Program-made: the position numbers and the translations under genes
Notes under the pieces: model-generated
Told to the model about the DNA's origin: nothing
What the model saw: only the letters and a program-made list of their open reading frames with translations
Databases searched by the model: none
Shown: positions 1 through 64,000 of the stretch, piece by piece
Numbering within the stretch: the stretch's first letter is position 1
Layout of the letters: each line of letters starts with the position of its first letter
From: a virus
DNA: 64,000 bases
Strand: one strand, 5' to 3'
Virus record (IMG/VR): IMGVR_UViG_3300045999_011383

Positions 1-16
1 GCGATTGTTTGATATT

Positions 17-217
17 TTAGAATGGAATGTCGTCAGGGTCGCCTGACTTCTCATACTCCGCCCAGCAATCATACCAAGCCTCTTGGGCGGTTTCTATGTA
101 GGTTGTGTAAACCTTCGGTACAAAAAATTCAATTCTCATAAAAGGCAGTTTTATTGCGCATAGTCTTTTCCGGTATAACCGGAAGCGAACTTCGCATAAA
201 TTAAATAAGTCTGTCAT
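17..217 (-). CDS. small early protein (66 aa) ending in SSB C-terminal-tail-like motif DPDDIPF
   Basis: Tracked ORF 17..280 trimmed to the ATG at 217. That ATG follows GGAGACACAGACA downstream of a repeated promoter copy. The tracked N-terminus MTINSEIDYIK.. is the promoter read as protein. Confidence 0.5.
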   Translation of the reverse strand: MTDLFNLCEVRFRLYRKRLCAIKLPFMRIEFFVPKVYTTYIETAQEAWYDCWAEYEKSGDPDDIPF

Positions 218-250
218 TGTCTGTGTCTCCCGTGTTTTGTTGATACTCTT

Positions 251-280
251 AATATAGTCTATTTCACTATTTATTGTCAA
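251..280 (-). promoter_or_regulatory. repeated early promoter, copy 1 (TTGACA-18 nt-TATATT on minus strand)
   Basis: Reverse complement reads cacTTGACAataaatagtgaaatagacTATATT, about 35 nt upstream of the ATG at 217. Confidence 0.6.
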
Positions 281-368
281 GTGGCTTTAAAAATATTTTG
301 TACTGAATTTTTAAAAGTTTAATGAATACTTATAACCCCGATATAGTCACCAGGATCATAAGCATCTA

Positions 369-1046
369 TTAAATGACTCCACGATCAGATAACGCAAAAT
401 ATTCTGTTATGGTAGCTGTTCCGTTTCTGATCTTGGTTTTTGCTTCGTCGATAATTTTGCGGTCATCAAGATTAGCTGATTTAACAGCTTTATTTATGCG
501 GTTATATTCCTTTTCGGATTGACTAAAGGTGGTGTATATTTTTACTTCTCCAAATGTCTTGTGATAATAAGATTTAACTGTTTGGTCTTCTATCAATTGT
601 TTTCTTATACTGGAAACAGTCTTTTCAAAATAAGTATCCATTATTGCCCCGTCAAGCCCAACAAGGTAATAGTCTTTGGTATCCACAACAATATGGATAA
701 TACAGGCTGATTTACCTGTATTGATACATCCTAAATAGTCAGCACCTATTACGTAAGCATTGGCTTGACTTAGCTTTGTTCTTAATGTTTGTGTAGTGGG
801 ATTAGACTTAGATTCAGCTTTTTTCTTTGGTGCTGCGGTTACTGTGGGCTGTTTAGTCTGCTTGTCCAGATAATTATTAGCCCAGGTTTTAGCAGCGTTG
901 TAACTCCGACGATACGAAGTTTTTCCGCACGGGAAATAAACATACCACTTGTCAGTATCAACACCAATCTTTATTTCTACTACACCCTGGGGTGCAATAG
1001 CAGTGTAATGTCCGGCGGTTTTTCTTGTAAATTTTAAAGTAGTCAT
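369..1046 (-). CDS. hypothetical early protein (225 aa)
   Basis: Long ORF whose start lies directly downstream of promoter copy 2. No motif recognised. Confidence 0.6.
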   Translation of the reverse strand: MTTLKFTRKTAGHYTAIAPQGVVEIKIGVDTDKWYVYFPCGKTSYRRSYNAAKTWANNYLDKQTKQPTVTAAPKKKAESKSNPTTQTLRTKLSQANAYVIGADYLGCINTGKSACIIHIVVDTKDYYLVGLDGAIMDTYFEKTVSSIRKQLIEDQTVKSYYHKTFGEVKIYTTFSQSEKEYNRINKAVKSANLDDRKIIDEAKTKIRNGTATITEYFALSDRGVI

Positions 1047-1081
1047 TTCTTTTGTCCCTTCTGTTTTTTGTTGATACTCTT

Positions 1082-1111
1082 AATATAGTCTATTTCACTA
1101 TTTATTGTCAA
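1082..1111 (-). promoter_or_regulatory. repeated early promoter, copy 2 (minus strand)
   Basis: Promoter core (1082-1111) and adjoining 5' UTR (about 1070-1115) are nearly identical to copy 1 (about 240-285). TTGACA is at 1106-1111 (rc) and TATATT at 1082-1087 (rc), with an 18-nt spacer. Confidence 0.6.
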
Positions 1112-1262
1112 GTGGTTTTAGGAAATATTTTTTAAATTCTTAAAACCCTTGATTTACAAGAGTTTGAGGATTATTGAGGTGCAATAGTCTAGCGATCGCT
1201 CAAATCCCCAACCGTAAAATAGCTACACAAAGATATTTGTAAAAGTTCAGTACATAAACCTG

Positions 1263-1292
1263 TTGACAATAAATAGTAGGATAGACTATAGT
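1263..1292 (+). promoter_or_regulatory. repeated early promoter, copy 3 (TTGACA-18-TATAGT)
   Basis: ttgacaataaatagtaggatagactatagt, followed by the conserved 5' UTR ..ggaaacaagggagacagacaaATG. Confidence 0.65.
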
Positions 1293-1326
1293 AGTTACAT
1301 ACACAGGAAACAAGGGAGACAGACAA

Positions 1327-1752
1327 ATGAAATTTACAGTTAACTTTCAAATCCGCACTATCAAGCACCAAATAAAAGCTACATTAAAACTTATTGCAGA
1401 CGGCATTAAATCTTATGTTGACCAGTTGGTTACTTTAGAGGGTGATTTAGAAAAATTAGAAGCATCTCTAGCACCTTCGTTAGCTGCATTGGGTAAAATC
1501 ACAAAAAACATGATTAAGTCTGTAAAGGGCAATATTCACTTTACATCGGTAGAAATTAAGGCTATAAAATCTATTCTTGAATCTGGTCTTTTAAGTGAAG
1601 GACATACTCAATTTAGAGTAGGAAGAAAAGATTATTATTTCTTAGGAATTGAAGGAAAAGAAATAAAAGTGAGAATTGGTGAAAACAGAACACGCGATTA
1701 CAGTAATGTCATGGATTATGTTTGCAGCAATGGTGTAGTAACTCTTAAATAA
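1327..1752 (+). CDS. hypothetical early protein (141 aa)
   Basis: ORF starts at the conserved distance from promoter copy 3 with a GGGAGA Shine-Dalgarno. Confidence 0.65.
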   Translation: MKFTVNFQIRTIKHQIKATLKLIADGIKSYVDQLVTLEGDLEKLEASLAPSLAALGKITKNMIKSVKGNIHFTSVEIKAIKSILESGLLSEGHTQFRVGRKDYYFLGIEGKEIKVRIGENRTRDYSNVMDYVCSNGVVTLK

Positions 1753-1769
1753 AAATTTTCTAAAACTTG

Positions 1770-1798
1770 TTGACAATAAATAGACGATAGACTATAGT
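1770..1798 (+). promoter_or_regulatory. repeated early promoter, copy 4 (TTGACA-17-TATAGT)
   Basis: ttgacaataaatagacgatagactatagt. Confidence 0.6.
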
Positions 1799-1828
1799 AA
1801 TTATACAAACAAAAAACAAAATAAAATT

Positions 1829-1990
1829 ATGAAAGGACAGCAATTTACTTTTAACAACGTTGCCTACGCCTTGCACCACAAAATTGAATGCCATATAACA
1901 ACCCAACTCCCTGGTTGGGTTTGCTCACGGCAGGGTACTCCATACTCAAAATTCTTCTTAGATGAAGAATTGAGAGCGATCGCTTCCTGA
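1829..1990 (+). CDS. mini-protein (53 aa), paralog of 3181..3345
   Basis: Below the ORF-track cutoff. Translates as MKGQQFTFNNVAYALHHKIECHITTQLPGWVCSRQGTPYSKFFLDEELRAIAS. It has its own promoter and terminator, and a second diverged copy keeps the frame. Confidence 0.55.
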   Translation: MKGQQFTFNNVAYALHHKIECHITTQLPGWVCSRQGTPYSKFFLDEELRAIAS

Positions 1991-1992
1991 TT

Positions 1993-2032
1993 AAAACCCC
2001 TGGACTAGCAACAATCCAGGGGTTTTGTTTTT
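1993..2032. terminator. repeated bidirectional rho-independent terminator, copy 1
   Basis: aaaaCCCCTGGActagcaacaaTCCAGGGGttttgttttt. Confidence 0.7.
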
Positions 2033-2097
2033 GGCTAAATCCCCAACCGTAAAATAGCTACACAAAGATATTTGTAAAAGTTCAGTACATAAACCTG

Positions 2098-2127
2098 TTG
2101 ACAATAAATAGTAGGATAGACTATAGT
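2098..2127 (+). promoter_or_regulatory. repeated early promoter, copy 5
   Basis: ttgacaataaatagtaggatagactatagt. The whole ~110-nt module 2035-2160 duplicates 1200-1326. Confidence 0.65.
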
Positions 2128-2160
2128 AGTTACATACACAGGAAACAGAGGAGACAGACA

Positions 2161-2619
2161 ATGACTACAACATTAAACCAATATACTCAACAAGACTATA
2201 GTTCAATCAACCGGGTTTTAAGATACGGGAAGCACCATGAAAGTGCAGAACAAATAATTGAAGATTTACAAAATGTTAAATGCTTTAAAGGAACAGTCTA
2301 CCGTGGCTTAACCCTTGACAAGTCAGAAATATCAACAACTTTTAAGGTCGGTAAAGTTTACCGGGATATGGGCTTTATGTCCACATCCAAAAGCCAAGTC
2401 GTAGCTCAGAAATTCAACTGTTTGGGTGTACCCTTGTCCAGAACAGATAACAGATCGATTACCCTTGTGATTGAGTCTAAAACCGGGAGAGATATTTCTA
2501 AGTTCTCTAAATACCCTGAAGAACGAGAAGTATTGTTCTTACCCTTAACCGGGTTTGAAGTTATTTCCATCGAAAAAGACGGCTGGGAAGAATATAAAAT
2601 TTATTTAAAAGAAATTTAA
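2161..2619 (+). CDS. mono-ADP-ribosyltransferase, R-S-E class
   Basis: Tracked ORF 2098..2619 trimmed to ATG 2161. Ordered motifs are VYRG (Arg), FMSTS (STS) and PEEREVLF (ExE), with spacing typical of C3/Alt/Mod-like ARTs. Confidence 0.75.
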   Translation: MTTTLNQYTQQDYSSINRVLRYGKHHESAEQIIEDLQNVKCFKGTVYRGLTLDKSEISTTFKVGKVYRDMGFMSTSKSQVVAQKFNCLGVPLSRTDNRSITLVIESKTGRDISKFSKYPEEREVLFLPLTGFEVISIEKDGWEEYKIYLKEI

Positions 2620-2746
2620 TTATTAATCTTCATAAATAACTTGCAACTGCTTAGACAAAAGTTTAAGCGGTTCTTTGTTTTACTTGCTTGTTTGTACTGT
2701 ACGAAAAGTTAACCAAAATTCAGTACAAAATATTTTTTAAAACCTA

Positions 2747-2776
2747 TTGACAATAAATAGTAGAATAGACTATAGT
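2747..2776 (+). promoter_or_regulatory. repeated early promoter, copy 6
   Basis: ttgacaataaatagtagaatagactatagt. Confidence 0.6.
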
Positions 2777-2809
2777 AGTTATATAAACAAAAACAAGGGA
2801 GACAAGACA

Positions 2810-3001
2810 ATGGCTACTACAACATTTTCAGCATTAATCAAACAGATGAGTAAATTTTCTAGCTTGCAGTCCGCCAGGACTTTTTGTGACAACGCAGTTA
2901 AAATTAATATGATACTAATGGGAGATGACGGAAAATACTGGGTAGGATTACCCAGATACACAAATCAGCTTCACGCCCAAGGATATGAGTATATTAAATG
3001 A
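2810..3001 (+). CDS. hypothetical early protein (63 aa)
   Basis: Tracked ORF 2747..3001 trimmed to ATG 2810 after GGGAGACAAGACA. Followed by terminator copy 2. Confidence 0.55.
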   Translation: MATTTFSALIKQMSKFSSLQSARTFCDNAVKINMILMGDDGKYWVGLPRYTNQLHAQGYEYIK

Positions 3002-3018
3002 AACAACCTACGTACTAC

Positions 3019-3058
3019 AAAACCCCTGGATTAGCAATAATCCAGGGGTTTTGTTTTT
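3019..3058. terminator. repeated terminator, copy 2
   Basis: aaaaCCCCTGGAttagcaataaTCCAGGGGttttgttttt. Confidence 0.7.
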
Positions 3059-3122
3059 GACTAAATCCCCAACCGTAAAATAGTTGCACAAAGATAAGGG
3101 AAAAGTTCAGTACATAAACTAC

Positions 3123-3152
3123 TTGACAATAAATAGTAGAATAGACTATAGT
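3123..3152 (+). promoter_or_regulatory. repeated early promoter, copy 7
   Basis: ttgacaataaatagtagaatagactatagt. Confidence 0.6.
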
Positions 3153-3180
3153 AATTATACAAACAAAAAAAACAAAGATC

Positions 3181-3345
3181 ATGGAAGGACAGCAATTCAC
3201 TGTAGGCAGCGTTGCCTATATTTTCCATCACAAAATCGAATGCCATATAACAAAGCAAGTACCGGGGTGGGTTTGCTCTGAACAGTTCACTCCATACTCT
3301 CGATTCTTCTCAGATGAAGAATTGAGAGCAATATCTACTTCCTGA
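3181..3345 (+). CDS. mini-protein (54 aa), paralog of 1829..1990
   Basis: MEGQQFTVGSVAYIFHHKIECHITKQVPGWVCSEQFTPYSRFFSDEELRAISTS. The HHKIECHIT and PGWVC cores are conserved with the first copy. Confidence 0.55.
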   Translation: MEGQQFTVGSVAYIFHHKIECHITKQVPGWVCSEQFTPYSRFFSDEELRAISTS

Positions 3346-3347
3346 TT

Positions 3348-3386
3348 AAAACCCCTGGACTAGCACTAGTCCAGGGGTTTGTTTTT
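3348..3386. terminator. repeated terminator, copy 3 (serves convergent genes)
   Basis: aaaaCCCCTGGActagcactagTCCAGGGGtttgttttt. Confidence 0.7.
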
Positions 3387-3394
3387 GTTGTGGA

Positions 3395-4216
3395 TTAAAT
3401 TACTTCAACCACAGATGGATGCCACTGCAACGACTGGACGGTTTTGTTATGTCCCTTTGCAGTGTCTAAGACTATTTGGGAATATTGTTTTCCCTCCTCT
3501 GTGGGCAGCCATAAAGGATTATTGTTAGCAGTGTTTTTGACCTGTAAGCCCTTTTCCGCTAGTAATGAGTTCATCTTCTGCGCTGACAATTTCACCCCGG
3601 TTTTAGCTTCATATAGCTCCGCTAATTTGCCTGGTCGGATCAGCTTATCCTCAATGGGAATACTTAGCAGCGACTTTGATTCTTCCATCGCCGAAGCGAG
3701 CGCCGGGTAAATTTTAGCAACCTGGTTAGCCTTGACTGCGGCTTTTAAGTTGGGGTGAACGTCAGTACCATCAAGTATTAAATCTATAAGTATACTTGCA
3801 TCCTGACACAAGCCTATAAGTCCCCTATCCTTAGATTCTTGTTTTTCCCAACCCACCTGTTTTTGCATCCATACCCGGACACCAATGGACGTAAAAACAG
3901 TATCCACAAGTTCAGCTTGTTTCTTGCAATACCTACCAGCTTTATATGCGTAGTATTTGGCTATGACTGCGATCGCTACATCTGGTATTCCTGCTTCTGA
4001 CCATGAGATTTGTTCACCACTATCAAACCCATACTCTGTAAGCATTTCAGCCAATTTAGAGGGATTTTGTTCACCACTCTTGAAGTTACTCAAGAGTGAC
4101 ACATGATCAACATCCATCAGTCTAGCGACCGCACGAATAGAGGCTTTACCTTTACCTTCGGGGTCAACGGTAATTTCGTTCTTGATTTGCTCAACGATTA
4201 ATGCTAAATTGGTCAC
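3395..4216 (-). CDS. antirepressor-like protein with KilA-C-like C-terminus (tentative)
   Basis: C-terminal segment KLSAQKMNSLLAEKGLQVKN..WLPTEEGKQYSQIVL resembles KilAC/ANT DNA-binding tails. It shares an upstream motif with two other KilA-type genes. Confidence 0.45.
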   Translation of the reverse strand: MTNLALIVEQIKNEITVDPEGKGKASIRAVARLMDVDHVSLLSNFKSGEQNPSKLAEMLTEYGFDSGEQISWSEAGIPDVAIAVIAKYYAYKAGRYCKKQAELVDTVFTSIGVRVWMQKQVGWEKQESKDRGLIGLCQDASILIDLILDGTDVHPNLKAAVKANQVAKIYPALASAMEESKSLLSIPIEDKLIRPGKLAELYEAKTGVKLSAQKMNSLLAEKGLQVKNTANNNPLWLPTEEGKQYSQIVLDTAKGHNKTVQSLQWHPSVVEVI

Positions 4217-4357
4217 GACAGATTAACCCGCCTTTTTCGGGTGAAATGTTAACCAGTGATACAACCGTTCTGAGTGGTGACACACTCTTTACGGTGCTGG
4301 TTTGAATTATTATAGCACGTAATCGCAAATATAACAATCTTTATTGACGTATTGATT

Positions 4358-4399
4358 AAAAAACCCCTGGACTAGCGACAATCCAGGGGTTTCGTTTTT
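4358..4399. terminator. repeated terminator, copy 4
   Basis: aaaaaCCCCTGGActagcgacaaTCCAGGGGtttcgttttt. Confidence 0.7.
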
Positions 4400-4410
4400 G
4401 ACTAATTAAA

Positions 4411-5103
4411 TCAGTTCTTTACTGACTGAATAACAAGTGTAGTTGTTTCCGGTAAAGCAATACCAGGGTAAGCAACACGCCAAGCATCATGAGAGTATAA
4501 ATTTTTCTCAACAAATCTTGGGCATGGCACTTTTTTAATTTCCAATCCCATTTTTACGGATACCGTTTTGAGTCTGCACCATTTAAACCGAGTTTCTGAA
4601 ATACCGTTGAACTTGGCTATGCGGACAATAGAGGAATAGTTGAATAACTCATCAACCGCTTCAGATAGGCATTCATTTTGTTGTTCTAAAAGGATGTTTT
4701 GTGCTTCTAGTCGTTCGTTCTCTTCTGCCAACTTTGCGGCTTCTAGCAACGCTTGAGAATAGGTTTTTGGTATTTGGTGTGCGATCGCTGTACTACCTGT
4801 TGACATCAGATTAAAAATATGTCCATCACACCACACAGCAAATTCTGGACTAATCCATCTAGCTAAGTTGATAGCTAAACTAGGATGTCCCCAAGTACCG
4901 CCGTTTACCCCCTCTTCTGAATAAACTACCTCAGATGTGAGTGAGTTAGCTAAAATCCTTATGTAGTCTTGAGTTTGCTTTAGTCGCGTCCAGTTGTCAA
5001 GTCGTTTCCCGTTGGCTTGACACATCTGGGTAAGGTTGATAAACCCGTTTTGACGGCGAGAAATTGTTTGTCCGTTATAATCAAAAACTGCTAAATTATT
5101 CAT
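4411..5103 (-). CDS. KilA-N domain protein
   Basis: N-terminus reads ..FINLTQMCQANGKRLDNW....GGTWGHPSLAINLARWISPEFAVWCDGHIF, the canonical KilA-N signature. Confidence 0.7.
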   Translation of the reverse strand: MNNLAVFDYNGQTISRRQNGFINLTQMCQANGKRLDNWTRLKQTQDYIRILANSLTSEVVYSEEGVNGGTWGHPSLAINLARWISPEFAVWCDGHIFNLMSTGSTAIAHQIPKTYSQALLEAAKLAEENERLEAQNILLEQQNECLSEAVDELFNYSSIVRIAKFNGISETRFKWCRLKTVSVKMGLEIKKVPCPRFVEKNLYSHDAWRVAYPGIALPETTTLVIQSVKN

Positions 5104-5236
5104 GTGACCTCAGCGTTAGGTTACTTCCCCTGCGGACTTGGTGTTAGTCGCACCACCCGGCGAGGGGATTACATACCAATTGTAACACATTTTATAGGCA
5201 CTCAAAACACTTGCGGTGTAATTTAGTTAGGCGCAT

Positions 5237-6571
5237 TCAAAACCCTAGCGAGTTTAAATATTCTTCTGATTGTGTGTCATCCTTTGGTTTTGTGGAAAGC
5301 GTACCTATTAACTTAGCTTCAATACCCGTAAATTTCTCAAACCGTTGACATATAATTTCGCAGTAATCAGGACTCAATTCAAACCCGTACACGGTGCGAC
5401 TACCTTCCATCTTTTGCGCTGCGATTATCGTTGTACCGCTCCCTAAAAATGGTTCATAAATAAGTGATTCCGTCGGTGCGTAAGCACTTAAATAATGTTC
5501 AGCAAACTCGACTGAAAACGTAGCTCCATGAGTCCACTCTCTGTTAGTTGCACAGGATGAGGAGTAGACATTGCTAAAACTACCTCTACTAAATACAGCC
5601 GTCTTTATCGCTCTATTTGGATTACTATCAGATGCAAATACGAATATAAACTCAAAAGCAGAATTACAGACTTTTTCTGCCATCGCTGGCTGTGGATTCG
5701 TTTTTGACCAAATCAACACATCAGCCAAATGCCGAGAATATCTACCAACCCAATCAAAAAGCGATATTTTATTTCCACTAAGACATTGAATGTTAATGAA
5801 TTGATAATCTGAAACTATAAAAGCATTGGAGAGAAATTGATCCAAAAGACGTAAGTATTCTTCGCCTTGTAAATTGTCGTCGTAGTTGTCTTTATACGCG
5901 GTATTTTCTTTCTTGAATCTACCATTTCTCAATTCAACGTTACTCGAAAGATTGTAAGGTGGCGACGTAAAACAGATAGACGCTTTCTCGTCACCAAATA
6001 AAGCCCTAACATTACTCTCAATAGTTGAATCACCACAACATATTTTATGCCGTCCTAATTGCCAAATCTCACCTAATTTAACCCGTGAAATAATCTCTTC
6101 TGTCTGTTCATAATCATCCTCACCACTGCCACTATCATCATTATTATTATCTTCCGGTTCATCATCTAAAAAACTTAGTTCCAATTCCCCAAAACCCGTC
6201 AAACTTAACTCAAAATCACTATCCTGTAGAAACTCAAAATCAATCTTTAACATTTCCGGGTCAAATCCAGTGTTCATGGTCAGCTTGTTATGTGCTAACC
6301 GATATGCCACTTTTTGAGTATCTGACAACCCAGTAATTTGAATTACGGGAATTGTACTATCACCACGTTTCTTGGCTGCTAAAAGCCGACCGTGACCTTC
6401 TAATACTTCACCATTCTCATCTACCGCTATCGGGTCGAGAAAAGTAAATTCCTCAATGGAGTTAGCTATTTGTTCAATGTGGGAATCAGGATGTAACTTA
6501 GCATTGTTCTCATAAGGAGTTAATTTGTCAATATCCCATTCTTCAATTTGTCCACGCTTGATTTTGCTCAT
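5237..6571 (-). CDS. ParB-like nuclease domain fused to a DNA methyltransferase (SPPY type, N4-C or N6-A)
   Basis: N-terminus has LEGHGRLLAAKKRG (ParB/Srx fold). The MTase part has motif IV FTSPPYNL and motif I EPFLGSGTT near the C-terminus (beta-class order). Confidence 0.85.
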   Translation of the reverse strand: MSKIKRGQIEEWDIDKLTPYENNAKLHPDSHIEQIANSIEEFTFLDPIAVDENGEVLEGHGRLLAAKKRGDSTIPVIQITGLSDTQKVAYRLAHNKLTMNTGFDPEMLKIDFEFLQDSDFELSLTGFGELELSFLDDEPEDNNNDDSGSGEDDYEQTEEIISRVKLGEIWQLGRHKICCGDSTIESNVRALFGDEKASICFTSPPYNLSSNVELRNGRFKKENTAYKDNYDDNLQGEEYLRLLDQFLSNAFIVSDYQFINIQCLSGNKISLFDWVGRYSRHLADVLIWSKTNPQPAMAEKVCNSAFEFIFVFASDSNPNRAIKTAVFSRGSFSNVYSSSCATNREWTHGATFSVEFAEHYLSAYAPTESLIYEPFLGSGTTIIAAQKMEGSRTVYGFELSPDYCEIICQRFEKFTGIEAKLIGTLSTKPKDDTQSEEYLNSLGF

Positions 6572-6890
6572 TGAAATACCACCTGTAGGCTCTGTTCATT
6601 GTACGTTGTATCATACCATGTTTGTCATTGTTTAATCCCTTAAAGTCAATCAATTCTCTAATTTTTTGGGCAGGAATATCTCTGAATAATTGCCCAAGTG
6701 ATTGACCTATAAAAACATCAGTCAATGTTTCTACTCCTGTAAAATCTAATTGCAATGATTCCCCATTTAACAAATGGGGATGAATCAATCTGTACAATCT
6801 TTGTCCGTGTTCAATAGCGATCGCGCCATGTCCAGTAACATCAAAAACTTTATATATCTTCATCATCATCTTCATTCTTGCTTGGATCAA
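6543..6890 (-). CDS. STAS-like / DUF4325-like small protein (tentative); start uncertain
   Basis: GESLQLDFTGVETLTDVFIGQSLGQL resembles the DUF4325 pattern. Several Met codons lie at 6863-6890. Confidence 0.4.
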   Translation of the reverse strand: MIQARMKMMMKIYKVFDVTGHGAIAIEHGQRLYRLIHPHLLNGESLQLDFTGVETLTDVFIGQSLGQLFRDIPAQKIRELIDFKGLNNDKHGMIQRTMNRAYRWYFNEQNQAWTN

Positions 6891-7413
6891 TGATTTGGTA
6901 GCCCTCTTTAGCTAGTTTGTCAACAGCCGCATTAACATCAACATAATATTTTATTCCTCTAGTCTCGTTAATGGCATTTGTTGACCGCTGTAGGGCTTGT
7001 GACCACTGGTTTGTTTCAGGTGCGCTATGTTGGGAAATCGCCCTCTTTCTTTCTTCTCCCGGCAGTTCCAAATCTTCTGCTAGTTGCCTAGCTTTTTGCT
7101 CAATTATTTTAGCTACATAATCCCTAGTGAGTTTGTGTACTTTGTAGTTTTCAATGATAATTTGAGACAATTCATCTGATATTCTCTCGGATACCCTGTG
7201 TATAGTTTTAACCTGAATAGTTGTCTGCAAAGTGTCTTGATAGCGTCTTCTCTGGTCTACCCACAATTCTCGCTTTACCCATCCTTCAACAGTTCCCTTA
7301 CTCAAGCCAGCCTGGACAGCTAGTTTTCTGATACCTATATCCTCCTCGCTCTCAACGTAACGACGACGACACTGCTCTTTTGTCCACGGCTTTGGTAGTT
7401 TTTCCCATTTCAT
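6850..7413 (-). CDS. HTH-containing protein (terminase-small-like N-terminus, tentative)
   Basis: GIRKLAVQAGLSKGTVEGWVKR is a helix-turn-helix near the N-terminus. No adjacent large terminase. Confidence 0.45.
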   Translation of the reverse strand: MKWEKLPKPWTKEQCRRRYVESEEDIGIRKLAVQAGLSKGTVEGWVKRELWVDQRRRYQDTLQTTIQVKTIHRVSERISDELSQIIIENYKVHKLTRDYVAKIIEQKARQLAEDLELPGEERKRAISQHSAPETNQWSQALQRSTNAINETRGIKYYVDVNAAVDKLAKEGYQIIDPSKNEDDDEDI

Positions 7414-7568
7414 AATAAGACCCCTCTTATTTTAATTTCCGGTAATCATACATATATGTTAGTTAATTGCTCTGCTTTTTTATTAATCTTAATACAATAT
7501 TTTATTTAAGCATAATTAATAAATAAAAGCGGGTCAAGTATTAACCCAACCTGCTTACTCAATACTTG

Positions 7569-8180
7569 TTATTTATTTTGTTTCCAATATTTAAGCTTTA
7601 CGTAATTCTCCTCTATGCTATTTACCGCATCAACACCTGACTTGGTTAATCGATAGTAGTCCCGATTTTTGCCCTTGACTACCACGCTACGAACCTTTTC
7701 AATAAGTTCTTTTTCAGTCAGCTTGTTCAGAGATGGGTACAAACTCCCATAACCAATGTCATGTCCGCAGCATTCACTAAGTGCTTGTTTGATCTCAAGT
7801 CCGTACATTGTGCGATCGCAGATAGCTCTTAAAATCAATTCTTCACTGATAGATAACTTCATGCTCTTGTTGCACCAACGGACAATTTCTTTTAATTGCC
7901 TTAAGGCAAAAACTGGCAGCTTGTCGTTTAAGTATTTTTCCGCAATCTCTTTTGCTTTTTCAGGGTTGTCAGCTTTTACGTACAGGGACGCACATTTAAC
8001 TGCTATGGTTGCAACCCTCTTAGTATTACCAGGATCAACAGAGTTTAATGCCCGTTCCTCTTCCTGGGCAGCCAAAAGGAACATCTGCGTAGACTCCTCT
8101 ATTCTGTGTGTCTTACGCAGATGCTCTGCTTCTTCTGCGTATTTCTGACTGTTCGTATAACTAGTTAACCAAACACTCAT
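7569..8180 (-). CDS. PadR-family winged-helix regulator with helical N-terminal extension
   Basis: C-terminal ILRAICDRTMYGLEIKQAL....GSLYPSLNKLTEKELIE....YYRLTKSG matches the PadR pattern. Confidence 0.7.
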   Translation of the reverse strand: MSVWLTSYTNSQKYAEEAEHLRKTHRIEESTQMFLLAAQEEERALNSVDPGNTKRVATIAVKCASLYVKADNPEKAKEIAEKYLNDKLPVFALRQLKEIVRWCNKSMKLSISEELILRAICDRTMYGLEIKQALSECCGHDIGYGSLYPSLNKLTEKELIEKVRSVVVKGKNRDYYRLTKSGVDAVNSIEENYVKLKYWKQNK

Positions 8181-8185
8181 TTTTT

Positions 8186-8449
8186 TTAGTTGCTAAGAAG
8201 ATTCCAAAAAAAAGTATCATCGTTCCAGGCACGAGGGGTCGTATCAATGTGACGCAACCACCAAGCAAAATTATTTTTAATAAGGGAAAATCCCCTTAAA
8301 AACCTGTTTTCCTTCTCTTCCTTTATCTTTGAAACCACTAAGAATTCTATTTCTGGATGATCAAGCTCTGTTTGAAGTATCGTGACAATATCCTCCTCTG
8401 AAAGATTTGGACTAACCATAATATTAATTTGTAAATTCCAAGTTTTCAT
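8186..8449 (-). CDS. hypothetical protein (87 aa)
   Basis: ORF co-oriented with and tightly spaced to its neighbours. Confidence 0.45.
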   Translation of the reverse strand: MKTWNLQINIMVSPNLSEEDIVTILQTELDHPEIEFLVVSKIKEEKENRFLRGFSLIKNNFAWWLRHIDTTPRAWNDDTFFWNLLSN

Positions 8450-8513
8450 AGTTTAAATTCCCTTTTGGTTTCCTGTTTATTAATTATTATCATATATCAA
8501 ATTACGGATAACG

Positions 8514-8843
8514 TCAAGGTCTGAATACTTGAATTAAGCTTAGTTCTAACTCAAAAACAACTGCGCTTAAATAAGTAAATTTGAATGTCTCGCAACGATA
8601 AAGAACTGAATCAAAATAGAATGGTTTGCCTAAATTTTCTGTTAAAAATTCATCTATTTCTACATATTCAAATTGATTATCTATGGTCAGGGTTAAAGTT
8701 TGGGTTGCTGTAGTTTGATTAAGTTGACTCCTGTTTCCCCTCTCGTCAACCCCACCCTCGAAAATCCGAGAAATAAAACTAGATTCATACTGTACCGCAT
8801 TATCCCACTTTAACTTTAAAGAACTTGGTGCAACTGCATACAT
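8514..8843 (-). CDS. lambda gpM-like minor tail protein (tentative)
   Basis: 109 aa, the same length as lambda gpM. The pattern ..TLTLTIDN..EIDEFLTENLGKPFYF....CETFKF....FELELSLIQV parallels the gpM family layout. Confidence 0.4.
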   Translation of the reverse strand: MYAVAPSSLKLKWDNAVQYESSFISRIFEGGVDERGNRSQLNQTTATQTLTLTIDNQFEYVEIDEFLTENLGKPFYFDSVLYRCETFKFTYLSAVVFELELSLIQVFRP

Positions 8844-9004
8844 ATTTTAATGATAAAGCTGTTGGTTATTAGCCAACAGCACCCTTAATTTATCAGAGTT
8901 TGACATCTACAATTATATCACAAAAATCAAACTTTAGCTACAGTTACAACTTCTAATGTTGATATTTAATCATGCCCTCTTGAGACTTGTTCCAAATATC
9001 ATTT

Positions 9005-9514
9005 TTAATCATCTGTTTCCTGGATGTTTGAAAAGATAACCATTTCTAATTTAAGCTTACCGTCATCATGAACTGTTTTAAATGTCACCTCTTTTTCTTT
9101 GGTTTTCCAGCTTCTTCTAACGTATCTTCTAAGCGCTCCTGTGGGAGTAATCGTATCACCCACAGAATTTGTTTTTACCGGAGCATCTTTGTACTTTTTG
9201 GTTAAGTATTCCAAATGGGTGCTAACATCAGTAGACAATAATATTATTTCATTTAATTTATTGCTGTCAAAAATATAGCAAACAACGTAAACAGCGTTAT
9301 AGCCAGTCCAGTAAGTATTGTAAACCTCTCTGCCTAACTTAAAGTCTTCACCGCAAGTACCTTTCATGATCTCAAGCTTGTTTGGTGCAACTTTAGACAC
9401 CTGCTCCAGGGTCATTCCCCATTTAGCACCACCCCATTGAGCTTTTGCCGGGGACGTAGCCATCAATAGTAATGATAATCCAATTCCTAGTGTTTTTAAT
9501 AACATATTTGTCAC
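9005..9514 (-). CDS. secreted protein with signal peptide
   Basis: N-terminus KTLGIGLSLLLMATSPAKAQ is a typical Sec signal with an A-x-A cleavage site. Confidence 0.6.
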   Translation of the reverse strand: MTNMLLKTLGIGLSLLLMATSPAKAQWGGAKWGMTLEQVSKVAPNKLEIMKGTCGEDFKLGREVYNTYWTGYNAVYVVCYIFDSNKLNEIILLSTDVSTHLEYLTKKYKDAPVKTNSVGDTITPTGALRRYVRRSWKTKEKEVTFKTVHDDGKLKLEMVIFSNIQETDD

Positions 9515-9574
9515 CTGGTTATGTTTGTGCTAAAATCAAAAAATGCCAGGAAAGCAGACCTGGCAAAAAGCGGG

Positions 9575-10063
9575 CTAAATCTGAAGAAACAAGTTTAATG
9601 TGGGAATAGGCACGGGGAGATGAGAGCAAAAGTCTACCCCGTTTTTCTTTGCCCATCTTCTTAGTGTCCGCACAGATACAGACTTACCTAGCTGTCTCTG
9701 TAGCCAGTTCGGTACATCCTTTCCTAGTACACCATCAATGCGTACTCCATTTCCCAACGCTTGATCCAATGCTACTTTTGTTGCAGGTTGGTTTAGGCGT
9801 GTAATTATTTCTTTTAAACTAATACGGGACTGCCAACCAGCAGGGTGTTTGTTCCCTCGCTTTTGCTCACACCGCATATACGCAAGCATGAATAATCGCT
9901 GGGCATAAGTCTTGTCAACCATTGGTTCAGTGCCTTTCGGGTTTTTGCGACCGTCCGGTACTCGACATATACGCTTGTATTTCCGCCAGGTGCGATCGCA
10001 TATTGCACCATTATAGAGTTCTACACAATTAGCCCGTACCCAACGCTCAGGGTATTCATTCAT
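9575..10063 (-). CDS. hypothetical protein (162 aa)
   Basis: Long ORF in a co-oriented block. Confidence 0.5.
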   Translation of the reverse strand: MNEYPERWVRANCVELYNGAICDRTWRKYKRICRVPDGRKNPKGTEPMVDKTYAQRLFMLAYMRCEQKRGNKHPAGWQSRISLKEIITRLNQPATKVALDQALGNGVRIDGVLGKDVPNWLQRQLGKSVSVRTLRRWAKKNGVDFCSHLPVPIPTLNLFLQI

Positions 10064-10289
10064 AAACTACAATTGCCTCCATTAGTTCTTGTAATGTAGT
10101 AAAACTGTGAGAATTGCTACGGTATTTCTCCGCAGTGTCTAGAATTTTCTCAGCTATATATTCGTTTTCGCAAATAATAACCAATGCTTCTAAAACCTTT
10201 CTTGCTTGATGATTCTTAAGATCATTGCACTCACTATTCAGGTATTGCAACATAGTCAACAATGGAACTTTCCACATACTTACCTCCAC
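10056..10289 (-). CDS. hypothetical protein (77 aa)
   Basis: Overlapping start/stop junctions with both neighbours suggest an operon. Confidence 0.45.
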   Translation of the reverse strand: MEVSMWKVPLLTMLQYLNSECNDLKNHQARKVLEALVIICENEYIAEKILDTAEKYRSNSHSFTTLQELMEAIVVYE

Positions 10290-10765
10290 TCATCAGCCCA
10301 AATAAAATCAATACCAGCAGACAAGGCGCATTGCTGATCATCTCTGTTTACACCTACCATTAAAGCATGGGTTAGTGGTAGGGATGTATAATCCTCAATA
10401 AATTGGTGAATCATACCAGGCGCGGGCTTGCGGTAATTACGCCCAAAAGGTAACTCAACCCAAGCAGTATCACGATGACACCTATAAGCCGTACTTCCAT
10501 CAAAGGTTGTACAGAAATTAACAGAACTTAAATTGGGTAACAATTCCATTGTGTAGATTTGTTCCTGAATACAAGATGATAATGTCTTTCTGCGTCCTTG
10601 TATTCCCACTTGGTTCGTAATTCCAGTAATATCCCAATCCGAGTATTTACTAATGATGTCTGTGACACCTGGTATTAATTCCTGGTCTCGTGGGTTGAGA
10701 ATAATATTACTTCCTGACTTAGATTGCCTAATGGCATTTAGGGACAAAAATAATATTTTACTCAT
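10280..10765 (-). CDS. HAD-IIIA (GmhB / PNK 3-phosphatase-like) fold protein with substituted nucleophile motif
   Basis: Motif II GITNQVGI and motif III YRKPAPGM are present. Motif I reads FLSLNAI instead of FLDRDGT, and motif IV reads MVGVNRDD instead of VGDxxxD. Confidence 0.55.
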   Translation of the reverse strand: MSKILFLSLNAIRQSKSGSNIILNPRDQELIPGVTDIISKYSDWDITGITNQVGIQGRRKTLSSCIQEQIYTMELLPNLSSVNFCTTFDGSTAYRCHRDTAWVELPFGRNYRKPAPGMIHQFIEDYTSLPLTHALMVGVNRDDQQCALSAGIDFIWADEWR

Positions 10766-11126
10766 CTTCTTTAGATTTTGTGAAGTTTAATCTTTTTCGT
10801 CTGCTGACATTTTTGTAGTGACCAAAAGATTTCATCTGGATATCTTGTACTGATACTCCAAACTCAGCAGCCTTCTCTTTTTCGTGAGACTCAACTACTT
10901 GCTGTTCCTGTCTCCATAAAGTCGCTACGGCCATTTTGATTACGTCCGTTATGTCCATGCCATAGCACGCACCTATTCTTAACACCTTGCGCTTTAACGC
11001 ACTAGAGATTTTAGCGCGAACTTCCCTGGGTTCGTCACTAACTACTTTTTTGCCGTTGATCAACCCCCGGTCAGGATGGGTGGCAATATCCTTCTCAATC
11101 TCTTCTCTTGTCCGTGGCTTAGTCAT
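10758..11126 (-). CDS. hypothetical protein (122 aa)
   Basis: ORF overlaps the downstream gene by 8 nt. Confidence 0.5.
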   Translation of the reverse strand: MTKPRTREEIEKDIATHPDRGLINGKKVVSDEPREVRAKISSALKRKVLRIGACYGMDITDVIKMAVATLWRQEQQVVESHEKEKAAEFGVSVQDIQMKSFGHYKNVSRRKRLNFTKSKEDE

Positions 11127-11257
11127 ATAGAACCTAAAACTATTATTTTCACTAATAGCACACTAATAGAGGAATATGCTATTTTTAAAATTAAAATCCC
11201 TCTAATTGTTGAGAGCAATTAGAGGGATATGTCACCCCGCACAGGAGCTAACTAATT

Positions 11258-11503
11258 ATGGCACGAATGAAGCTAATTGAACCAGTTTTACCCCAAAAAG
11301 AGGCAAAAGCAGCCGGACTAAATCCCGGCGATCGCGGCTACCAAAAGTTTTGTATCAACTGGGTTGAGCAAAAAATATCTAAATATTATGAAGGAACTGG
11401 GCTACAACCACCTGTAACCGCAACCGTCCAGAAATGGTTCTACGCCGACGAATTACCGGACTGGGTGGCTGTTTTCCTGCTGAATCTAGCTAAAAATAAC
11501 TAA
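11258..11503 (+). CDS. hypothetical protein (81 aa)
   Basis: First gene of the plus-strand block. GGAG lies upstream of the ATG. Confidence 0.5.
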   Translation: MARMKLIEPVLPQKEAKAAGLNPGDRGYQKFCINWVEQKISKYYEGTGLQPPVTATVQKWFYADELPDWVAVFLLNLAKNN

Positions 11504-11614
11504 TCCAAAACCCCTTTAATTGTCAGCAAATGTGGGAAATCCCACATATCTATTGACGCTCTATTAGAGGGGTTTTATAGTAAGTACATACCGGACATGA
11601 CCCGGACATGAGAG

Positions 11615-11905
11615 ATGAATCTACCAAAGATCAGCCGAAAAGAGGCGGGAGTAACTTTAAGCGTAAGCCAAAGACAAATACAGCGATATATCCGGTTTGG
11701 ATTTGAAGTTTTAGGGGTGTTTGAAAACTTTTTTAACGCCCAATCAGAGGAACTAAATGGCTTTCCTCTAACAGAAAAAGAACTTGCCGAACTAACTAAG
11801 ATACAGCAGTTAATACGTAAGTACAAAAACGTAAGAAACAGTCATCAACAAATCAAAAAGGAGTTTGATAGTGAGCAATGCACAAGTGATAATTTTAATC
11901 CGTAA
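11615..11905 (+). CDS. putative HTH DNA-binding protein
   Basis: AGVTLSVSQRQIQRYIRFG is HTH-like. The antisense ORF 11575..11826 was rejected. Confidence 0.45.
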   Translation: MNLPKISRKEAGVTLSVSQRQIQRYIRFGFEVLGVFENFFNAQSEELNGFPLTEKELAELTKIQQLIRKYKNVRNSHQQIKKEFDSEQCTSDNFNP

Positions 11906-12006
11906 ACCAGAAGGAGACGGCTATATAGAGTGGAGAACAGATGCACCGTTAAGCATCTTTACAGCCAAGGCTAAAAAAGAAATCAAACAAAAACTAGGAG
12001 TCACCA

Positions 12007-12552
12007 ATGAGCGTATTTAATATTATCAGAACTTACTTAACTCAAAATATTTCTGATGAAGAATTAGAAGCAAGAGCCATAGCGATCGCTAATGAAGTCG
12101 AGTTAGATTTAACCAGTATTTACGACCCTGAATCTGAAACCTTTAATGAGCCAAACGTCAAATTTATTGCTGAGGAAATTGATAAACAATCCGGGTCAAT
12201 AGCATTAATTCCTAACAGCAACTCAATTGATTTAGTGACTGAAAAACCAGGAAAGAAAGCCCGAAATACCAAGAATAAAAGCACCGGGCATAATCCTATT
12301 GAGGATTTAAAGCCAGTTATCATACAATTAAATCAAACAATATCTTCACGGGCAACAAACATGAAAAATATTGTTGCCAGAAAAGTTGAAGAAAAAGAGA
12401 ATTCAATTGTAGATGATTTAGTTGGGCTGACTAACAACATGGAGTCAAATATTGTAGGAAAGTTTACGGCAGAACTCAAGAAGAGGTCGGAAGAAAACAA
12501 AAACTTTCTCGAAGAATTTGAGTCAGCTTTTGACGAGGCATGGGGTAATTAG
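12007..12552 (+). CDS. hypothetical protein (181 aa)
   Basis: Long ORF; no motif recognised. Confidence 0.55.
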   Translation: MSVFNIIRTYLTQNISDEELEARAIAIANEVELDLTSIYDPESETFNEPNVKFIAEEIDKQSGSIALIPNSNSIDLVTEKPGKKARNTKNKSTGHNPIEDLKPVIIQLNQTISSRATNMKNIVARKVEEKENSIVDDLVGLTNNMESNIVGKFTAELKKRSEENKNFLEEFESAFDEAWGN

Positions 12553-12629
12553 TGGCATTATTAGCCCTTCCTATTGGCTGGTAGCGGCCATATTTGCTCA
12601 ATTGTTCATAGCATCAGGAATAGTAATTT

Positions 12630-13031
12630 ATGCAGTTTCCCAGCCATCTAGAGACACAGGAGGATATCCAACAACCCCAGAAGAACCCACTAGAACTTAC
12701 CGTGAAGCCCGGTGGTGAGTTTGCAGTCAAAGGTTCTATTCCTGAAGATATCCTTGACAGGATCATCACGTCATCTGACTATCACAAAGATAAACAGTAT
12801 CGCGCTGAAGAGCAAAGTCGGCGCGACGCAAAGTACCACAAAGATCAGCAGTATCGCATTGAACAACAGATTCAGCGCGATGCAACCATAACTAATATTT
12901 TCACTATTAGTTTTTTGGGGTTGACCTTTCTTGTATTAATTCTCTGTGCATATTTAAGTATCAACAAATCAACCAACCAGGAACATCAAAATGTTAGACA
13001 ACATATTCGGGGGACTTGCGTCCAGCAATAA
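12630..13031 (+). CDS. C-terminally membrane-anchored protein with a tandem 17-aa repeat; start uncertain
   Basis: YHKDKQYRAEEQSRRDA followed by YHKDQQYRIEQQIQRDA, then the TM segment IFTISFLGLTFLVLILCAYL. Competes with ORF 12518..12718 at its 5' end. Confidence 0.4.
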   Translation: MQFPSHLETQEDIQQPQKNPLELTVKPGGEFAVKGSIPEDILDRIITSSDYHKDKQYRAEEQSRRDAKYHKDQQYRIEQQIQRDATITNIFTISFLGLTFLVLILCAYLSINKSTNQEHQNVRQHIRGTCVQQ

Positions 13032-13431
13032 TAAAACTGATCTAAAAGGAATTGGAACTAATGTCACAAAAATTGGGGACATGGGTAGTTCTTTAGCAAG
13101 AATTAAAGAGAGAATGATCCTTCCAGAATCAGTTTCCGCCCAACAGGTTTTAAACGAAGCTAAACACACTGGAGAAATAGAAGCCCAATTAGAATTAGCA
13201 AGAGACATAGTTACCAGTAGAAGTCAGCAAATGGATCAGCTACTAAGGCTTCATGAGTTGAATGTTCAGCACACTCAAAAAGTAATGCAAGTTGATGAAC
13301 GTTTAAGAGGGATTGAAGCTAGTCACGGTAAAGTTGTATCTAGGTATCAACTAGGCGCAGCAGAAACTCAAGTTAACTTAAACGCCTACGAAACAGTCTA
13401 TACGGTTCAAGCTACGGAGATATTTTCATGA
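12991..13431 (+). CDS. coiled-coil protein (146 aa)
   Basis: Heptad-rich sequence; overlaps its neighbours. Confidence 0.45.
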   Translation: MLDNIFGGLASSNNKTDLKGIGTNVTKIGDMGSSLARIKERMILPESVSAQQVLNEAKHTGEIEAQLELARDIVTSRSQQMDQLLRLHELNVQHTQKVMQVDERLRGIEASHGKVVSRYQLGAAETQVNLNAYETVYTVQATEIFS

Positions 13432-13910
13432 TATTCAAGAGGAATAGTGAAGCCGACGCTACTCTATTCCGATTCTTTAATAAAGTTGGCTGGGGTGTGC
13501 TTTTGTACAATGCTTACACCCTGTACCCACACTTTTACAACTTATTAAAGAGTGCGGAATATTGGCAAAGAATCTTTGCAAGTGCAGTAACAGTTGCTTT
13601 GATTTTGGGGATTGAATTATCTGTAACCACGGTTTTATTTGACCCCAAAATATTAGTTAAGATTTTAGAAAAACCTAGAGCAGATAAAGAGGTGAAGCAA
13701 ATATTTGATGCAGTGTTTTTTGTTGGTATAACAGCTTTTTTGCTAATAGCAGCCTACACTTTCTGGACTGATTATCAAATCAATTTAAAACAGTTAGGCA
13801 ATCCTTCCTTGATGTTTTTAAAGGTTTTGTGTGGGGTATTTGTTGTTGGTAGTGAATTAGCTTTTGGTTGTGCAAATGTCTTTTATTTAGCAAGCAAAGA
13901 GGAAGACTAA
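13428..13910 (+). CDS. polytopic membrane protein (about 4 TM)
   Basis: Hydrophobic segments WGVLLYNAY.., VTVALILGIELSVTTVLF, AVFFVGITAFLLIAAYTFW and VLCGVFVVGSELAFGCANVFY. Confidence 0.6.
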   Translation: MIFKRNSEADATLFRFFNKVGWGVLLYNAYTLYPHFYNLLKSAEYWQRIFASAVTVALILGIELSVTTVLFDPKILVKILEKPRADKEVKQIFDAVFFVGITAFLLIAAYTFWTDYQINLKQLGNPSLMFLKVLCGVFVVGSELAFGCANVFYLASKEED

Positions 13911-13911
13911 G

Positions 13912-14007
13912 ATGTTAATCCCAGACATCACAGGTATAATTACAATACTATTAATTGCACTGTTCTTAGGCATGATTTTGTACTTGCAATATGACATGAG
14001 AAGGTAA
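13912..14007 (+). CDS. 31-aa single-TM mini-protein
   Basis: MLIPDITGIITILLIALFLGMILYLQYDMRR. It exactly fills the gap between the stop at 13910 and the ATG at 14011. Below the track cutoff. Confidence 0.4.
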   Translation: MLIPDITGIITILLIALFLGMILYLQYDMRR

Positions 14008-14010
14008 GTA

Positions 14011-14298
14011 ATGGATAAAGAATTTTACGGGGGGTTACTATTCTGTGGTTACGCAACCTTTCAGCTTCTAAGCTTTTTGTTAAAAGCATTTCCTGTTACC
14101 ACTGGAGGGGCGATCGCACTAATATTTTTAGGATTATTACTAATAATAATTAGTGGCATTAATAACTGGTTAGGTTTGTACTACAAACATCACGGAATTC
14201 TCAATAAAACACAAAACATAGTAGGTTTTGCACCTATTTACACACTAGGAAGTTTAGCTTTATTTGCAGTCATGGTAGGAATTTATGCAGCATCTTGA
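14011..14298 (+). CDS. membrane protein (3 TM)
   Basis: Almost entirely hydrophobic, 95 aa. Confidence 0.6.
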   Translation: MDKEFYGGLLFCGYATFQLLSFLLKAFPVTTGGAIALIFLGLLLIIISGINNWLGLYYKHHGILNKTQNIVGFAPIYTLGSLALFAVMVGIYAAS

Positions 14299-14794
14299 GA
14301 GAATTTTAAAACGACTAGAAACTTTGGCTTTGGACAACCCTGAACACATTATACTTGATGATTCCTGGTTAGATAATCTATGCGGTAGTTTAGTAGCACA
14401 AAAACAAAACTCAAGTCAAAATCAGTATCCTCAACTAATAGTAACCGGGGAATTTGGCATTGGTAAATCAAGTTTGATTAAGATGATTCAGGAAAGAACT
14501 GGTTTCCACAGAGACGACATTTTGGAAAGACAAAGCCCACTAATTGCAAAAATTGGACTTACCAAAAAACAGCGAGAAAACATCTCTTTTATTGCAATGG
14601 GTACTCGTGTGATGGGGTACTTACTAGGCAGTCTTAATTACTGGAATATTAATCCAGAATTAGGTGTGCTTTTTGAAGAAGTACGGGATTTACTTGACAA
14701 CGAATACATTCCTTGTGCATTGGTAATTCCCACGAATAAAGACCCTTACATAACATTAGCACCTAACCTACCAAAACCTTATGCAGATTCGTGA
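14285..14794 (+). CDS. short P-loop protein, truncated paralog of the 516-aa ATPase
   Basis: Walker A GEFGIGKSS. Shares DDSWLDNLCGS and CALVIPTNKDPYITL blocks with DDFWVDELCESS and YALVIPTRGNPFVAL of ORF 14781..16331. Confidence 0.55.
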   Translation: MQHLERILKRLETLALDNPEHIILDDSWLDNLCGSLVAQKQNSSQNQYPQLIVTGEFGIGKSSLIKMIQERTGFHRDDILERQSPLIAKIGLTKKQRENISFIAMGTRVMGYLLGSLNYWNINPELGVLFEEVRDLLDNEYIPCALVIPTNKDPYITLAPNLPKPYADS

Positions 14795-16331
14795 AACCCC
14801 TTTTACCAAGGATAGAGACAACTTTCTCCCATTAATGATGACAGAACGATTATTAATGGGAACGCTGGCAATTACAGCCATAGCAGGTACTTTTTCCCCT
14901 GTATTATTTTCCCATCAAAATAACTCGGTTAAGTTGGTTCAGCAAATATTTGGATTATTCTCAGGTATTTGTTTTACTGGAGAATCTTATCGCAGGAAGC
15001 AAAAAGAAAAATTCTACAACTCCATAGAACAGGCAAATTTAGCTATTGTCAACAATCAGCTTAAAGGGTCTTTTGCCTTTGAACAGTGTCGAACTCAGAT
15101 TGATTCTAAGCGGGAATTAGCTTCTTATGTCAACTTATTGCCAGAAATAGAACGACCCCGATGGACACAAGAATTTGGGCTACATGGCTTAGTTGAGTTA
15201 CCGCAGATACAGCAAGCAGTCCTTGAACAGCCTAAGCAGTTGCCCGGTTCTCGTAGTATTCCTAACCCAGAGGTTGCCACCATTGACGAACAATCAGTAC
15301 AAGCAATTATCAATCCTAGCGTAAGACAACTACTGCAAGAATTAGCATCTCAGTATCCTGAATATGTGCGGATAGATGATTTCTGGGTTGATGAATTGTG
15401 TGAAAGTTCATCTAGACAAAACATGAGCGATCGCGCCAATCATCACTTTAGTTTTTGGGGAGAAACCCAATCAGGGAAATCAACTTTAGCAGGTGTTTTT
15501 ATCAATAAGATTGCTGCTAATTCACAAAGGCCAGCTTATGTGTTTTGTTCAGATCCCAAGAATTACTTAACAGCTTGGTTGTGTAAATTTAGCCGCAAGT
15601 TTGATGGGTTTAAAACCAATTTAGATCATTGGGTTACTTTTGCCACGAAAGTTATAGATGCACGTCAGGATGAGTTTAAAAACAACCGCAAGGGTGAAGG
15701 ATTAAGTGAAATATTCTTGGTTCAAGACGAGGTTAATGTTGTTTATGGTGAGGGCAAAGGACTACTTGGACAAGTACCAAAAGAAACGGCAATGAACCTT
15801 TGCGCTATGTGGAATTATATTATTAATTTCACCGCAGCCATGAAAATTCACGGCATCTTTATGGGACAAAATCCATTAAGTACCTACACTGGTTTTTCCC
15901 GTCCTGCACTTAAAAATATTTGCTTTTTGGCATTGGGGAAAGTGTCCAATTATGTACTTACTAGAATGCCAGAATTGTTAAATGTCAAAGCAGAAATATC
16001 TGATTTGTTTAGTCAAGTGTGTGAACTCTTAGACAGGGAACAGGTGAGATATGCCCTGGTAATTCCTACTCGTGGTAATCCATTTGTAGCCTTAATTCCG
16101 GTATTTGATATTGATGCAATGGAACAGGTCAACGAACCCCAAGAAACTGCTCCTAAGCAAGACGCAGTTAACTATTACGAAATACTGATTGAATGGATTA
16201 AAGAATTAGAGAGATTCCCCACCAACGATGAACTAAAAGCAGCCTGGAAACACTTGACCGAACAGGAACTAAATGATAACGGGATTGAGTTACTAGCGTC
16301 CAAATTAAAAGAGGAATGGGAAAATGAGTAA
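14781..16331 (+). CDS. membrane-anchored P-loop NTPase (FtsK/TraD/HerA-like, tentative)
   Basis: Two N-terminal TM segments, Walker A FWGETQSGKST and Walker B IFLVQDEVN. Confidence 0.6.
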   Translation: MQIRETPFTKDRDNFLPLMMTERLLMGTLAITAIAGTFSPVLFSHQNNSVKLVQQIFGLFSGICFTGESYRRKQKEKFYNSIEQANLAIVNNQLKGSFAFEQCRTQIDSKRELASYVNLLPEIERPRWTQEFGLHGLVELPQIQQAVLEQPKQLPGSRSIPNPEVATIDEQSVQAIINPSVRQLLQELASQYPEYVRIDDFWVDELCESSSRQNMSDRANHHFSFWGETQSGKSTLAGVFINKIAANSQRPAYVFCSDPKNYLTAWLCKFSRKFDGFKTNLDHWVTFATKVIDARQDEFKNNRKGEGLSEIFLVQDEVNVVYGEGKGLLGQVPKETAMNLCAMWNYIINFTAAMKIHGIFMGQNPLSTYTGFSRPALKNICFLALGKVSNYVLTRMPELLNVKAEISDLFSQVCELLDREQVRYALVIPTRGNPFVALIPVFDIDAMEQVNEPQETAPKQDAVNYYEILIEWIKELERFPTNDELKAAWKHLTEQELNDNGIELLASKLKEEWENE

Positions 16332-16527
16332 GAAGTTAGAGGGCTTTATCTTAGGGTCAGAACAGGGATTAATCCATAAGAATACTGGACTTTATGACAT
16401 TATTTTCACCACCAAAATAAGGGAAGCAAGACTGTTTAATTCAAGACGTGAAGTTGACACTTTTAAAACATTAAGAGGATTAGATTTGATGCCACTAACT
16501 TGTTATCAAATCTGTCAACAAACATAA
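16324..16527 (+). CDS. hypothetical protein (67 aa)
   Basis: Start overlaps the stop of the ATPase gene. Confidence 0.4.
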   Translation: MSKKLEGFILGSEQGLIHKNTGLYDIIFTTKIREARLFNSRREVDTFKTLRGLDLMPLTCYQICQQT

Positions 16528-16687
16528 TGAATACTTTGCTGGCAAAAGAGTATATGAGTAATTGTATACTCTTTTTAAGCATTAAAAATTATCGTTATTT
16601 ATGTTTGATTACCTATGCTAATATATTGTTGTATAATAACAAAAGTTCACTAATTTATTTTTTTAATTTTGGTTTAGAGCGAAGATT

Positions 16688-17506
16688 ATGTTTAGCCCAC
16701 AGCAAGTATTAGACTACATAAAAACGCGGGGTGGCGATGTTGAACTAAGGGATTTAAACCACTTTGGCAATAGTTTAATCAAAAGATTAGAAGCAGCAAG
16801 ATGTATTAAGATAACTGGTAGGGTAGGGGAACTTAAAGTATCTCTAATTTGCAGTAATTTTGACAGCAAGCAACAGAAAAATATTGAACCCACTGAAACC
16901 ATTGTTCAACCCCCAAAACACCCTGAGAAGGCAAAATTAAAAAAGCCTAAAACACCATATAAGCGACTTAAACCCAAAAAAGAAAAAGCCCCAGGGATAA
17001 AAACTAAGTGTAAATTGTTAAGAGAATCAATACTTAATGAAATCAAAAAGTCCAATAAACCCATGTCCACAGAAGACATAAGAACGGCACTAACTTTAAA
17101 TATGAGTGCAAAAAGGGTTTACTATCATTTAAAAAGTCTTGAAAAACAAAATTTAATCACCTCATTTGATTGGCATATTATCTTTTGGGTAAGTATAGAG
17201 AAAAAAGACTTATTGAACAAAGCTCCCGCAATGTATGTACCAAGAGACAGAAACAAAGCCCTTGTTTTAGAAGTTTTAAAAACCGCAGATAAAGCGTTGT
17301 CTGTAAAAGATGTTGTTGCATTGTTGTTCTTTAAATTGTCCGCATATACAGTCAGAAGAATATTGTCAATACTTATTCAGGACGGCATTGCTCAAAGCAA
17401 TGTTGTTCCTAGTAACAAAGAATTTTACTATGCTTGTAACGACAACACAAAAGCAATAATAAGTTTGCAAAAATTAAAAAAAACAAAGTTTTCTCCCCTG
17501 AATTAA
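16688..17506 (+). CDS. protein with winged-helix repeats and a lysine-rich linker
   Basis: MSTEDIRTALTLNMSAKRVYYHLKSLEKQNLIT is ArsR/MarR-like wHTH. The linker reads KKPKTPYKRLKPKKEKAPG. Confidence 0.5.
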   Translation: MFSPQQVLDYIKTRGGDVELRDLNHFGNSLIKRLEAARCIKITGRVGELKVSLICSNFDSKQQKNIEPTETIVQPPKHPEKAKLKKPKTPYKRLKPKKEKAPGIKTKCKLLRESILNEIKKSNKPMSTEDIRTALTLNMSAKRVYYHLKSLEKQNLITSFDWHIIFWVSIEKKDLLNKAPAMYVPRDRNKALVLEVLKTADKALSVKDVVALLFFKLSAYTVRRILSILIQDGIAQSNVVPSNKEFYYACNDNTKAIISLQKLKKTKFSPLN

Positions 17507-17592
17507 GTTAAGATCAAAATAGTTTTTGAACCTACTACTCCCATGTCAAATCAACACTCAAGTGAGTATGTTTCCCACCAAAAAGATGAATT

Positions 17593-17949
17593 ATGCAGTT
17601 GGGAACTATGAAAAATACTCAATCAAAAATAGACTACAGTAAGCGATACGGAAATCCTAGAAAGTATCGCCAACAATGCGCGATCGCTCACAAGTCAACC
17701 CATGGGCTATGCTGTTATTGCATTACTAGCAAATCAGATGAATTACATCATGCCTACTACGGCAAGGATGTCATAGGAGAATCGGTATTTCCTGTTTGCT
17801 TACGTTGTCATCAAACTATCTGTCATGACCCCAAGAATTGGATTATAGACCACAAAAATCAATTGTGGAAAAATAGAAACACCACCAAGTTTTTAGAAAG
17901 ACTAAAATTAGGTTACAGGCTATTATATGAAGGCATAAACCTGATATAA
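17593..17949 (+). CDS. HNH-like zinc-finger nuclease (tentative)
   Basis: CCYC....ELHHAYY....VCLRCHQTICHD resembles an HNH/His-Me finger arrangement. Confidence 0.45.
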   Translation: MQLGTMKNTQSKIDYSKRYGNPRKYRQQCAIAHKSTHGLCCYCITSKSDELHHAYYGKDVIGESVFPVCLRCHQTICHDPKNWIIDHKNQLWKNRNTTKFLERLKLGYRLLYEGINLI

Positions 17950-18128
17950 TGTCAATGTGTAATAAGACCCCAGGATGGGAAACTGCGCTCCCATCTTTTT
18001 TTTATTGCACACATTAATAAAAATAAATGGTATAATAAAAAAGTCTTTTGGCTGTTACCCTGTTGTATAACCACTCGCGCCTCCTCCGCGAGTTTTTTAT
18101 TTTTAAAGTCATCTGGTAGAGGTAATTT

Positions 18129-18935
18129 ATGAAAAAAAATAACTTATTAATACAGTTGATGGTTCTGTCGTTGGTGCTACAAACGGCAATACATTCTGAA
18201 ACCGGAATTACTAAAAAGGCAATTGCAGTAAATGAGTCATCTTTGATTAAAGCTCAAGCACCTGTTCCTCAAAAAACAGAAGTCCAGAATAAAGAAGATT
18301 ACTATGAACTTCGTGATGCACTAAGATCCCTTGATATCATCAAAGCCTTAATAATTTTTTCTGGATGTATTTTTACAGCCATTGTATCCATGATGGGTGA
18401 GGCTTTGGTTAAGCAAGTTATTGAGCAAATCAAAAATATTGTTATTGAAGTTGTTGGTAATCAACAGATGTTTAACAACATATCCTCTTCAGAAATTACA
18501 GAAATCAATGCAATGATGGAAAGGATTAGGTATGACTTAAAAGCAGTCAGAATATCTTTGTTTAAATTCCATCTAGACAACCATTCTATATTTTTAGAAG
18601 TAGCATCTAGTGGCAAACACTCAATGGCTAGTCGCCCGCCAATTTCTAGGCATTTTTTTGATAGTGCCATTAAACCTATGATTGATAATAAAATTTCCTA
18701 CTCTTGCTGCGGTAGTGAAGGTGAGGTTTGTTCTACTTGGTTAAGCAGTAGAGACACGGGACGTTATGCTATATATTTATTTTATTATAAAGAAAATTTC
18801 GCTGGATTTATATTAGTTGAATGGAGTAAATCTTTCTTTGAAAATTGGTTTTTTAATGAAGACATGGGAAAATGTGAACCACAATTAAAGATGCTATCTG
18901 CTATGATCAGTGAAGCAATAAAGGACAAAAATTAA
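18129..18935 (+). CDS. signal-peptide/membrane protein (268 aa)
   Basis: N-terminal LLIQLMVLSLVLQTAIHS signal and an internal TM LIIFSGCIFTAIVSMM. The C-terminal domain distantly resembles that of 38764..39441. Confidence 0.55.
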   Translation: MKKNNLLIQLMVLSLVLQTAIHSETGITKKAIAVNESSLIKAQAPVPQKTEVQNKEDYYELRDALRSLDIIKALIIFSGCIFTAIVSMMGEALVKQVIEQIKNIVIEVVGNQQMFNNISSSEITEINAMMERIRYDLKAVRISLFKFHLDNHSIFLEVASSGKHSMASRPPISRHFFDSAIKPMIDNKISYSCCGSEGEVCSTWLSSRDTGRYAIYLFYYKENFAGFILVEWSKSFFENWFFNEDMGKCEPQLKMLSAMISEAIKDKN

Positions 18936-19002
18936 ACTGTTGTAAAACCCTGGCAATGCACAATAAATCAATAGTAGAGCGAGCAACTACCAGGGTAAAT
19001 AT

Positions 19003-20139
19003 TTAATCTCTTATTTGCACAGGCATGGTTAAATATGTCATTTTTAATCCACTTAACGGAGTAAAAATAACTGGTTGCAACTGATGATTTAAGTGAATTT
19101 GAATCTCTGCGGAAGATAACTCTTTAAGTCCTTCCAAAAGATATTTAACATTAAACCCGACTTCGATATCAGTACCAGAAACTTGGGCTGGTATTGACTC
19201 TATAGCACTACCCACATCTTGAGTTTCGCAGGACAAAATTACTAGTTGATTGTCCCTATCTAAAGACAATTTGACAATATTGTTTTTCTGACTAGCTAAC
19301 ACAGAAATCCGTTCTAAGGTGCTAATAAATTGTTTTCTGTCTATTGTTACTTCTCGCTCAAATTGCCTGGGAATTAATTGATTATAAGCAGGATAATGAC
19401 CTTCTAATGTGCGACTGGTTAATCTTTGGTTTCCACGCACAAATACTACTTGTACCGGATCTATGTAAATTTCAACCTGTTCAGGAGCAGAACCCTGGCT
19501 TAACATTTTTTGCAATTCTCGTAACGCTTTAGCAGGAATTGTCACCTCTGATTCTTGATCCTCGTCTGACTCACGACTGGTTTCCACTACCGCTAATCTG
19601 TGTCCATCGGTAGAGGCAAATTCTATACTATCTCGCTTTAAGAAAAAATGCACACCAGTGAGAACCTGTTTAGTCTCATCAGAGCTAGTAGCAAATAAAG
19701 TACGTTGCAGTCCCTCGCTAAGTGCCGAAGCAGAAACCTCAATTGGTTCTACCTCGTGAACTGTTGGCAACTCAGGAAACTCATCAGCATTCATAGCACG
19801 GACTTGATAGCGACCGCTTTTAGGTTTTAAAGTGACGGTAATACCACCGCTTTCTTCTTCAGTGCTACTGATTGTAATGTCACCCTGGGGTAATTTAGAA
19901 ACAATATCTAAGAGTAGTTTAGAAGGTATGGTAATTTCACCACCCTGTAACACCTGAGCATCAAAAGTAGTACAAATGCCTAAACTTAAATCAAAGGAAG
20001 TTAATTCCACTTGATCAGTGTCGCTGTTAGCCTTTAACAAAATATTAGCAAGTACCGGATGAGTTGGGCGTGAAGGAACAGCACGACTAGCCAAAGAAAG
20101 ATTGGCGTTAAGTTCAGATTGAGAGCAAATTAATTTCAT
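19003..20139 (-). CDS. dnaN: DNA polymerase III beta sliding clamp
   Basis: 378 aa. MKLICSQSELNANLSLASRAVPSRPTHPVLANILL and the C-terminal ..PVIFTPL....YLTMPVQIR are typical DnaN throughout. Confidence 0.95.
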   Translation of the reverse strand: MKLICSQSELNANLSLASRAVPSRPTHPVLANILLKANSDTDQVELTSFDLSLGICTTFDAQVLQGGEITIPSKLLLDIVSKLPQGDITISSTEEESGGITVTLKPKSGRYQVRAMNADEFPELPTVHEVEPIEVSASALSEGLQRTLFATSSDETKQVLTGVHFFLKRDSIEFASTDGHRLAVVETSRESDEDQESEVTIPAKALRELQKMLSQGSAPEQVEIYIDPVQVVFVRGNQRLTSRTLEGHYPAYNQLIPRQFEREVTIDRKQFISTLERISVLASQKNNIVKLSLDRDNQLVILSCETQDVGSAIESIPAQVSGTDIEVGFNVKYLLEGLKELSSAEIQIHLNHQLQPVIFTPLSGLKMTYLTMPVQIRD

Positions 20140-20268
20140 GATCTGTGGGAATGTTACTCGTATTAATACTATATTTAATAATAATATTAATTGATTAGTT
20201 TGTCAATAATACTCTCATTTTATGGTATTATTTTTATAGAAATTAATAATTAAAATCAGCAAAAAACC

Positions 20269-21714
20269 ATGACCGAAAAACCAGGGGAATATACAGCCAA
20301 GTACAAGCCAACTCAATTAATTCAAGGAACTGGACAGACTGCATTGATAACAGGATGGACTATCAAAGAAGCAGTCCAAAAACATTTGAGTAACCATGAA
20401 TATGCAGTTATTGGGCAACTATACTCACCCACAAGAGGGATTAACTTAGTGGTTCGGAATCTGCTATTAAATCCTCATGTTAGGTACTTAGTAATTCTCA
20501 ATGGAACTAAGGAAGACAAAAACGCAGGTGGCTGTCAATGTTTAGCTGACTTTTTTCGTTATGGTTTCAATAAAGGTATTAGTGATATTGGTAGAAAAAC
20601 CTGGGTAATTTCTTCTTCTATTACTGGCTATATTGACATCGAGATTGATATGAATGTTTTAAAAAAATTGCGTGAGTCTGTAGAAATCAAGGAAGTACAA
20701 TCAATAGCCCAAGCTGTTGAAGCGGTCAGAGATTATGCAACTAAAAAACCCGTTGCACCTTGGGGAACACCCTTAGAATTTCCCATGAGTACAATTGAAT
20801 CAAATACCCTACCAGGACCCCTCTATGGTCACAGAATAGAGGGTAAAACCATTGCGGAAACCTGGGTAAAAATCATCCATAGAATTAAAACAACCGGGGT
20901 GATCCGACCCACTAGCCATGATGGAACGTGGCAGGAATTGATAGATTTAATGGCAATTATTACCAATGAGCCTGATGATTTTTACTTTCCTGAACCCAAC
21001 TATTTGCCAGTAGATAGAAGTTTTTTACAAGAATATATTTCTCAGATATTAGAGGACGCGCCTAGTCAAGAAGGGATAAAATACACCTATGGACAAAGGT
21101 TACGTTCCTGGTTTGGTAAAGACCAGGTTCGACAGGTAATTGAAAAGCTAACCCATGACATTAATTCCGCCAGGGCTGTAATGTCTCTGTGGGATATTAA
21201 AGAAGACAACGATGAATCTAATCCCCCCTGTTTAAATCATATTTGGGTAAGGGTAGTCAGCGGTGAACTGTCTTTAACCGCAACCTTTCGTAGTAATGAT
21301 ATGTTCTCAGCATGGCCAGCCAATGCCATGGGTTTAAGGGCTTTACAGAAATATATTTATAGTGCTTTATTGAGTTCCCATCAATCCCTCAAATTAGGTC
21401 CATTGATTACCATTAGTCAGAGCGCTCATATTTATGATGATTGTTTTGAGAATGTCAGCAAGGTAATCTCATCTCAGTATGGTAAGATTGCCAAAAACCA
21501 GGATTACTCTGATCCTGTGGGGAATTTTATTATTAGTAATCAAGAGGGTAAAGTCGTGGTTGAGCATACCACCCCTGGTTCAGGAGAGGTGGTTAATTGT
21601 TATTCAAATAAGTCCGCTTATAAGGTGTCACAAGAAATAATGAGAGATTGTCCAGGGTTGCAAAACTCCCATGCTATGTATTTGGGATGGGAGTTGTGCA
21701 AGTTAAAGTATTAA
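20269..21714 (+). CDS. thymidylate-synthase-family pyrimidine C5 transferase with about 170-aa N-terminal extension
   Basis: Catalytic-Cys motif NPPCLNHIW, then TFRSNDMFSAWPANAMG (the RS.D region) and SQSAHIYDD (the HiY motif). Substrate specificity cannot be read from the sequence. Confidence 0.75.
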   Translation: MTEKPGEYTAKYKPTQLIQGTGQTALITGWTIKEAVQKHLSNHEYAVIGQLYSPTRGINLVVRNLLLNPHVRYLVILNGTKEDKNAGGCQCLADFFRYGFNKGISDIGRKTWVISSSITGYIDIEIDMNVLKKLRESVEIKEVQSIAQAVEAVRDYATKKPVAPWGTPLEFPMSTIESNTLPGPLYGHRIEGKTIAETWVKIIHRIKTTGVIRPTSHDGTWQELIDLMAIITNEPDDFYFPEPNYLPVDRSFLQEYISQILEDAPSQEGIKYTYGQRLRSWFGKDQVRQVIEKLTHDINSARAVMSLWDIKEDNDESNPPCLNHIWVRVVSGELSLTATFRSNDMFSAWPANAMGLRALQKYIYSALLSSHQSLKLGPLITISQSAHIYDDCFENVSKVISSQYGKIAKNQDYSDPVGNFIISNQEGKVVVEHTTPGSGEVVNCYSNKSAYKVSQEIMRDCPGLQNSHAMYLGWELCKLKY

Positions 21715-21829
21715 ATTGTGCTTTAGCGTTCTTGTTCTTCTTTCTTTTGTTCTTCCTTGAATGTTCGCCAATCATCGAGAACTTTAAACCATTTTTTCTC
21801 CAAACACCAAAAATTTAACTCTCAAAAAA

Positions 21830-22852
21830 CTAGGAAACCTTGATTTCAGCGATCGCTTCTTCTAAATGTTCCTGAATCACTAATCCCTCTCGCTCTAAAA
21901 TCGCTCGTTTAGCTGCATCTTGGGCAACCCTCACAGCTTGAGCCGCAGAAAAATCTTTCATCTGTTCAATAATTCTTGGCCAGTTGATAGATCCCACTTC
22001 AATTGCAGATAGTGTTTCCCTCAGTATAAATTCTAGTTCTTTTTCTCCCGGTTTGGGTACTGCAATCAGATCATCAAATCTCCTCCATAGGGCAGTATCC
22101 AAAGATTTATTCAAATTCGTAGCGGCTACCATAAGCCCAGAAGAAGGTTGATATTCATCCAAAATTTGCAAAAATGTATTTACTACTCGCTTAATTTCTC
22201 CCACTTCCTGAGAATCTTCTCGTGTCTTAGCAATTGAGTCACATTCATCTAAAAATAATAAACATGGATTTTTTGCAGCATCCTCAAATACCAGTCTTAA
22301 ATTACTGGCTGTCTCCCCTAAAAAAGACGACACCATTGCATCAAAACGTACTTTTAACAGTGGTAAACCTGTATTCCAGGCTAAACGTTCTGCTCCTAAT
22401 GTCTTTCCACACCCAGGCGGTCCATAAAGGAGAATTTTTTGCCGATAACGCAGCCCATGATGAGCTAGTCTATCTCTTGCTGCATACTCGCGCTCAATTC
22501 TTTGAAAACGCTTTTCAATTTTTTCAGGCAATACCATGTAATGACGTAGTTTATCCCTTGGTATGGTCGTTACCAAGGGAAGGTTAAAACGCTTACTGGT
22601 TGGTAATTCGCTTAAACCCTGTAAGTTTTCTCCTGTTGTTTGTGTGGCATTTGCAAGAAAGGAAACAGGTTTGATAGGGTCGGGAGATTGATCTCTGGGT
22701 TTCTTTTTAGCAATATTCTCTAACTGGTCAGCAAGGAGGGTATGCCCTTTACTGCGCTCTTCTTCTATGACCAGATATGCAAGTTTGTCAATCGCTTCTT
22801 GGTCTGAACTAGCGATCGCTCTGAAAAACCTTTTGAGAATCTCTCCCTTCAT
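21830..22852 (-). CDS. classical AAA+ ATPase
   Basis: Walker A LLYGPPGCGKT, Walker B LLFLDECDS, and second region of homology ATNLNKSLDTALWRRFD. Confidence 0.85.
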   Translation of the reverse strand: MKGEILKRFFRAIASSDQEAIDKLAYLVIEEERSKGHTLLADQLENIAKKKPRDQSPDPIKPVSFLANATQTTGENLQGLSELPTSKRFNLPLVTTIPRDKLRHYMVLPEKIEKRFQRIEREYAARDRLAHHGLRYRQKILLYGPPGCGKTLGAERLAWNTGLPLLKVRFDAMVSSFLGETASNLRLVFEDAAKNPCLLFLDECDSIAKTREDSQEVGEIKRVVNTFLQILDEYQPSSGLMVAATNLNKSLDTALWRRFDDLIAVPKPGEKELEFILRETLSAIEVGSINWPRIIEQMKDFSAAQAVRVAQDAAKRAILEREGLVIQEHLEEAIAEIKVS

Positions 22853-22951
22853 ATTGCCTCTCTCTGCAAAAATAGAAGTTTCTTATGTATGTAGTACAAT
22901 TATACTCTATAACTCAGTGGATGACAAATTGTATCATGATCTTGCCTTGCA

Positions 22952-22965
22952 TTGCAACTGGGCTT
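22952..22965. repeat. inverted partial CRISPR repeat (14-nt perfect anti-repeat)
   Basis: ttgcaactgggctt is the exact reverse complement of repeat positions 23-36 (aagcccagttgcaa). Confidence 0.7.
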
Positions 22966-22968
22966 TGA

Positions 22969-23034
22969 CTTGCAATTAACCCAGTCCCTCAAGGTCGGCT
23001 TCTTGCAATTAACCCAGTTCCCCAAGTCCGGTTT
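22969..23034. repeat. two tandem spacerless degenerate CRISPR-repeat-like 33-mers
   Basis: cttgcaattaacccagtccctcaaggtcggctt followed by cttgcaattaacccagttccccaagtccggttt. Each aligns to the 37-nt repeat at roughly 24 of 33 positions and they abut repeat 1. Confidence 0.6.
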
Positions 23035-24171
23035 GCTTCAACTATCCTCAGTCCCTAAGCCCAGTTGCAAGTGTCAAGGGGTTTATTTTCGAAACCCTTA
23101 TATTTCCTACGTCGTTTCAACTATCCTCAGTCCCTAAGCCCAGTTGCAAGTGAAGGACGTGATTCTAATGCAGCAAAGAACATCTGTTTCAACTATCCTC
23201 AGTCCCTAAGCCCAGTTGCAAGACACATTCTTTATCTTTTAAATATAGCTTATACCATCTGTAGTTTCAACTATCCTCAGTCCCTAAGCCCAGTTGCAAG
23301 AACACCTTACCACCTTTAAGGTAAGACGGCACTTTAGGTTTCAACTATCCTCAGTCCCTAAGCCCAGTTGCAAGACAGAATTGAGAGAACTTTCAAGCCA
23401 TAAGAGAGTAGCGTTTCAACTATCCTCAGTCCCTAAGCCCAGTTGCAAGATTTTCAAAAATTTAAAAATGAATCTGGACATGAAGATGTTTCAACTATCC
23501 TCAGTCCCTAAGCCCAGTTGCAAGAATGCACATTAACAAAAAAAAACCATGAAAAACCGTTTCAACTATCCTCAGTCCCTAAGCCCAGTTGCAAGAAAAC
23601 TTATCAGATACTTAATAAGGCTATAGGTTAGTTTCAACTATCCTCAGTCCCTAAGCCCAGTTGCAAGCTCCCATTTATACAGCTTACTAGCAGCGCAAAT
23701 AGTTTCAACTATCCTCAGTCCCTAAGCCCAGTTGCAAGTCAAAAATCAACAGGAATTGGCCACTACTATTGAAGGATGTTTCAACTATCCTCAGTCCCTA
23801 AGCCCAGTTGCAAGATAAAGCCGTCCGGGGAGGCATGACTAATGAGGATGGTTTCAACTATCCTCAGTCCCTAAGCCCAGTTGCAAGTTGAGACAGTTAA
23901 ACCCAAGGTACTTTAACCTAGTTTCAACTATCCTCAGTCCCTAAGCCCAGTTGCAAGAAAGTATTAAAGAAATGCTCAAACTACCGGCATGTTTCAACTA
24001 TCCTCAGTCCCTAAGCCCAGTTGCAAGTTGCTACATTTACCATACTTATGGAAACTGTCAATGTTTCAACTATCCTCAGTCCCTAAGCCCAGTTGCAAGT
24101 TACTTTGTAAGACGTTATGTAAGACGGCGATGGAGTTTCAACTATCCTCAGTCCCTAAGCCCAGTTGCAAG
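23035..24171. CRISPR. CRISPR array: 16 x 37-nt repeats, 15 spacers (33-42 nt); transcription direction unresolved
   Basis: Repeat is GTTTCAACTATCCTCAGTCCCTAAGCCCAGTTGCAAG. Starts are 23035 (one mismatch, GCTTCAAC), 23114, 23186, 23264, 23338, 23413, 23488, 23559, 23631, 23702, 23778, 23851, 23921, 23991, 24063 and 24135. All spacers are unique. Confidence 0.97.
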
Positions 24172-24514
24172 TCCCGGCTTTCAAAAGCTTTATAAGTCAA
24201 GGGTTTCAAAGGCAATTCTGGCGGACCTGCTAAAAAATCTCATTTCAGCCGCTTAAATCAGCTTGGGTCTTTAAAAGAAACTGAGCGAAACTCTTGCAAT
24301 GTCATGGTTCTGGACTTTTGGCGAATGTCCAGGGTTTTTACCCTAGCTTTGATATGCCAAAAAGATGAGATAGTTGCCAGCCATAGTTCCGGCTGGTCTT
24401 TGGGGGTTGTCGCCTTCCCCCTTACTTTTTAGGGTAAAACCCTTACAAGTCATAAGCTAACATTACATTAGCTACCCGTCCAAACTGCGGTAATTTAATA
24501 TTAACCTAGTCCTA
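24172..24514. ncRNA. ORF-free, hairpin-dense spacer between cas12-like stop and array (candidate tracrRNA/scaffold or leader)
   Basis: Stem-loops at 24312-24330, 24331-24344, 24377-24396, 24402-24421 (GGGGG/CCCCC followed by ttacttttt), 24431-24443 and 24455-24474. Confidence 0.3.
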
Positions 24515-26389
24515 TTACTTTGTCAAGCGTTTTTTCTTAAATCTTTTAGGCTTTTGATAAACCAGCCTAACATTATGGTATTTGACCTCTCCCAATTCAA
24601 AACCACCATTCTGTTTATGATTTCTAGCAGCATTGGTATCAGCTTGTTGGGCAACGTCAAATAATTTACAGTCAGGGTTTTTACAGACAAATTCATACTG
24701 CGATCGCCTTTCCCCTTTCTGTCCGCAACAATGGCATATTTGAGAGCTATAATTAGCAGGTGGTTCATGGAAGTTGCCACCTCTATTTTCTATTTTTTGC
24801 TTGGTTTTAGCTTTCAAGTCACCTAAACATCTTTGTCTCATAATCCAGTTTAAACCACGTTTAGCAGATGCACCATTGTGAGCATATCCCACACCCTCTG
24901 GTAATGCTTTTGGATCTACTTGTTTAAGTAAGTTGGTAACTTGTGTATCCTCCCAAGATATATGTTCATAAGTGCGAGATAATCTTGTGGATAACTTGTG
25001 ATTAAAGGCATTAGAGGAATTAGCCCCGCGTTCGTGTAGACGGCTGATTTTTTGTTGTAACTTAGATTCATTCTTTGTCTTGATTCTAGAGGTCTTGTTG
25101 CCTAAGCTTTTCCATTTTTTATCATTAATTAATTCAGCGTTGTCTAGACGTGATTGTAATTCCTCAATGTGAATTGAGATCCGCTCCCTAGTAAGGTTAG
25201 GAAGGAATAAAGCCCCATGATCTGTAGACACTACAGCCTGTACCCCAGGGTCAATACCCGCACTCAGATTTTTACCTTTTAAAACTGATGACTGCTTAAT
25301 TTGTTGCTCAATGAATTTCAGTTTTGACTTGATATCTTGGTACTCTTCACTGTCTTCACCAAACTCTTTTTTTACCTTGGGTAACTTATTTGTTAGTACA
25401 GACTTTTCCTCTTGCAATGGGTGAGCAACTACAATATTAATGTAGTATCCTGACTGCTGTTTGGTAATCATGTATGTCCGTGGCAAAACCTGAGAAAGAT
25501 TCAATCTTTTTACCCAGTTTTTGTCAGCAATAGTGATGGGAGTAAGTCCGGTGACAGTAACTATGTTTTTGTCAATGTCAATCCTGTTAGGCGCACATTG
25601 ATTATTAGATAAAGTTGCAATCTTGTCTACATCTTTTTTGAATTTTGGCTTTCTACTGTTTATCCTTTTAGGATCTAAAAATGCCTTCCAAGATTCCTTA
25701 AAAAATGCTAACAGCCCGCCAATATAGTGGGAAGAAACCTGCAAGTCTGGTAAATTTTGGAATGCTCTTAAAGTATTTAATCCAGTCACGTTGTCAAGTT
25801 TTTCCAAAGTAGTCAGTTCCCTACCCTCATACTTTCCACTAGGGAATGTGCGGTATTTGTGAGGGACTATTTCTATCCGTTGCCAGGGCTTATCGCCTTT
25901 AACTAATTTGTACCCCTTGACGTAAATAACGCCTTTTTTGGTATTAACTGGAATATTGATATTTTCATCTCTCTTCCAATAATTCCCGCCTGTGGCTATT
26001 TGACAGGATAATCCTTCATAAGCACTATTTCCAAGCCTTAATGGCACAGGAATAATGCCTTCCAAGCTAAATGGACTCCATCTGGTAAATATCTCAAATT
26101 CTTTCTTGCTAACTAATTCCTGTTCTTTTTTAGACAGCTTAGGCTTATCCTTGGTGGAATAGTAATCTTTAACTAATTGTTGTTGCTCAGGTTTAAGTTT
26201 TTCCAGTTTTTCAGTAGCCTTGGTTAAATCTGCACTGCGTTTAGCAGCCCAAGCATACCAATCTACGCAGTGATTGTGTAGTTGGTTGGAAAGTGCTAAA
26301 TTCCACAGCCATGTTAATTCATCTAAGTAGCGATCGCACACAGCCGCCTGTTCTGATGAGAGTTTGATTTTAATCTTAATTGTCTTCAT
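24515..26389 (-). CDS. cas12: TnpB-like type V CRISPR effector (Cas12 family), RuvC residues intact
   Basis: 624 aa. TnpB-like N-terminus IKIKLSSEQAAVCDRYLDELTWLWNLALSN. RuvC-I GIDPGVQAVVSTDHG, RuvC-II HISWEDTQVTNL, zinc finger CHCCG..x13..CKNPDC, RuvC-III QADTNAARN. Adjacent to the array. Confidence 0.85.
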   Translation of the reverse strand: MKTIKIKIKLSSEQAAVCDRYLDELTWLWNLALSNQLHNHCVDWYAWAAKRSADLTKATEKLEKLKPEQQQLVKDYYSTKDKPKLSKKEQELVSKKEFEIFTRWSPFSLEGIIPVPLRLGNSAYEGLSCQIATGGNYWKRDENINIPVNTKKGVIYVKGYKLVKGDKPWQRIEIVPHKYRTFPSGKYEGRELTTLEKLDNVTGLNTLRAFQNLPDLQVSSHYIGGLLAFFKESWKAFLDPKRINSRKPKFKKDVDKIATLSNNQCAPNRIDIDKNIVTVTGLTPITIADKNWVKRLNLSQVLPRTYMITKQQSGYYINIVVAHPLQEEKSVLTNKLPKVKKEFGEDSEEYQDIKSKLKFIEQQIKQSSVLKGKNLSAGIDPGVQAVVSTDHGALFLPNLTRERISIHIEELQSRLDNAELINDKKWKSLGNKTSRIKTKNESKLQQKISRLHERGANSSNAFNHKLSTRLSRTYEHISWEDTQVTNLLKQVDPKALPEGVGYAHNGASAKRGLNWIMRQRCLGDLKAKTKQKIENRGGNFHEPPANYSSQICHCCGQKGERRSQYEFVCKNPDCKLFDVAQQADTNAARNHKQNGGFELGEVKYHNVRLVYQKPKRFKKKRLTK

Positions 26390-27189
26390 GTCCGTCGTCT
26401 TCCTGTTGTTTTTGTCAATTGGTGTTGATGTAAATAGCTGTTTTGTGCTATATTGTTAGTTGCCGCTCCCCCAAACTAGCGGCTAAGTACCTGGTAATAG
26501 AAACGTCGTTATTGGTACTAACCGCGTTTTTTGGTATTTATTTAGGATAGCACAAATTTGGTAATTTAAAAATATTTTTTATATTAAAAATTAGACATTA
26601 ACTGATAGTTGCATACACCCCAAATCTTTACCCCAGTCATGTTTTAACTAATTCCTGCTTTCTTTTGTAAGACAATAATGTCAGACAATGTAAACAATGT
26701 AGACAAATAATCTTGTTTGAAAACAGCCACAGAACCCGTCATTTTAACCACTGGGTTCTTATTACTTATTGACAATTAGTAGATTAATAAATGTCTGCTG
26801 ATTAGGCAGACGGTATTGCACAGGTGACAACCGAGTTATTAGTATAGCATCATAGCAAGTTATTTATACAACAATTAAACAATTGCAAAATTCCGTATAC
26901 TTTAGGGTTGGCACTGGAAAACTATAAGGATATTATAGGGATATAGAGTATCTAAGCGGAATGCCCTTCATAAGAGGATTTGAGAAAAGAACTAACACCA
27001 CAGATATCTGTTGTTCCTGAGACAAAGGTGCGCCTGCTGCGCTTAAACACTATTACAGAAAAAACAAATAGACTTTGTTTCAGAATTTATAAAGCAATTT
27101 TAAAGCGTACTTATTGCATAAATAAAAAAATACCCACTAAAGCGTGTTAGTGGGTAGTGGAAATAAGCTACTTCACTGGAATACTTGCA

Positions 27190-27441
27190 TTAAATTAACT
27201 CCAGCAAAATTGTTAATGCGGACTGGATACTGTTAATAGCATCTTTGATTAATGCCCGCTTTTGGGTTGCGGGTTTGTTTGGACTAGAAACTAATAACTC
27301 ATCATTAGCTATTAGTTTCATGAATTTGGAAATGTTGGGGTCTTCACCCCACAGGCAGCCAAACTCCAAAGCTTTATTCTCTAGCTTGGCTTTGTCTTCC
27401 ATTGAGATAGAGAGCGTGATGCTCTCTTGTTTTCTACTCAT
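27190..27441 (-). CDS. ribbon-helix-helix (CopG/Arc-like) small regulator
   Basis: ESITLSISMEDKAKLENKALEFG has a beta-strand-then-helix pattern. Start overlaps the upstream ORF stop (ATGA). Confidence 0.5.
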   Translation of the reverse strand: MSRKQESITLSISMEDKAKLENKALEFGCLWGEDPNISKFMKLIANDELLVSSPNKPATQKRALIKDAINSIQSALTILLELI

Positions 27442-27947
27442 AGAGAAATATTCCCTTTATTTTCAATCCACCATTTTGCGGACGTGGGAATTTTCTTATT
27501 GTTTTTTAGTGCGATCGCAACATCATCTATTGCTCTAACTGCTATAGATTTAGCCCATTTAATCTGCTTTTCAGAGCCTTCAAACTTTAGCGACTCTACA
27601 TAATTAAGAGCATCTTCTCTGTTGCTTTCTGAGACTGGATCTTCTTCCTCGATCTCATAATCGCACGGAATACTATCTAAATTCTTTAAAACAGCACTGA
27701 AAATTATTTCATTTATAGGTACAGAAGAGAGAATAAAACTCTCTTCTCTGATTACCTCTAGAACTAAATCTTCAGCAATAGATTGATAGGTTTCACCTGG
27801 CTCTAACTGGAACTCAGAATTGCTCACTAAATATTCCACTACCTTTCTAACGGCTTTCTGGCATTCTGGATTTCTAAAATCCACACGAATCATTTGAAGC
27901 CCAGAAGTGTCAAATTTATTTAAAAGCCTTCTTTGTTTGATAGCCAT
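27438..27947 (-). CDS. hypothetical acidic protein (169 aa)
   Basis: Co-transcribed with the RHH gene. No motif recognised. Confidence 0.5.
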   Translation of the reverse strand: MAIKQRRLLNKFDTSGLQMIRVDFRNPECQKAVRKVVEYLVSNSEFQLEPGETYQSIAEDLVLEVIREESFILSSVPINEIIFSAVLKNLDSIPCDYEIEEEDPVSESNREDALNYVESLKFEGSEKQIKWAKSIAVRAIDDVAIALKNNKKIPTSAKWWIENKGNISL

Positions 27948-28108
27948 GATACAATACCTTTAAACGATGTTTTACTTAGAGGCTTGGGCTTGCTCCCCTT
28001 GCCTCTATATTTATATCATTACACAATATTTTATCCTTGTCAATAGCAAAGTGTCCGTATTTTAAATATTTTGTACTGAACTTTTGAAGTTGTAAATTGT
28101 ACAACATA

Positions 28109-28207
28109 AAAAGAAGTAAACGACGTAACCGACATCAACTAAAACAGCAACTAAGAAAATTAGATGCGATCGCACTTAAACAAATCCATAGCAGCTTGGG
28201 GGGATAA
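28109..28207 (+). pseudogene. N-terminal fragment homologous to ORF 39453..39776
   Basis: Translates as KRSKRRNRHQLKQQLRKLDAIALKQIHSSLGG*, compared with KRQARRHRHLLKKQLRELDAIAKKQINNNYNL.. in the 107-aa protein. It has no ATG and lacks the Cys-rich remainder. Confidence 0.4.
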
Positions 28208-28413
28208 ACCCGACATATCTAAGCTTTTAAGTAGATAGCCCAACGGGAAATACTGCTTTCTTGTTCTGATAAACCCACCAAAAAACAAAGTCCTTTAATT
28301 AAAGAAGCGATCGCGCTTATTCAAAAAGGATTGTCAATTTTAATAGAATTAATTTAGTTTTTAAAGCGCTCTTGACAGGGCGTTTTTTGTTGTTTAAAAA
28401 CTTAATTTAATTG

Positions 28414-28443
28414 TTGATTAATTGTTAATCAATGTGTTATACT
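28414..28443 (+). promoter_or_regulatory. candidate promoter of the csf operon (TTGATT-18-TGtTATACT, extended -10)
   Basis: ttgattaattgttaatcaatgtgttatact, 38 nt upstream of the GTG at 28481. Confidence 0.4.
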
Positions 28444-28480
28444 AAATCAAGATTAAATTACTTTAGTTTGGGAAAGTAAA

Positions 28481-28999
28481 GTGACAACCAATCATTACGG
28501 AATGCCACAGACACGAGACAAGTGTTATGGCGTGGCTGCTTGTTTAAGTTATTGGGTTTTTAAATGCCGTGACAGGAAACGTAGTCCAGCCATGGGAACT
28601 AAAACCTGGACATATTTGGAATCTTCTATCAAGAATTGTGCAGAAATATCCACAAATTTAGAAGATTATCTACAAAATCTTTGTGATAAATTGATATCGC
28701 AATTAAGACCTGTAGAGCTAACCAAAATTATTCAACCAACTCAGAGAATACTGAGAATTAATGAAGATGCAACTGAAATCAAGGAACTACCAATAGATCG
28801 AAGTTTGGTTTTTATGGGGTGGCTTGACTTGCTTGCCGATATTGAACCCCACGGATTTAGTGAGTGGGACGTAATGGAATTGTTAAGAACAAAAACAGGA
28901 GTTATTCAAGTAATTTGTCGTCTGCGATTTGAAGAAGATAGAAGTGTGGGGCTTGATGAACCAGAAGAATTTATTGAGGTAGAGGTGACAAATGTTTGA
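28481..28999 (+). CDS. first gene of csf operon; possible Cas11-like small subunit (assignment by position and size only)
   Basis: 172 aa, GTG start. Its stop overlaps the csf2 ATG. No diagnostic motif. Confidence 0.4.
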   Translation: MTTNHYGMPQTRDKCYGVAACLSYWVFKCRDRKRSPAMGTKTWTYLESSIKNCAEISTNLEDYLQNLCDKLISQLRPVELTKIIQPTQRILRINEDATEIKELPIDRSLVFMGWLDLLADIEPHGFSEWDVMELLRTKTGVIQVICRLRFEEDRSVGLDEPEEFIEVEVTNV

Positions 29000-30125
29000 T
29001 AATTATAATATTTTTGACAGAGAGAAATTAACCCTGCATTGCTTAATCACGCTACAGACACCATTGAGCCATATAGGCGAAGTGTCTGGCAATGTTAGCA
29101 ATCTGAAAACTACTAAGTTATTGGACTTTGAAGGTAATCCTAGAAGTGTTTTTGTCTATTCTGGTAATGCAATCAGAAACGGTATTTTGCGCCGGGTAGG
29201 AGTGGCAGCAGCACTCACGGAATTAGGAATTAAGGTAAATCCAGATACTCACCATACAATGTTTGCTGGCGGGCGAATTGATGGGGGGACAGCTTCGGAT
29301 ATGGAACTGGATAAAAAGATCCGGGTCTTTATGCCTTGGCTATCAGTATTGGGAACAGCCAAACCCATAGGTGTTTTTGGGACTAAAGAAGCCCAGATGG
29401 TAGCTGGTAGAAGTAATATTGGCAGTGGTTATTTAGTCTGCTATGAGTCAGCAGAATACGTTTACAACCAACTCCCAGCAGTTTTACCACCGGAAATACA
29501 GCCAACTATGGCCTTATTAATTGAAGCTAAAACCAGACTTTCTTCCGACCCTTTTGTATCCACAAAATCAGAAGACTTAACTAACTGGAATCAAGCAAAA
29601 TCAGAATGTTTGCCACTGATCAAAAAAGCAATGAAAACATGGACTGAATACTTAACAATTGATCAGACAACTCGCAGAGATAGCACTTTAGATCCCAACT
29701 TACTCAAATTTCTACCATCAGAAGTACAAGCACAATTAACAGGTGATGGTAAAACTAAAGAAAAAACTAAATCAGATCAGATGATTGCGTCTGACAGGCT
29801 GATCATGCCCGGTGCTAAACTTTATTCTCGATGGGATCTAACTTGTACTCAAATAGAAGAGGGATGGATATTTGATACTTTACTCAAGTTTTCAGAATCA
29901 CCTTATATTGGTGGTAAAGGCAATCGTGGCAATGGCAGGGTTCATCTTGATTTCTGGTTTCAGTCTGACCATGAACGGGGGTTATTGTGTTCTCTGAAAG
30001 ATGGAATTATGGGAGATAGGTTTCTTAATTCCCATCAAAAATATCGGGAATATATCAATCAGTATCAGCAGTTTTTAAGTGAAGCAAAAACATCCAAGGA
30101 ATTAAGGAAGTTGTTAGGTGAATAA
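28992..30125 (+). CDS. csf2: Csf2-like Cas7-family RAMP (type IV backbone subunit)
   Basis: LITLQTPLSHIGEVSG....VFVYSGNAIRNGILRR is the RAMP N-terminal motif. Also MFAGGRIDGG and WLSVLGTA, with C-terminal G-rich loop YIGGKGNRGNGRVHLDF. Confidence 0.75.
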   Translation: MFDNYNIFDREKLTLHCLITLQTPLSHIGEVSGNVSNLKTTKLLDFEGNPRSVFVYSGNAIRNGILRRVGVAAALTELGIKVNPDTHHTMFAGGRIDGGTASDMELDKKIRVFMPWLSVLGTAKPIGVFGTKEAQMVAGRSNIGSGYLVCYESAEYVYNQLPAVLPPEIQPTMALLIEAKTRLSSDPFVSTKSEDLTNWNQAKSECLPLIKKAMKTWTEYLTIDQTTRRDSTLDPNLLKFLPSEVQAQLTGDGKTKEKTKSDQMIASDRLIMPGAKLYSRWDLTCTQIEEGWIFDTLLKFSESPYIGGKGNRGNGRVHLDFWFQSDHERGLLCSLKDGIMGDRFLNSHQKYREYINQYQQFLSEAKTSKELRKLLGE

Positions 30126-30804
30126 TTTAAAAGTCACTGCATATTTGTCTACACCGATTGGTGTCTATGACAATTGGAGTCCTTCTTTGGAGGGACTTCT
30201 TACCTATAGATTACTAGAAGAAAATAATCTATTGTCTCCCAATCCCACCGCAGAGCAAGTAGCAAAGGTTCAGAATTTTTTAGTAAATGAATTACCGCTT
30301 AAACAGAATACAATAATGAATGATAAGTATTTCTGTGTAAGTTCACCTTGCTATGTGGTTCAAGGTGAGGCTACTGATAAATATCGGAAAAGATGGGACA
30401 ATCACGAAAATAATCTGAACTGGGGAAAAAGAAAGCCTAAATTCTTGACGGGTGAAGGTGCAGAAAAGTCCTATGATTTACCGCTATACACTCGTTTAAC
30501 AAATAGTATTAGTTGGTTTGTAACAGGCGACAGAACCAAGATTGACGCTCTATTGTCACCTGTTACCCATATTCAGAAAAAACGAAGTTATGGCAATGGT
30601 GAAGTTAAGCAATGGCAACTAGAAATAGTTTATGACGACTATCATTTGTGGCGAGATAATAAACTAATGCGTCCTATGCCCGTGAAGTTAATATCACAAA
30701 AAATAGATAATCCTCAAATGATTTGGGGATGGAAAAGCCCGTCTTGGTTAGCAGAAAATAAAGAACTTTGTTATATGCCAAAGGACAATGTGATTTATGC
30801 TTAG
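30118..30804 (+). CDS. csf3: Csf3-like Cas5-family RAMP
   Basis: KVTAYLSTPIGVYDNWSPSLEGLLTY at the N-terminus and G-rich loop KKRSYGNGEVKQW. GTG start overlaps the csf2 stop. Confidence 0.6.
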   Translation: MNNLKVTAYLSTPIGVYDNWSPSLEGLLTYRLLEENNLLSPNPTAEQVAKVQNFLVNELPLKQNTIMNDKYFCVSSPCYVVQGEATDKYRKRWDNHENNLNWGKRKPKFLTGEGAEKSYDLPLYTRLTNSISWFVTGDRTKIDALLSPVTHIQKKRSYGNGEVKQWQLEIVYDDYHLWRDNKLMRPMPVKLISQKIDNPQMIWGWKSPSWLAENKELCYMPKDNVIYA

Positions 30805-31543
30805 TAATGGCTCTGGGGTTCAATACCCTTGGTTGAAAAAGAAAATTACTAAAGCTATTAATTTCATTAATCAGTGGCTAGAACAATGCAACTATCAGGT
30901 TTATGCAAGTATTTCCGGTGGTAAAGATAGCTTAGTAATGTCTCATTTGATCAGGAAAGTTTACCCTGATTGCCCGTTAGTTTGGGTAAATCAAGGGCTG
31001 TTAGCAGAATGGGATGATTGTATTGAATTATTGGAATACTTGAAAACTCAAAACTGGAACATTATTGAGCTTTGTCCAGTTCGTGATTTATGGCATTTAT
31101 ACATAGATCACGGAGTTCCGTTAGAGGGTACGATGGATACAAAAGTAGATAAATTAATCAACCAAAAATTGATTTATGATCCATTGCAAGAATACCAAGA
31201 AATCAACAATATCAAAGGGTACGCATGGGGAATAAGGAAGCAAGAAAGCAAAAACAGAGCATTTTATCTTAACAAGTACGGTGAAGTTCATGAACTAAAA
31301 AATGGGTTAATTTGTTGCTCGCCTATTGCTCACTGGACTACAGAAGAAATATGGCAGTACATAGATATGTACTCACTCAAATACCCAGCAATTTATGACA
31401 TTAACAAAATGACAGTCAGGAATGGTTGCCCGATTGGAACTACAGGAGCAAACTGGGGTAGATTAGCTGAATTAAAAAGATATTACCCCAATATTTACAA
31501 CCAATTTGTTGATAAATTCCCACAAATATCGAACTATGTCTAA
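30797..31543 (+). CDS. cysH: PAPS-reductase / CysH-like PP-loop enzyme
   Basis: PP-loop ASISGGKDSLVM, then WGIRKQESKNR and PIAHWTTEEIWQYI. Embedded inside the csf operon with overlapping junctions. Confidence 0.85.
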   Translation: MLSNGSGVQYPWLKKKITKAINFINQWLEQCNYQVYASISGGKDSLVMSHLIRKVYPDCPLVWVNQGLLAEWDDCIELLEYLKTQNWNIIELCPVRDLWHLYIDHGVPLEGTMDTKVDKLINQKLIYDPLQEYQEINNIKGYAWGIRKQESKNRAFYLNKYGEVHELKNGLICCSPIAHWTTEEIWQYIDMYSLKYPAIYDINKMTVRNGCPIGTTGANWGRLAELKRYYPNIYNQFVDKFPQISNYV

Positions 31544-32294
31544 TTGCTACCTTTGCGCTAAACCAGCATCAAATCCACTAGAATTATCCAATACTTTCAC
31601 CATGCACTCATCGGCTAAGTGTCCAGACTCTAAGCTGCTGTGCGATCGCTGCTATTCTACAATTTCTGGTAATCAAAAGCAGTTATGGTATTGGAATGAA
31701 GGTAAAAATAAGTGGTCAAAACTGTGGGGACGATCTTTGTCCAGGGTGTACCAAGGCGATACTTTAATAGCACCAATAATTAAAGGCACTCACACTGAAG
31801 GCAAAGATACTTTCAGTGTGGTTAGAAACTTATTGACGCGGGTAGAAATCAGGGAATATTTATTAAATCCTCCTGAGCCACCGTTCACTATCGCTATAGC
31901 AGAATCAGGACAAAAACACATTATCCCATGGGCATTAGAAGCGCGTAGCTGTAACTTTTTTCCAATTCAATTTGAGTTAGACACGGTTTATATTGACAAC
32001 AGATTCAAGGAATCTTTGCAAGTATATGAACAACTAATGGGATTAGGGTTTAGTAAGTCTGAAATTGATTCAGGAAACTACAGAAGCGATAGATTGATGA
32101 AAGTGTTTGATAAATTTTGGGAACTTGAGGAATCCATAAAAGCCATTAGAGGGACTAGATTAATGGAATTAATAAATTACGTCGCTCAACTACAATCAAG
32201 TGCCGTCGTGGCGGAAATAAAGCCAATTCCTGTAATTCCTGTTTCTCCCACGAGTCCAGACAAATCAAATCCAGTTCAGTTATCGTTGTTTTAG
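31536..32294 (+). CDS. csf1: Csf1-like zinc-finger large-subunit protein
   Basis: Tracked ORF trimmed to the ATG at 31536 (ATGTCTAA overlap with the cysH-like stop). N-terminal CYLC..x21..C..x6..CDRC cysteine cluster; about 250 aa. Confidence 0.55.
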   Translation: MSNCYLCAKPASNPLELSNTFTMHSSAKCPDSKLLCDRCYSTISGNQKQLWYWNEGKNKWSKLWGRSLSRVYQGDTLIAPIIKGTHTEGKDTFSVVRNLLTRVEIREYLLNPPEPPFTIAIAESGQKHIIPWALEARSCNFFPIQFELDTVYIDNRFKESLQVYEQLMGLGFSKSEIDSGNYRSDRLMKVFDKFWELEESIKAIRGTRLMELINYVAQLQSSAVVAEIKPIPVIPVSPTSPDKSNPVQLSLF

Positions 32295-32310
32295 CAAAAA
32301 CCCTTATAAT

Positions 32311-32402
32311 TCCGATCCGTTAAAAATAACGCTGGAGTCTTTAAAATCAACGCTGGAGTCAGCAAAGATAACGCTGGAGTCCTTAAAATTAACATTGGAG
32401 TC
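32311..32402. repeat. iteron cluster: 4 x AACGCTGGAGTC-type 12-mers at exact 21-bp spacing
   Basis: Cores at 32328, 32349, 32370 and 32391 (the last reads aacattggagtc). The 29-nt lead-in tccgatccgttaaaaataacgctggagtc matches 50459-50487 at 27 of 29 positions. Confidence 0.75.
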
Positions 32403-32558
32403 GTTAATTTTAAGGTTTCATCTATATTATTAAACAATCTTAATTAACAATCTTAATTAAGAGTCTCTAGTTTAAGTACAAATAAAAATGCTCACCAAGG
32501 TGCATGGTGAGCATAATATGTTGAAACCTACTCAATGCAAGTATAGCAAATTTAACCC

Positions 32559-33548
32559 TTAAATTGCATTTTTAATAGCCTGACAAATTCGTTGCATAAG
32601 CAATGGGGGAATGGAATTTCCAATTCCCCTAACATCAACCGCAGACTTACCCGACCATTTATAAGAATCAGGAAAAGATTGTATTCGTGCTAACGCATGG
32701 GTGCTTAAACTCTTGCAAGTATCACCACAGACAATATCAATTATTTTAGAGCGATTGCCATTGTGTCCATCGTCACCTAACACTGCACGAATAGTCCAAC
32801 ATGGTTCTAATGGTGTTTTGACCTTGGGTTTGCCACGGTATCCAATTCGTTCTACTAGTACCATTGAGTCGCCATAGGGTGCTACAGCGTCCTTCTGTCG
32901 GGGTGTTATCTGTGATTCAGTGAAGTGGGGAATCAGATCACAAATCGCTTCATGCCACCCAATCCAGTTTTTCCTAAATAGATTAATTTGCCCATTAATT
33001 GCTTTTCCATACTCAGGAATAATGCAAGGAAAGTCAAACCCATCAGATACGGCAATACTTAAAAACCGTTTTCGGGATTGAGGTACACCGTAATCAGCAG
33101 CATTGTAAATACCTTTGCCAATCCGATATCCTTTGTCTATTAAAAATGCTTCAAAGTCCAGATAAACCTTTGATTTAGAATAACCGGGGACGTTTTCTAA
33201 AACTATAAATTCAGGTTCATATAAGCTGTAAAATTCATGGGTTGCACTCAATATATTAGCACGAACGCTATCTTTATTGGTAGCCACATTAACCACTGAA
33301 AAGTCTTGACAAGGTGGTGAAGTTTGGTGAACTAAAATATCGCCATTCCGGTCTTTTTTGGTGGGAATATTTAAATTCCTGAAGTTAACTTTGGCAATAT
33401 CTTCTATTAATACATCCCCACAATTAGTTTGATAAAGTTCTGCTATTCTAGGATCAAACTCAATAGCAGATATTGGTTTTAATAAAGCAGACATTGCACC
33501 TATAGTTGAGCCACCGCATCCTGAAAAATGAGTAGAGTAATAAATCAT
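32559..33548 (-). CDS. dcm: DNA cytosine-5 methyltransferase
   Basis: Motif I FSGCGG, IV SPPCQDFS, VI LENVPG, VIII QSRKRF and X GNSIPP, in canonical order. Confidence 0.9.
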   Translation of the reverse strand: MIYYSTHFSGCGGSTIGAMSALLKPISAIEFDPRIAELYQTNCGDVLIEDIAKVNFRNLNIPTKKDRNGDILVHQTSPPCQDFSVVNVATNKDSVRANILSATHEFYSLYEPEFIVLENVPGYSKSKVYLDFEAFLIDKGYRIGKGIYNAADYGVPQSRKRFLSIAVSDGFDFPCIIPEYGKAINGQINLFRKNWIGWHEAICDLIPHFTESQITPRQKDAVAPYGDSMVLVERIGYRGKPKVKTPLEPCWTIRAVLGDDGHNGNRSKIIDIVCGDTCKSLSTHALARIQSFPDSYKWSGKSAVDVRGIGNSIPPLLMQRICQAIKNAI

Positions 33549-33808
33549 TTATGTTTCACCTGTATTGCACCTTGAATTATCAAAAATCTCCAATCAATAT
33601 TGTCCCTAATTCTGTTAGAATTACGCTTACACATAAACCAACTTTGAGATAATGTTCCACGCCAAAATATTGTATCTAAAATCATAACAAAATACTCTAT
33701 GCCCAGAAGTTTTAAATAAAACCCACCGGGCTTTAAGTTAACCACAAAGATGGTTTGTCCACCTTTTTCTATTACAAAACCTATGTCTTTAGTTCTTTGA
33801 ATTTTCAT
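33545..33808 (-). CDS. hypothetical protein (87 aa)
   Basis: Stop overlaps the dcm start. Confidence 0.4.
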   Translation of the reverse strand: MKIQRTKDIGFVIEKGGQTIFVVNLKPGGFYLKLLGIEYFVMILDTIFWRGTLSQSWFMCKRNSNRIRDNIDWRFLIIQGAIQVKHK

Positions 33809-33829
33809 GTTTTTAGATCAATAAGTAAG

Positions 33830-34075
33830 CTATAAAACATCATAACAAAATAAATTCCACATCCAAGTTTTGCCATTTTTAACAATTTCTTGGGGTCTAT
33901 CAATTACTGTATCAAAATTTCTGCCACGACAGTTTTTATTGCTTCTCCAGGTTTGCACCATTCTTTGTTCCGAACATTCTCTATCCAAGGATTTCATGCG
34001 TCCCCAGCAGCCATCAGCATCCTTAAAATAGCTACCACAAATACCAAACATTCGCCCATTTTTTAATGTTATCAT
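33830..34075 (-). CDS. hypothetical Cys/Trp-rich protein (81 aa)
   Basis: Co-oriented ORF. Confidence 0.4.
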   Translation of the reverse strand: MITLKNGRMFGICGSYFKDADGCWGRMKSLDRECSEQRMVQTWRSNKNCRGRNFDTVIDRPQEIVKNGKTWMWNLFCYDVL

Positions 34076-34176
34076 TTTGCCACTGTACTACTATTGTTAA
34101 AAACAACAAAACCGCTAGGTGAGCGGTAATGTTGCGGCAGTTCTACGACGACCCCTAGACTGTGTCTATTTAGATT

Positions 34177-35340
34177 TTAGCACATACTTAGTTGGGTTTC
34201 ATTGTTTGCAAGTGAAGCGCAAATATCGTACATCTCAGCCCATACGTAATCATCTTTTGCAATTGACGACAAAGGCTGTCCTGCGTATTTTGCTTGCATA
34301 GATATTTGAAAATATCTAGTTAACATTTTTTTGATCAAACTTATCTTGGTTTTCTCGCTTACTTGCAATCTGTAGTCCCCTGTTTCAGTTTTTTCTACAA
34401 AAACTCTAAAACCAGAAATTATCGGGAAAACCAAAGATTGCTGAGTTATCACACAGGTAAGTATTTCATGGTTAGGCAACTTGGTATATTTCCTAGCGTC
34501 GTTTCCACTTTTTGTAAACCTTGTTCCTGTAGCACTAGAATGATGCTGTTCTTCTAGCCTTTTGAATATTTTAGACTGAATATCTATAGCGTCGTGAACT
34601 AACGAAAAAAGTTTTTTTGGTACTAAGTCTCGACGTATAGAATTAGCGGCGTGTATTGAAAGCTTTGGATGCTTCTTTTTGCTGGTATTGGACGGAGAAT
34701 AACTTGGATCTAGTGCCAAAATAAGACTGCAAATCCTGGCAATTGTACAGCACCCATCAACATTTGTTGTCTGCACTCCAAATTGTCCTTCGTGATAAAT
34801 AATTCTGTACTTTTCAAGCTGCGGCTTCATCCAGTCATAGTCACCGCTATAATTTGCTAAACTCATTTTTGAGACGGCTTTACTGGTATTTAATGCGATC
34901 GCCTTTTCTTTTAATTCAATTTCATCAAAACCTGAATAGATTATGATGTTTACAAAAACTTGAGAAATATCTATCTCTTTAAAATTAGCAGCCACGCAAA
35001 AAGCTAATAGCCGATGACCACCATCTAACAATCCATCGGAATCTTTAAACGTCAATCTAATCAAACTTGCAGTAATTTTTGAGCAATCAGCAGCAAGATG
35101 AAGTGGTGAACTAATAACCGAAACACCCTTTTTTAAGGACTCAATTATTGACTCGGTAACAGAGTTTTTTGTCGGTCTTCTTACGTTGGCAGTTAGCGGG
35201 ATTTTCCATAAAAGATGAGATTCGCTTTTACCGTTAGCTTCAACTAAATCCTTAAGAGTAGTTGATACATGATACTCTTTTCCCTGTTGAACTGGAAATT
35301 CATTTAACGACCGGATGTTTAAACTAATAGCGTGTGCCAT
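34177..35340 (-). CDS. DGQHR/DndB-like (ParB-Srx fold) protein, variant motif DGGHR (tentative)
   Basis: GLLDGGHRLLAF followed by ..ALNTSKAV resembles the DGQHR-domain core. Confidence 0.35.
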   Translation of the reverse strand: MAHAISLNIRSLNEFPVQQGKEYHVSTTLKDLVEANGKSESHLLWKIPLTANVRRPTKNSVTESIIESLKKGVSVISSPLHLAADCSKITASLIRLTFKDSDGLLDGGHRLLAFCVAANFKEIDISQVFVNIIIYSGFDEIELKEKAIALNTSKAVSKMSLANYSGDYDWMKPQLEKYRIIYHEGQFGVQTTNVDGCCTIARICSLILALDPSYSPSNTSKKKHPKLSIHAANSIRRDLVPKKLFSLVHDAIDIQSKIFKRLEEQHHSSATGTRFTKSGNDARKYTKLPNHEILTCVITQQSLVFPIISGFRVFVEKTETGDYRLQVSEKTKISLIKKMLTRYFQISMQAKYAGQPLSSIAKDDYVWAEMYDICASLANNETQLSMC

Positions 35341-35494
35341 AATTGGATGGTGGTTTAATTGATTTCACATCAATAAAATATTTTATTGATGTGAATTTAC
35401 TTATAATAATATCATAAATTAATTTATTTGTTAAAAAAATAAACGGTTTTTAAAATACCCACTAATACGCTTTAGTGGGTACAAAAGATTCAAG

Positions 35495-36121
35495 CTAAAT
35501 CTTTTTCAGTGCATCCCAAGGGTCAATCCCGCATTCCATATAGGTCGTTAATCGAGTTTGACAACGTTCTAATTTGTTTAACGTCTCAAAGTCCGTAAAG
35601 TCTCGCTGACCGTTCTCTAATCCAATTTTAGCTTGCATGAAGGAAACAAATCGGGCATATTCCCAAGGTTCTTTAAATCCGTATTGTTGAAGCTGATTAG
35701 TCAATGGGCGGAAATCATGCCTGGTGTTGAATCTTGCAGTCAACCAACGCTGTCTTTCTTCTGCTTCATGCTTGACCCCAAAGGCATCGCAAAACAACTG
35801 ATAAAGCGACTGGTTCACCAATATCCGGGTCATGATCTGGGCTTTCTGATTCCCTTTAAAAGCCAACTCAGCAATCAAGTTTCCAAATACTTCTAGTGGA
35901 ATAGCATTTATACCTTTAGGGTTAAGTGATGTCTTGAGTTTGGCGAACTGGAAACTCTTGTCTAGTAAGCTTTTGATGTCTCTTGATGCTTGGTTTTTGT
36001 CGAACTGAAAACAGCTACTTAATTGAGGAACACCTACGTAATATTCCCCACTTTCGGACATTAATCCTTCAAGAGAAAGATTTTTGCCAAACTTGACTTC
36101 TGTTATAATTGCAGTTATCAT
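35495..36121 (-). CDS. hypothetical protein (208 aa)
   Basis: Shares an upstream promoter motif with the KilA-type genes. Confidence 0.5.
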   Translation of the reverse strand: MITAIITEVKFGKNLSLEGLMSESGEYYVGVPQLSSCFQFDKNQASRDIKSLLDKSFQFAKLKTSLNPKGINAIPLEVFGNLIAELAFKGNQKAQIMTRILVNQSLYQLFCDAFGVKHEAEERQRWLTARFNTRHDFRPLTNQLQQYGFKEPWEYARFVSFMQAKIGLENGQRDFTDFETLNKLERCQTRLTTYMECGIDPWDALKKI

Positions 36122-36255
36122 GGTGATATATCTTGATATGAAATACCATAAGCAGCGCTGAAACTTTGCTTATGGTATTTTAATTATAACACTTAATCGC
36201 AAATATAACTACAGTTGTTGATATAATAAAAGAATATTTTTATTAAGTACAGGGC

Positions 36256-37110
36256 ATGATTAATCAAGTAATTCATGGTGATTGTTTTGAAGTTTTGAAA
36301 ACTATTCCTGATGGTTCTATTGACGCTGTAATCACAGATCCGCCTTACATGACAACTGATTTAAACTTTGATAAAACAGGCTTTGATGTTGACTTATTCT
36401 TAAAATTATTATTACCAAAACTTAAAAGTGATGGACAATTAGCTGCATTTGGGAGTATTGAATTACTTGCTAAGTTTAGCGGTATTTATCCTATTAGATG
36501 GTCAGGAATGTGGTTAAAACCGAGAGGAGTGATGAGAACTCATACAGCCAAGAAACCTATGAGCAAAAGCGAACCTTACTGTATATTTGCTCACCCAAAA
36601 CATAAAGTATCAAACCTTGTTTATAACAAAATATTATTGCCAGGAGAGCCTTATGAAAAAAAACAAAAAAATACTGGCTATATTAGAGACGGCAAAAATC
36701 AAATAGATAGAGCAAATACTTCTGCATGGACTAAGGACGGGTATATCTCAAAAAACCTGGGTACAAGACAACAAACAGATGTTATTGAATCTCCGTTCAA
36801 AGGCTGCATGAAACATCATGAACGAACCATTCACCCCACACAAAAGCCTGTAGCACTGATATCTACATTGGTTCAGTGGATAACCAACCCCGGCGATACA
36901 GTCCTTGACCCTTTTGCTGGTAGTGGTACAACAGCACTAGCCTGTAAAGAACTCAACAGAAACTATATCTGCATTGAGAAGGAACGGGAATATATTGACA
37001 TTATTCATCAACGCCTAAACACACCCATAGCTGAAAGGGGATTAACTGTAGAGGAACAGGTAGAGATTGAGAAAACTAAGTCACCTTATCAACAGTTGTC
37101 ATTGTTTTAG
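36256..37110 (+). CDS. DNA N6-adenine/N4-cytosine methyltransferase (DPPY, beta class)
   Basis: Motif IV AVITDPPYMTT at the N-terminus and motif I LDPFAGSGTT near the C-terminus. Confidence 0.85.
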   Translation: MINQVIHGDCFEVLKTIPDGSIDAVITDPPYMTTDLNFDKTGFDVDLFLKLLLPKLKSDGQLAAFGSIELLAKFSGIYPIRWSGMWLKPRGVMRTHTAKKPMSKSEPYCIFAHPKHKVSNLVYNKILLPGEPYEKKQKNTGYIRDGKNQIDRANTSAWTKDGYISKNLGTRQQTDVIESPFKGCMKHHERTIHPTQKPVALISTLVQWITNPGDTVLDPFAGSGTTALACKELNRNYICIEKEREYIDIIHQRLNTPIAERGLTVEEQVEIEKTKSPYQQLSLF

Positions 37111-37154
37111 AAATACCCACTAAAGCGTGTTAGTGGGTAGTGGTAATTTACGGA

Positions 37155-37898
37155 CTATTCAAACACTCTATTAACCCTTCTTCCTGATTCAGAGCATATA
37201 TTACGGCATTGATTAAAACCATTAGCTGCATTATCATCTATCTTTTCAGATGCGATCGCTTCTGCTAATCCCACAGCCATTAATTCAACCCTGGAAAGTC
37301 CATCTCTGAGTTTGGTAATCCCACGACTTTGCTTGACCTCTTTGGCTGTTCCCCCAAGCAAGGGTTTGTAAATCTCATTGGTGCAGATTGCATATTCGTG
37401 GGGTGCAGTAACACCATGTTCTTTCAGTGTGTCAGTAAATTGCACCCTGGTTTCTAGTCCTTCTATGCGCTGCTGAATCCACTCTTCAGTATGTCCTTGT
37501 TTTTGCCATCCCTTTTTAGCACGTTCCCTACCGCGCTTATATGCTAACTCTGGGTTTACCTCCTCTTCTATGCGCTCTTTAACCCAATCATAAAACTGAG
37601 ATTTGAGAGAAGGGGACAAATATCCGGCATAATCAATGGCCAATTTCCAGTGAGCTAGTGTTTTACCGTTGCGTCCTCTTGTAACTTTAAAAACATCTGA
37701 TAATCTGATATTATCTTTTAGTCTTTTGCTGTCAAGGATTTGATTGATTAGCATATCCGTACTGGGAAGTAATCGCCACTTAGCAGGGGTTTGGCTTTCG
37801 GGTCTTCCTGCCATTTCCCATAACTTAGTAAGATTAATAAAATCCTGATCAATTTCTACAGAAATCCCATTGTGGATAAAAGCTGATATATTAGACAT
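37155..37898 (-). CDS. KilA-N-like domain protein
   Basis: Tracked ORF (GTG at 37958) trimmed to the ATG at 37898. FINLTKLWEMAGRPESQTPAKW ... LAHWKLAIDYAGYLSPSLKSQFYDWV matches the KilA-N pattern. Confidence 0.55.
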   Translation of the reverse strand: MSNISAFIHNGISVEIDQDFINLTKLWEMAGRPESQTPAKWRLLPSTDMLINQILDSKRLKDNIRLSDVFKVTRGRNGKTLAHWKLAIDYAGYLSPSLKSQFYDWVKERIEEEVNPELAYKRGRERAKKGWQKQGHTEEWIQQRIEGLETRVQFTDTLKEHGVTAPHEYAICTNEIYKPLLGGTAKEVKQSRGITKLRDGLSRVELMAVGLAEAIASEKIDDNAANGFNQCRNICSESGRRVNRVFE

Positions 37899-38184
37899 GA
37901 TTAGCCTACTTTGTCTAGGTTGGTTGCCAGTGATATCGCCGTTGGGAATGCTGACCACATTCTTAACGGTGCTGGTATTTTAATTATAACACTTAATCGC
38001 AAATATGACTACACTTATTGATATAATAATCATGTACTTTTATTGATAGCCATGGGTAATCAAAGGACTACAATCCAGGCTGATTAATAACTGAAGATTT
38101 AGGTGGTTTTATTCCCCAGTAGATGCTTTTAAATAATTGACAAAAAAATTCTTCTGCATATTGTTAAGTGATTTTTGTGGCTAG

Positions 38185-38574
38185 TCAATCTTCAATAAAT
38201 GATAGATAAAACTCGCCTGAGAACTTCCATCCATCAATCCTGGAATAGGTATTGCCATAGGAAAAGATATCTTTTTTGAATATTTTAATAAAGCATTTAC
38301 CATGTTTTTCCTCTTGGTAATCTTCAATAAAAACACCATTTAAACCAGCAATTGAAGGGCAAAATCTGACATAAGGAGGAGACATGACAACTGCTAGTTT
38401 GGGAGTAGTCAGGGGAGGGCTGGCGCATTTGTAAGTTATTACTCCATACTCAGCTAATATATTAATAGCTGTCTCACCCCCAATCAGCCCTACATCTTTT
38501 GCCTTTTGTAATGCGTAGTCCCAGTCAATCAAAACAGCTACATTGGTGTTTTTGAATGGATTTAAAGTTTTCAT
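38185..38574 (-). CDS. hypothetical protein (129 aa)
   Basis: Isolated ORF with clear flanking intergenic regions. Confidence 0.5.
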   Translation of the reverse strand: MKTLNPFKNTNVAVLIDWDYALQKAKDVGLIGGETAINILAEYGVITYKCASPPLTTPKLAVVMSPPYVRFCPSIAGLNGVFIEDYQEEKHGKCFIKIFKKDIFSYGNTYSRIDGWKFSGEFYLSFIED

Positions 38575-38763
38575 AGTTTTAGTTTTGGGAATGTTGATAC
38601 CATTCCTGATGTGCGCTGGTTATCATTGTAGCACACAGATAGAAAATATGGCTAGATTCTGTTACAATAGATTTGGATGACTTGATTTAGTAGTTAGCGG
38701 TCAGGGTCGTTGGGAACAACTGGGATATTCTTGACGACACTGATTTTATTAAGCAGGTTTTTT

Positions 38764-39441
38764 ATGACAAAAGCCACTCAAGGTCAAGCACAAAGCATTT
38801 TTTATTCTACCAACACTCATATATTTGTTGGTAATTCACTGATGGTTGTGTTGACAGTTTTGTTGGTATACTTAATATATTTATGCCACAGTAAAATTAT
38901 TCCATCGTTGCAATCGTTGGATAATAAAGCTTTTAGAAAAAATAATAACAGGCCACGATTATCCCCAGCAGAAGAAGCAAAGGTTAAGGGATACATGAGA
39001 GAGATAAGAGATTTTACACAATTTAATCGCGTATCTCTCTATTTCTTGGATTTACCTTATTTATCCGAAGAATCTGTACAAGCGGAATCTTACACTTTGT
39101 GGATAGAAGCATCTAAAAGTATTCCTATGCGAAAAGATACTAAATTATCTTTTGCTTATATAAGTGAAGAGCTTAATCGTGCAATACCAGCAAGAGTTAA
39201 GTACAGATACTACCAGTACGCTAAAAATGGCTTGGTGTGTCAGCAATGGTTAACAGATCGCAAAACAGCAAGTTATACATTCTATATAATTCACAAATTC
39301 TCGTTTTTGCTATTAGAAAGAACCTCTGGCAACATTTTGAATAATCTTTTAAGACACAAAGAAAAAGATGATTACCTTAATCTTTGTGAATCTATTGAGT
39401 CTATTATTGCTCCCAAACTCAATCCTATTGGTAGGCTGTAG
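38764..39441 (+). CDS. membrane-anchored protein, distant paralog of 18129..18935 (tentative)
   Basis: Trimmed to the ATG at 38764. TM segment LMVVLTVLLVYLIYL. RVSLYFLD...CQQWLTDRKTASYTFY parallels RISLFKFH...CSTWLSSRDTGRYAIY. Confidence 0.5.
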   Translation: MTKATQGQAQSIFYSTNTHIFVGNSLMVVLTVLLVYLIYLCHSKIIPSLQSLDNKAFRKNNNRPRLSPAEEAKVKGYMREIRDFTQFNRVSLYFLDLPYLSEESVQAESYTLWIEASKSIPMRKDTKLSFAYISEELNRAIPARVKYRYYQYAKNGLVCQQWLTDRKTASYTFYIIHKFSFLLLERTSGNILNNLLRHKEKDDYLNLCESIESIIAPKLNPIGRL

Positions 39442-39452
39442 TCATCTGATAA

Positions 39453-39776
39453 TCAACACCAATTTCTTTCTCCTGGGCATTTCTTGACGTTTTTACAAGG
39501 TAGTTTATAACCTGATATATGCCCAGCCCATCTACTATTTTCATCTGCCCAAGTGCAACTAATATCAGCATTCAGCAGGTAGTGTGGTCTGATAGTTATA
39601 CCACACCCTGGGCAACGATTTCCGCCCCAAGAACTAGCAGCAAGATTGTAGTTATTATTAATTTGTTTTTTAGCGATCGCGTCCAATTCCCTAAGCTGCT
39701 TTTTAAGTAAATGGCGATGTCTGCGGGCTTGTCTTTTTGTTTTCATTACACATTGCGATCCAATGACATTACACAA
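39453..39776 (-). CDS. Cys-rich small basic protein (107 aa)
   Basis: CPGCG ... C ... C ... C pattern. Its N-terminus is duplicated as a fragment at 28109-28207. Confidence 0.5.
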   Translation of the reverse strand: MCNVIGSQCVMKTKRQARRHRHLLKKQLRELDAIAKKQINNNYNLAASSWGGNRCPGCGITIRPHYLLNADISCTWADENSRWAGHISGYKLPCKNVKKCPGERNWC

Positions 39777-40057
39777 TTAAAGCTAGTAGTCAATGTTGCT
39801 TTAATGGATCTATCCAAAGATTTGAGATAAGCATACATCAAGAAACAAGCAGCGTTAAAGTTCATTCTTGACTCACTAGGAATTGAATAAACAATTTGGC
39901 CATTAATTGTCACCAAGCCACGGTAAACGTCGTTTGAGCCGCAAATCAGAACACAATGGCGTGCTGTTTGCAACGCAAAATTAACTTGATTGCCATCAAC
40001 CTTAAAATTGTCCTGGGTGCAGACAAAGTACCTAGACGCTGTTTCTAACAAGTCCAT
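39746..40057 (-). CDS. hypothetical protein (103 aa)
   Basis: Co-oriented overlapping gene chain. Confidence 0.4.
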   Translation of the reverse strand: MDLLETASRYFVCTQDNFKVDGNQVNFALQTARHCVLICGSNDVYRGLVTINGQIVYSIPSESRMNFNAACFLMYAYLKSLDRSIKATLTTSFNCVMSLDRNV

Positions 40058-40059
40058 GC

Positions 40060-40281
40060 TTATTCCTCTTGCTTAAATGGCTCATCAAACCCCCACTGAT
40101 GAGCTAAAAGTTTTTCGTAGCTTAATCTTTGGATCTCGTGATGCCTAAACAGATTAATCAAAACCTGTTGAGTTTGTTCATGGGACATCTGCCTAACCTG
40201 TTGCTCAAATGCAACTATCTTAAATTGTGAAGCAAGTGGTAATTCTTCAAATTGGCTCATAATAAGATCCCAGACATACAT
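40060..40281 (-). CDS. hypothetical protein (73 aa)
   Basis: Co-oriented chain. Confidence 0.4.
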   Translation of the reverse strand: MYVWDLIMSQFEELPLASQFKIVAFEQQVRQMSHEQTQQVLINLFRHHEIQRLSYEKLLAHQWGFDEPFKQEE

Positions 40282-40510
40282 CTAAAACTTCACCCAACAC
40301 TTCATCAAAAATTTCCTCTACAGTCGCACCCTGTTGAAGTTTACAACCCCAATAATCAACGACAGAATCTAAGTCCTGTGGCGACCAAAGATCAAGGGAC
40401 GCGAGCTTTTTTCTTAACAGATCCTTTTGCCAATTAAACCAAAAATTATCAATCATATTTAATTCCCAAACTATTAAACATATTATTACAAATTTCTGAT
40501 AAAATAGCAA
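40247..40510 (-). CDS. hypothetical protein (87 aa)
   Basis: First gene of the chain, divergent from 40534. Confidence 0.4.
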   Translation of the reverse strand: MLFYQKFVIICLIVWELNMIDNFWFNWQKDLLRKKLASLDLWSPQDLDSVVDYWGCKLQQGATVEEIFDEVLGEVLDVCLGSYYEPI

Positions 40511-40533
40511 GTGAATTTTACGCAGGTGTCATC

Positions 40534-41079
40534 ATGAAATACGTTAATCACATTAATGCAATCTCTAAAGAAATAAGGTTTAAGCCGTTAAATACGATTG
40601 AAATAAAGATAATTGAATCATTGTGTTTAGGCGGAACGTACCTGGAGATAGCTACGGAAATAAACTACGACCACGGGTACATCGGACAATTAGCCCGTCA
40701 GATTTACGGATTGATTGGACAAAAACACAAGGTAAAAATCAAAAGAGATAACTTTGTAGCTGTATTAGATTCAGTCATGGGAGGGGAATTAGAGGATGAT
40801 TTCTATGGCTGTCATGGGATTAATCCTAAAAGTATTTTTAATGCCAATGTTCTTGAATTTAAGCAAAGCGAGATATTAATTAACGTGACTACTTTTTGGA
40901 AATTTGACGCTAAAAATGAATGCTTAGTTTTAAAGACTAAACACCCAATAGTCTTAAAGTTAAGTGACTTAAAAACCAACCCATTTAACACGATTTTAAA
41001 TGCAACTAGACAAGAGCAAATGTCAGGAGATGCGCTACTAGAATTGTTTAAAATCTTGGATAATTATTTCGATAAATAA
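40534..41079 (+). CDS. LuxR-type HTH protein
   Basis: LNTIEIKIIESLCLGGTYLEIATEINYDHGYIGQLARQIYGLIG fits the LuxR/GerE HTH pattern. Confidence 0.5.
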   Translation: MKYVNHINAISKEIRFKPLNTIEIKIIESLCLGGTYLEIATEINYDHGYIGQLARQIYGLIGQKHKVKIKRDNFVAVLDSVMGGELEDDFYGCHGINPKSIFNANVLEFKQSEILINVTTFWKFDAKNECLVLKTKHPIVLKLSDLKTNPFNTILNATRQEQMSGDALLELFKILDNYFDK

Positions 41080-41134
41080 CCTATTTATTGATAAAATGAT
41101 AATGTTTTAAAAAACCTACATCACGGCATTTACT

Positions 41135-41686
41135 ATGAGGATAAGTGAGCTTCCAATAGAGACACTACAGATTATTTTGAAAGGGAGAACCTGCGATTTG
41201 GTTGATAGACTAAATCTCCCAAGACACACAATTGATTACATCAGAAGAACAATTAAGAAGGGGATAGCAAGGGTAGATTATTCAAAGCTAGACATAAATG
41301 CTACCCCTCAAAAAATAACAAACAAGGTCATTGAGGCTCGACCTTGGAGCAGAGAATCAGATAATTTTCTGTTAGAAAAATCAGGCTTAAAAGACTTAAA
41401 ACACATAGCTCATTTTCTGAGAAGAAGCCTGGAAGACGTAGAGGCGCGGATGCAATACTTAATAAAAATAGAACAGGAAAAGCATCCAATTGAACAAATA
41501 CTTGCTAATCACCCCAACCTATTGCCAGGGCAGATTGAACAGGCTCGAAGCATATACAAGTACAGTCCAGCGGGCGTGGCGGAATATTGCAAGGTAGTGA
41601 GTGCTTATAAAAGTCGCCGGGCTGAACTAAATAAAACTTTTTCCAAGGAAAGTTGGGAACAATTACGAAAGAAATTACAAAGGTAG
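41135..41686 (+). CDS. hypothetical protein (183 aa)
   Basis: Long ORF; no motif recognised. Confidence 0.5.
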   Translation: MRISELPIETLQIILKGRTCDLVDRLNLPRHTIDYIRRTIKKGIARVDYSKLDINATPQKITNKVIEARPWSRESDNFLLEKSGLKDLKHIAHFLRRSLEDVEARMQYLIKIEQEKHPIEQILANHPNLLPGQIEQARSIYKYSPAGVAEYCKVVSAYKSRRAELNKTFSKESWEQLRKKLQR

Positions 41687-41916
41687 TGACGAGTCAAAAG
41701 CCTTATCCTGACTAGGTTTTAGCGGTAGTGACGGGAAATGCTAACCTACATCCCTATATATAGGATCATTTTCCTTCCTTGGGGTGTTGGTGGGGGGGGG
41801 ACGGGAATGGGAAGGGATGTGACTCTAAAAATCCTTTCTTTTACGCAATAAGACCTTAGTTCTCCCGTCACTATCCTTAAAACCCTTACAGAGAAAGACT
41901 TTTGACCCGTCACCGC
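41683..41916. ncRNA. candidate structured RNA: three nested helices around a G-rich core
   Basis: gtgacgagtc (41687-41696) pairs with gacccgtcac (41904-41913). tagtgacggga (41726-41736) pairs with tcccgtcacta (41863-41873). acatccct (41748-41755) pairs with agggatgt (41813-41820). The core is ggggtgttggtgggggggggacgggaatgggaaggg. Confidence 0.3.
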
Positions 41917-42068
41917 TTCTAACATTTGACCTGCCACAGTTGAGTGAAGGATGACTCAAAAATATTTTTAAGCAAGTTTAGTGTATATATAAAATTATTT
42001 ATTTTCGGTGTTGACGGTTGTTTCTTTATGCTTTATTATAGAAATACAACGCAACGGGTAAACACAAA

Positions 42069-42587
42069 ATGACTAAGCTAACATTTGGAAAACACAAAAA
42101 TGAAGATATTGCTAACGTTCCCACAGAGTATCTAGAGTGGGGAAAGTCAAAGCTAGACTCTCCTAAGTGGAGAGAAGCTTTTGCTTCAGAGATCAAAAGA
42201 AGGCGGGATGAAGAAAAAGAGAAAAAAGCTTACATTAAGGCTAATATTAATACACAAGAGGTTTTAAACCTCTTATACGAAGAGGCGGAAAAAGAACTCT
42301 TCCTTGGCGATGATGAAGATGAAGTTATGAGAATAACATCCAAGGATGTACAGCGTTTATTCACGGAAAAAGTTAACCGCGTAAAAGCGGAAATAGAACT
42401 GGAAAAATTAGATGCTCAGTTTTGCTCCAAATGGGGCATTACGGAAAAGCAGTTAAATCTAATACATGACTTATCCTTTCATGATGAGTTGACCCCCAAC
42501 AGATTTTCTACCACTGAAAAATATGAGTCTGCTTGCGAGTATCTACAGGCACGGGAAGACCTGCTAGGAATTATGTGGAGTTTGTAA
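42069..42587 (+). CDS. DUF3820-like protein
   Basis: N-terminal LTFGKHKNEDIANVPTEYLEWG is the signature of that family. Confidence 0.5.
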   Translation: MTKLTFGKHKNEDIANVPTEYLEWGKSKLDSPKWREAFASEIKRRRDEEKEKKAYIKANINTQEVLNLLYEEAEKELFLGDDEDEVMRITSKDVQRLFTEKVNRVKAEIELEKLDAQFCSKWGITEKQLNLIHDLSFHDELTPNRFSTTEKYESACEYLQAREDLLGIMWSL

Positions 42588-42676
42588 AAAGTTCCACATA
42601 ATTTAATTACTAGCAAATAAGCCAGTTCCTAGCTGGTTTATGACACAGAAATCAGCTAAAAAATGGATAGACAACC

Positions 42677-43180
42677 GTGCAATTTAAGTCGTTAACATAT
42701 AAAGCAGTTCATGCCTACACAAGTTACAACAAGCTTTCAATTACAGAAGCAGATAGGATAGCTTCTGTAAATTTCAATGATATCCCTGATGTCATTGAGA
42801 CAGACTTAGGCAATATCTATATTGCCGATGATGTCTATATAATAGACGCTTGCGAAAACCCAGGAAAGACCTGGAATCACAACAAAAAAAGTGATTGGTA
42901 CACGCACGTACCAACCGGGGTTAAAGTAAAAAAAGAGAGTAAAAAGTCCCCTAACTACAACAAACCCAACGGAGAAGGGGTTTGTGAGACAACCCTAACG
43001 GTCAAAATTCCGTTACCCTCCAAGAGAGGGCAGAACCCCAACTCTCATCATAATCGGACCAAGACGGGAAATATCTCCCGTAGCATCAGATTATCCGCAG
43101 AGGAATGGGAACTCCTGGGACTACTGGGAAATGGCAGTCACTCCCAGGGAATCAGAAACATCTTAAATTCCCGCAACTAA
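42677..43180 (+). CDS. hypothetical protein (167 aa)
   Basis: ORF followed by a terminator. Confidence 0.45.
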   Translation: MQFKSLTYKAVHAYTSYNKLSITEADRIASVNFNDIPDVIETDLGNIYIADDVYIIDACENPGKTWNHNKKSDWYTHVPTGVKVKKESKKSPNYNKPNGEGVCETTLTVKIPLPSKRGQNPNSHHNRTKTGNISRSIRLSAEEWELLGLLGNGSHSQGIRNILNSRN

Positions 43181-43185
43181 CTCAA

Positions 43186-43217
43186 AACCCTGTAAGTCAA
43201 TTACAGGGTTTTATTTT
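43186..43217 (+). terminator. rho-independent terminator
   Basis: AACCCTGTAAgtcaaTTACAGGGTTttatttt. Confidence 0.7.
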
Positions 43218-43225
43218 GTCCTTAA

Positions 43226-43417
43226 TCAATCGTGCCGTTGACAAGTTTTTAACGCAAATGCGTTGTTTCAGCCGCGTTTCTAGCAGTGTCAATCGTGCCG
43301 AATAATGATTCTACCATTATCAATCGTGCCGTTTGTTCCTGGGGATTTTAAGAAGGGTAGCGTGAACCTATTGCTGTACAAGGGTTTTAGCCAGTGACAA
43401 GTGAACGGCACGATTGA
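43226..43417. repeat. four copies (3 direct, 1 inverted) of the 12-mer TCAATCGTGCCG
   Basis: Direct copies at 43226-43237, 43289-43300 and 43320-43331; inverted copy at 43406-43417. They lie between the terminators of two convergent genes. Confidence 0.7.
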
Positions 43418-43467
43418 ATCATGAAATCAAAAGTGCCTGTTTTTGGGGTTTTTGAGTTCTTATTCCC

Positions 43468-43506
43468 ATAAAAAACGCGATCGCTCAACAGAAAAGCGAT
43501 CGCGTT
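43468..43506 (-). terminator. rho-independent terminator built from two HIP1 sites
   Basis: 12-bp stem aacgcgatcgct / agcgatcgcgtt, with a T-run on the minus strand. Confidence 0.65.
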
Positions 43507-43648
43507 AAAGGTGTTTTCAGAAGGTACTACTAGTATAGCAAATTAGTTCAGTGGTTGCCCAGTCAGTTCTTTGTGGTATGCTATATATGAGGTGAACGCT
43601 GACTTCATGTCATGTGCTTAAACAACTTTTGTTTGTTTAAGCCTAGCC

Positions 43649-44314
43649 TCATGGCTTATGAATTAATGTTGACGCTGAACAATCTTTCCCTAATTTAATA
43701 TCAAAGATAGCGTCGTAGCATTGCCGACCGCTGTTCATGACTGGTTTTCCGTTCTTAAACTGCGGAACACCTTGGATTGTTTTTTGGCACTTACTCATAG
43801 GAATACCTTCCTTAAGGTAATCCACTCTATCCGCGATCGGATAGATGTGACGAATATGTGCGTTCAAAGATTCCCAAGCTTTAGCTCTTCCTTGAGAGCA
43901 ATTCCAATCCAGTGGCATTAGAAATAGTAGTCGGGAATTGGGGCTATTATTAAGTAGTTCCAAGGATTTAGCAACTGCTTCAACACACAGAGAAAAAGGC
44001 GGGTTAGTGATGATAAGGTCGCATCCCCATATAGAGACATCCTTAAAAAAATCACCATTTACCCATGTAGCTGACTTGGCTTTTTCTTTCCCTTGCAAGA
44101 ATCGGGAATACTTGATTTCTATACATTCTATTGAGCGATCGCTCGGTAGGTATTTAGCTATCTGCCCAGAACCAGCAAAGGGTTCTAGTATTTGTTTGTC
44201 CGTGGGTAAGACCAGTCTAGACATAGCGACAGCAAGCCAGTCAGGTGTCTCATAGTCGTCGTTTGTGAAGTCACTCGTGGTGACTTGTTCTTGAAAAAGT
44301 GCTAATTGGTTCAT
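43649..44314 (-). CDS. DNA N6-adenine methyltransferase (NPPF type)
   Basis: Motif I ILEPFAGSGQI followed by motif IV LIITNPPF. Confidence 0.8.
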   Translation of the reverse strand: MNQLALFQEQVTTSDFTNDDYETPDWLAVAMSRLVLPTDKQILEPFAGSGQIAKYLPSDRSIECIEIKYSRFLQGKEKAKSATWVNGDFFKDVSIWGCDLIITNPPFSLCVEAVAKSLELLNNSPNSRLLFLMPLDWNCSQGRAKAWESLNAHIRHIYPIADRVDYLKEGIPMSKCQKTIQGVPQFKNGKPVMNSGRQCYDAIFDIKLGKDCSASTLIHKP

Positions 44315-44453
44315 AGTAAAAAAAGCAGTTTAATGACGTGCTTAGGTCAAAAGTTATTTATTAAAGTCCACTCAAAAAACTCAATCTTGAGTGTTACAGG
44401 CTGCCTAAGCAGCTTGTATTCAAAGGCGGATCATGAGAGATCCGCGTTTTCAA

Positions 44454-44684
44454 CTAAAAAACATCAACTACAGGATTACCCCTGCCCCAGCGGGCTGACC
44501 AGGAAAGCCCCGACCAAGTAGTGACACGGGTAATTTTCCCGTTCTCTACTTTAATACTTGCTTGCTCTGTGGGTATTTCCCCAAAGTGAAATACGTCACT
44601 CTCAGGAAACTCAGTCCCTATCAAGGTACGAAGTGCTTCAGCACTCTTCCAGTTAGCAATTATGAATTGTTTAATATCGTCCAT
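44454..44684 (-). CDS. hypothetical protein (76 aa)
   Basis: Tracked ORF trimmed to the ATG at 44684, preceded by AGGAGACAGAC. The removed N-terminus is the translated 68-nt repeat element. Confidence 0.45.
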   Translation of the reverse strand: MDDIKQFIIANWKSAEALRTLIGTEFPESDVFHFGEIPTEQASIKVENGKITRVTTWSGLSWSARWGRGNPVVDVF

Positions 44685-44710
44685 GTCTGTCTCCTGTGGG
44701 GTGTAATGTA

Positions 44711-44777
44711 AATTTGGCTTCCCACTACTACCAAGGGGTAGTTTCGGACGGTAGCCAGCCGTCCTCGTCAGGTGGGG
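44711..44777. repeat. intergenic ~68-nt structured repeat, copy 1
   Basis: aaatttggcttcccactactaccaaggggtagtttcggacggtagccagccgtcctcgtcaggtgggg. Confidence 0.65.
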
Positions 44778-44778
44778 A

Positions 44779-45015
44779 TTAAAAGTGTTTAACACCCCTT
44801 CTTTTTCTGACTTTTTCTACATCGCTGTAGAAAGACTCTCTAGCATCAAAACTAACACGATTACTGCGGGCAAAAGCCGCAGCTTTTGCAGGACAGTTGA
44901 AGAAGTGAAAAGAACAACAGCGTTCCTTGTTTGCGTCAAGGTACTCAATTTGGATCTCCCAAAATTTTTGCTCTGGAGTTTTGTCCAAGTAGCTCGGTCT
45001 TTCTAATGCTTTCAT
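44779..45015 (-). CDS. hypothetical protein (78 aa)
   Basis: ORF bracketed by the two repeat copies. Confidence 0.5.
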   Translation of the reverse strand: MKALERPSYLDKTPEQKFWEIQIEYLDANKERCCSFHFFNCPAKAAAFARSNRVSFDARESFYSDVEKVRKRRGVKHF

Positions 45016-45126
45016 GATTGTCTCCCTGTTGTTCTTTGATATTTCTATCTTATTCTATAAAGAAACAATTGTCAATACTGAAATTAGAATTATTTTATTT
45101 GACAAGTGTTTTTATTATAGTGGGGT

Positions 45127-45195
45127 AAATTTGGCTTCCCACTACTACCAGGGTGGTAGTTTCGTCCGGTAGCCAGCCGTCCTCGTCAGGCGGGG
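45127..45195. repeat. intergenic ~68-nt structured repeat, copy 2
   Basis: aaatttggcttcccactactaccagggtggtagtttcgtccggtagccagccgtcctcgtcaggcgggg. Confidence 0.65.
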
Positions 45196-46425
45196 TTAGG
45201 CTGTTTGCAGCCACTTCTCGAAAGACTTGATTGGGAAGCCTTTCTTCTGTTGAAGAATTTTGTACTCTTGATATTGCTCTTTTTGAGCAGCAAGCAGTTC
45301 ACCTACTCGCTTGCGTTCAGCTAACAGGCTGTTTATGTGGTTCATGACTACATCCCGGTTTGAACCCAAAGATTTAGATTCGCGGGTACGTTCAGCCAAC
45401 CCACGAGTACGGTCTTCGCATTGCTGCCACGCTGTTCCGTCTTGGCTATCCCACCAGAAAGAGTAGATGTAATCATCGCCAACCCAGAAACGATTAACAC
45501 TACCCTTGGAATCAACTTCTTTTTGAAACCAATCAGGCATGGGTGTAGCCAGTTTAGCAGCTTCTTCAGCTGCTATTTTTGCCAGTCTATCCTGCTCCCA
45601 ACGAGCGCGGATAGACTCTATCTTGAATACTAAGTCTGCAAAAGAAAGATTTTCGCGCTTACAATAGTCGCGCACATACCCTTGCATTGATGCAAGGATT
45701 TGTTCTTCAGTGTTAATCCGAAGAAGATCAACCTTTTCTTCACACCACAGAGTACGCCCATCTGCATGGGCGTACTCCCAGACGGTATAGTAGGTTTTAT
45801 CTGAGTAGATGTCCCCTGAAAAACTTAGGGACTGATTGTAAGTTGATTTAGTTTTTTCCTTTCCTGTGGGAACAAAGGTTTCCCCCCAGTATTTTCTGGG
45901 GAGGTTATGGCAGTAGATGTCTACTGCCGCTTCAAGTGACTTTTGATTAAACATAGCGCACGGTGCGGCGCTATGATGATACTTATGCCAGTCGTCTAAA
46001 CAGGTCAAACCTGCTTGGATTTCTTTTAGCAGAGGATCAGTGGTTAGTGTTTCCTGGACTTCATCCCAGGAGACACATTGCCACAGTCTGTCAGAATCGC
46101 TATCAATATCGCCATAGATAGCGACTTCTAAGTCGTACCAATCCAAATCTTCTGGATTGGTGTCTACTTGAATAATGTCTATTAATCCAGAGGTGTTTAG
46201 AACTCCATTTAAGATTACAGCTAATTTTTTTTGAATTTCAGGATGAAGTTCTGTAACGTTAATTTTAAACATTTTTGTCTCCTCTTGTACCTGTTCCTGT
46301 TCCTCTAATTGAGCGTCAATACTGATTAACTCATCTACCCAGCGGTAGATGTTTTGCTGACCTCTCCCGACGCGGGAGATCAAATTTACTAGCACTTCTC
46401 TTCTTTTTAGCAAGTCCATGTCCAT
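45196..46425 (-). CDS. hypothetical protein (409 aa)
   Basis: Long ORF; no motif recognised. Confidence 0.6.
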   Translation of the reverse strand: MDMDLLKRREVLVNLISRVGRGQQNIYRWVDELISIDAQLEEQEQVQEETKMFKINVTELHPEIQKKLAVILNGVLNTSGLIDIIQVDTNPEDLDWYDLEVAIYGDIDSDSDRLWQCVSWDEVQETLTTDPLLKEIQAGLTCLDDWHKYHHSAAPCAMFNQKSLEAAVDIYCHNLPRKYWGETFVPTGKEKTKSTYNQSLSFSGDIYSDKTYYTVWEYAHADGRTLWCEEKVDLLRINTEEQILASMQGYVRDYCKRENLSFADLVFKIESIRARWEQDRLAKIAAEEAAKLATPMPDWFQKEVDSKGSVNRFWVGDDYIYSFWWDSQDGTAWQQCEDRTRGLAERTRESKSLGSNRDVVMNHINSLLAERKRVGELLAAQKEQYQEYKILQQKKGFPIKSFEKWLQTA

Positions 46426-46482
46426 AACCCTCCCGCGTCGTCTGTTTCTATATTTCCATTATGTATGGATAGAATTATTTTG

Positions 46483-46689
46483 TCAAGTCTTTTCCAAAAC
46501 TTTTTTTTCGCTTTCCAGAAAAGCAGCCATACCCCTTGCTACGTCTGGGTTTCGGGCGAGCCTCTCAATTAGCTCACCAAAGGCTATACATAAATGGTCG
46601 GCATAGCATTGATATACACATTTAGCTGTCGGGGTAAGCCTAAGCGTAAGTTTTGCCTTGTTTTTAGCGTAGTCTGATTGTCGTGCCAT
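46483..46689 (-). CDS. small regulator-like protein, paralog of 52710..52916
   Basis: Shared C-terminus ..ERLARNPDVARGMAAFLESEKK compared with ..EQMARNPDVLRGLADFVENRKK. Confidence 0.5.
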   Translation of the reverse strand: MARQSDYAKNKAKLTLRLTPTAKCVYQCYADHLCIAFGELIERLARNPDVARGMAAFLESEKKVLEKT

Positions 46690-46697
46690 AGTCTTCC

Positions 46698-47015
46698 TTA
46701 ATTGTTGGTGTCCATCAATTCTATCATTACATTATCTTGCTTACTGCTCAAATATTCAGCATACTTGGCAGTTGTTAAAGAGATTAAGCGTTGCTGCTCT
46801 ATGAGTGGTAGTCCCAAGACCAAATATTGATCCAACTCAAAACCAGGACGGCAGCCCAAAGCCAAGCATAACTCTATGTATTTCTCTAATCCTGGAGATA
46901 CCTTACCTGACTGCCATTCACTAAGCGTGCCTTGAGACACGCCGGATAACTTTGCGGCTTTATTTGTGCTTTGAGCGCGTTTGCATATACTAGTAATCAA
47001 TGCGCCTAAGTTCAT
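46698..47015 (-). CDS. XRE-family HTH regulator
   Basis: AAKLSGVSQGTLSEWQSGKVSP. Confidence 0.75.
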   Translation of the reverse strand: MNLGALITSICKRAQSTNKAAKLSGVSQGTLSEWQSGKVSPGLEKYIELCLALGCRPGFELDQYLVLGLPLIEQQRLISLTTAKYAEYLSSKQDNVMIELMDTNN

Positions 47016-47623
47016 AACAACCTGATGTAGAAATCATCTCCACTGGCAATATCTATGAAGTTGTAGATATCCAGTACGCTACCAGTATTGTCCTCAAAGA
47101 GTTCAGTATCAGCGATCGCTTCTAAGGTATTGAAACTAGGAATAACCCGACCACTTTCAATAGTCCAAATGGTTCTAGAAATCAAGGAAAAATCTTGAGA
47201 AGAACACATATCTGCTAATACTTGCTTAGTGATTCCCCTCTTTTCCCTAGTGGATTTAATCAATCCCCCTAGTCTGTACAACCCGTCCCTGACCCATCTT
47301 TTTCTTTGCTTGGGTACGGGAAAATCAGCGTAAGGTGTTTGGCTAATAATATCTATGCACTCATAAATGCCTAAGAGCCTACCTGAATCATCACGAAGTA
47401 AACCTGATGCTGCTATGGCTTCTATTAGGTTATACGCAGGACAAGTTTTCCCTTGTTCCATCTGCTTTAGCGCGGTGTAACTAACCGCAAAAAACTTGTC
47501 AGAACATATCTGCGAGAAGTACCGCAGACTCATTTTTGCATCCTGGCGAGAACGTTTGACCATTGCTCCCAGTTTGGCCATTCCCTCTTTTGTCCATTTT
47601 TTTCTGTACCCTGTTCTGTTCAT
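47012..47623 (-). CDS. tandem-XRE HTH repressor-like protein
   Basis: Two internally repeated halves (..SLRYFSQICS....ALKQMEQGKTCPAYNLIEAIA.. and ..TKQVLADMCS....IWTIESGRVIPSFNTLEAIA..). Confidence 0.7.
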   Translation of the reverse strand: MNRTGYRKKWTKEGMAKLGAMVKRSRQDAKMSLRYFSQICSDKFFAVSYTALKQMEQGKTCPAYNLIEAIAASGLLRDDSGRLLGIYECIDIISQTPYADFPVPKQRKRWVRDGLYRLGGLIKSTREKRGITKQVLADMCSSQDFSLISRTIWTIESGRVIPSFNTLEAIADTELFEDNTGSVLDIYNFIDIASGDDFYIRLL

Positions 47624-47680
47624 AATTTTTACCGTTCACATATTCACACAAAAATATCATAAATTTTTGTAATTCTCTTA

Positions 47681-47720
47681 TGTATCACAAGATATTATGG
47701 TATTATGATATCGTGATACA
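47681..47720. promoter_or_regulatory. operator-like inverted repeat in divergent control region
   Basis: TGTATCAC (47681-47688) and GTGATACA (47713-47720) lie between the divergent XRE and RHH genes. Confidence 0.45.
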
Positions 47721-47733
47721 CGAATAAGGAGAA

Positions 47734-47925
47734 ATGAATTTAATAAAAATCAAAGCTAGAGACAAACGACAGATTAGGATTGACCCTAAGTTGCACCAAA
47801 GAATTAAGATTTTAGCCGCAGAACATCACACTGAAATAGGTTTGTTGGCTGAAGAATTAATTCTTTTAGGCATAAAAAGTTTGAAAGATGAAAGTACAGG
47901 ACATGATCAAAAATCATCGTGGTAG
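47734..47925 (+). CDS. RHH (CopG/Arc-like) small regulator
   Basis: RQIRIDPKLHQRIKILAAEHHTEIGLLAEELILLG. Confidence 0.55.
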   Translation: MNLIKIKARDKRQIRIDPKLHQRIKILAAEHHTEIGLLAEELILLGIKSLKDESTGHDQKSSW

Positions 47926-48265
47926 TGGTCGTTTAGAAGCTTACGCAATGGCTTTCTCAGAAGAGGTTAGTCAATGGTTTCAGGTTGGTTTAAAGTTCTT
48001 TGAAAGCGATCGCACTATAGCTAAGATTGAGTATCTTGATTCAGTAGTAGAGCCAACAATAGAGTTTGATTGTCAAGAGTTGCTTGAAGAATATCCATTG
48101 TCTGTTGCCAGCAATAACTACAACGGAAAAACCATTATTATTCAATTTCCGTATATATGGATTATAAAGCCAAGTGATTCAATTTTTTGGAGTAGTGAAA
48201 TGGGAAAAAAAGATGCTCAATTCATATTAAGAAAAACAGGTCGCATTAAGTCAGTATCTAACTAA
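47888..48265 (+). CDS. hypothetical protein; start uncertain (Met at 47888, 47903 or 47948)
   Basis: ORF in the plus-strand chain. Confidence 0.45.
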   Translation: MKVQDMIKNHRGSGRLEAYAMAFSEEVSQWFQVGLKFFESDRTIAKIEYLDSVVEPTIEFDCQELLEEYPLSVASNNYNGKTIIIQFPYIWIIKPSDSIFWSSEMGKKDAQFILRKTGRIKSVSN

Positions 48266-48517
48266 ATGATACCACCATTAAGATTGCCACCAAAGGATTT
48301 TGCTGTACTACCGCGCCCAACTAATCCCCAACCTTGGGAACGGATATCAAAGCCAGCTTATTGGTTTGGAGACAGGCTAAGAACAAATCTAGGATGGGGG
48401 ATATGTTCAGGGGTCAAGCGTATAAGTACAGGGGATTGGCTTTACTACATTGATCTAGACGACACCTTTTGTCCACATCCGTTTGCAGAATCAGAAATTA
48501 AGGAGAAATTAAAATGA
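48266..48517 (+). CDS. hypothetical protein (83 aa)
   Basis: Abuts its neighbours with no gaps. Confidence 0.45.
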   Translation: MIPPLRLPPKDFAVLPRPTNPQPWERISKPAYWFGDRLRTNLGWGICSGVKRISTGDWLYYIDLDDTFCPHPFAESEIKEKLK

Positions 48518-49038
48518 GACAAATTACCAAAATCAAAGCAAAAAGAAACGATGATACAGAAATGGTGGCAATTACTTACGCCATTTTTAATGAAGATGGT
48601 GAGGAGCAAAAAACCGTGACTGTACGTAGCAAAGAAGAAGCGTCGGACAGTTTTTATCAGGCACTAGACAGCCTAAGAAGCGTTTTGATAGATGCAGTGG
48701 GATTAGATGCTGATATTTGGAAAGAAGGATTAGTTACTGATTTTGCAATCAAAGATAAAGAGGATTTGGTAAGTCTTGGCATTGGCGGAAAGTGTGAGAT
48801 ACAAGGCAGATTTGTCACTGTTTCCACTAAAGATGTATTGATTGAGAAATCTGCTTATGAACACAAGATTGTGTCTGCGGTACTAGTTGAAGCTTCTGAA
48901 TATTTAGATGGTGAACGCAATGGCTGGAAACAGTCCTCTTTATTCACAATGGAAAACCCAGGCAATAGTGATGAAGACGAAGATGAAGGCGGTGAAGCAG
49001 AAGAAGAAAAAGTGGCGGAACTAGCTATTGGTTTTTAA
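48514..49038 (+). CDS. hypothetical protein with strongly acidic C-terminal tail ending in Phe
   Basis: ..NSDEDEDEGGEAEEEKVAELAIGF. Confidence 0.5.
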   Translation: MRQITKIKAKRNDDTEMVAITYAIFNEDGEEQKTVTVRSKEEASDSFYQALDSLRSVLIDAVGLDADIWKEGLVTDFAIKDKEDLVSLGIGGKCEIQGRFVTVSTKDVLIEKSAYEHKIVSAVLVEASEYLDGERNGWKQSSLFTMENPGNSDEDEDEGGEAEEEKVAELAIGF

Positions 49039-49092
49039 TTTCTGCATAAAAAAACTCCGTTGTTTAACGGAGTTTAACGGGATAAACAAAAG

Positions 49093-49329
49093 GTGCTTAC
49101 ACTTATTATCTTATCAAAAAAAATGGAACAAACAACAATCAAAGAAAGTGATTACAAAGTAGGGGATAAAGTTGAGTACAAACACCCTAGCAATGGGTGG
49201 CTGAAAGGTATTTTTATTGGTTTCCATACCCCAGGATTAGCCCCTCCGGGGTGTAGATGGAGTTTTATAGAGATTCGTATCAACGGGAAAATACACAAGG
49301 CTTATTCTTTAAATCAGATTAGAAAATGA
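49093..49329 (+). CDS. hypothetical protein (78 aa)
   Basis: ORF chain. Confidence 0.4.
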   Translation: MLTLIILSKKMEQTTIKESDYKVGDKVEYKHPSNGWLKGIFIGFHTPGLAPPGCRWSFIEIRINGKIHKAYSLNQIRK

Positions 49330-49553
49330 AAAGCTGTTTAAATTGTACCCTGTCAGGGTTTGTCATCGAGAAGCATGGCGAAATTTACACCTACGAAGGC
49401 GACTGCAACGATACTTATTTCCCTCTCACGGAAATAATCAAAGTCCTAAAGTGTAAAAAAGATGATAAGCAAGAATTAAAAGATGAGCTAGAACCAATAT
49501 TTGCAAAAGTCGGAAGCAAGTGCAGGTTTTACGATCCTGTATCCCAACAATAA
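49326..49553 (+). CDS. hypothetical protein (75 aa)
   Basis: ATGA overlap with the upstream ORF. A terminator hairpin follows at about 49562-49590. Confidence 0.45.
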   Translation: MKSCLNCTLSGFVIEKHGEIYTYEGDCNDTYFPLTEIIKVLKCKKDDKQELKDELEPIFAKVGSKCRFYDPVSQQ

Positions 49554-49683
49554 AAGCTAGTAGCCACCTAAGCAGGTGGCTTTTGTTTGCTCATTTTTAC
49601 TTAGTATATAAAAATCTTTTATGGTACTATTCCCAAGTTACTAGCGATTAAGTTATTATAGTTTTGTTGAAACTCAAAAAATT

Positions 49684-49872
49684 ATGGCAAACAAAAACGC
49701 TGTGCCACCTAAATCGGCACAATTTAAACCCGGATGGAAATCAGGTAAAACCAAAGCTATTAAAGTTCCAATAGCTTTGGAGAAGGAAATTAGAGCGATC
49801 GCTCTAATACTGGACGGAAACCCGGAAAGCTTCCAAAAAATACTAGAATTTGCCAAAACACTGGCAAAGTAG
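49684..49872 (+). CDS. small basic protein (62 aa)
   Basis: Preferred over the antisense ORF 49674..49931 because of the plus-strand context. Confidence 0.4.
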   Translation: MANKNAVPPKSAQFKPGWKSGKTKAIKVPIALEKEIRAIALILDGNPESFQKILEFAKTLAK

Positions 49873-50014
49873 TATAATATATAAAAAGCCACCGCACTGT
49901 TGTCAGCAGCACGATGGCAGCCCCTACTCACGTCTTTATAACTAGGAGCATCTTAATCATGAATCATCTTTTGGTTTTTGTCAATAAACTGTTGCACGCC
50001 CGTGGAGGTGTGTA

Positions 50015-51190
50015 ATGGGAAAACACTTAATAAGACACTACGGACGGTATATTTATCGTCATGAAGATTATCAGGCGATTTGTCAAGGGGATGACTGCGC
50101 CGCACAAGTTCTTAGTTTATTTGAGTTCTGGACCAGTTGCCGAATAGAAGAGATTCGGCGTGTACAAAGCTACAACGATCAAAACAAGAAAAATACTTCT
50201 CTTGTTTTGCAAGTACCAACGATGTGGTTGTACGAAACCACTGAAGATATAAGCATAGGCATATTAAATGCCTATGGCGACTCGTCCATAAGGAAGTCAG
50301 TTAAAAAGCTTCTTGACTGGGGGTTTCTTGATTCAAGAAATTCTAAGCACAATTTTGATCGAACTAAAGAATACAGATTTAACACTGATGTGATTCAATC
50401 AGCACTAGATCAGTGGAACAATCAAAATCAAGATGTAAACGCTGAAAGCATTGATAAATCCGATCCGTTAAAAACAACGTTGGAGTCGGTGAAAAAAACG
50501 TTGGAGTCGGTGAAAAAAACGTCGGAGTCGGTGATTTTAGAGGATGATCTATATTCTTCTAACATTCAAATTAAACAATCAGATTTAACAGCAGGGGTGA
50601 AAAGACCAGAAGTAGAAAATCAACTTGTGGATTTAAACCCAAACCACTCTAGAACTTTTGATTTAAAAGGAAGTCTTTCCCATAACCCGATAACCCCTCC
50701 AGAGGGTCAATTTGCGCCCGCCGCCCCGGCGCGTCTTGACAAAGCGAATATTACTGAACCATTTGGAAGGCCGCGCAAGACGGCTAAAGAAATAGCCTGG
50801 GAATGGCTACCAGATGGACCGTGGAAGAAAGAAGGGCAACTGGATAATGAGTTCTGGCAATGGCTCGCGTTGCAGTGGATGTCGCAGTTTGGCACTGATA
50901 TCCATCAGGCGAGGGCTAACGTCTACAGCCACTTCAAAAAGGACACTAACAACCTAGAAATCCGATGGAAGGAATATTCCATCAAAACCAAAAAAGAGGT
51001 GGCTGTAACACCCCTTCCTGAAATTGTATTAACGTGGCTGCCTATGCAGCATCAGGTCGTATGGGAACAGTACATCAACTGCAAGAGCCTAGAAGAATTT
51101 TATAGCAAGCGCAGTTGGAATCAAGCGTATTTGGAGTACGCATTAATCAATCAAGCCAACTTTGATTGGTCTAAACATTTATCTGCATAA
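50015..51190 (+). CDS. replication initiator-like protein carrying internal iterons
   Basis: Lies immediately upstream of dnaB. Three 21-bp-spaced iterons inside the gene encode the peptide repeat TTLESVKKTLESVKKTSESV, a layout like lambda O/ori. Confidence 0.55.
   Translation: MGKHLIRHYGRYIYRHEDYQAICQGDDCAAQVLSLFEFWTSCRIEEIRRVQSYNDQNKKNTSLVLQVPTMWLYETTEDISIGILNAYGDSSIRKSVKKLLDWGFLDSRNSKHNFDRTKEYRFNTDVIQSALDQWNNQNQDVNAESIDKSDPLKTTLESVKKTLESVKKTSESVILEDDLYSSNIQIKQSDLTAGVKRPEVENQLVDLNPNHSRTFDLKGSLSHNPITPPEGQFAPAAPARLDKANITEPFGRPRKTAKEIAWEWLPDGPWKKEGQLDNEFWQWLALQWMSQFGTDIHQARANVYSHFKKDTNNLEIRWKEYSIKTKKEVAVTPLPEIVLTWLPMQHQVVWEQYINCKSLEEFYSKRSWNQAYLEYALINQANFDWSKHLSA
50459..50529. repeat. origin-like iterons: 3 x AACGTTGGAGTC at 21-bp spacing inside the initiator gene
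   Basis: Cores at 50476, 50497 and 50518 (the last reads aacgtcggagtc). Confidence 0.7.
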
Positions 51191-51210
51191 CAATACCCAG
51201 GTCAACTACC

Positions 51211-52548
51211 ATGTTTACTCAAGAAACTTTAGTACCGCCTCAAAGCATTGAGGCTGAAGAAGCTATTTTAGGCGGAATCTTACTAGATCCCGAAGCGATC
51301 GCGCGAGTATCTGATCTCTTACCCTCTGAAGGGTTCTATGTTGATGCACACGCAGTCATTTATAAGGCTGCTTTACACCTTCATGCTCAACACAAACCTA
51401 CAGATTTATTGTCTATGGCTAATTACTTAGCCGATAATGAACAACTAACAAGAGTTGGCGGTAGAAATAAATTAGCCACTTTAATAGACCGTACCGTTTC
51501 GGCTGTTAATATTGACGCTTTAGCAGGGTTGGTTGTGGAAAAATACCAGCGACGACAGCTAATTAAGACCCTTAATGAGTCATTAAGAATAGCATGGGAT
51601 GCTTCTTTGTCTGTCCATGAAGCCGTTGAAGAGTGTCAACGGAAGATTCTGGACATAAGCACTACCGAAGCAAAGTCAGAATTAGTCCATATCAGCAGTG
51701 CCGTTACTTCTTTGTACACAGAGAAGTATGAAATCCAAAAAGGGGAACGACCCGCCCCTATCAAGACGGGATTTTATGATCTGGACAACCGATTAGGAGG
51801 GTTGCATAAAAAATTACTTTACATCTTGGCTGGGAGGCCAAGCATGGGTAAAACCGCTTGTGCTATGGCGATCGCCTGGCACGTTGCTAACTCTTTAAAG
51901 GAAAATGTTTTTGTATTTTCCCTGGAAACATCTAAGGAAGATTTAGCGGTTAGGTTAGCCGCTAAGATCACCCGAACCTGTCTGAACCAGTTCGTAAAAA
52001 ACCAACTCACTCAAAACGAGTGGAATGAGTTTTTCAATTTAACTCAGTCGCAAATATTGGCTGATTCAAGGCTGTTTGTTTGTGACAATTTCAGTATTTC
52101 TCCTATGGAAATGAGAAATACAATTAGGCAAAAAAGAGCCAGGACTGGGGACGTGGGACTGATTGTGGTTGATCACCTCACCCTGCTTGCTAGGAATGAC
52201 AAGTCCAATGGCAGGGACTTTCGGATCAAAGTTGGCGACACCAGCCGAATGCTCAAGGAATTAGCGGGAGAACTTAATTGTCCGGTGCTGGCTTTGTCTC
52301 AATTGAATCGAGCCACTGAAAGCCGGACAGACAAGAGGCCTACCATGGGTGACTTATCCGAAAGCGGGAACATTGAGCAAGATGCAGACGCTATCACGAT
52401 GATCTATCGTGATGAATACTACAATAAAGAAACCACAGACGTAGGTGTAGCTGAATTGATTACCACAAAGGCACGTAACGCCGAAACGGGAACAGACAGG
52501 TTGCTGTTTGATGGCCAGTATTCAGAGTTTAAGAACTTAGCTTACTAG
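51211..52548 (+). CDS. dnaB: replicative DNA helicase
   Basis: PQSIEAEEAILGGILLDPEA N-terminus, Walker A AGRPSMGKTA, Walker B LIVVDHL and ALSQLNR are typical DnaB. Confidence 0.95.
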   Translation: MFTQETLVPPQSIEAEEAILGGILLDPEAIARVSDLLPSEGFYVDAHAVIYKAALHLHAQHKPTDLLSMANYLADNEQLTRVGGRNKLATLIDRTVSAVNIDALAGLVVEKYQRRQLIKTLNESLRIAWDASLSVHEAVEECQRKILDISTTEAKSELVHISSAVTSLYTEKYEIQKGERPAPIKTGFYDLDNRLGGLHKKLLYILAGRPSMGKTACAMAIAWHVANSLKENVFVFSLETSKEDLAVRLAAKITRTCLNQFVKNQLTQNEWNEFFNLTQSQILADSRLFVCDNFSISPMEMRNTIRQKRARTGDVGLIVVDHLTLLARNDKSNGRDFRIKVGDTSRMLKELAGELNCPVLALSQLNRATESRTDKRPTMGDLSESGNIEQDADAITMIYRDEYYNKETTDVGVAELITTKARNAETGTDRLLFDGQYSEFKNLAY

Positions 52549-52709
52549 TACATCAATAAAAGTAAATAATTACCAATTACCCACTTTGGTATAAGTGGGT
52601 AATTTTATTTGTACATCTATAAACATATTTTTATTCCTATAGGCATTTAACATTTGATTTTATCATGCTAGATTGATTGTATCCATACACAATCACAAAG
52701 CGAGAATTT

Positions 52710-52916
52710 ATGAGCGGAAAGCCAAAATACGGTGAGGTCAAGATTCCTAAGCAAATCATGATTACTAATGACGCTAAACAAATCTATCGTGCTTATGCAC
52801 GCTCTATAGGCACTAACAACAATGACTTAATTGAGCAAATGGCGCGAAACCCTGATGTATTAAGGGGTTTAGCCGATTTTGTGGAAAACAGAAAAAAGTT
52901 TTCCAAAACCACTTGA
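52710..52916 (+). CDS. small regulator-like protein, paralog of 46483..46689
   Basis: Trimmed from the TTG at 52677 to the ATG at 52710. Confidence 0.5.
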   Translation: MSGKPKYGEVKIPKQIMITNDAKQIYRAYARSIGTNNNDLIEQMARNPDVLRGLADFVENRKKFSKTT

Positions 52917-53024
52917 CACTTCCATCTTGTAATGATATTATAGATATATAAACAAAAACGACCGCCCCTCCGACCAAGAAGTAAGCAGCCGTTTTGTTAG
53001 TCCCATACACAGGAATAACTTATC

Positions 53025-53831
53025 ATGACACATCCAAAGTATTCTGTCAAGTTTTTACTCAAGAAAGGAATTAGCTACTGTAAGATGGTAGCTAAAGATT
53101 TAGGTGTCATCCCAGAGGGTGACAAAAGACAATCGTTCACCTGGGCTGATGCCATAGTCAGTCACCAGGCTAATTTACAGCCTGAAAAAGTTGAAAAACA
53201 GCAGGTTGTTATTGAATACATCAAAGGTTTGACAACCTGCGACTTGGCAGCGTATGTCGTCAAAGATTTGGATGGAAACATCATAAGAGACGATTTCCGC
53301 ACTTACGCAGCCGCAGAGCGATGGGCTGCTAGTAGATTTGAAGTCATAGACCGAGAGACTTTTGTCCAGCAAAAGATTATTGATCTTCTTGAAAATCAAA
53401 TTCAAGAAACAAAAGAAAAGATAATAATTCATGAAATAGACTTCGGTTACGCTGAAGTCCGCAGAGGACAAGACGTTGTGGCCACTATTAGCCATAACTT
53501 TGACAATGGTAGCTGGGAAGTCCAGTTAAAAGGGCGATTTGAAAGCTTTTTGACTTACGCAGAGGCGGAAGCCTTTGCAATTAATTACATAGATGAGCGG
53601 GGTAGTGGTAGGGTTATGCCGCTAAAAAAAGAACCAAATTATACCCTCGAAGATCAGCAGATCAGTGATCCGCTCGGTGAGCGCTACACCGTTCGCCTTA
53701 AAGGACATTTAGCCGGGAATATCTGGCTTGACATTAATAAGGGATGGACATTGGGTAGTAGTCACTACTACCCAGAGCCTTTGGCGGCTGCCAAAGCACT
53801 AGCAAAACTAACAAGAAAGGAATTAGTGTGA
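53025..53831 (+). CDS. hypothetical protein (268 aa)
   Basis: Long ORF. Confidence 0.55.
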   Translation: MTHPKYSVKFLLKKGISYCKMVAKDLGVIPEGDKRQSFTWADAIVSHQANLQPEKVEKQQVVIEYIKGLTTCDLAAYVVKDLDGNIIRDDFRTYAAAERWAASRFEVIDRETFVQQKIIDLLENQIQETKEKIIIHEIDFGYAEVRRGQDVVATISHNFDNGSWEVQLKGRFESFLTYAEAEAFAINYIDERGSGRVMPLKKEPNYTLEDQQISDPLGERYTVRLKGHLAGNIWLDINKGWTLGSSHYYPEPLAAAKALAKLTRKELV

Positions 53832-53995
53832 TGATAACAAAAACGAGGGCTTATCAAGAAGCTCTGCAAAATGCAGGAATAAATGAAAATTTAGCCCGTA
53901 ATGCAGCCGTCGTGCTACGCGTTGACGAGTTTGGAAAACCCCGTACAGAGAGGGGTCAAAGGGTTATAGACAAACTACACAACAGTGCTAAATGA
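53831..53995 (+). CDS. 54-aa mini-protein
   Basis: The ATG shares one nt with the upstream TGA (TGATG). Below the track cutoff. Confidence 0.35.
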   Translation: MITKTRAYQEALQNAGINENLARNAAVVLRVDEFGKPRTERGQRVIDKLHNSAK

Positions 53996-54222
53996 GATTA
54001 TTCAACTTATGTGATGAGACTTTTGTTCTCATCATAAAAACAGTGAAACTACTGGGAATAGTGGTATACTATCCAGTAGTTCTAAGCTCCAAAGAACCCT
54101 TTCTTTACGAGCAATATCAGAGGACAAAAGACTCTGATTACCTTCCTTTTTAATCCGAAGGCTGGGTGCGATGCCTTTATATCCGCACACTTGAAACAAT
54201 TAAAGGACTAATCAAGGAACAC

Positions 54223-55365
54223 ATGGCTACACTATTGGAACAATTCAAAGATCACACTATTGCATCAACTCAAATACCTTATTGTCAAATAATTTCCCCG
54301 CCCAACCTGGTTGCGGGCAAACTCTCTAAATGGGAGAATTTAATAGGCGAAATAGGCTTTTTTATTAAAGCCACAGAAGCTGAAAAAGCTGGATTTATGC
54401 CAGATGATACTTGGCAGCCCTACGAAGCTTCCCTGGGGTCTGGGACTGAAGTTGGTTTTATCACGCAGTCTCCAAAGTTTGCCATTATTCATAAGTCAAA
54501 CCGAGAAATTCAATATCGTCCATCAAAAGACGATAGATACACCTTCGTAGGTTTGGCCTGGGAAAATGGCGCAGAAACGCCATTACTAGCAACCGCCAAA
54601 GCAGACAAAAACCACTATAAAGTGGTTGTTAGGCATCTTGTGCTTTTTTTAGGCAAAGATGATAAACCTCTGCACACCAGTCCAATTCAATACACTGCAA
54701 AAGGGGCGTTTGCTGCGTCTTTATATGCAGAAACAAAAGACCTTTATGAAAAGGTAGGCAAAACTTATTTTGCCAGACTTAAAATGGCTGGTAAGCCTTG
54801 TTCAGGTGGATTACTGTCGCCTTTCGCCTTGGCTTTTGTTAAAATTAATATGGAAATCGGATTCCAGCGCAACCATGAAAAAGAATCTCCGTTTTGCATA
54901 CCTGTAGGGATAAAAATCCCTACAGTAGAGAACATTGGGATCTCGACGGAGTTTTACCGGAAAGCCGGAAATAGAAAAATTGTGTTTACTGGAGTCCCAT
55001 TAGAGGACGTACTGTTGTCAATGTCCTCTGAAGCAGGAAAAGTAATAGCTCAGTGGTATTCTGAGCATCAATCATTTTCCAAGCCACGCAAAGAAATTCA
55101 AGTTTTTGAAGGCTGTGTTGAGTTTTCTCAAATATTAAAAAACGACTCAACAGGGGTTTTAGCCCTTTCCAAAGAAAACAAAAAATTTAATATTCCTGAA
55201 AATCTAGCCCACATTGCCATGGGCGGAAAGTGGGAAGTTATGGGGACCGTTGATGGTGATACAGTTATCGTCAAAACCGCAGAAGCGTTTGACGATGGTT
55301 ACAGCCCTTTTGTTAAATCAGAATTTGCTGATGAATCAACGGCAGAAGATGATTACGGATTTTAG
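54223..55365 (+). CDS. hypothetical protein with acidic C-terminus ending DDYGF (possible ssDNA-binding/annealing role, speculative)
   Basis: Trimmed from the GTG at 54166 to the ATG at 54223 (AAGGA upstream). Tail reads FADESTAEDDYGF. Confidence 0.5.
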   Translation: MATLLEQFKDHTIASTQIPYCQIISPPNLVAGKLSKWENLIGEIGFFIKATEAEKAGFMPDDTWQPYEASLGSGTEVGFITQSPKFAIIHKSNREIQYRPSKDDRYTFVGLAWENGAETPLLATAKADKNHYKVVVRHLVLFLGKDDKPLHTSPIQYTAKGAFAASLYAETKDLYEKVGKTYFARLKMAGKPCSGGLLSPFALAFVKINMEIGFQRNHEKESPFCIPVGIKIPTVENIGISTEFYRKAGNRKIVFTGVPLEDVLLSMSSEAGKVIAQWYSEHQSFSKPRKEIQVFEGCVEFSQILKNDSTGVLALSKENKKFNIPENLAHIAMGGKWEVMGTVDGDTVIVKTAEAFDDGYSPFVKSEFADESTAEDDYGF

Positions 55366-55418
55366 TTAAATTTAAATCATGTGATTGCACCCCAACGCGA
55401 TCGCATGATTGGTAAAAA

Positions 55419-55649
55419 ATGCAAGAAAGGAACAAGATGAAAATATACCGACTTGACGAAAGCGTACCCAAGCCCGATTGGTGGCGCGAAGAAGACAACC
55501 TGAATGGGAGTAACCCAAAGAAAAAGATATGGGTTGAAGAAGCCGTCATGATTTTCGGGCAAATAGTTTACACCGAAAAATATAAATTGATATCCCGAAA
55601 AGAATGGAAGCGAAATGAAAAACATCGCCAACATAAAAACAGGTATTGA
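55419..55649 (+). CDS. small basic protein (76 aa)
   Basis: Plus-strand context. Two antisense ORFs over the same DNA were rejected. Confidence 0.35.
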   Translation: MQERNKMKIYRLDESVPKPDWWREEDNLNGSNPKKKIWVEEAVMIFGQIVYTEKYKLISRKEWKRNEKHRQHKNRY

Positions 55650-55667
55650 ATAGGGAAACAAAGCTTA

Positions 55668-55738
55668 AATTAATCATGCGATCGCGTGATTGGTAAAGAG
55701 GGAAAAACAGTGATCGCTCTTTTGTTGGGCGATCGCAC
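55668..55738. repeat. HIP1-containing intergenic repeat, copy B1
   Basis: aaattaatcatgcgatcgcgtgattggtaaagagggaaaaacagtgatcgctcttttgttgggcgatcgcac. Confidence 0.65.
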
Positions 55739-55756
55739 TACCAGGAGAAAGCAAAA

Positions 55757-56023
55757 ATGATTGACATTGAAGAATTAATTTCATTTGACAATTACAAAAC
55801 AGTGGGATATTACACTAGATCCCATGCAGACAAAAACTTTTTCTTAGAAGCTTTACTGAAGGAAAATGATTTCAACAAAGAGCCGGAGGTAAGTGATGTC
55901 AAACATGAATACTGGAAAATTGATGAGGAAATAGACGATGATTTAAAAGAATATTATTCTTTATCAGAGGAAGAAGATCCTCACTCATTCCCAATCACTG
56001 TGATTTATTTAGATCACCACTAG
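55757..56023 (+). CDS. hypothetical acidic protein (88 aa)
   Basis: ORF between repeat junctions. Confidence 0.45.
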   Translation: MIDIEELISFDNYKTVGYYTRSHADKNFFLEALLKENDFNKEPEVSDVKHEYWKIDEEIDDDLKEYYSLSEEEDPHSFPITVIYLDHH

Positions 56024-56096
56024 TAAAACTGAAAAGCAGAGACAACTATGGCTAGTACAAAAACAGGTATTGAATGAACAGGATTGGAGATTGAAC

Positions 56097-56459
56097 ATGA
56101 ACATTGACTTAATAGAGCAAACCATTAAATCGAGTCTGAGTTTTTACAGCACGGTCTTGAGTCCTGAGTTCGCCTCAAATAGCCAAGACCCTAATCATTC
56201 AATAAAGTTAAACTTGGTTAGAGAAGCTTTAGCCCTAAAAGCTGAAGCTGAATCTGAAAATATTGCTTGGGAAACAGCAGTGTTGATGATGGATGTTTAC
56301 AAGGCAAGAAAGACTTATTCCAGAAGCGATGAAGACGATTTTTTATTCAGTCTTCTGATGCTGAAGATGGGAAACGAACTGGGAATAAGTGTGGTATTAA
56401 GTTTTGCCCCTAACGTTATTTCGATTGCCAAACTATACAATAATAAGGAGTTGTACTAA
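56097..56459 (+). CDS. hypothetical protein
   Basis: Trimmed from the TTG at 56070 to the ATG at 56097. Confidence 0.45.
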   Translation: MNIDLIEQTIKSSLSFYSTVLSPEFASNSQDPNHSIKLNLVREALALKAEAESENIAWETAVLMMDVYKARKTYSRSDEDDFLFSLLMLKMGNELGISVVLSFAPNVISIAKLYNNKELY

Positions 56460-56803
56460 TGTACAATTTACAGGACATTCCGCATTACGAACGCTCAGTG
56501 CTTTATCATATCATTAAAATAAGTTTAAATGAGCAAATAGTATTAATGGATAAAGAGGCAACTTCAGAAAGATGGAATTTCATAAAACTCCATTATCAAG
56601 TTTTGGAGAAATTAACTGACATCACCTCTCCGTTAATGGTTGTTCAAGAGGAACTGGATTTCATGGTATTTATCGGGCGAATACTGGTGAACACTAGCTC
56701 ACCAGTATTAGAGCAAAATAGACGATTAGTGTCTATGTTTGTTACGAAATGGACTTCTCGTGACTGGCTTCAAAGCCAAGCGAAAAAAGCATTTAGTGTA
56801 TAA
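56459..56803 (+). CDS. hypothetical protein (114 aa)
   Basis: TAATG overlap with the upstream gene. Confidence 0.45.
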   Translation: MYNLQDIPHYERSVLYHIIKISLNEQIVLMDKEATSERWNFIKLHYQVLEKLTDITSPLMVVQEELDFMVFIGRILVNTSSPVLEQNRRLVSMFVTKWTSRDWLQSQAKKAFSV

Positions 56804-56812
56804 GAGACAAAA

Positions 56813-56900
56813 CTTAAAATGATTATGCGATCGCACAACGTGATCGCGTGATTAGTAAAGAGGAAAAAACAGTGATCGCTCTTTTGTTGGGCGATCGCGC
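56813..56900. repeat. HIP1-containing intergenic repeat, copy B2
   Basis: ..gcgatcgcgtgattagtaaagaggaaaaaacagtgatcgctcttttgttgggcgatcgcgc. A third, partial copy lies at 55366-55422. Confidence 0.65.
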
Positions 56901-56920
56901 TCACAGCAACCAAGGAAAGA

Positions 56921-57115
56921 ATGCAGTATATTGGATACCTTTTGATTGGCGATGAAAAAATAAAAGTTGTTGTTAAGCAAGGGAAGGCGTATCGCTCTTT
57001 AAAAATTAGACAATCTGGAGCAGACGGTGATTTTTTAGCTAATGAAAGTGATCAGTTTTCTAATTATCCCTCTCTGATCAGGGAGCTAAAAATGGGAAGG
57101 CAGATTTCAGTTTAA
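56921..57115 (+). CDS. hypothetical protein (64 aa)
   Basis: ORF between repeat B2 and the gp37/68 gene. Confidence 0.4.
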   Translation: MQYIGYLLIGDEKIKVVVKQGKAYRSLKIRQSGADGDFLANESDQFSNYPSLIRELKMGRQISV

Positions 57116-57136
57116 AAATAAGTTAACAGAGGTAAT

Positions 57137-57895
57137 ATGGCTAGTGTAAATACAGGCATTGAATGGACAGATAAAACCTGGAATCCTACCACAGGTTGCG
57201 ACAAAGTTAGCCCAGGTTGCTTACATTGTTACGCAGAGACTTTAACTAACCGATTCCCCAAATCTTTTCCTTATGGATTTGATTTAACGCTATATCCAGA
57301 AAGACTGAAAGAGCCTTTAAAATGGCGTACTCCCAGTAGAATCTTTGTTAATAGCATGAGTGACTTATTCCACAAAAAAGTACCCTTAGATTTTATTCAA
57401 GAGGTCTTTAAAGTCATTCAGGCTACCCCTCACCATGTCTATCAAATATTAACAAAAAGACCGGAGCGATTAGTTGAATTATCACCACATCTAGAGTTTC
57501 ATAAAAATATCTGGTTAGGTGTATCAGTGGAAAATCAAAGTTATGTTTCTCGTATTGACTTACTGCGTCAAGTACCAGCAAATGTGCGGTTTCTGTCTTG
57601 TGAGCCATTGCTAGGTTCATTAAACCTTGACCTCACAGGCATTGATTGGGTCATTGTTGGTGGGGAATCTGGACAAAAACACCGTCCGATGAAAATTGAA
57701 TGGGCTGAAAGTATCCGTGATCAATGTCAAAAAGCAAAAGTAGCATTTTTCTTTAAACAAGTTGGTGGTAAAACTCCTAAGTCTGGAGGTAGTCTTTTAA
57801 GCGGACAATTGTTACAGCAAATGCCCGCTGCTTGGGAAAAACACCAAGCTACTGCTTGGCTTAAACAGCCTAAGCAAGTTGCTTTGTTTAACTAG
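57137..57895 (+). CDS. phage Gp37/Gp68-family protein (DUF5131)
   Basis: TGIEWTDKTWNPTTGCDKVSPGCLHCYAE ... FVNSMSDLFH ... VGGESG is the family signature. Confidence 0.85.
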   Translation: MASVNTGIEWTDKTWNPTTGCDKVSPGCLHCYAETLTNRFPKSFPYGFDLTLYPERLKEPLKWRTPSRIFVNSMSDLFHKKVPLDFIQEVFKVIQATPHHVYQILTKRPERLVELSPHLEFHKNIWLGVSVENQSYVSRIDLLRQVPANVRFLSCEPLLGSLNLDLTGIDWVIVGGESGQKHRPMKIEWAESIRDQCQKAKVAFFFKQVGGKTPKSGGSLLSGQLLQQMPAAWEKHQATAWLKQPKQVALFN

Positions 57896-57953
57896 TTCAA
57901 AAGGGTAGGTAGCCGCCAAGCAAAACCTACCCTATATCACACAGGAAGTGACC

Positions 57954-58082
57954 ATGAAAAAATACCAAATTCTATTGCTGTTAATAGCAACTTTAACAAT
58001 TTTTAACATTGCCAGTCCTGTACCGGCAGCCCGTGACGATCAGACGGGTGAGTGCATTAAAAAAGGTAAGTGTAAAGACTAA
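57954..58082 (+). CDS. 42-aa secreted mini-peptide
   Basis: MKKYQILLLLIATLTIFNIASPVPAARDDQTGECIKKGKCKD has a signal-like N-terminus. GGAAG lies upstream and a terminator immediately downstream. Confidence 0.4.
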   Translation: MKKYQILLLLIATLTIFNIASPVPAARDDQTGECIKKGKCKD

Positions 58083-58085
58083 TAC

Positions 58086-58112
58086 AAAACCCGCTAGTAG
58101 TAGCGGGTTTTT
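58086..58112 (+). terminator. rho-independent terminator
   Basis: aaaaCCCGCTAgtagTAGCGGGttttttt. Confidence 0.7.
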
Positions 58113-58123
58113 TTAATGATTAA

Positions 58124-58618
58124 TTACGGATTAGCGATCGCACTAATTTGATGTATGCGTTTTACTAGTAGTCCGTTGTCTATTTCCGCTTGCTGTTTTT
58201 CCAGTTCTAATGCGTTTAGTTGCTCGCTCAATTGTTTTAGCTGTAGTAGGGATTGTCCATACTTGTCCTGAGTTTCAAGTAAGTCTGTCTGTAATTTTTC
58301 CTTCTCAGATTGCAGTTCATTAATCTGCGTTTGTAGTTGCAGATTGTGTTTGAAGCTGATGATTCCCCTTACTTCATCTAAGCTGCAATCATAATTAGGG
58401 ACTACCCAAGATTCAATAGGAAGAAAAGCACCATCACGAGATAAAGAGTAGTCCACCAAAAATACCCTGTCTTGAGGTGTGGGTGGCAATTCAATGGTAA
58501 TTTGCCCTTCATTAATTTCATAGGTATTAATGCCCGCCGTTACCCCAAGAAATGGAATATTTGGCTTGAGTCTAACAAAGCCTCGCTGAATATCTAATGA
58601 CCCTGATATTTTGACCAT
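58124..58618 (-). CDS. tail-associated protein with C-terminal coiled coil
   Basis: LQLQTQINELQSEKEKLQTDLLETQDKYGQSLLQLKQLSEQLNALELEKQQ. Confidence 0.5.
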   Translation of the reverse strand: MVKISGSLDIQRGFVRLKPNIPFLGVTAGINTYEINEGQITIELPPTPQDRVFLVDYSLSRDGAFLPIESWVVPNYDCSLDEVRGIISFKHNLQLQTQINELQSEKEKLQTDLLETQDKYGQSLLQLKQLSEQLNALELEKQQAEIDNGLLVKRIHQISAIANP

Positions 58619-58619
58619 C

Positions 58620-59252
58620 TTAACCTCTTATCCTTGCAACTGCGGGGAAACCACCAAATTTAAGTGTGTGTCCATGATACTGCTTACACATCTCTAAATC
58701 CTTGCGACAGGCTCTTTTGTCCGGTGTCGTTGTTTGTCCAAAGATATCAAAATGTACATTAGTGGGTGCTTGGCAATCACCATCACTCAAAGTGTACTGA
58801 CATCTTTTAGAGTAAGTCCGGGCTGGTAGCTTTTTCCTTTCTAGGGAATAGGGAGAAAGGGCAAAGCTGAATTGATTTTGATACTCACCTGTATACTGAG
58901 ATATCTCTAGTAGGAGCGGAAAAAACTGACTACTATCTGCTGTGGGTTGTCCGTCTAAAAACATTGGTAATGTTTGTTTAACAATGACTTCAGCCTTAAT
59001 AACTTCGTGAGCATCAATAATGTCGCCTACTAATCCAGAAATATCGGATACAATCAAGGAAGTACGCGCCTCAACGCTTTCCCCACTTCTACCAAAGCTC
59101 CCTAGTTGACAGGGGTAGCCTTGGTAGAAAACACCGCCAAAGGATACCGAGCCATAATTGCAGATTTTAATATCAAAGTCATTGGTTTTGATTTGAATTA
59201 AATCAATTAAAACCTCAGAATCTAATGATTGGTTGGCTGCTATTAATGTCAT
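58620..59252 (-). CDS. lambda gpL-like minor tail (tail tip) protein
   Basis: VLIDLIQI....GGVFYQGYPCQLGSFGRSGE....SLIVSDISGLVG parallels gpL. The C-terminus has four Cys and ends KFGGFPAV. Confidence 0.65.
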   Translation of the reverse strand: MTLIAANQSLDSEVLIDLIQIKTNDFDIKICNYGSVSFGGVFYQGYPCQLGSFGRSGESVEARTSLIVSDISGLVGDIIDAHEVIKAEVIVKQTLPMFLDGQPTADSSQFFPLLLEISQYTGEYQNQFSFALSPYSLERKKLPARTYSKRCQYTLSDGDCQAPTNVHFDIFGQTTTPDKRACRKDLEMCKQYHGHTLKFGGFPAVARIRG

Positions 59253-59689
59253 GATTGCGATTTTAAATCCTCAATCTCGTGGACATAAACAACATCAAAA
59301 CCTGCTAATTCTACGTCACTTGTTTCTATAAAAGGTTGATAATTTGGGTCGGGTTCAGTGCGTTGCAATAAGGCAAAAATAGCATTAAAAGTTTCTTCTG
59401 AAATTAACTCACCTTCTTTCAAGATCGCAAGATTTGTTAATGCAAAATCAATTGATCTACTTTGGATTGATTCTACAAATCTTTCGTAGGTTTTTGTTTC
59501 TACAACTTTTATTGTATTCTCGTCAATCCCAATTTTAATTATGTCTTCCAGTGTGGGAACTATTGGTATTTGCTCCTGTGGTTTAGGGTTGGGAATTAAC
59601 TTTTTTTCATTCAATTTTCCAGTTAGTTCCCTGGCGGATAATTCAGGAAATTGTGCAATTTGAGAAAGTAGCCATTGTTGTTTTGTCAT
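59249..59689 (-). CDS. hypothetical tail-module protein (146 aa)
   Basis: ATGA overlap with the gpL-like gene. Confidence 0.5.
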   Translation of the reverse strand: MTKQQWLLSQIAQFPELSARELTGKLNEKKLIPNPKPQEQIPIVPTLEDIIKIGIDENTIKVVETKTYERFVESIQSRSIDFALTNLAILKEGELISEETFNAIFALLQRTEPDPNYQPFIETSDVELAGFDVVYVHEIEDLKSQS

Positions 59690-59701
59690 AGTTTTAAATT
59701 T

Positions 59702-60454
59702 TTAAATATATGGGGGTGAGAATTTAAAAGGATGGTTGTTTGCTAAGTTGTCGGCTGTACCCCACCTCCAAGCGAAGTAGCCCTCAATCTGCTGGCGGCT
59801 TGCAGTGGAGAGGGCAGACCTGATTAGCAAAAGTTCCGAAATGTTTGCGTCAAGAAATTGGGGGAACCAAGACCTCCTCCCAATTTCTATTGTGCTGTCA
59901 ATATTAGTGTTTATGATGTTTGGAGTCGCCGTTGTTTGCTGCAACAAAGTCCCATTTCTGTGTGCTTGTCTAATTCCAGCATCAAAAGTGTAGTTCTGTA
60001 TATCCGCGCTGGAAGTATAAGGGATATTAACTGGAGCAGTATTATTGATCCAAAAGGCTCCGCCCGACTCGATGCTAAATTGTGAACCGTTGTTACCGGC
60101 GGTATTGATTAGAGTCCCGGAAGTACCTCTTATGACGGTTGATACTGTCAAACCACTCAGTCCAGAAATTAAACCGCTCCACCCCGAAGAAGACAAAAAA
60201 TCATCCAAACCATCAAACGATAGGGATGGCTTTCCGTTTAGTCCATCAGGTGTGTATGTCGGCTGATTTGCTTTGGTTGCTTGTGTTGCGTGCCTGTTAT
60301 TTCCTGATATATCGCTCCACTGAGAAGCCGTTGTACCATCAAGAATTACGCTACCTGACTCCATTGTGCTAAACCATGCAGCAATATTAATTCCTGGTAT
60401 TTTGTCAGGAGTCAATAGCCTTCTCGTTATCACAATCAATTTACTATTTCTCAT
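59702..60454 (-). CDS. LamG/concanavalin-like domain tail fibre protein
   Basis: Trimmed to the ATG at 60454, just after the upstream stop. WSDISGNNRHATQATKANQPTYTPDGLNGKPSLSFDGLDDFL is a Laminin-G_3 signature. Confidence 0.6.
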   Translation of the reverse strand: MRNSKLIVITRRLLTPDKIPGINIAAWFSTMESGSVILDGTTASQWSDISGNNRHATQATKANQPTYTPDGLNGKPSLSFDGLDDFLSSSGWSGLISGLSGLTVSTVIRGTSGTLINTAGNNGSQFSIESGGAFWINNTAPVNIPYTSSADIQNYTFDAGIRQAHRNGTLLQQTTATPNIINTNIDSTIEIGRRSWFPQFLDANISELLLIRSALSTASRQQIEGYFAWRWGTADNLANNHPFKFSPPYI

Positions 60455-60455
60455 A

Positions 60456-61310
60456 TTATGCCAAGAAAGAATTGATAGTGATTGTACCTGTTTCTGCACT
60501 GCTTGTGGGTGTAAATGCGTTTGGAGTTACTGCGTATGCCCACAAAGAAGTGCTATTTGCGGCTAATTTAACCTGCCTGTTGATGTTTGATGCCATAGCA
60601 AAAAAGCTACCACCACCTCTCATCGTTGCAATTGATAAGGTAATTCCATCTTCAGTTAAGTGAAAGTCTCTATCAGCAGATGCACCATTAAAAACAAGAT
60701 TGTCAGCGATCGCGGATGGAGGTGAAGCACTGTATAAATAAATTACAAGGCTAGTCATCCCGCTGGGAGGCGTGGAAGTATTGAACATTATTTTTATATT
60801 ATTAATAAAAATATTACCCCCACTAGAACCAACATTTGACAGTTCGATTATTGAGCCATATACGTCATTAGCTGTATAAGCAGTTGCTCCCGATGGTCTT
60901 TGAATAGTTGCGGTACTAGCAAATCCAGTTCCGTTGCTTAATGCCCTAGAGATAGCAGACAGCCATCCCAGGATACCTCCCCCACCCGCGGGCATGGTTG
61001 CATCAGTGATTTGAGTACCAAAACTAATTTGATTCGTTACGTCTACTGGTAATCTGTTATTTATCGGTGAAGGTAATCTGTCGGTAATTGTTTTCCAAAT
61101 AGCTGATACCCACCCCAGGATACCTCCCCCACCCGCGGGCATGGTTGCATCGGTGATTTGAGTACCAAAGTCTACAGTAGTAGTACCACCTCCCCCTGTA
61201 CCACCACCCTCTACTTGAACGATGGGAATATAAGGAGAATCAGGCGTACCTTCTCCTGTGGCCTTGACATATTCCGCCGTTCCTCTTACTCCTAAAATAG
61301 GCTGATTCAT
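60456..61310 (-). CDS. fibre-like structural protein, paralog of 62820..63407, with internal Gly-rich duplication
   Basis: Shared N- and C-termini with the 195-aa ORF. Insertion carries 2 x FGTQITDATMPAGGGGILGW. Confidence 0.55.
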   Translation of the reverse strand: MNQPILGVRGTAEYVKATGEGTPDSPYIPIVQVEGGGTGGGGTTTVDFGTQITDATMPAGGGGILGWVSAIWKTITDRLPSPINNRLPVDVTNQISFGTQITDATMPAGGGGILGWLSAISRALSNGTGFASTATIQRPSGATAYTANDVYGSIIELSNVGSSGGNIFINNIKIMFNTSTPPSGMTSLVIYLYSASPPSAIADNLVFNGASADRDFHLTEDGITLSIATMRGGGSFFAMASNINRQVKLAANSTSLWAYAVTPNAFTPTSSAETGTITINSFLA

Positions 61311-61357
61311 TGCTTTATTTTACAAGAATATTGGTTCAATGTTAGCACAAAATCATA

Positions 61358-62284
61358 TTAATTTGCTACTCTCATTAATATGTAATCTCCTGTTAGATCC
61401 TGTGCATTAGTGTTACCTAATCTACCAACTACAACACAATGAATTACGCCATGGTTTTTGTATGCTGATGTGGCATTAGCCATATTTAAAGATACAATAT
61501 CCCCTAATTGAGGGGCTGGTTCAGTGCCGTCAACTTTCCATTTAAAAACATTAGGAATATAGCCTAGCGGGACTGTATTTAAAGTTGGTCGCCTAAGATA
61601 TAATTCAACCTCGCTTTGGGTGGCTGTACCGTTAATTTTTGTGTGAGCATAATTAGCGATCGCCCCTGTAGTTGCCACCAAAAGATTGTCTACTAAAGTT
61701 CCTGCTGAACACTGATTTTGGAGTAACGAATTAGAAAATCCCTCAGATGCTCTGCCAGTATAAAAACAATAGGAATTAAGTGGAAAAGCAAAATCTGAAT
61801 TACTCAAAACTCCATTACTAAAAAAGTAATAATTAAGTGCATTTTTAAATATAAAAATGCTAAAAGATGAATTGTTTGCAACCATCCAACAAATTATTTG
61901 AGAATTTGTTGACGGGTTCATCAGAGCCGTACTACCATAAACCCTGGTTAAATTTTCGTGAAATATAACAGATGCTGCATCCGGCGGATCAAAGCCTATC
62001 GAACGCATAAGAAAAATAAATCTAGTTGTATTTGGGTTAACAATACCAGGCCAAGAATTGAAGCCAGGTGTGGTTATAGTTCCAGCAAGGGTTTCTTGAG
62101 TAATATTTGGCCTCCAATCAATTCTAAAAAAGAAGTTAGAAGCATCAAAAAAAGTCCCATTAGCTCTATCATTAGAACCCAGTGCTTGCCTGATACAAGT
62201 TAATATTTCAGCCCAGTTAATAGGCGTAGTCCCAAATTTACTACCTATATAATAATTTCCAAAGGCATCATTAAAAATAGTCAT
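61358..62284 (-). CDS. hypothetical tail-module protein (308 aa)
   Basis: Long ORF with an ATGA overlap. Confidence 0.5.
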   Translation of the reverse strand: MTIFNDAFGNYYIGSKFGTTPINWAEILTCIRQALGSNDRANGTFFDASNFFFRIDWRPNITQETLAGTITTPGFNSWPGIVNPNTTRFIFLMRSIGFDPPDAASVIFHENLTRVYGSTALMNPSTNSQIICWMVANNSSFSIFIFKNALNYYFFSNGVLSNSDFAFPLNSYCFYTGRASEGFSNSLLQNQCSAGTLVDNLLVATTGAIANYAHTKINGTATQSEVELYLRRPTLNTVPLGYIPNVFKWKVDGTEPAPQLGDIVSLNMANATSAYKNHGVIHCVVVGRLGNTNAQDLTGDYILMRVAN

Positions 62285-62814
62285 GATAAAGCCCCTTTGC
62301 TTTGCTCTTCAAAGCTTAATGATTGTATTAAGGTAAGTGTATTTTTGTTTTGTTCTTCAAAATTTAGTAAACTAACTTGCTGGGATATAAATATTTTTTG
62401 TTCTGTAAAGGTTGCGGTTATTTCCCATAAGTTAGCTCCTTGATTTGTGGCACTCCATTTATCACAGATAAAATCTTTATACCCAAAAGCATCACTAGGT
62501 CGCCATTGAAATCTAGCAAAACCCCCGTACTGTTTGAATGTAGATACAATCTCATCTTTTAAGATTGTACTTAAATCGGGAATTGCTATTTCATAAGTTG
62601 CTCTCACAGAATCAGGGTTAATTACTGTTTGGCTGTAATTGTCTCCTAATTTAGTAGTCTGCTGAAATATTGTTTTGCTACCAGAATAACTCCATTTTAT
62701 AGGTGGTAAACTCAAGATAGGTGCATTGGAACTGGGTGGCGGAAAAAATGTTGTACCACTTATTGCACCCTTGCTTTGTTGCTCAAACTCTAGCGCGGCT
62801 ATTGGATTAATCAT
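62281..62814 (-). CDS. gpM-like minor tail protein (tentative)
   Basis: GDNYSQTV...YEIAIPDL...IVSTFKQYGGFARFQWRP...FICDKWS...WEITATFTEQ follows the gpM family pattern. Confidence 0.4.
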   Translation of the reverse strand: MINPIAALEFEQQSKGAISGTTFFPPPSSNAPILSLPPIKWSYSGSKTIFQQTTKLGDNYSQTVINPDSVRATYEIAIPDLSTILKDEIVSTFKQYGGFARFQWRPSDAFGYKDFICDKWSATNQGANLWEITATFTEQKIFISQQVSLLNFEEQNKNTLTLIQSLSFEEQSKGALS

Positions 62815-62819
62815 GTTGA

Positions 62820-63407
62820 CTACTTAGCGTATAATCGAACTATAAAACTACTACTAGCATTATGACTAAAGGCAGATAAACTTACCAAGTATCCCCATAG
62901 AGACGTACTGGCATTGGACAACTTAAACATTGAATTAATCAAGATTGTTTCAGTTACAACTGTTCCCCCGCCCCTGGCTAAGTTTGCAGTTAAGGCAATT
63001 CCATTTAATGTTAACAAGGATGCTCTGTTGTTGGTAGGAACACTAAATAATTCATTGTTAGCAAATGTGGTTGCAGGACTAGAATTGAATAAGTACAGCG
63101 CAAAATCGCTCATACCAGTGGGTAGGGTTGCTAAGTCAAAGACAATGCTCACACTAGTTAATTCAATGATCCCCCCACTATTTCCAATATTAGGAATTTG
63201 GAATAAGTTGCCATAAACTTTGTTAATATCATAAGCTGTTGTTGTGGCTGGTTTAGTGACAGTAACCTCAGAAAAATATTTAGGATTACTGACAACTAAG
63301 TTATTAGCAACTGTAAATGCTGGTATGTAAGGCGTGGCTAAACTGCCATCGCCATCTGCCTCTCTGTACTGTGTGTTTCCATTTGGACCAATATAAGGCT
63401 GTGCCAT
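62820..63407 (-). CDS. fibre-like structural protein, paralog of 60456..61310
   Basis: MAQPYIGPNGNTQYREADGDGSLATPYIPAFTV compared with MNQPILGVRGTAEYVKATGEGTPDSPYIPIVQV. The C-termini are also collinear. Confidence 0.55.
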   Translation of the reverse strand: MAQPYIGPNGNTQYREADGDGSLATPYIPAFTVANNLVVSNPKYFSEVTVTKPATTTAYDINKVYGNLFQIPNIGNSGGIIELTSVSIVFDLATLPTGMSDFALYLFNSSPATTFANNELFSVPTNNRASLLTLNGIALTANLARGGGTVVTETILINSMFKLSNASTSLWGYLVSLSAFSHNASSSFIVRLYAK

Positions 63408-63999
63408 TAAAATTCTCCTGCAAAGAATGAGTTGTTTTTGTTATTAAAAGAAGAGACTAACTTAGCACCAAGATTATTAGCTTGAATAAAGATACTAACC
63501 TTGTTATTTGTGGTTACAGCCGCTATTCTGACAATATAATCGCCAATGGTTAAATTGTCCCATCTAGCTGAAAGTTCCGCTGTTTCTAATATGCTATTCC
63601 ATTCAGATCCTTCACTTTTTTTGTATTGTATTCTGTAGTTTTTGATGTAAGGTTCTTCTATCAATCTTACACTATTAATACTTCCTGTGACTGGACTTGG
63701 TGCGGAATTTGAAACAGTAAAACTAAATTGAGTATTACTGATCTTTGTAATAATAAATCTGCTGTTGTAAGCTGATTGATCCGCTCCACTAATTTGAATT
63801 AAATCATTGGTTTGATAGTTGTGATTGGCTGTTGTGGTCGCGATCGCACTACCATTAAAAACAGTCAGACTGGAAACACTAAGCTTAGTTCCAAAATCTT
63901 CCCTATAAGGTCGTTGCCATGAAGCTAGTAAAGAATAAGTATCAATATTATTGATGCTAATTTTTATTAGCTCTACAGAAAAATTATTAGGTGGTGCAA
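63407..63999 (-). pseudogene. tail fibre/FN3-like gene running off the window, apparently frameshifted near 63840
   Basis: One minus frame is open from the window edge to a TAA at 63799-63801. A second frame is open from 63847 to 63407 but has no start before a TTG at 63664. The joined reading ..LTVFNGSAI|ATTTANHNYQTNDLIQISG.. is continuous. Confidence 0.4.
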
Positions 64000-64000
64000 C

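Follow-up and report, generated by a model that had tools for sequence, protein, structure and literature searches.

The window, the whole 64,000-nucleotide stretch of viral DNA analysed here, carries a complete and otherwise ordinary phage-borne type IV-B CRISPR effector operon (28481-32294, plus strand; Table 1). The CRISPR array nearby is assigned, from its layout and repeat sequence, to a type V-U2 module, in which it follows c2c8 and a tracrRNA-like RNA, and not to the csf operon. This module is most likely a separate mobile cassette that shares an accessory region with the csf operon in a cyanophage of Nostocales (Dolichospermum/Aphanizomenon type). The account as a whole, in which an ordinary phage IV-B operon lies beside the array of a V-U2 module and draws on CRISPR RNA supplied in trans, is one that we hold with reasonable confidence.

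Table 1. Features of the csf operon, its borders and the neighbouring V-U2 module (positions in the window).
Feature	Position	Strand	Details
Second repeat family (CTTGCAATTAACCCAGT...): two degenerate copies without spacers	22969..23034	+	
CRISPR array assigned to the V-U2 module	23035..24171	-	16 repeats, 37 nt; CTTGCAACTGGGCTTAGGGACTGAGGATAGTTGAAAC on minus strand
tracrRNA-like structured region	24172..24514	-	conserved; between c2c8 and array; core ~24342-24497
C2c8/Cas12-like type V-U2 effector	24515..26389	-	624 aa; neighbour, outside IV-B operon
Terminator-like hairpin and T run	28363..28386	+	consensus scan: 10-bp stem, 4 G-C pairs, T-rich tail
Candidate extended -10 promoter of csf operon	28414..28443	+	TTGATT, 18 nt, TG-n-TATACT
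cas11-like small subunit	28481..28999	+	172 aa, GTG start
csf2 (Cas7 backbone subunit)	28992..30125	+	377 aa; PADLOC, TIGR03115, PDB-sequence profile, Foldseek
csf3 (Cas5)	30118..30804	+	228 aa, GTG start; PADLOC, TIGR03116, PF27782
cysH-like PP-loop enzyme	30797..31543	+	248 aa; PF01507 (PAPS-reductase domain) 6e-18
csf1 (Cas8-like large subunit)	31536..32294	+	252 aa, ATG start; PADLOC, TIGR03114
Four 21-bp-phased iterons, core AACGYTGGAGTC	32328..32402	+	operon 3' border
Strong hairpin terminator	32488..32514	-	10-bp stem, 5 G-C pairs, then T run

The operon comprises five genes in the order cas11-like, csf2, csf3, cysH-like and csf1, and is kept across more than 30 loci (Csf2 identity 61-100%). 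Csf1, Csf2, Csf3 and the Cas11-like protein all match PADLOC type IV profiles. Csf2 is identified by PADLOC Csf2_0_IV (9e-35) and TIGR03115 (4.5e-7), by a profile search of PDB sequences in which the IV-B Csf2 of 7JHY is the best match (5e-4), and by Foldseek, where the best matches of its model are type IV-A3 Csf2 chains (2.4e-8). Csf3 matches PADLOC Csf3_0_IV (2.5e-40), TIGR03116 (2.7e-9, in an alignment spanning its full length) and, in precomputed annotation, the PF27782 Csf3 family. Csf1 matches PADLOC Csf1_0_IV (5e-21) and TIGR03114 (4.4e-8) and bears an N-terminal CxxC...CxxC motif; its start is the ATG at 31536, in agreement with the sequence-only reading, and not the TTG at 31506 given by the ORF tool, and gene callers on identical contigs likewise yield 252 aa. 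The csf operon recognized in a sequence-only reading of this DNA, with its gene order and identities, is thus borne out by profiles. That reading named as an objection that the 377-aa and 228-aa proteins might not be RAMPs, which falls away because they are Cas7 and Cas5. Helicase, nuclease and adaptation genes and cas6 are all absent from the window's operon.

The first gene encodes a probable Cas11, an identity drawn from moderate profile E-values only. Three PADLOC typeIV_Cas11 profiles match the protein (E = 2.5e-6, 1.2e-4 and 5.7e-3), and its homologue in locus L029 reaches 3e-5 against the same PADLOC Cas11 profile, while Pfam and NCBIfam profile searches returned no match. The AlphaFold model is mostly helical (pLDDT 71.5). 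Conservation extends to residues N-terminal of Met8, which supports the start at 28481.

All four gene junctions are 8-nt start/stop overlaps (ATGTTTGA, GTGAATAA, ATGCTTAG and ATGTCTAA), exactly as the sequence-only reading had them, and imply that the genes are translationally coupled. The stoichiometric co-translation that it derived from them does not follow, since overlap implies coupling and not equal output; the subunits of known Csf complexes are present in unequal ratios. It also placed the cysH-like gene correctly inside the operon, but this position is not a special feature. Subtype IV-B is defined by a cysH-like gene as its signature accessory component (PMC8175902, PMC7038947), so the presence of one there is expected, and cysH appears embedded because the usual IV-B order (csf1, cas11, csf2, csf3, cysH) is rotated by one gene. 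The SGGKDS PP-loop of the enzyme is invariant among relatives, in which a conserved C-terminal cysteine was sought and not found.

A single promoter appears to serve the whole csf operon, and the site proposed for it earlier is a plausible candidate. A consensus scan recovers this site with 9 of 12 matches and the TG present. The region, however, holds 38 such promoter-like sites where chance alone would give about 29, and the consensus match is therefore weak by itself. The extended -10 and a 37-nt leader are kept in the four closest relatives (L003, L005 and L006 among those named), and the sequence farther upstream is unrelated between them. A terminator-like hairpin lies immediately upstream of the promoter candidate. 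At the 3' border, the iteron core is matched 7 times in the window, where 0.32 matches would be expected, and csf1 is followed by the same iteron cluster in L003 and L004. The terminator beyond the iterons separates csf1 from a convergent Dcm methylase gene.

The array lies 4.3 kb from the operon, and its minus-strand repeat has the 3' end previously described (...AGTTGAAAC). Between the two lies the 624-aa C2c8/Cas12-like gene, which the sequence-only reading omitted. The C2c8 protein matches NF038192 V_cas_c2c8 (4.3e-55, under the curated cut-off) and PADLOC Cas12u2 (2.9e-56); its RuvC triad is intact (D380, E480, D584) and, together with the zinc-ribbon cysteines, invariant. The tracrRNA-like region has 25 conserved base pairs, with compensatory changes in 7, and an anti-repeat directly 3' of an invariant hairpin (CCAGCCGGAACTATGGCTGG). 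This anti-repeat is strong in L024 (score 42 against a shuffle maximum of 23) and L023 (29); in the window, 11 of 12 nt pair at the homologous position, a match that is non-significant by itself. Repeat and anti-repeat vary together between clades. In relatives with DNA available downstream of c2c8 (L003-5, L009, L016-19, L021-26), all layouts agree: c2c8 is followed by the tracrRNA-like region and, 290-365 bp on, by the array, in one orientation. The phage repeats resemble those of class 1 systems in having a short hairpin and an 8-nt ...UGAAAC handle, above all in L023 and L024. The second repeat family, degenerate in the window, makes up an array of 28 copies in L004/L016, where a second TnpB-like gene serves it.

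Whether this array also feeds the Csf complex, as the sequence-only reading proposed, bears on the source of guide RNA. In such a scheme, host Cas6 would cut the pre-crRNA of 23035-24171, or RNase III would do so on a tracrRNA duplex, and products with a GUUGAAAC-type 5' handle would load on Csf3/Csf2 from an array shared with C2c8. The repeat end on the transcribed strand (GTTGAAAC) is consistent with this, as are the L023 and L024 repeats, in which a short hairpin is followed by ACTGAAAC or ATTGAAAC as in Cas6 substrates. Cas6 in sister operons indicates that the lineage has dealt with Cas6 products, and an independent case of IV-B neighbouring Cas12b3 and a mini-array has been reported (PMC12669027). 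In the crown clade (Csf2 ≥77% identical), csf and the type V array module occur together on nearly all contigs despite rearrangements; this co-residence could reflect functional linkage instead of shared ancestry, but it is confounded by common descent. Against the proposal, the spacing, orientation and repeat sequence of the array follow c2c8 and the tracrRNA-like RNA, not csf, which is why we assign the array to c2c8. The csf operon and the module lie 0.9, 2.3, 4.4, 6 or 11 kb apart, downstream and on the same strand in relatives, upstream and divergent in the window. Some csf operons, including all those bearing Cas6, are array-free within 10 kb, and neither array nor c2c8 occurs within that distance in L013, L014, L027, L029, L031, L033, L035 and L037. 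Conversely, V-U2-type genes are found in the csf2-less cyanophages CL131 (with an array) and Cr-LKS4 (without one) (PMC6293099). A host class 1 locus with the same repeat, which the proposal anticipated, did not emerge: the 21-nt repeat core has no match in 185,579 GTDB species genomes and, in JGI metagenomes, occurs on two phage contigs only, adjoining c2c8. Neither cas6 nor a cas6 remnant was found in the window. That this array is cognate to the IV-B operon is thus quite improbable.

It is also unlikely that Csf uses no CRISPR RNA at all, assembling instead on heterogeneous or specific non-CRISPR RNA and, with CysH, modifying RNA or DNA or acting as a regulator for the phage. This alternative draws on the purified Mycobacterium IV-B complex, which held heterogeneous non-CRISPR RNA (PMC7937560), on the window operon's lack of cas6 and of an array of its own, on many relatives with neither within 10 kb (L013, L014, L027, L031), and on CysH as the most constant partner, with its invariant PP-loop. 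It must treat the cas6 of sister operons as a secondary acquisition. Yet a genuine Cas6 of the I-B/MYXAN kind (PF09559, 7e-44) sits between csf3 and cysH in L029, L033, L035, L037 and L040. Separate sister lineages with Cas6 thus number at least five; in each the gene lies within the operon, and these lineages are basal or interleaved in a Csf2 tree (quick neighbour-joining, without support values), a distribution hard to explain without a CRISPR-repeat RNA substrate. Csf3 (Cas5) and Csf1 are also kept, and their counterparts in class 1 complexes cap a defined crRNA handle. No array was found within 10 kb on either side of the Cas6-bearing operons, and this combination suggests that the phage Csf lineage may load CRISPR RNA that is cut by Cas6 and provided in trans. 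The earlier idea that a IV-B lineage uses such crRNAs therefore gains support from the sister operons, but the nearby array as their source does not.

In the preferred account of trans-supplied CRISPR RNA, the four Csf and Cas11 proteins would form a Cascade-like or Csm-like filament around a small RNA. The RNAs that the phage Csf lineage loads are most likely CRISPR-derived and supplied in trans, for the most part as host pre-crRNAs; the lineage would retarget or sequester them, either to counter defences or to compete with other mobile elements. The CysH-like enzyme, with SGGKDS intact and no conserved catalytic cysteine, may be an accessory activity recruited to the target of the complex. 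The window's lineage would have lost cas6 and may rely on host Cas6 or on other RNAs. Hypotheses of crRNA scavenging and crRNA sponging are already in print (PMC8175902, PMC7937560, PMC7038947).

Among known systems, the operon shares Csf1, Cas11, Csf2, Csf3 and the cysH-like gene with the subtype IV-B system of Mycobacterium sp. JS623 (PDB 7JHY); both lie on mobile elements and lack helicase, nuclease, adaptation genes and cas6. The window's system, however, is on a cyanophage and not an actinobacterial plasmid, its csf1 has moved 3' so that cysH lies between csf3 and csf1, and all its junctions are 8-nt overlaps. Its proteins are divergent, all NCBIfam scores falling far under curated cut-offs, and the array 4.3 kb away appears to belong to a different system. 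IV-B loci with a Cas6 are rare (12 instances noted in PMC7038947); the five sister operons, which add Cas6 to Csf1/2/3, Cas11 and CysH, are comparable in having this gene, and the window itself lacks it. The Bathyarchaeia virus Fuxivirus also encodes a IV-B operon, of atypical make-up (CysH-like, Csf3, Csf2, Csf1), with a CRISPR array in or near the locus, for which counter-defence or inter-mobile-element conflict has been proposed (PMC10848311). In this archaeal virus, a two-repeat mini-array lies within the IV-B locus (PMC10848311), whereas the window's 16-repeat array is assigned to the neighbouring Cas12-like gene, which has a tracrRNA-like RNA of its own. On an Actinomyces conjugative plasmid, a IV-B operon likewise has a type V module with an array as its neighbour, namely Cas12b3 and a mini-array (PMC12669027, Extended Data Fig. 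7); no functional link is claimed in the available part of that source. There the RuvC of Cas12b3 is inactivated, unlike the D-E-D triad of the window's C2c8, and type V subtype, host phylum and mobile-element type also differ (PMC12669027).

The V-U2 module has its own counterparts. An effector followed by a structured RNA and an array, with repeats ending in ...TTGAAAC, is a layout recalling both phage vB_AphaS-CL131 and type V-K. Type V-K loci consist of cas12k, a tracrRNA and an array; the window's C2c8 has no transposon association. The CL131 effector is about 29-33% identical to the window's and shorter (466 aa), CL131 is without csf2, and a tracrRNA is not reported for it (PMC6293099). 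As in the window, however, the type V-U2 (C2c8) locus of CL131 has a TnpB-like effector with an array after it, on a Nostocales cyanophage (PMC6293099).

The csf locus is a subtype IV-B system in a cyanophage, and a type V-U2 module neighbours it. Five plus-strand ORFs stand in a row at 28481-32294 in the ORF map, and their four junctions overlap as the sequence-only reading had described (ACAAATGTTTGA, TTAGGTGAATAA, ATTTATGCTTAG and AACTATGTCTAA), with each start codon 8 nt inside the preceding gene. The start of csf1 is ATG 31536 rather than the TTG 31506 given by the ORF lister; gene callers on identical contigs likewise arrive at 252 aa. The cas11-like gene most likely starts at GTG 28481, because conservation includes the residues ahead of Met8 and homologues show an ATG there. 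A consensus scan again picked out the promoter-like site at 28414-28443 (TTGATT, 18 nt, TG-n-TATACT), a match that means little alone because the region holds 38 such sites where about 29 are expected. The four closest relatives keep the extended -10 and the 37-nt leader, and the sequence further upstream is unrelated in each. This pattern fits a putative promoter at the border of a mobile cassette.

The proteins were identified mainly through PADLOC type IV profiles, which are decisive here, as the Pfam and NCBIfam matches to the Csf proteins are sub-threshold, if specific. Csf2 matches TIGR03115 at 4.5e-7, under the curated cut-off, and the best PDB match of a 16-sequence Csf2 profile is the Mycobacterium IV-B Csf2 (7JHY, 5e-4), followed by the type IV-A Csf2 of 8RC2. 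Its AlphaFold model is of modest confidence (pLDDT 61), which accounts for low TM-scores; Foldseek E-values are still consistently for Csf2 and Csm3, with type IV-A3 Csf2 chains leading (2.4e-8) and Csm3 chains and 7JHY next. Csf3 aligns over its full length with TIGR03116 (2.7e-9) and also matches PF27782. Csf1 matches TIGR03114 (4.4e-8), and a CxxC...CxxC motif is seen near its N-terminus. The protein encoded immediately 5' of csf2 is modelled as mostly helical (pLDDT 71.5). Its designation as a probable Cas11 draws on profiles, operon position and helical content and carries a caveat: no Pfam or NCBIfam match was found, nor any significant match by Foldseek with the model or by a profile search of PDB sequences. 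The CysH-like protein matches PF01507 (PAPS_reduct, 6e-18) and keeps the PP-loop SGGKDS (SxGKDS is invariant across relatives), and the Cys of its C-terminal 'RNGCPIG' is not conserved among relatives. [quoted passage not shown] CysH-like proteins of this group fall into two subfamilies, 24-29% identical, with SGGKDS or SWGKDS (L005 11851-12366 and L021 2530-3246, both in related phage loci, versus window 30797-31543). One replaces the other among operons with 86-95% identity in Csf2, an indication that modules are swapped within the operon.

The window thus encodes a type IV Cas7 (Csf2), a type IV Cas5 (Csf3), the small Cas8-like signature protein Csf1, a Cas11-like protein and a CysH-like protein lacking the catalytic cysteine, as subtype IV-B demands. 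Among the named ORFs at 19-38 kb, no DinG or RecD helicase, Cas10-HD, cas6/csf5 or adaptation gene was detected by Pfam, NCBIfam or PADLOC, and tblastn with five phage Cas6 queries found no Cas6 in the window. The sole nearby array (23035-24171) is assigned to the c2c8/tracr module on account of conserved geometry and covariation, and of relatives whose csf operons lack arrays, which leaves the operon with no array of its own. These profile matches uphold the subtype call of the sequence-only reading, and its concern that the 377-aa and 228-aa proteins might not be RAMPs is allayed by the structural and PDB profile matches of Csf2. Two other parts of that interpretation were not supported. The embedded cysH-like gene, taken there as special, is already known as the subtype-defining accessory gene of IV-B, with a 'nearly invariant' association (PMC7038947; PMC8175902), and the array proposed as cognate to IV-B is at odds with the module geometry and the covariation of repeat and anti-repeat described below.

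Features of the phage window and of related loci (L handles denote related contigs from database searches)
Feature	Sequence	Coordinates	Details
Cas11-like small subunit	window		172 aa; three PADLOC typeIV_Cas11 profiles: 2.5e-6, 1.2e-4, 5.7e-3
Csf2	window		377 aa; PADLOC Csf2_0_IV 9e-35
Csf3	window		228 aa; PADLOC Csf3_0_IV 2.5e-40
Csf1	window		252 aa; PADLOC Csf1_0_IV 5e-21
Terminator-like hairpin	window	28363-28386	precedes promoter-like site; consensus scan
Iterons, 21-bp phase	window	32328-32402	core AACGYTGGAGTC; four copies directly after csf1
Iterons	window	50476-50529	core AACGYTGGAGTC; three copies inside DnaD-like loader gene just upstream of dnaB
Dcm-type C5 methylase	window	32559-33548	
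AIPR-like	window	34177-35340	
N6/N4 methylase	window	36256-37110	
ParB-methyltransferase fusion	window	5237-6571	
Spacer-matched site	L004	19511-19545	second TnpB-like effector gene
Spacer-matched site	L016	15324-15358	second TnpB-like effector gene
Spacer-matched site	L006	13631-13660	second TnpB-like effector gene
Second-repeat array	L004	17117-19079	
Second TnpB-like gene	L004	19479-20756	
Sister cas6	L029	11854-12402	PF09559, I-B/MYXAN kind
Sister cas6	L033	10001-10588	PF09559, I-B/MYXAN kind
Sister cas6	L035	9786-10349	PF09559, I-B/MYXAN kind
Sister cas6	L040	4121-4750	PF09559, I-B/MYXAN kind
Sister cas6	L037	10001-10594	PF09559, I-B/MYXAN kind

Between the array and the csf operon lies a 624-aa minus-strand gene (24515-26389) that the earlier reading had passed over. 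Its product matches C2c8 of type V-U2 (NF038192 4.3e-55, 187.6 bits, below the cut-off of 350; PADLOC Cas12u2 2.9e-56); it is a TnpB-like effector with a RuvC domain, in which D380, E480, D584 and the zinc-ribbon cysteines are invariant, and an array adjoins its gene, as type V-U2 requires. The 344 bp from the c2c8 stop codon to the first repeat are conserved in relatives and are predicted to fold into a structured RNA. This region (24172-24514, minus strand) contains 25 conserved pairs, seven of them with compensatory changes, and has homologous structured counterparts in six related loci (L016, L018, L019, L021, L023 and L024). Directly 3' of an invariant hairpin, CCAGCCGGAACTATGGCTGG, lies a variable segment, at every locus the reverse complement of the repeat found there. 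The anti-repeat is almost full length in L024 (score 42, shuffle maximum 23) and 24 nt long in L023 (score 29). That of the window pairs at 11/12 nt and scores 17, where shuffles average 13.6 and reach 22 at most; this is not significant alone, and it is accepted only because its position is homologous to the strong anti-repeats of L023 and L024. A conserved RNA with a covarying anti-repeat is predicted to be a tracrRNA for type V-U2. Neither Rfam at the gathering threshold nor a tRNA scan gave a match in the window, which places the tracrRNA-like RNA outside curated families. The order of effector, tracrRNA and array is a layout familiar from type V-K, and it marks the array as part of the V-U2 module.

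The array itself (23035-24171) holds 16 copies of a 37-nt repeat, which reads CTTGCAACTGGGCTTAGGGACTGAGGATAGTTGAAAC on the minus strand. In all relatives examined that have DNA downstream of the gene, c2c8 is followed after 290-365 bp by an array in the same orientation, and five different repeat sequences among c2c8 loci share the ends CTTGCA...TGAAAC. This comparative evidence on c2c8, tracrRNA and array contradicts the proposal that the array supplies the IV-B complex with crRNAs bearing an 8-nt GUUGAAAC handle. Nor was a host class 1 locus with the same repeat, as had been envisaged, found in GTDB or JGI metagenomes by exact 21-mer matching, a search that would miss diverged host repeats. 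Exact copies of the 21-nt repeat core GGGACTGAGGATAGTTGAAAC are absent from GTDB (one genome for each of 185,579 species), and in JGI metagenomes they occur in two contigs only, both from phages of this family with c2c8 beside the array.

One spacer of the window (23151-23185) agrees at 33/35 nt with the 3' end of another TnpB-like gene, the second of its kind in related phages, which suggests that the array may be used in phage-phage conflict to target the RNA-guided nuclease gene of a rival. In L004 and L016, two relatives of the window phage, this second gene, convergent and 29% identical to C2c8, serves a 28-copy array whose repeats form a second family and which stands back to back with the first array. 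At the far end of the window array, two degenerate spacerless copies of this second family are found at 22969-23034; they were considered as a decayed end of the main array, a reading rejected in favour of remnants of the second family.

A protein search with Csf2 retrieved 13 IMG/VR loci at 63-95% identity as well as metagenomic proteins in the hundreds, of which several fall in bins of Dolichospermum or Sphaerospermopsis MAGs, and an exhaustive profile search gave 445 representatives that grade into canonical Csf2. Window 20-40 kb has no megablast match in plasmid and phage collections, and Csf2 has no tblastn match among isolate phages. Replication and accessory functions encoded in the window include DnaB, a DnaD-like loader, DnaN, thymidylate synthase, methyltransferases and KilA-N; tape-measure and capsid genes are present in relatives. 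The lineage is that of a Nostocales cyanophage.

Within the crown clade (Csf2 at least 77% identical), the window and ten or more relatives carry the csf operon together with a type V array module on one contig, at distances of 0.9, 2.3, 4.4, 6 or 11 kb. Relatives have the module downstream of the operon and on its strand; in the window it is upstream and divergent. In L006, a second TnpB-like gene with a two-repeat remnant takes the place of the c2c8 module; in L021, there is an additional tracr and array lacking an effector gene, and the csf operon is broken between csf2 and csf3. L021 also has an additional 230-aa gene between cysH and csf1. Neither array nor c2c8 lies within 10 kb of the csf operon in L013, L014, L027, L029, L031, L033, L035 and L037, and the cyanophages CL131 and Cr-LKS4 have V-U2-type genes and no csf2; the two modules are therefore separable both ways. 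Over the 10 kb compared on either side, co-residence of csf operon and module in the crown clade is not distinguishable from shared descent. An unusual multiplication of cap and accessory genes is seen in L014 (1399-8620), where three csf3 paralogues, two cysH-like genes and two csf1 genes stand in tandem after one csf2, along with cas11 and csf2 fragments.

Sister operons that carry cas6 bear on the guide source of the Csf complex. In L029 the order is cas11, csf2, csf3, cas6, cysH, csf1; cas6 also lies between csf3 and cysH in L033, L035 and L040, and the order is permuted in L037. The L029 protein is a genuine Cas6 (PF09559 7e-44; PADLOC Cas6 1e-45), and a protein search found dozens of such Cas6 proteins, 45-71% identical, on metagenomic phage contigs that also carry csf genes. 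A pattern method found no close relatives of phage Cas6 in IMG/VR or GTDB. The closest cellular Cas6 is 44% identical and belongs to a cyanobacterial I-B/MYXAN locus with an ordinary repeat of hairpin plus 8-nt handle. In a quick neighbour-joining tree of Csf2, the Cas6 lineages are basal to, or interleaved with, the Cas6-less ones, and the window clade is a Cas6-less crown group; cas6 is thus probably ancestral and was lost more than once. A Cas6 remnant between csf3 and cysH was rejected for both the window and L027 by tblastn with phage Cas6.

No array lies within 10 kb of any Cas6-bearing locus. Most simply read, CRISPR transcripts would reach this phage Csf lineage in trans, with the host as their most plausible source, and be processed and loaded by it; cas6 in the sister operons speaks in favour of the broader idea, already put forward from the sequence, that this IV-B lineage uses Cas6-cut crRNAs. 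It is improbable that one phage-borne array serves both a class 1 IV-B complex and a class 2 Cas12-like V-U2 effector, and the route this would take, with crRNAs matured via the tracrRNA or by host Cas6 also loaded onto Csf, is just as unlikely. In all, the chance that the Csf complex truly uses the window array is small.

Around the operon, the genes for a Dcm-type C5 methylase, an AIPR-like protein, an N6/N4 methylase and a ParB-methyltransferase fusion form a complement for defence or counter-defence, and their density fits an accessory island of the phage genome. A 340-aa AAA+ ATPase (21830-22852, minus strand) matches IetA of the IetAS defence system (PADLOC 2.5e-79); no IetS-like protease gene is evident beside it, and a thymidylate-synthase/pterin-binding fusion protein is encoded next to it (20269-21714). 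An uncharacterised 83-aa gene (27190-27441, minus strand) also occurs with the csf operon in the closest relatives, its position differing among them, and a decayed partial copy (28100-28350, plus strand; 49% identical, C-terminal half) lies just upstream of the operon promoter. The iteron core has seven matches in the window against 0.32 expected. In close relatives (L003/L004 13351-13404), the cluster beside csf1 is carried along at the 3' end of the csf cassette; that in the loader gene looks like a lambda-style origin inside an initiator gene.

Together these loci provide a comparison set in which the same Csf-CysH operon occurs with its own cas6 and no array, without cas6 beside a type V array, or without either. 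Such variants bear on whether IV-B guides come from host crRNA scavenging, a shared phage array or non-CRISPR RNA. They also depict phages of bloom-forming Nostocales as stacking RNA-guided systems, with IV-B alongside one or two type V modules, that may target each other's effector genes.

Compared with known systems, the usual IV-B order is csf1, cas11, csf2, csf3, cysH, and in Fuxivirus CysH is gene 1, Csf3 2, Csf2 3 and Csf1 5 (PMC10848311); the order in the window is the usual one rotated by one gene. Virus-borne IV-B is known, in one case with a mini-array (PMC10848311). Cas6 in IV-B loci has been described as 'rare exceptions: only 12 instances' (PMC7038947), so Cas6-bearing IV-B is not a new category. 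Scavenging or sponging of crRNAs from other systems by IV-B is likewise a published hypothesis (PMC8175902; PMC7038947). V-U2 is known in a Nostocales cyanophage, CL131, where it was reported as lacking a tracrRNA (PMC6293099). In the 2025 classification, one figure shows an Actinomyces plasmid on which an IV-B operon adjoins a type V module that has a mini-array (PMC12669027, Extended Data Fig. 7). Were the array of the cyanophage shared after all, IV-B would gain a guide supply, IV-B systems of mobile elements would be seen to partner with array-bearing type V modules, and the window would join the Actinomyces region with IV-B and Cas12b3 as a second independent case.
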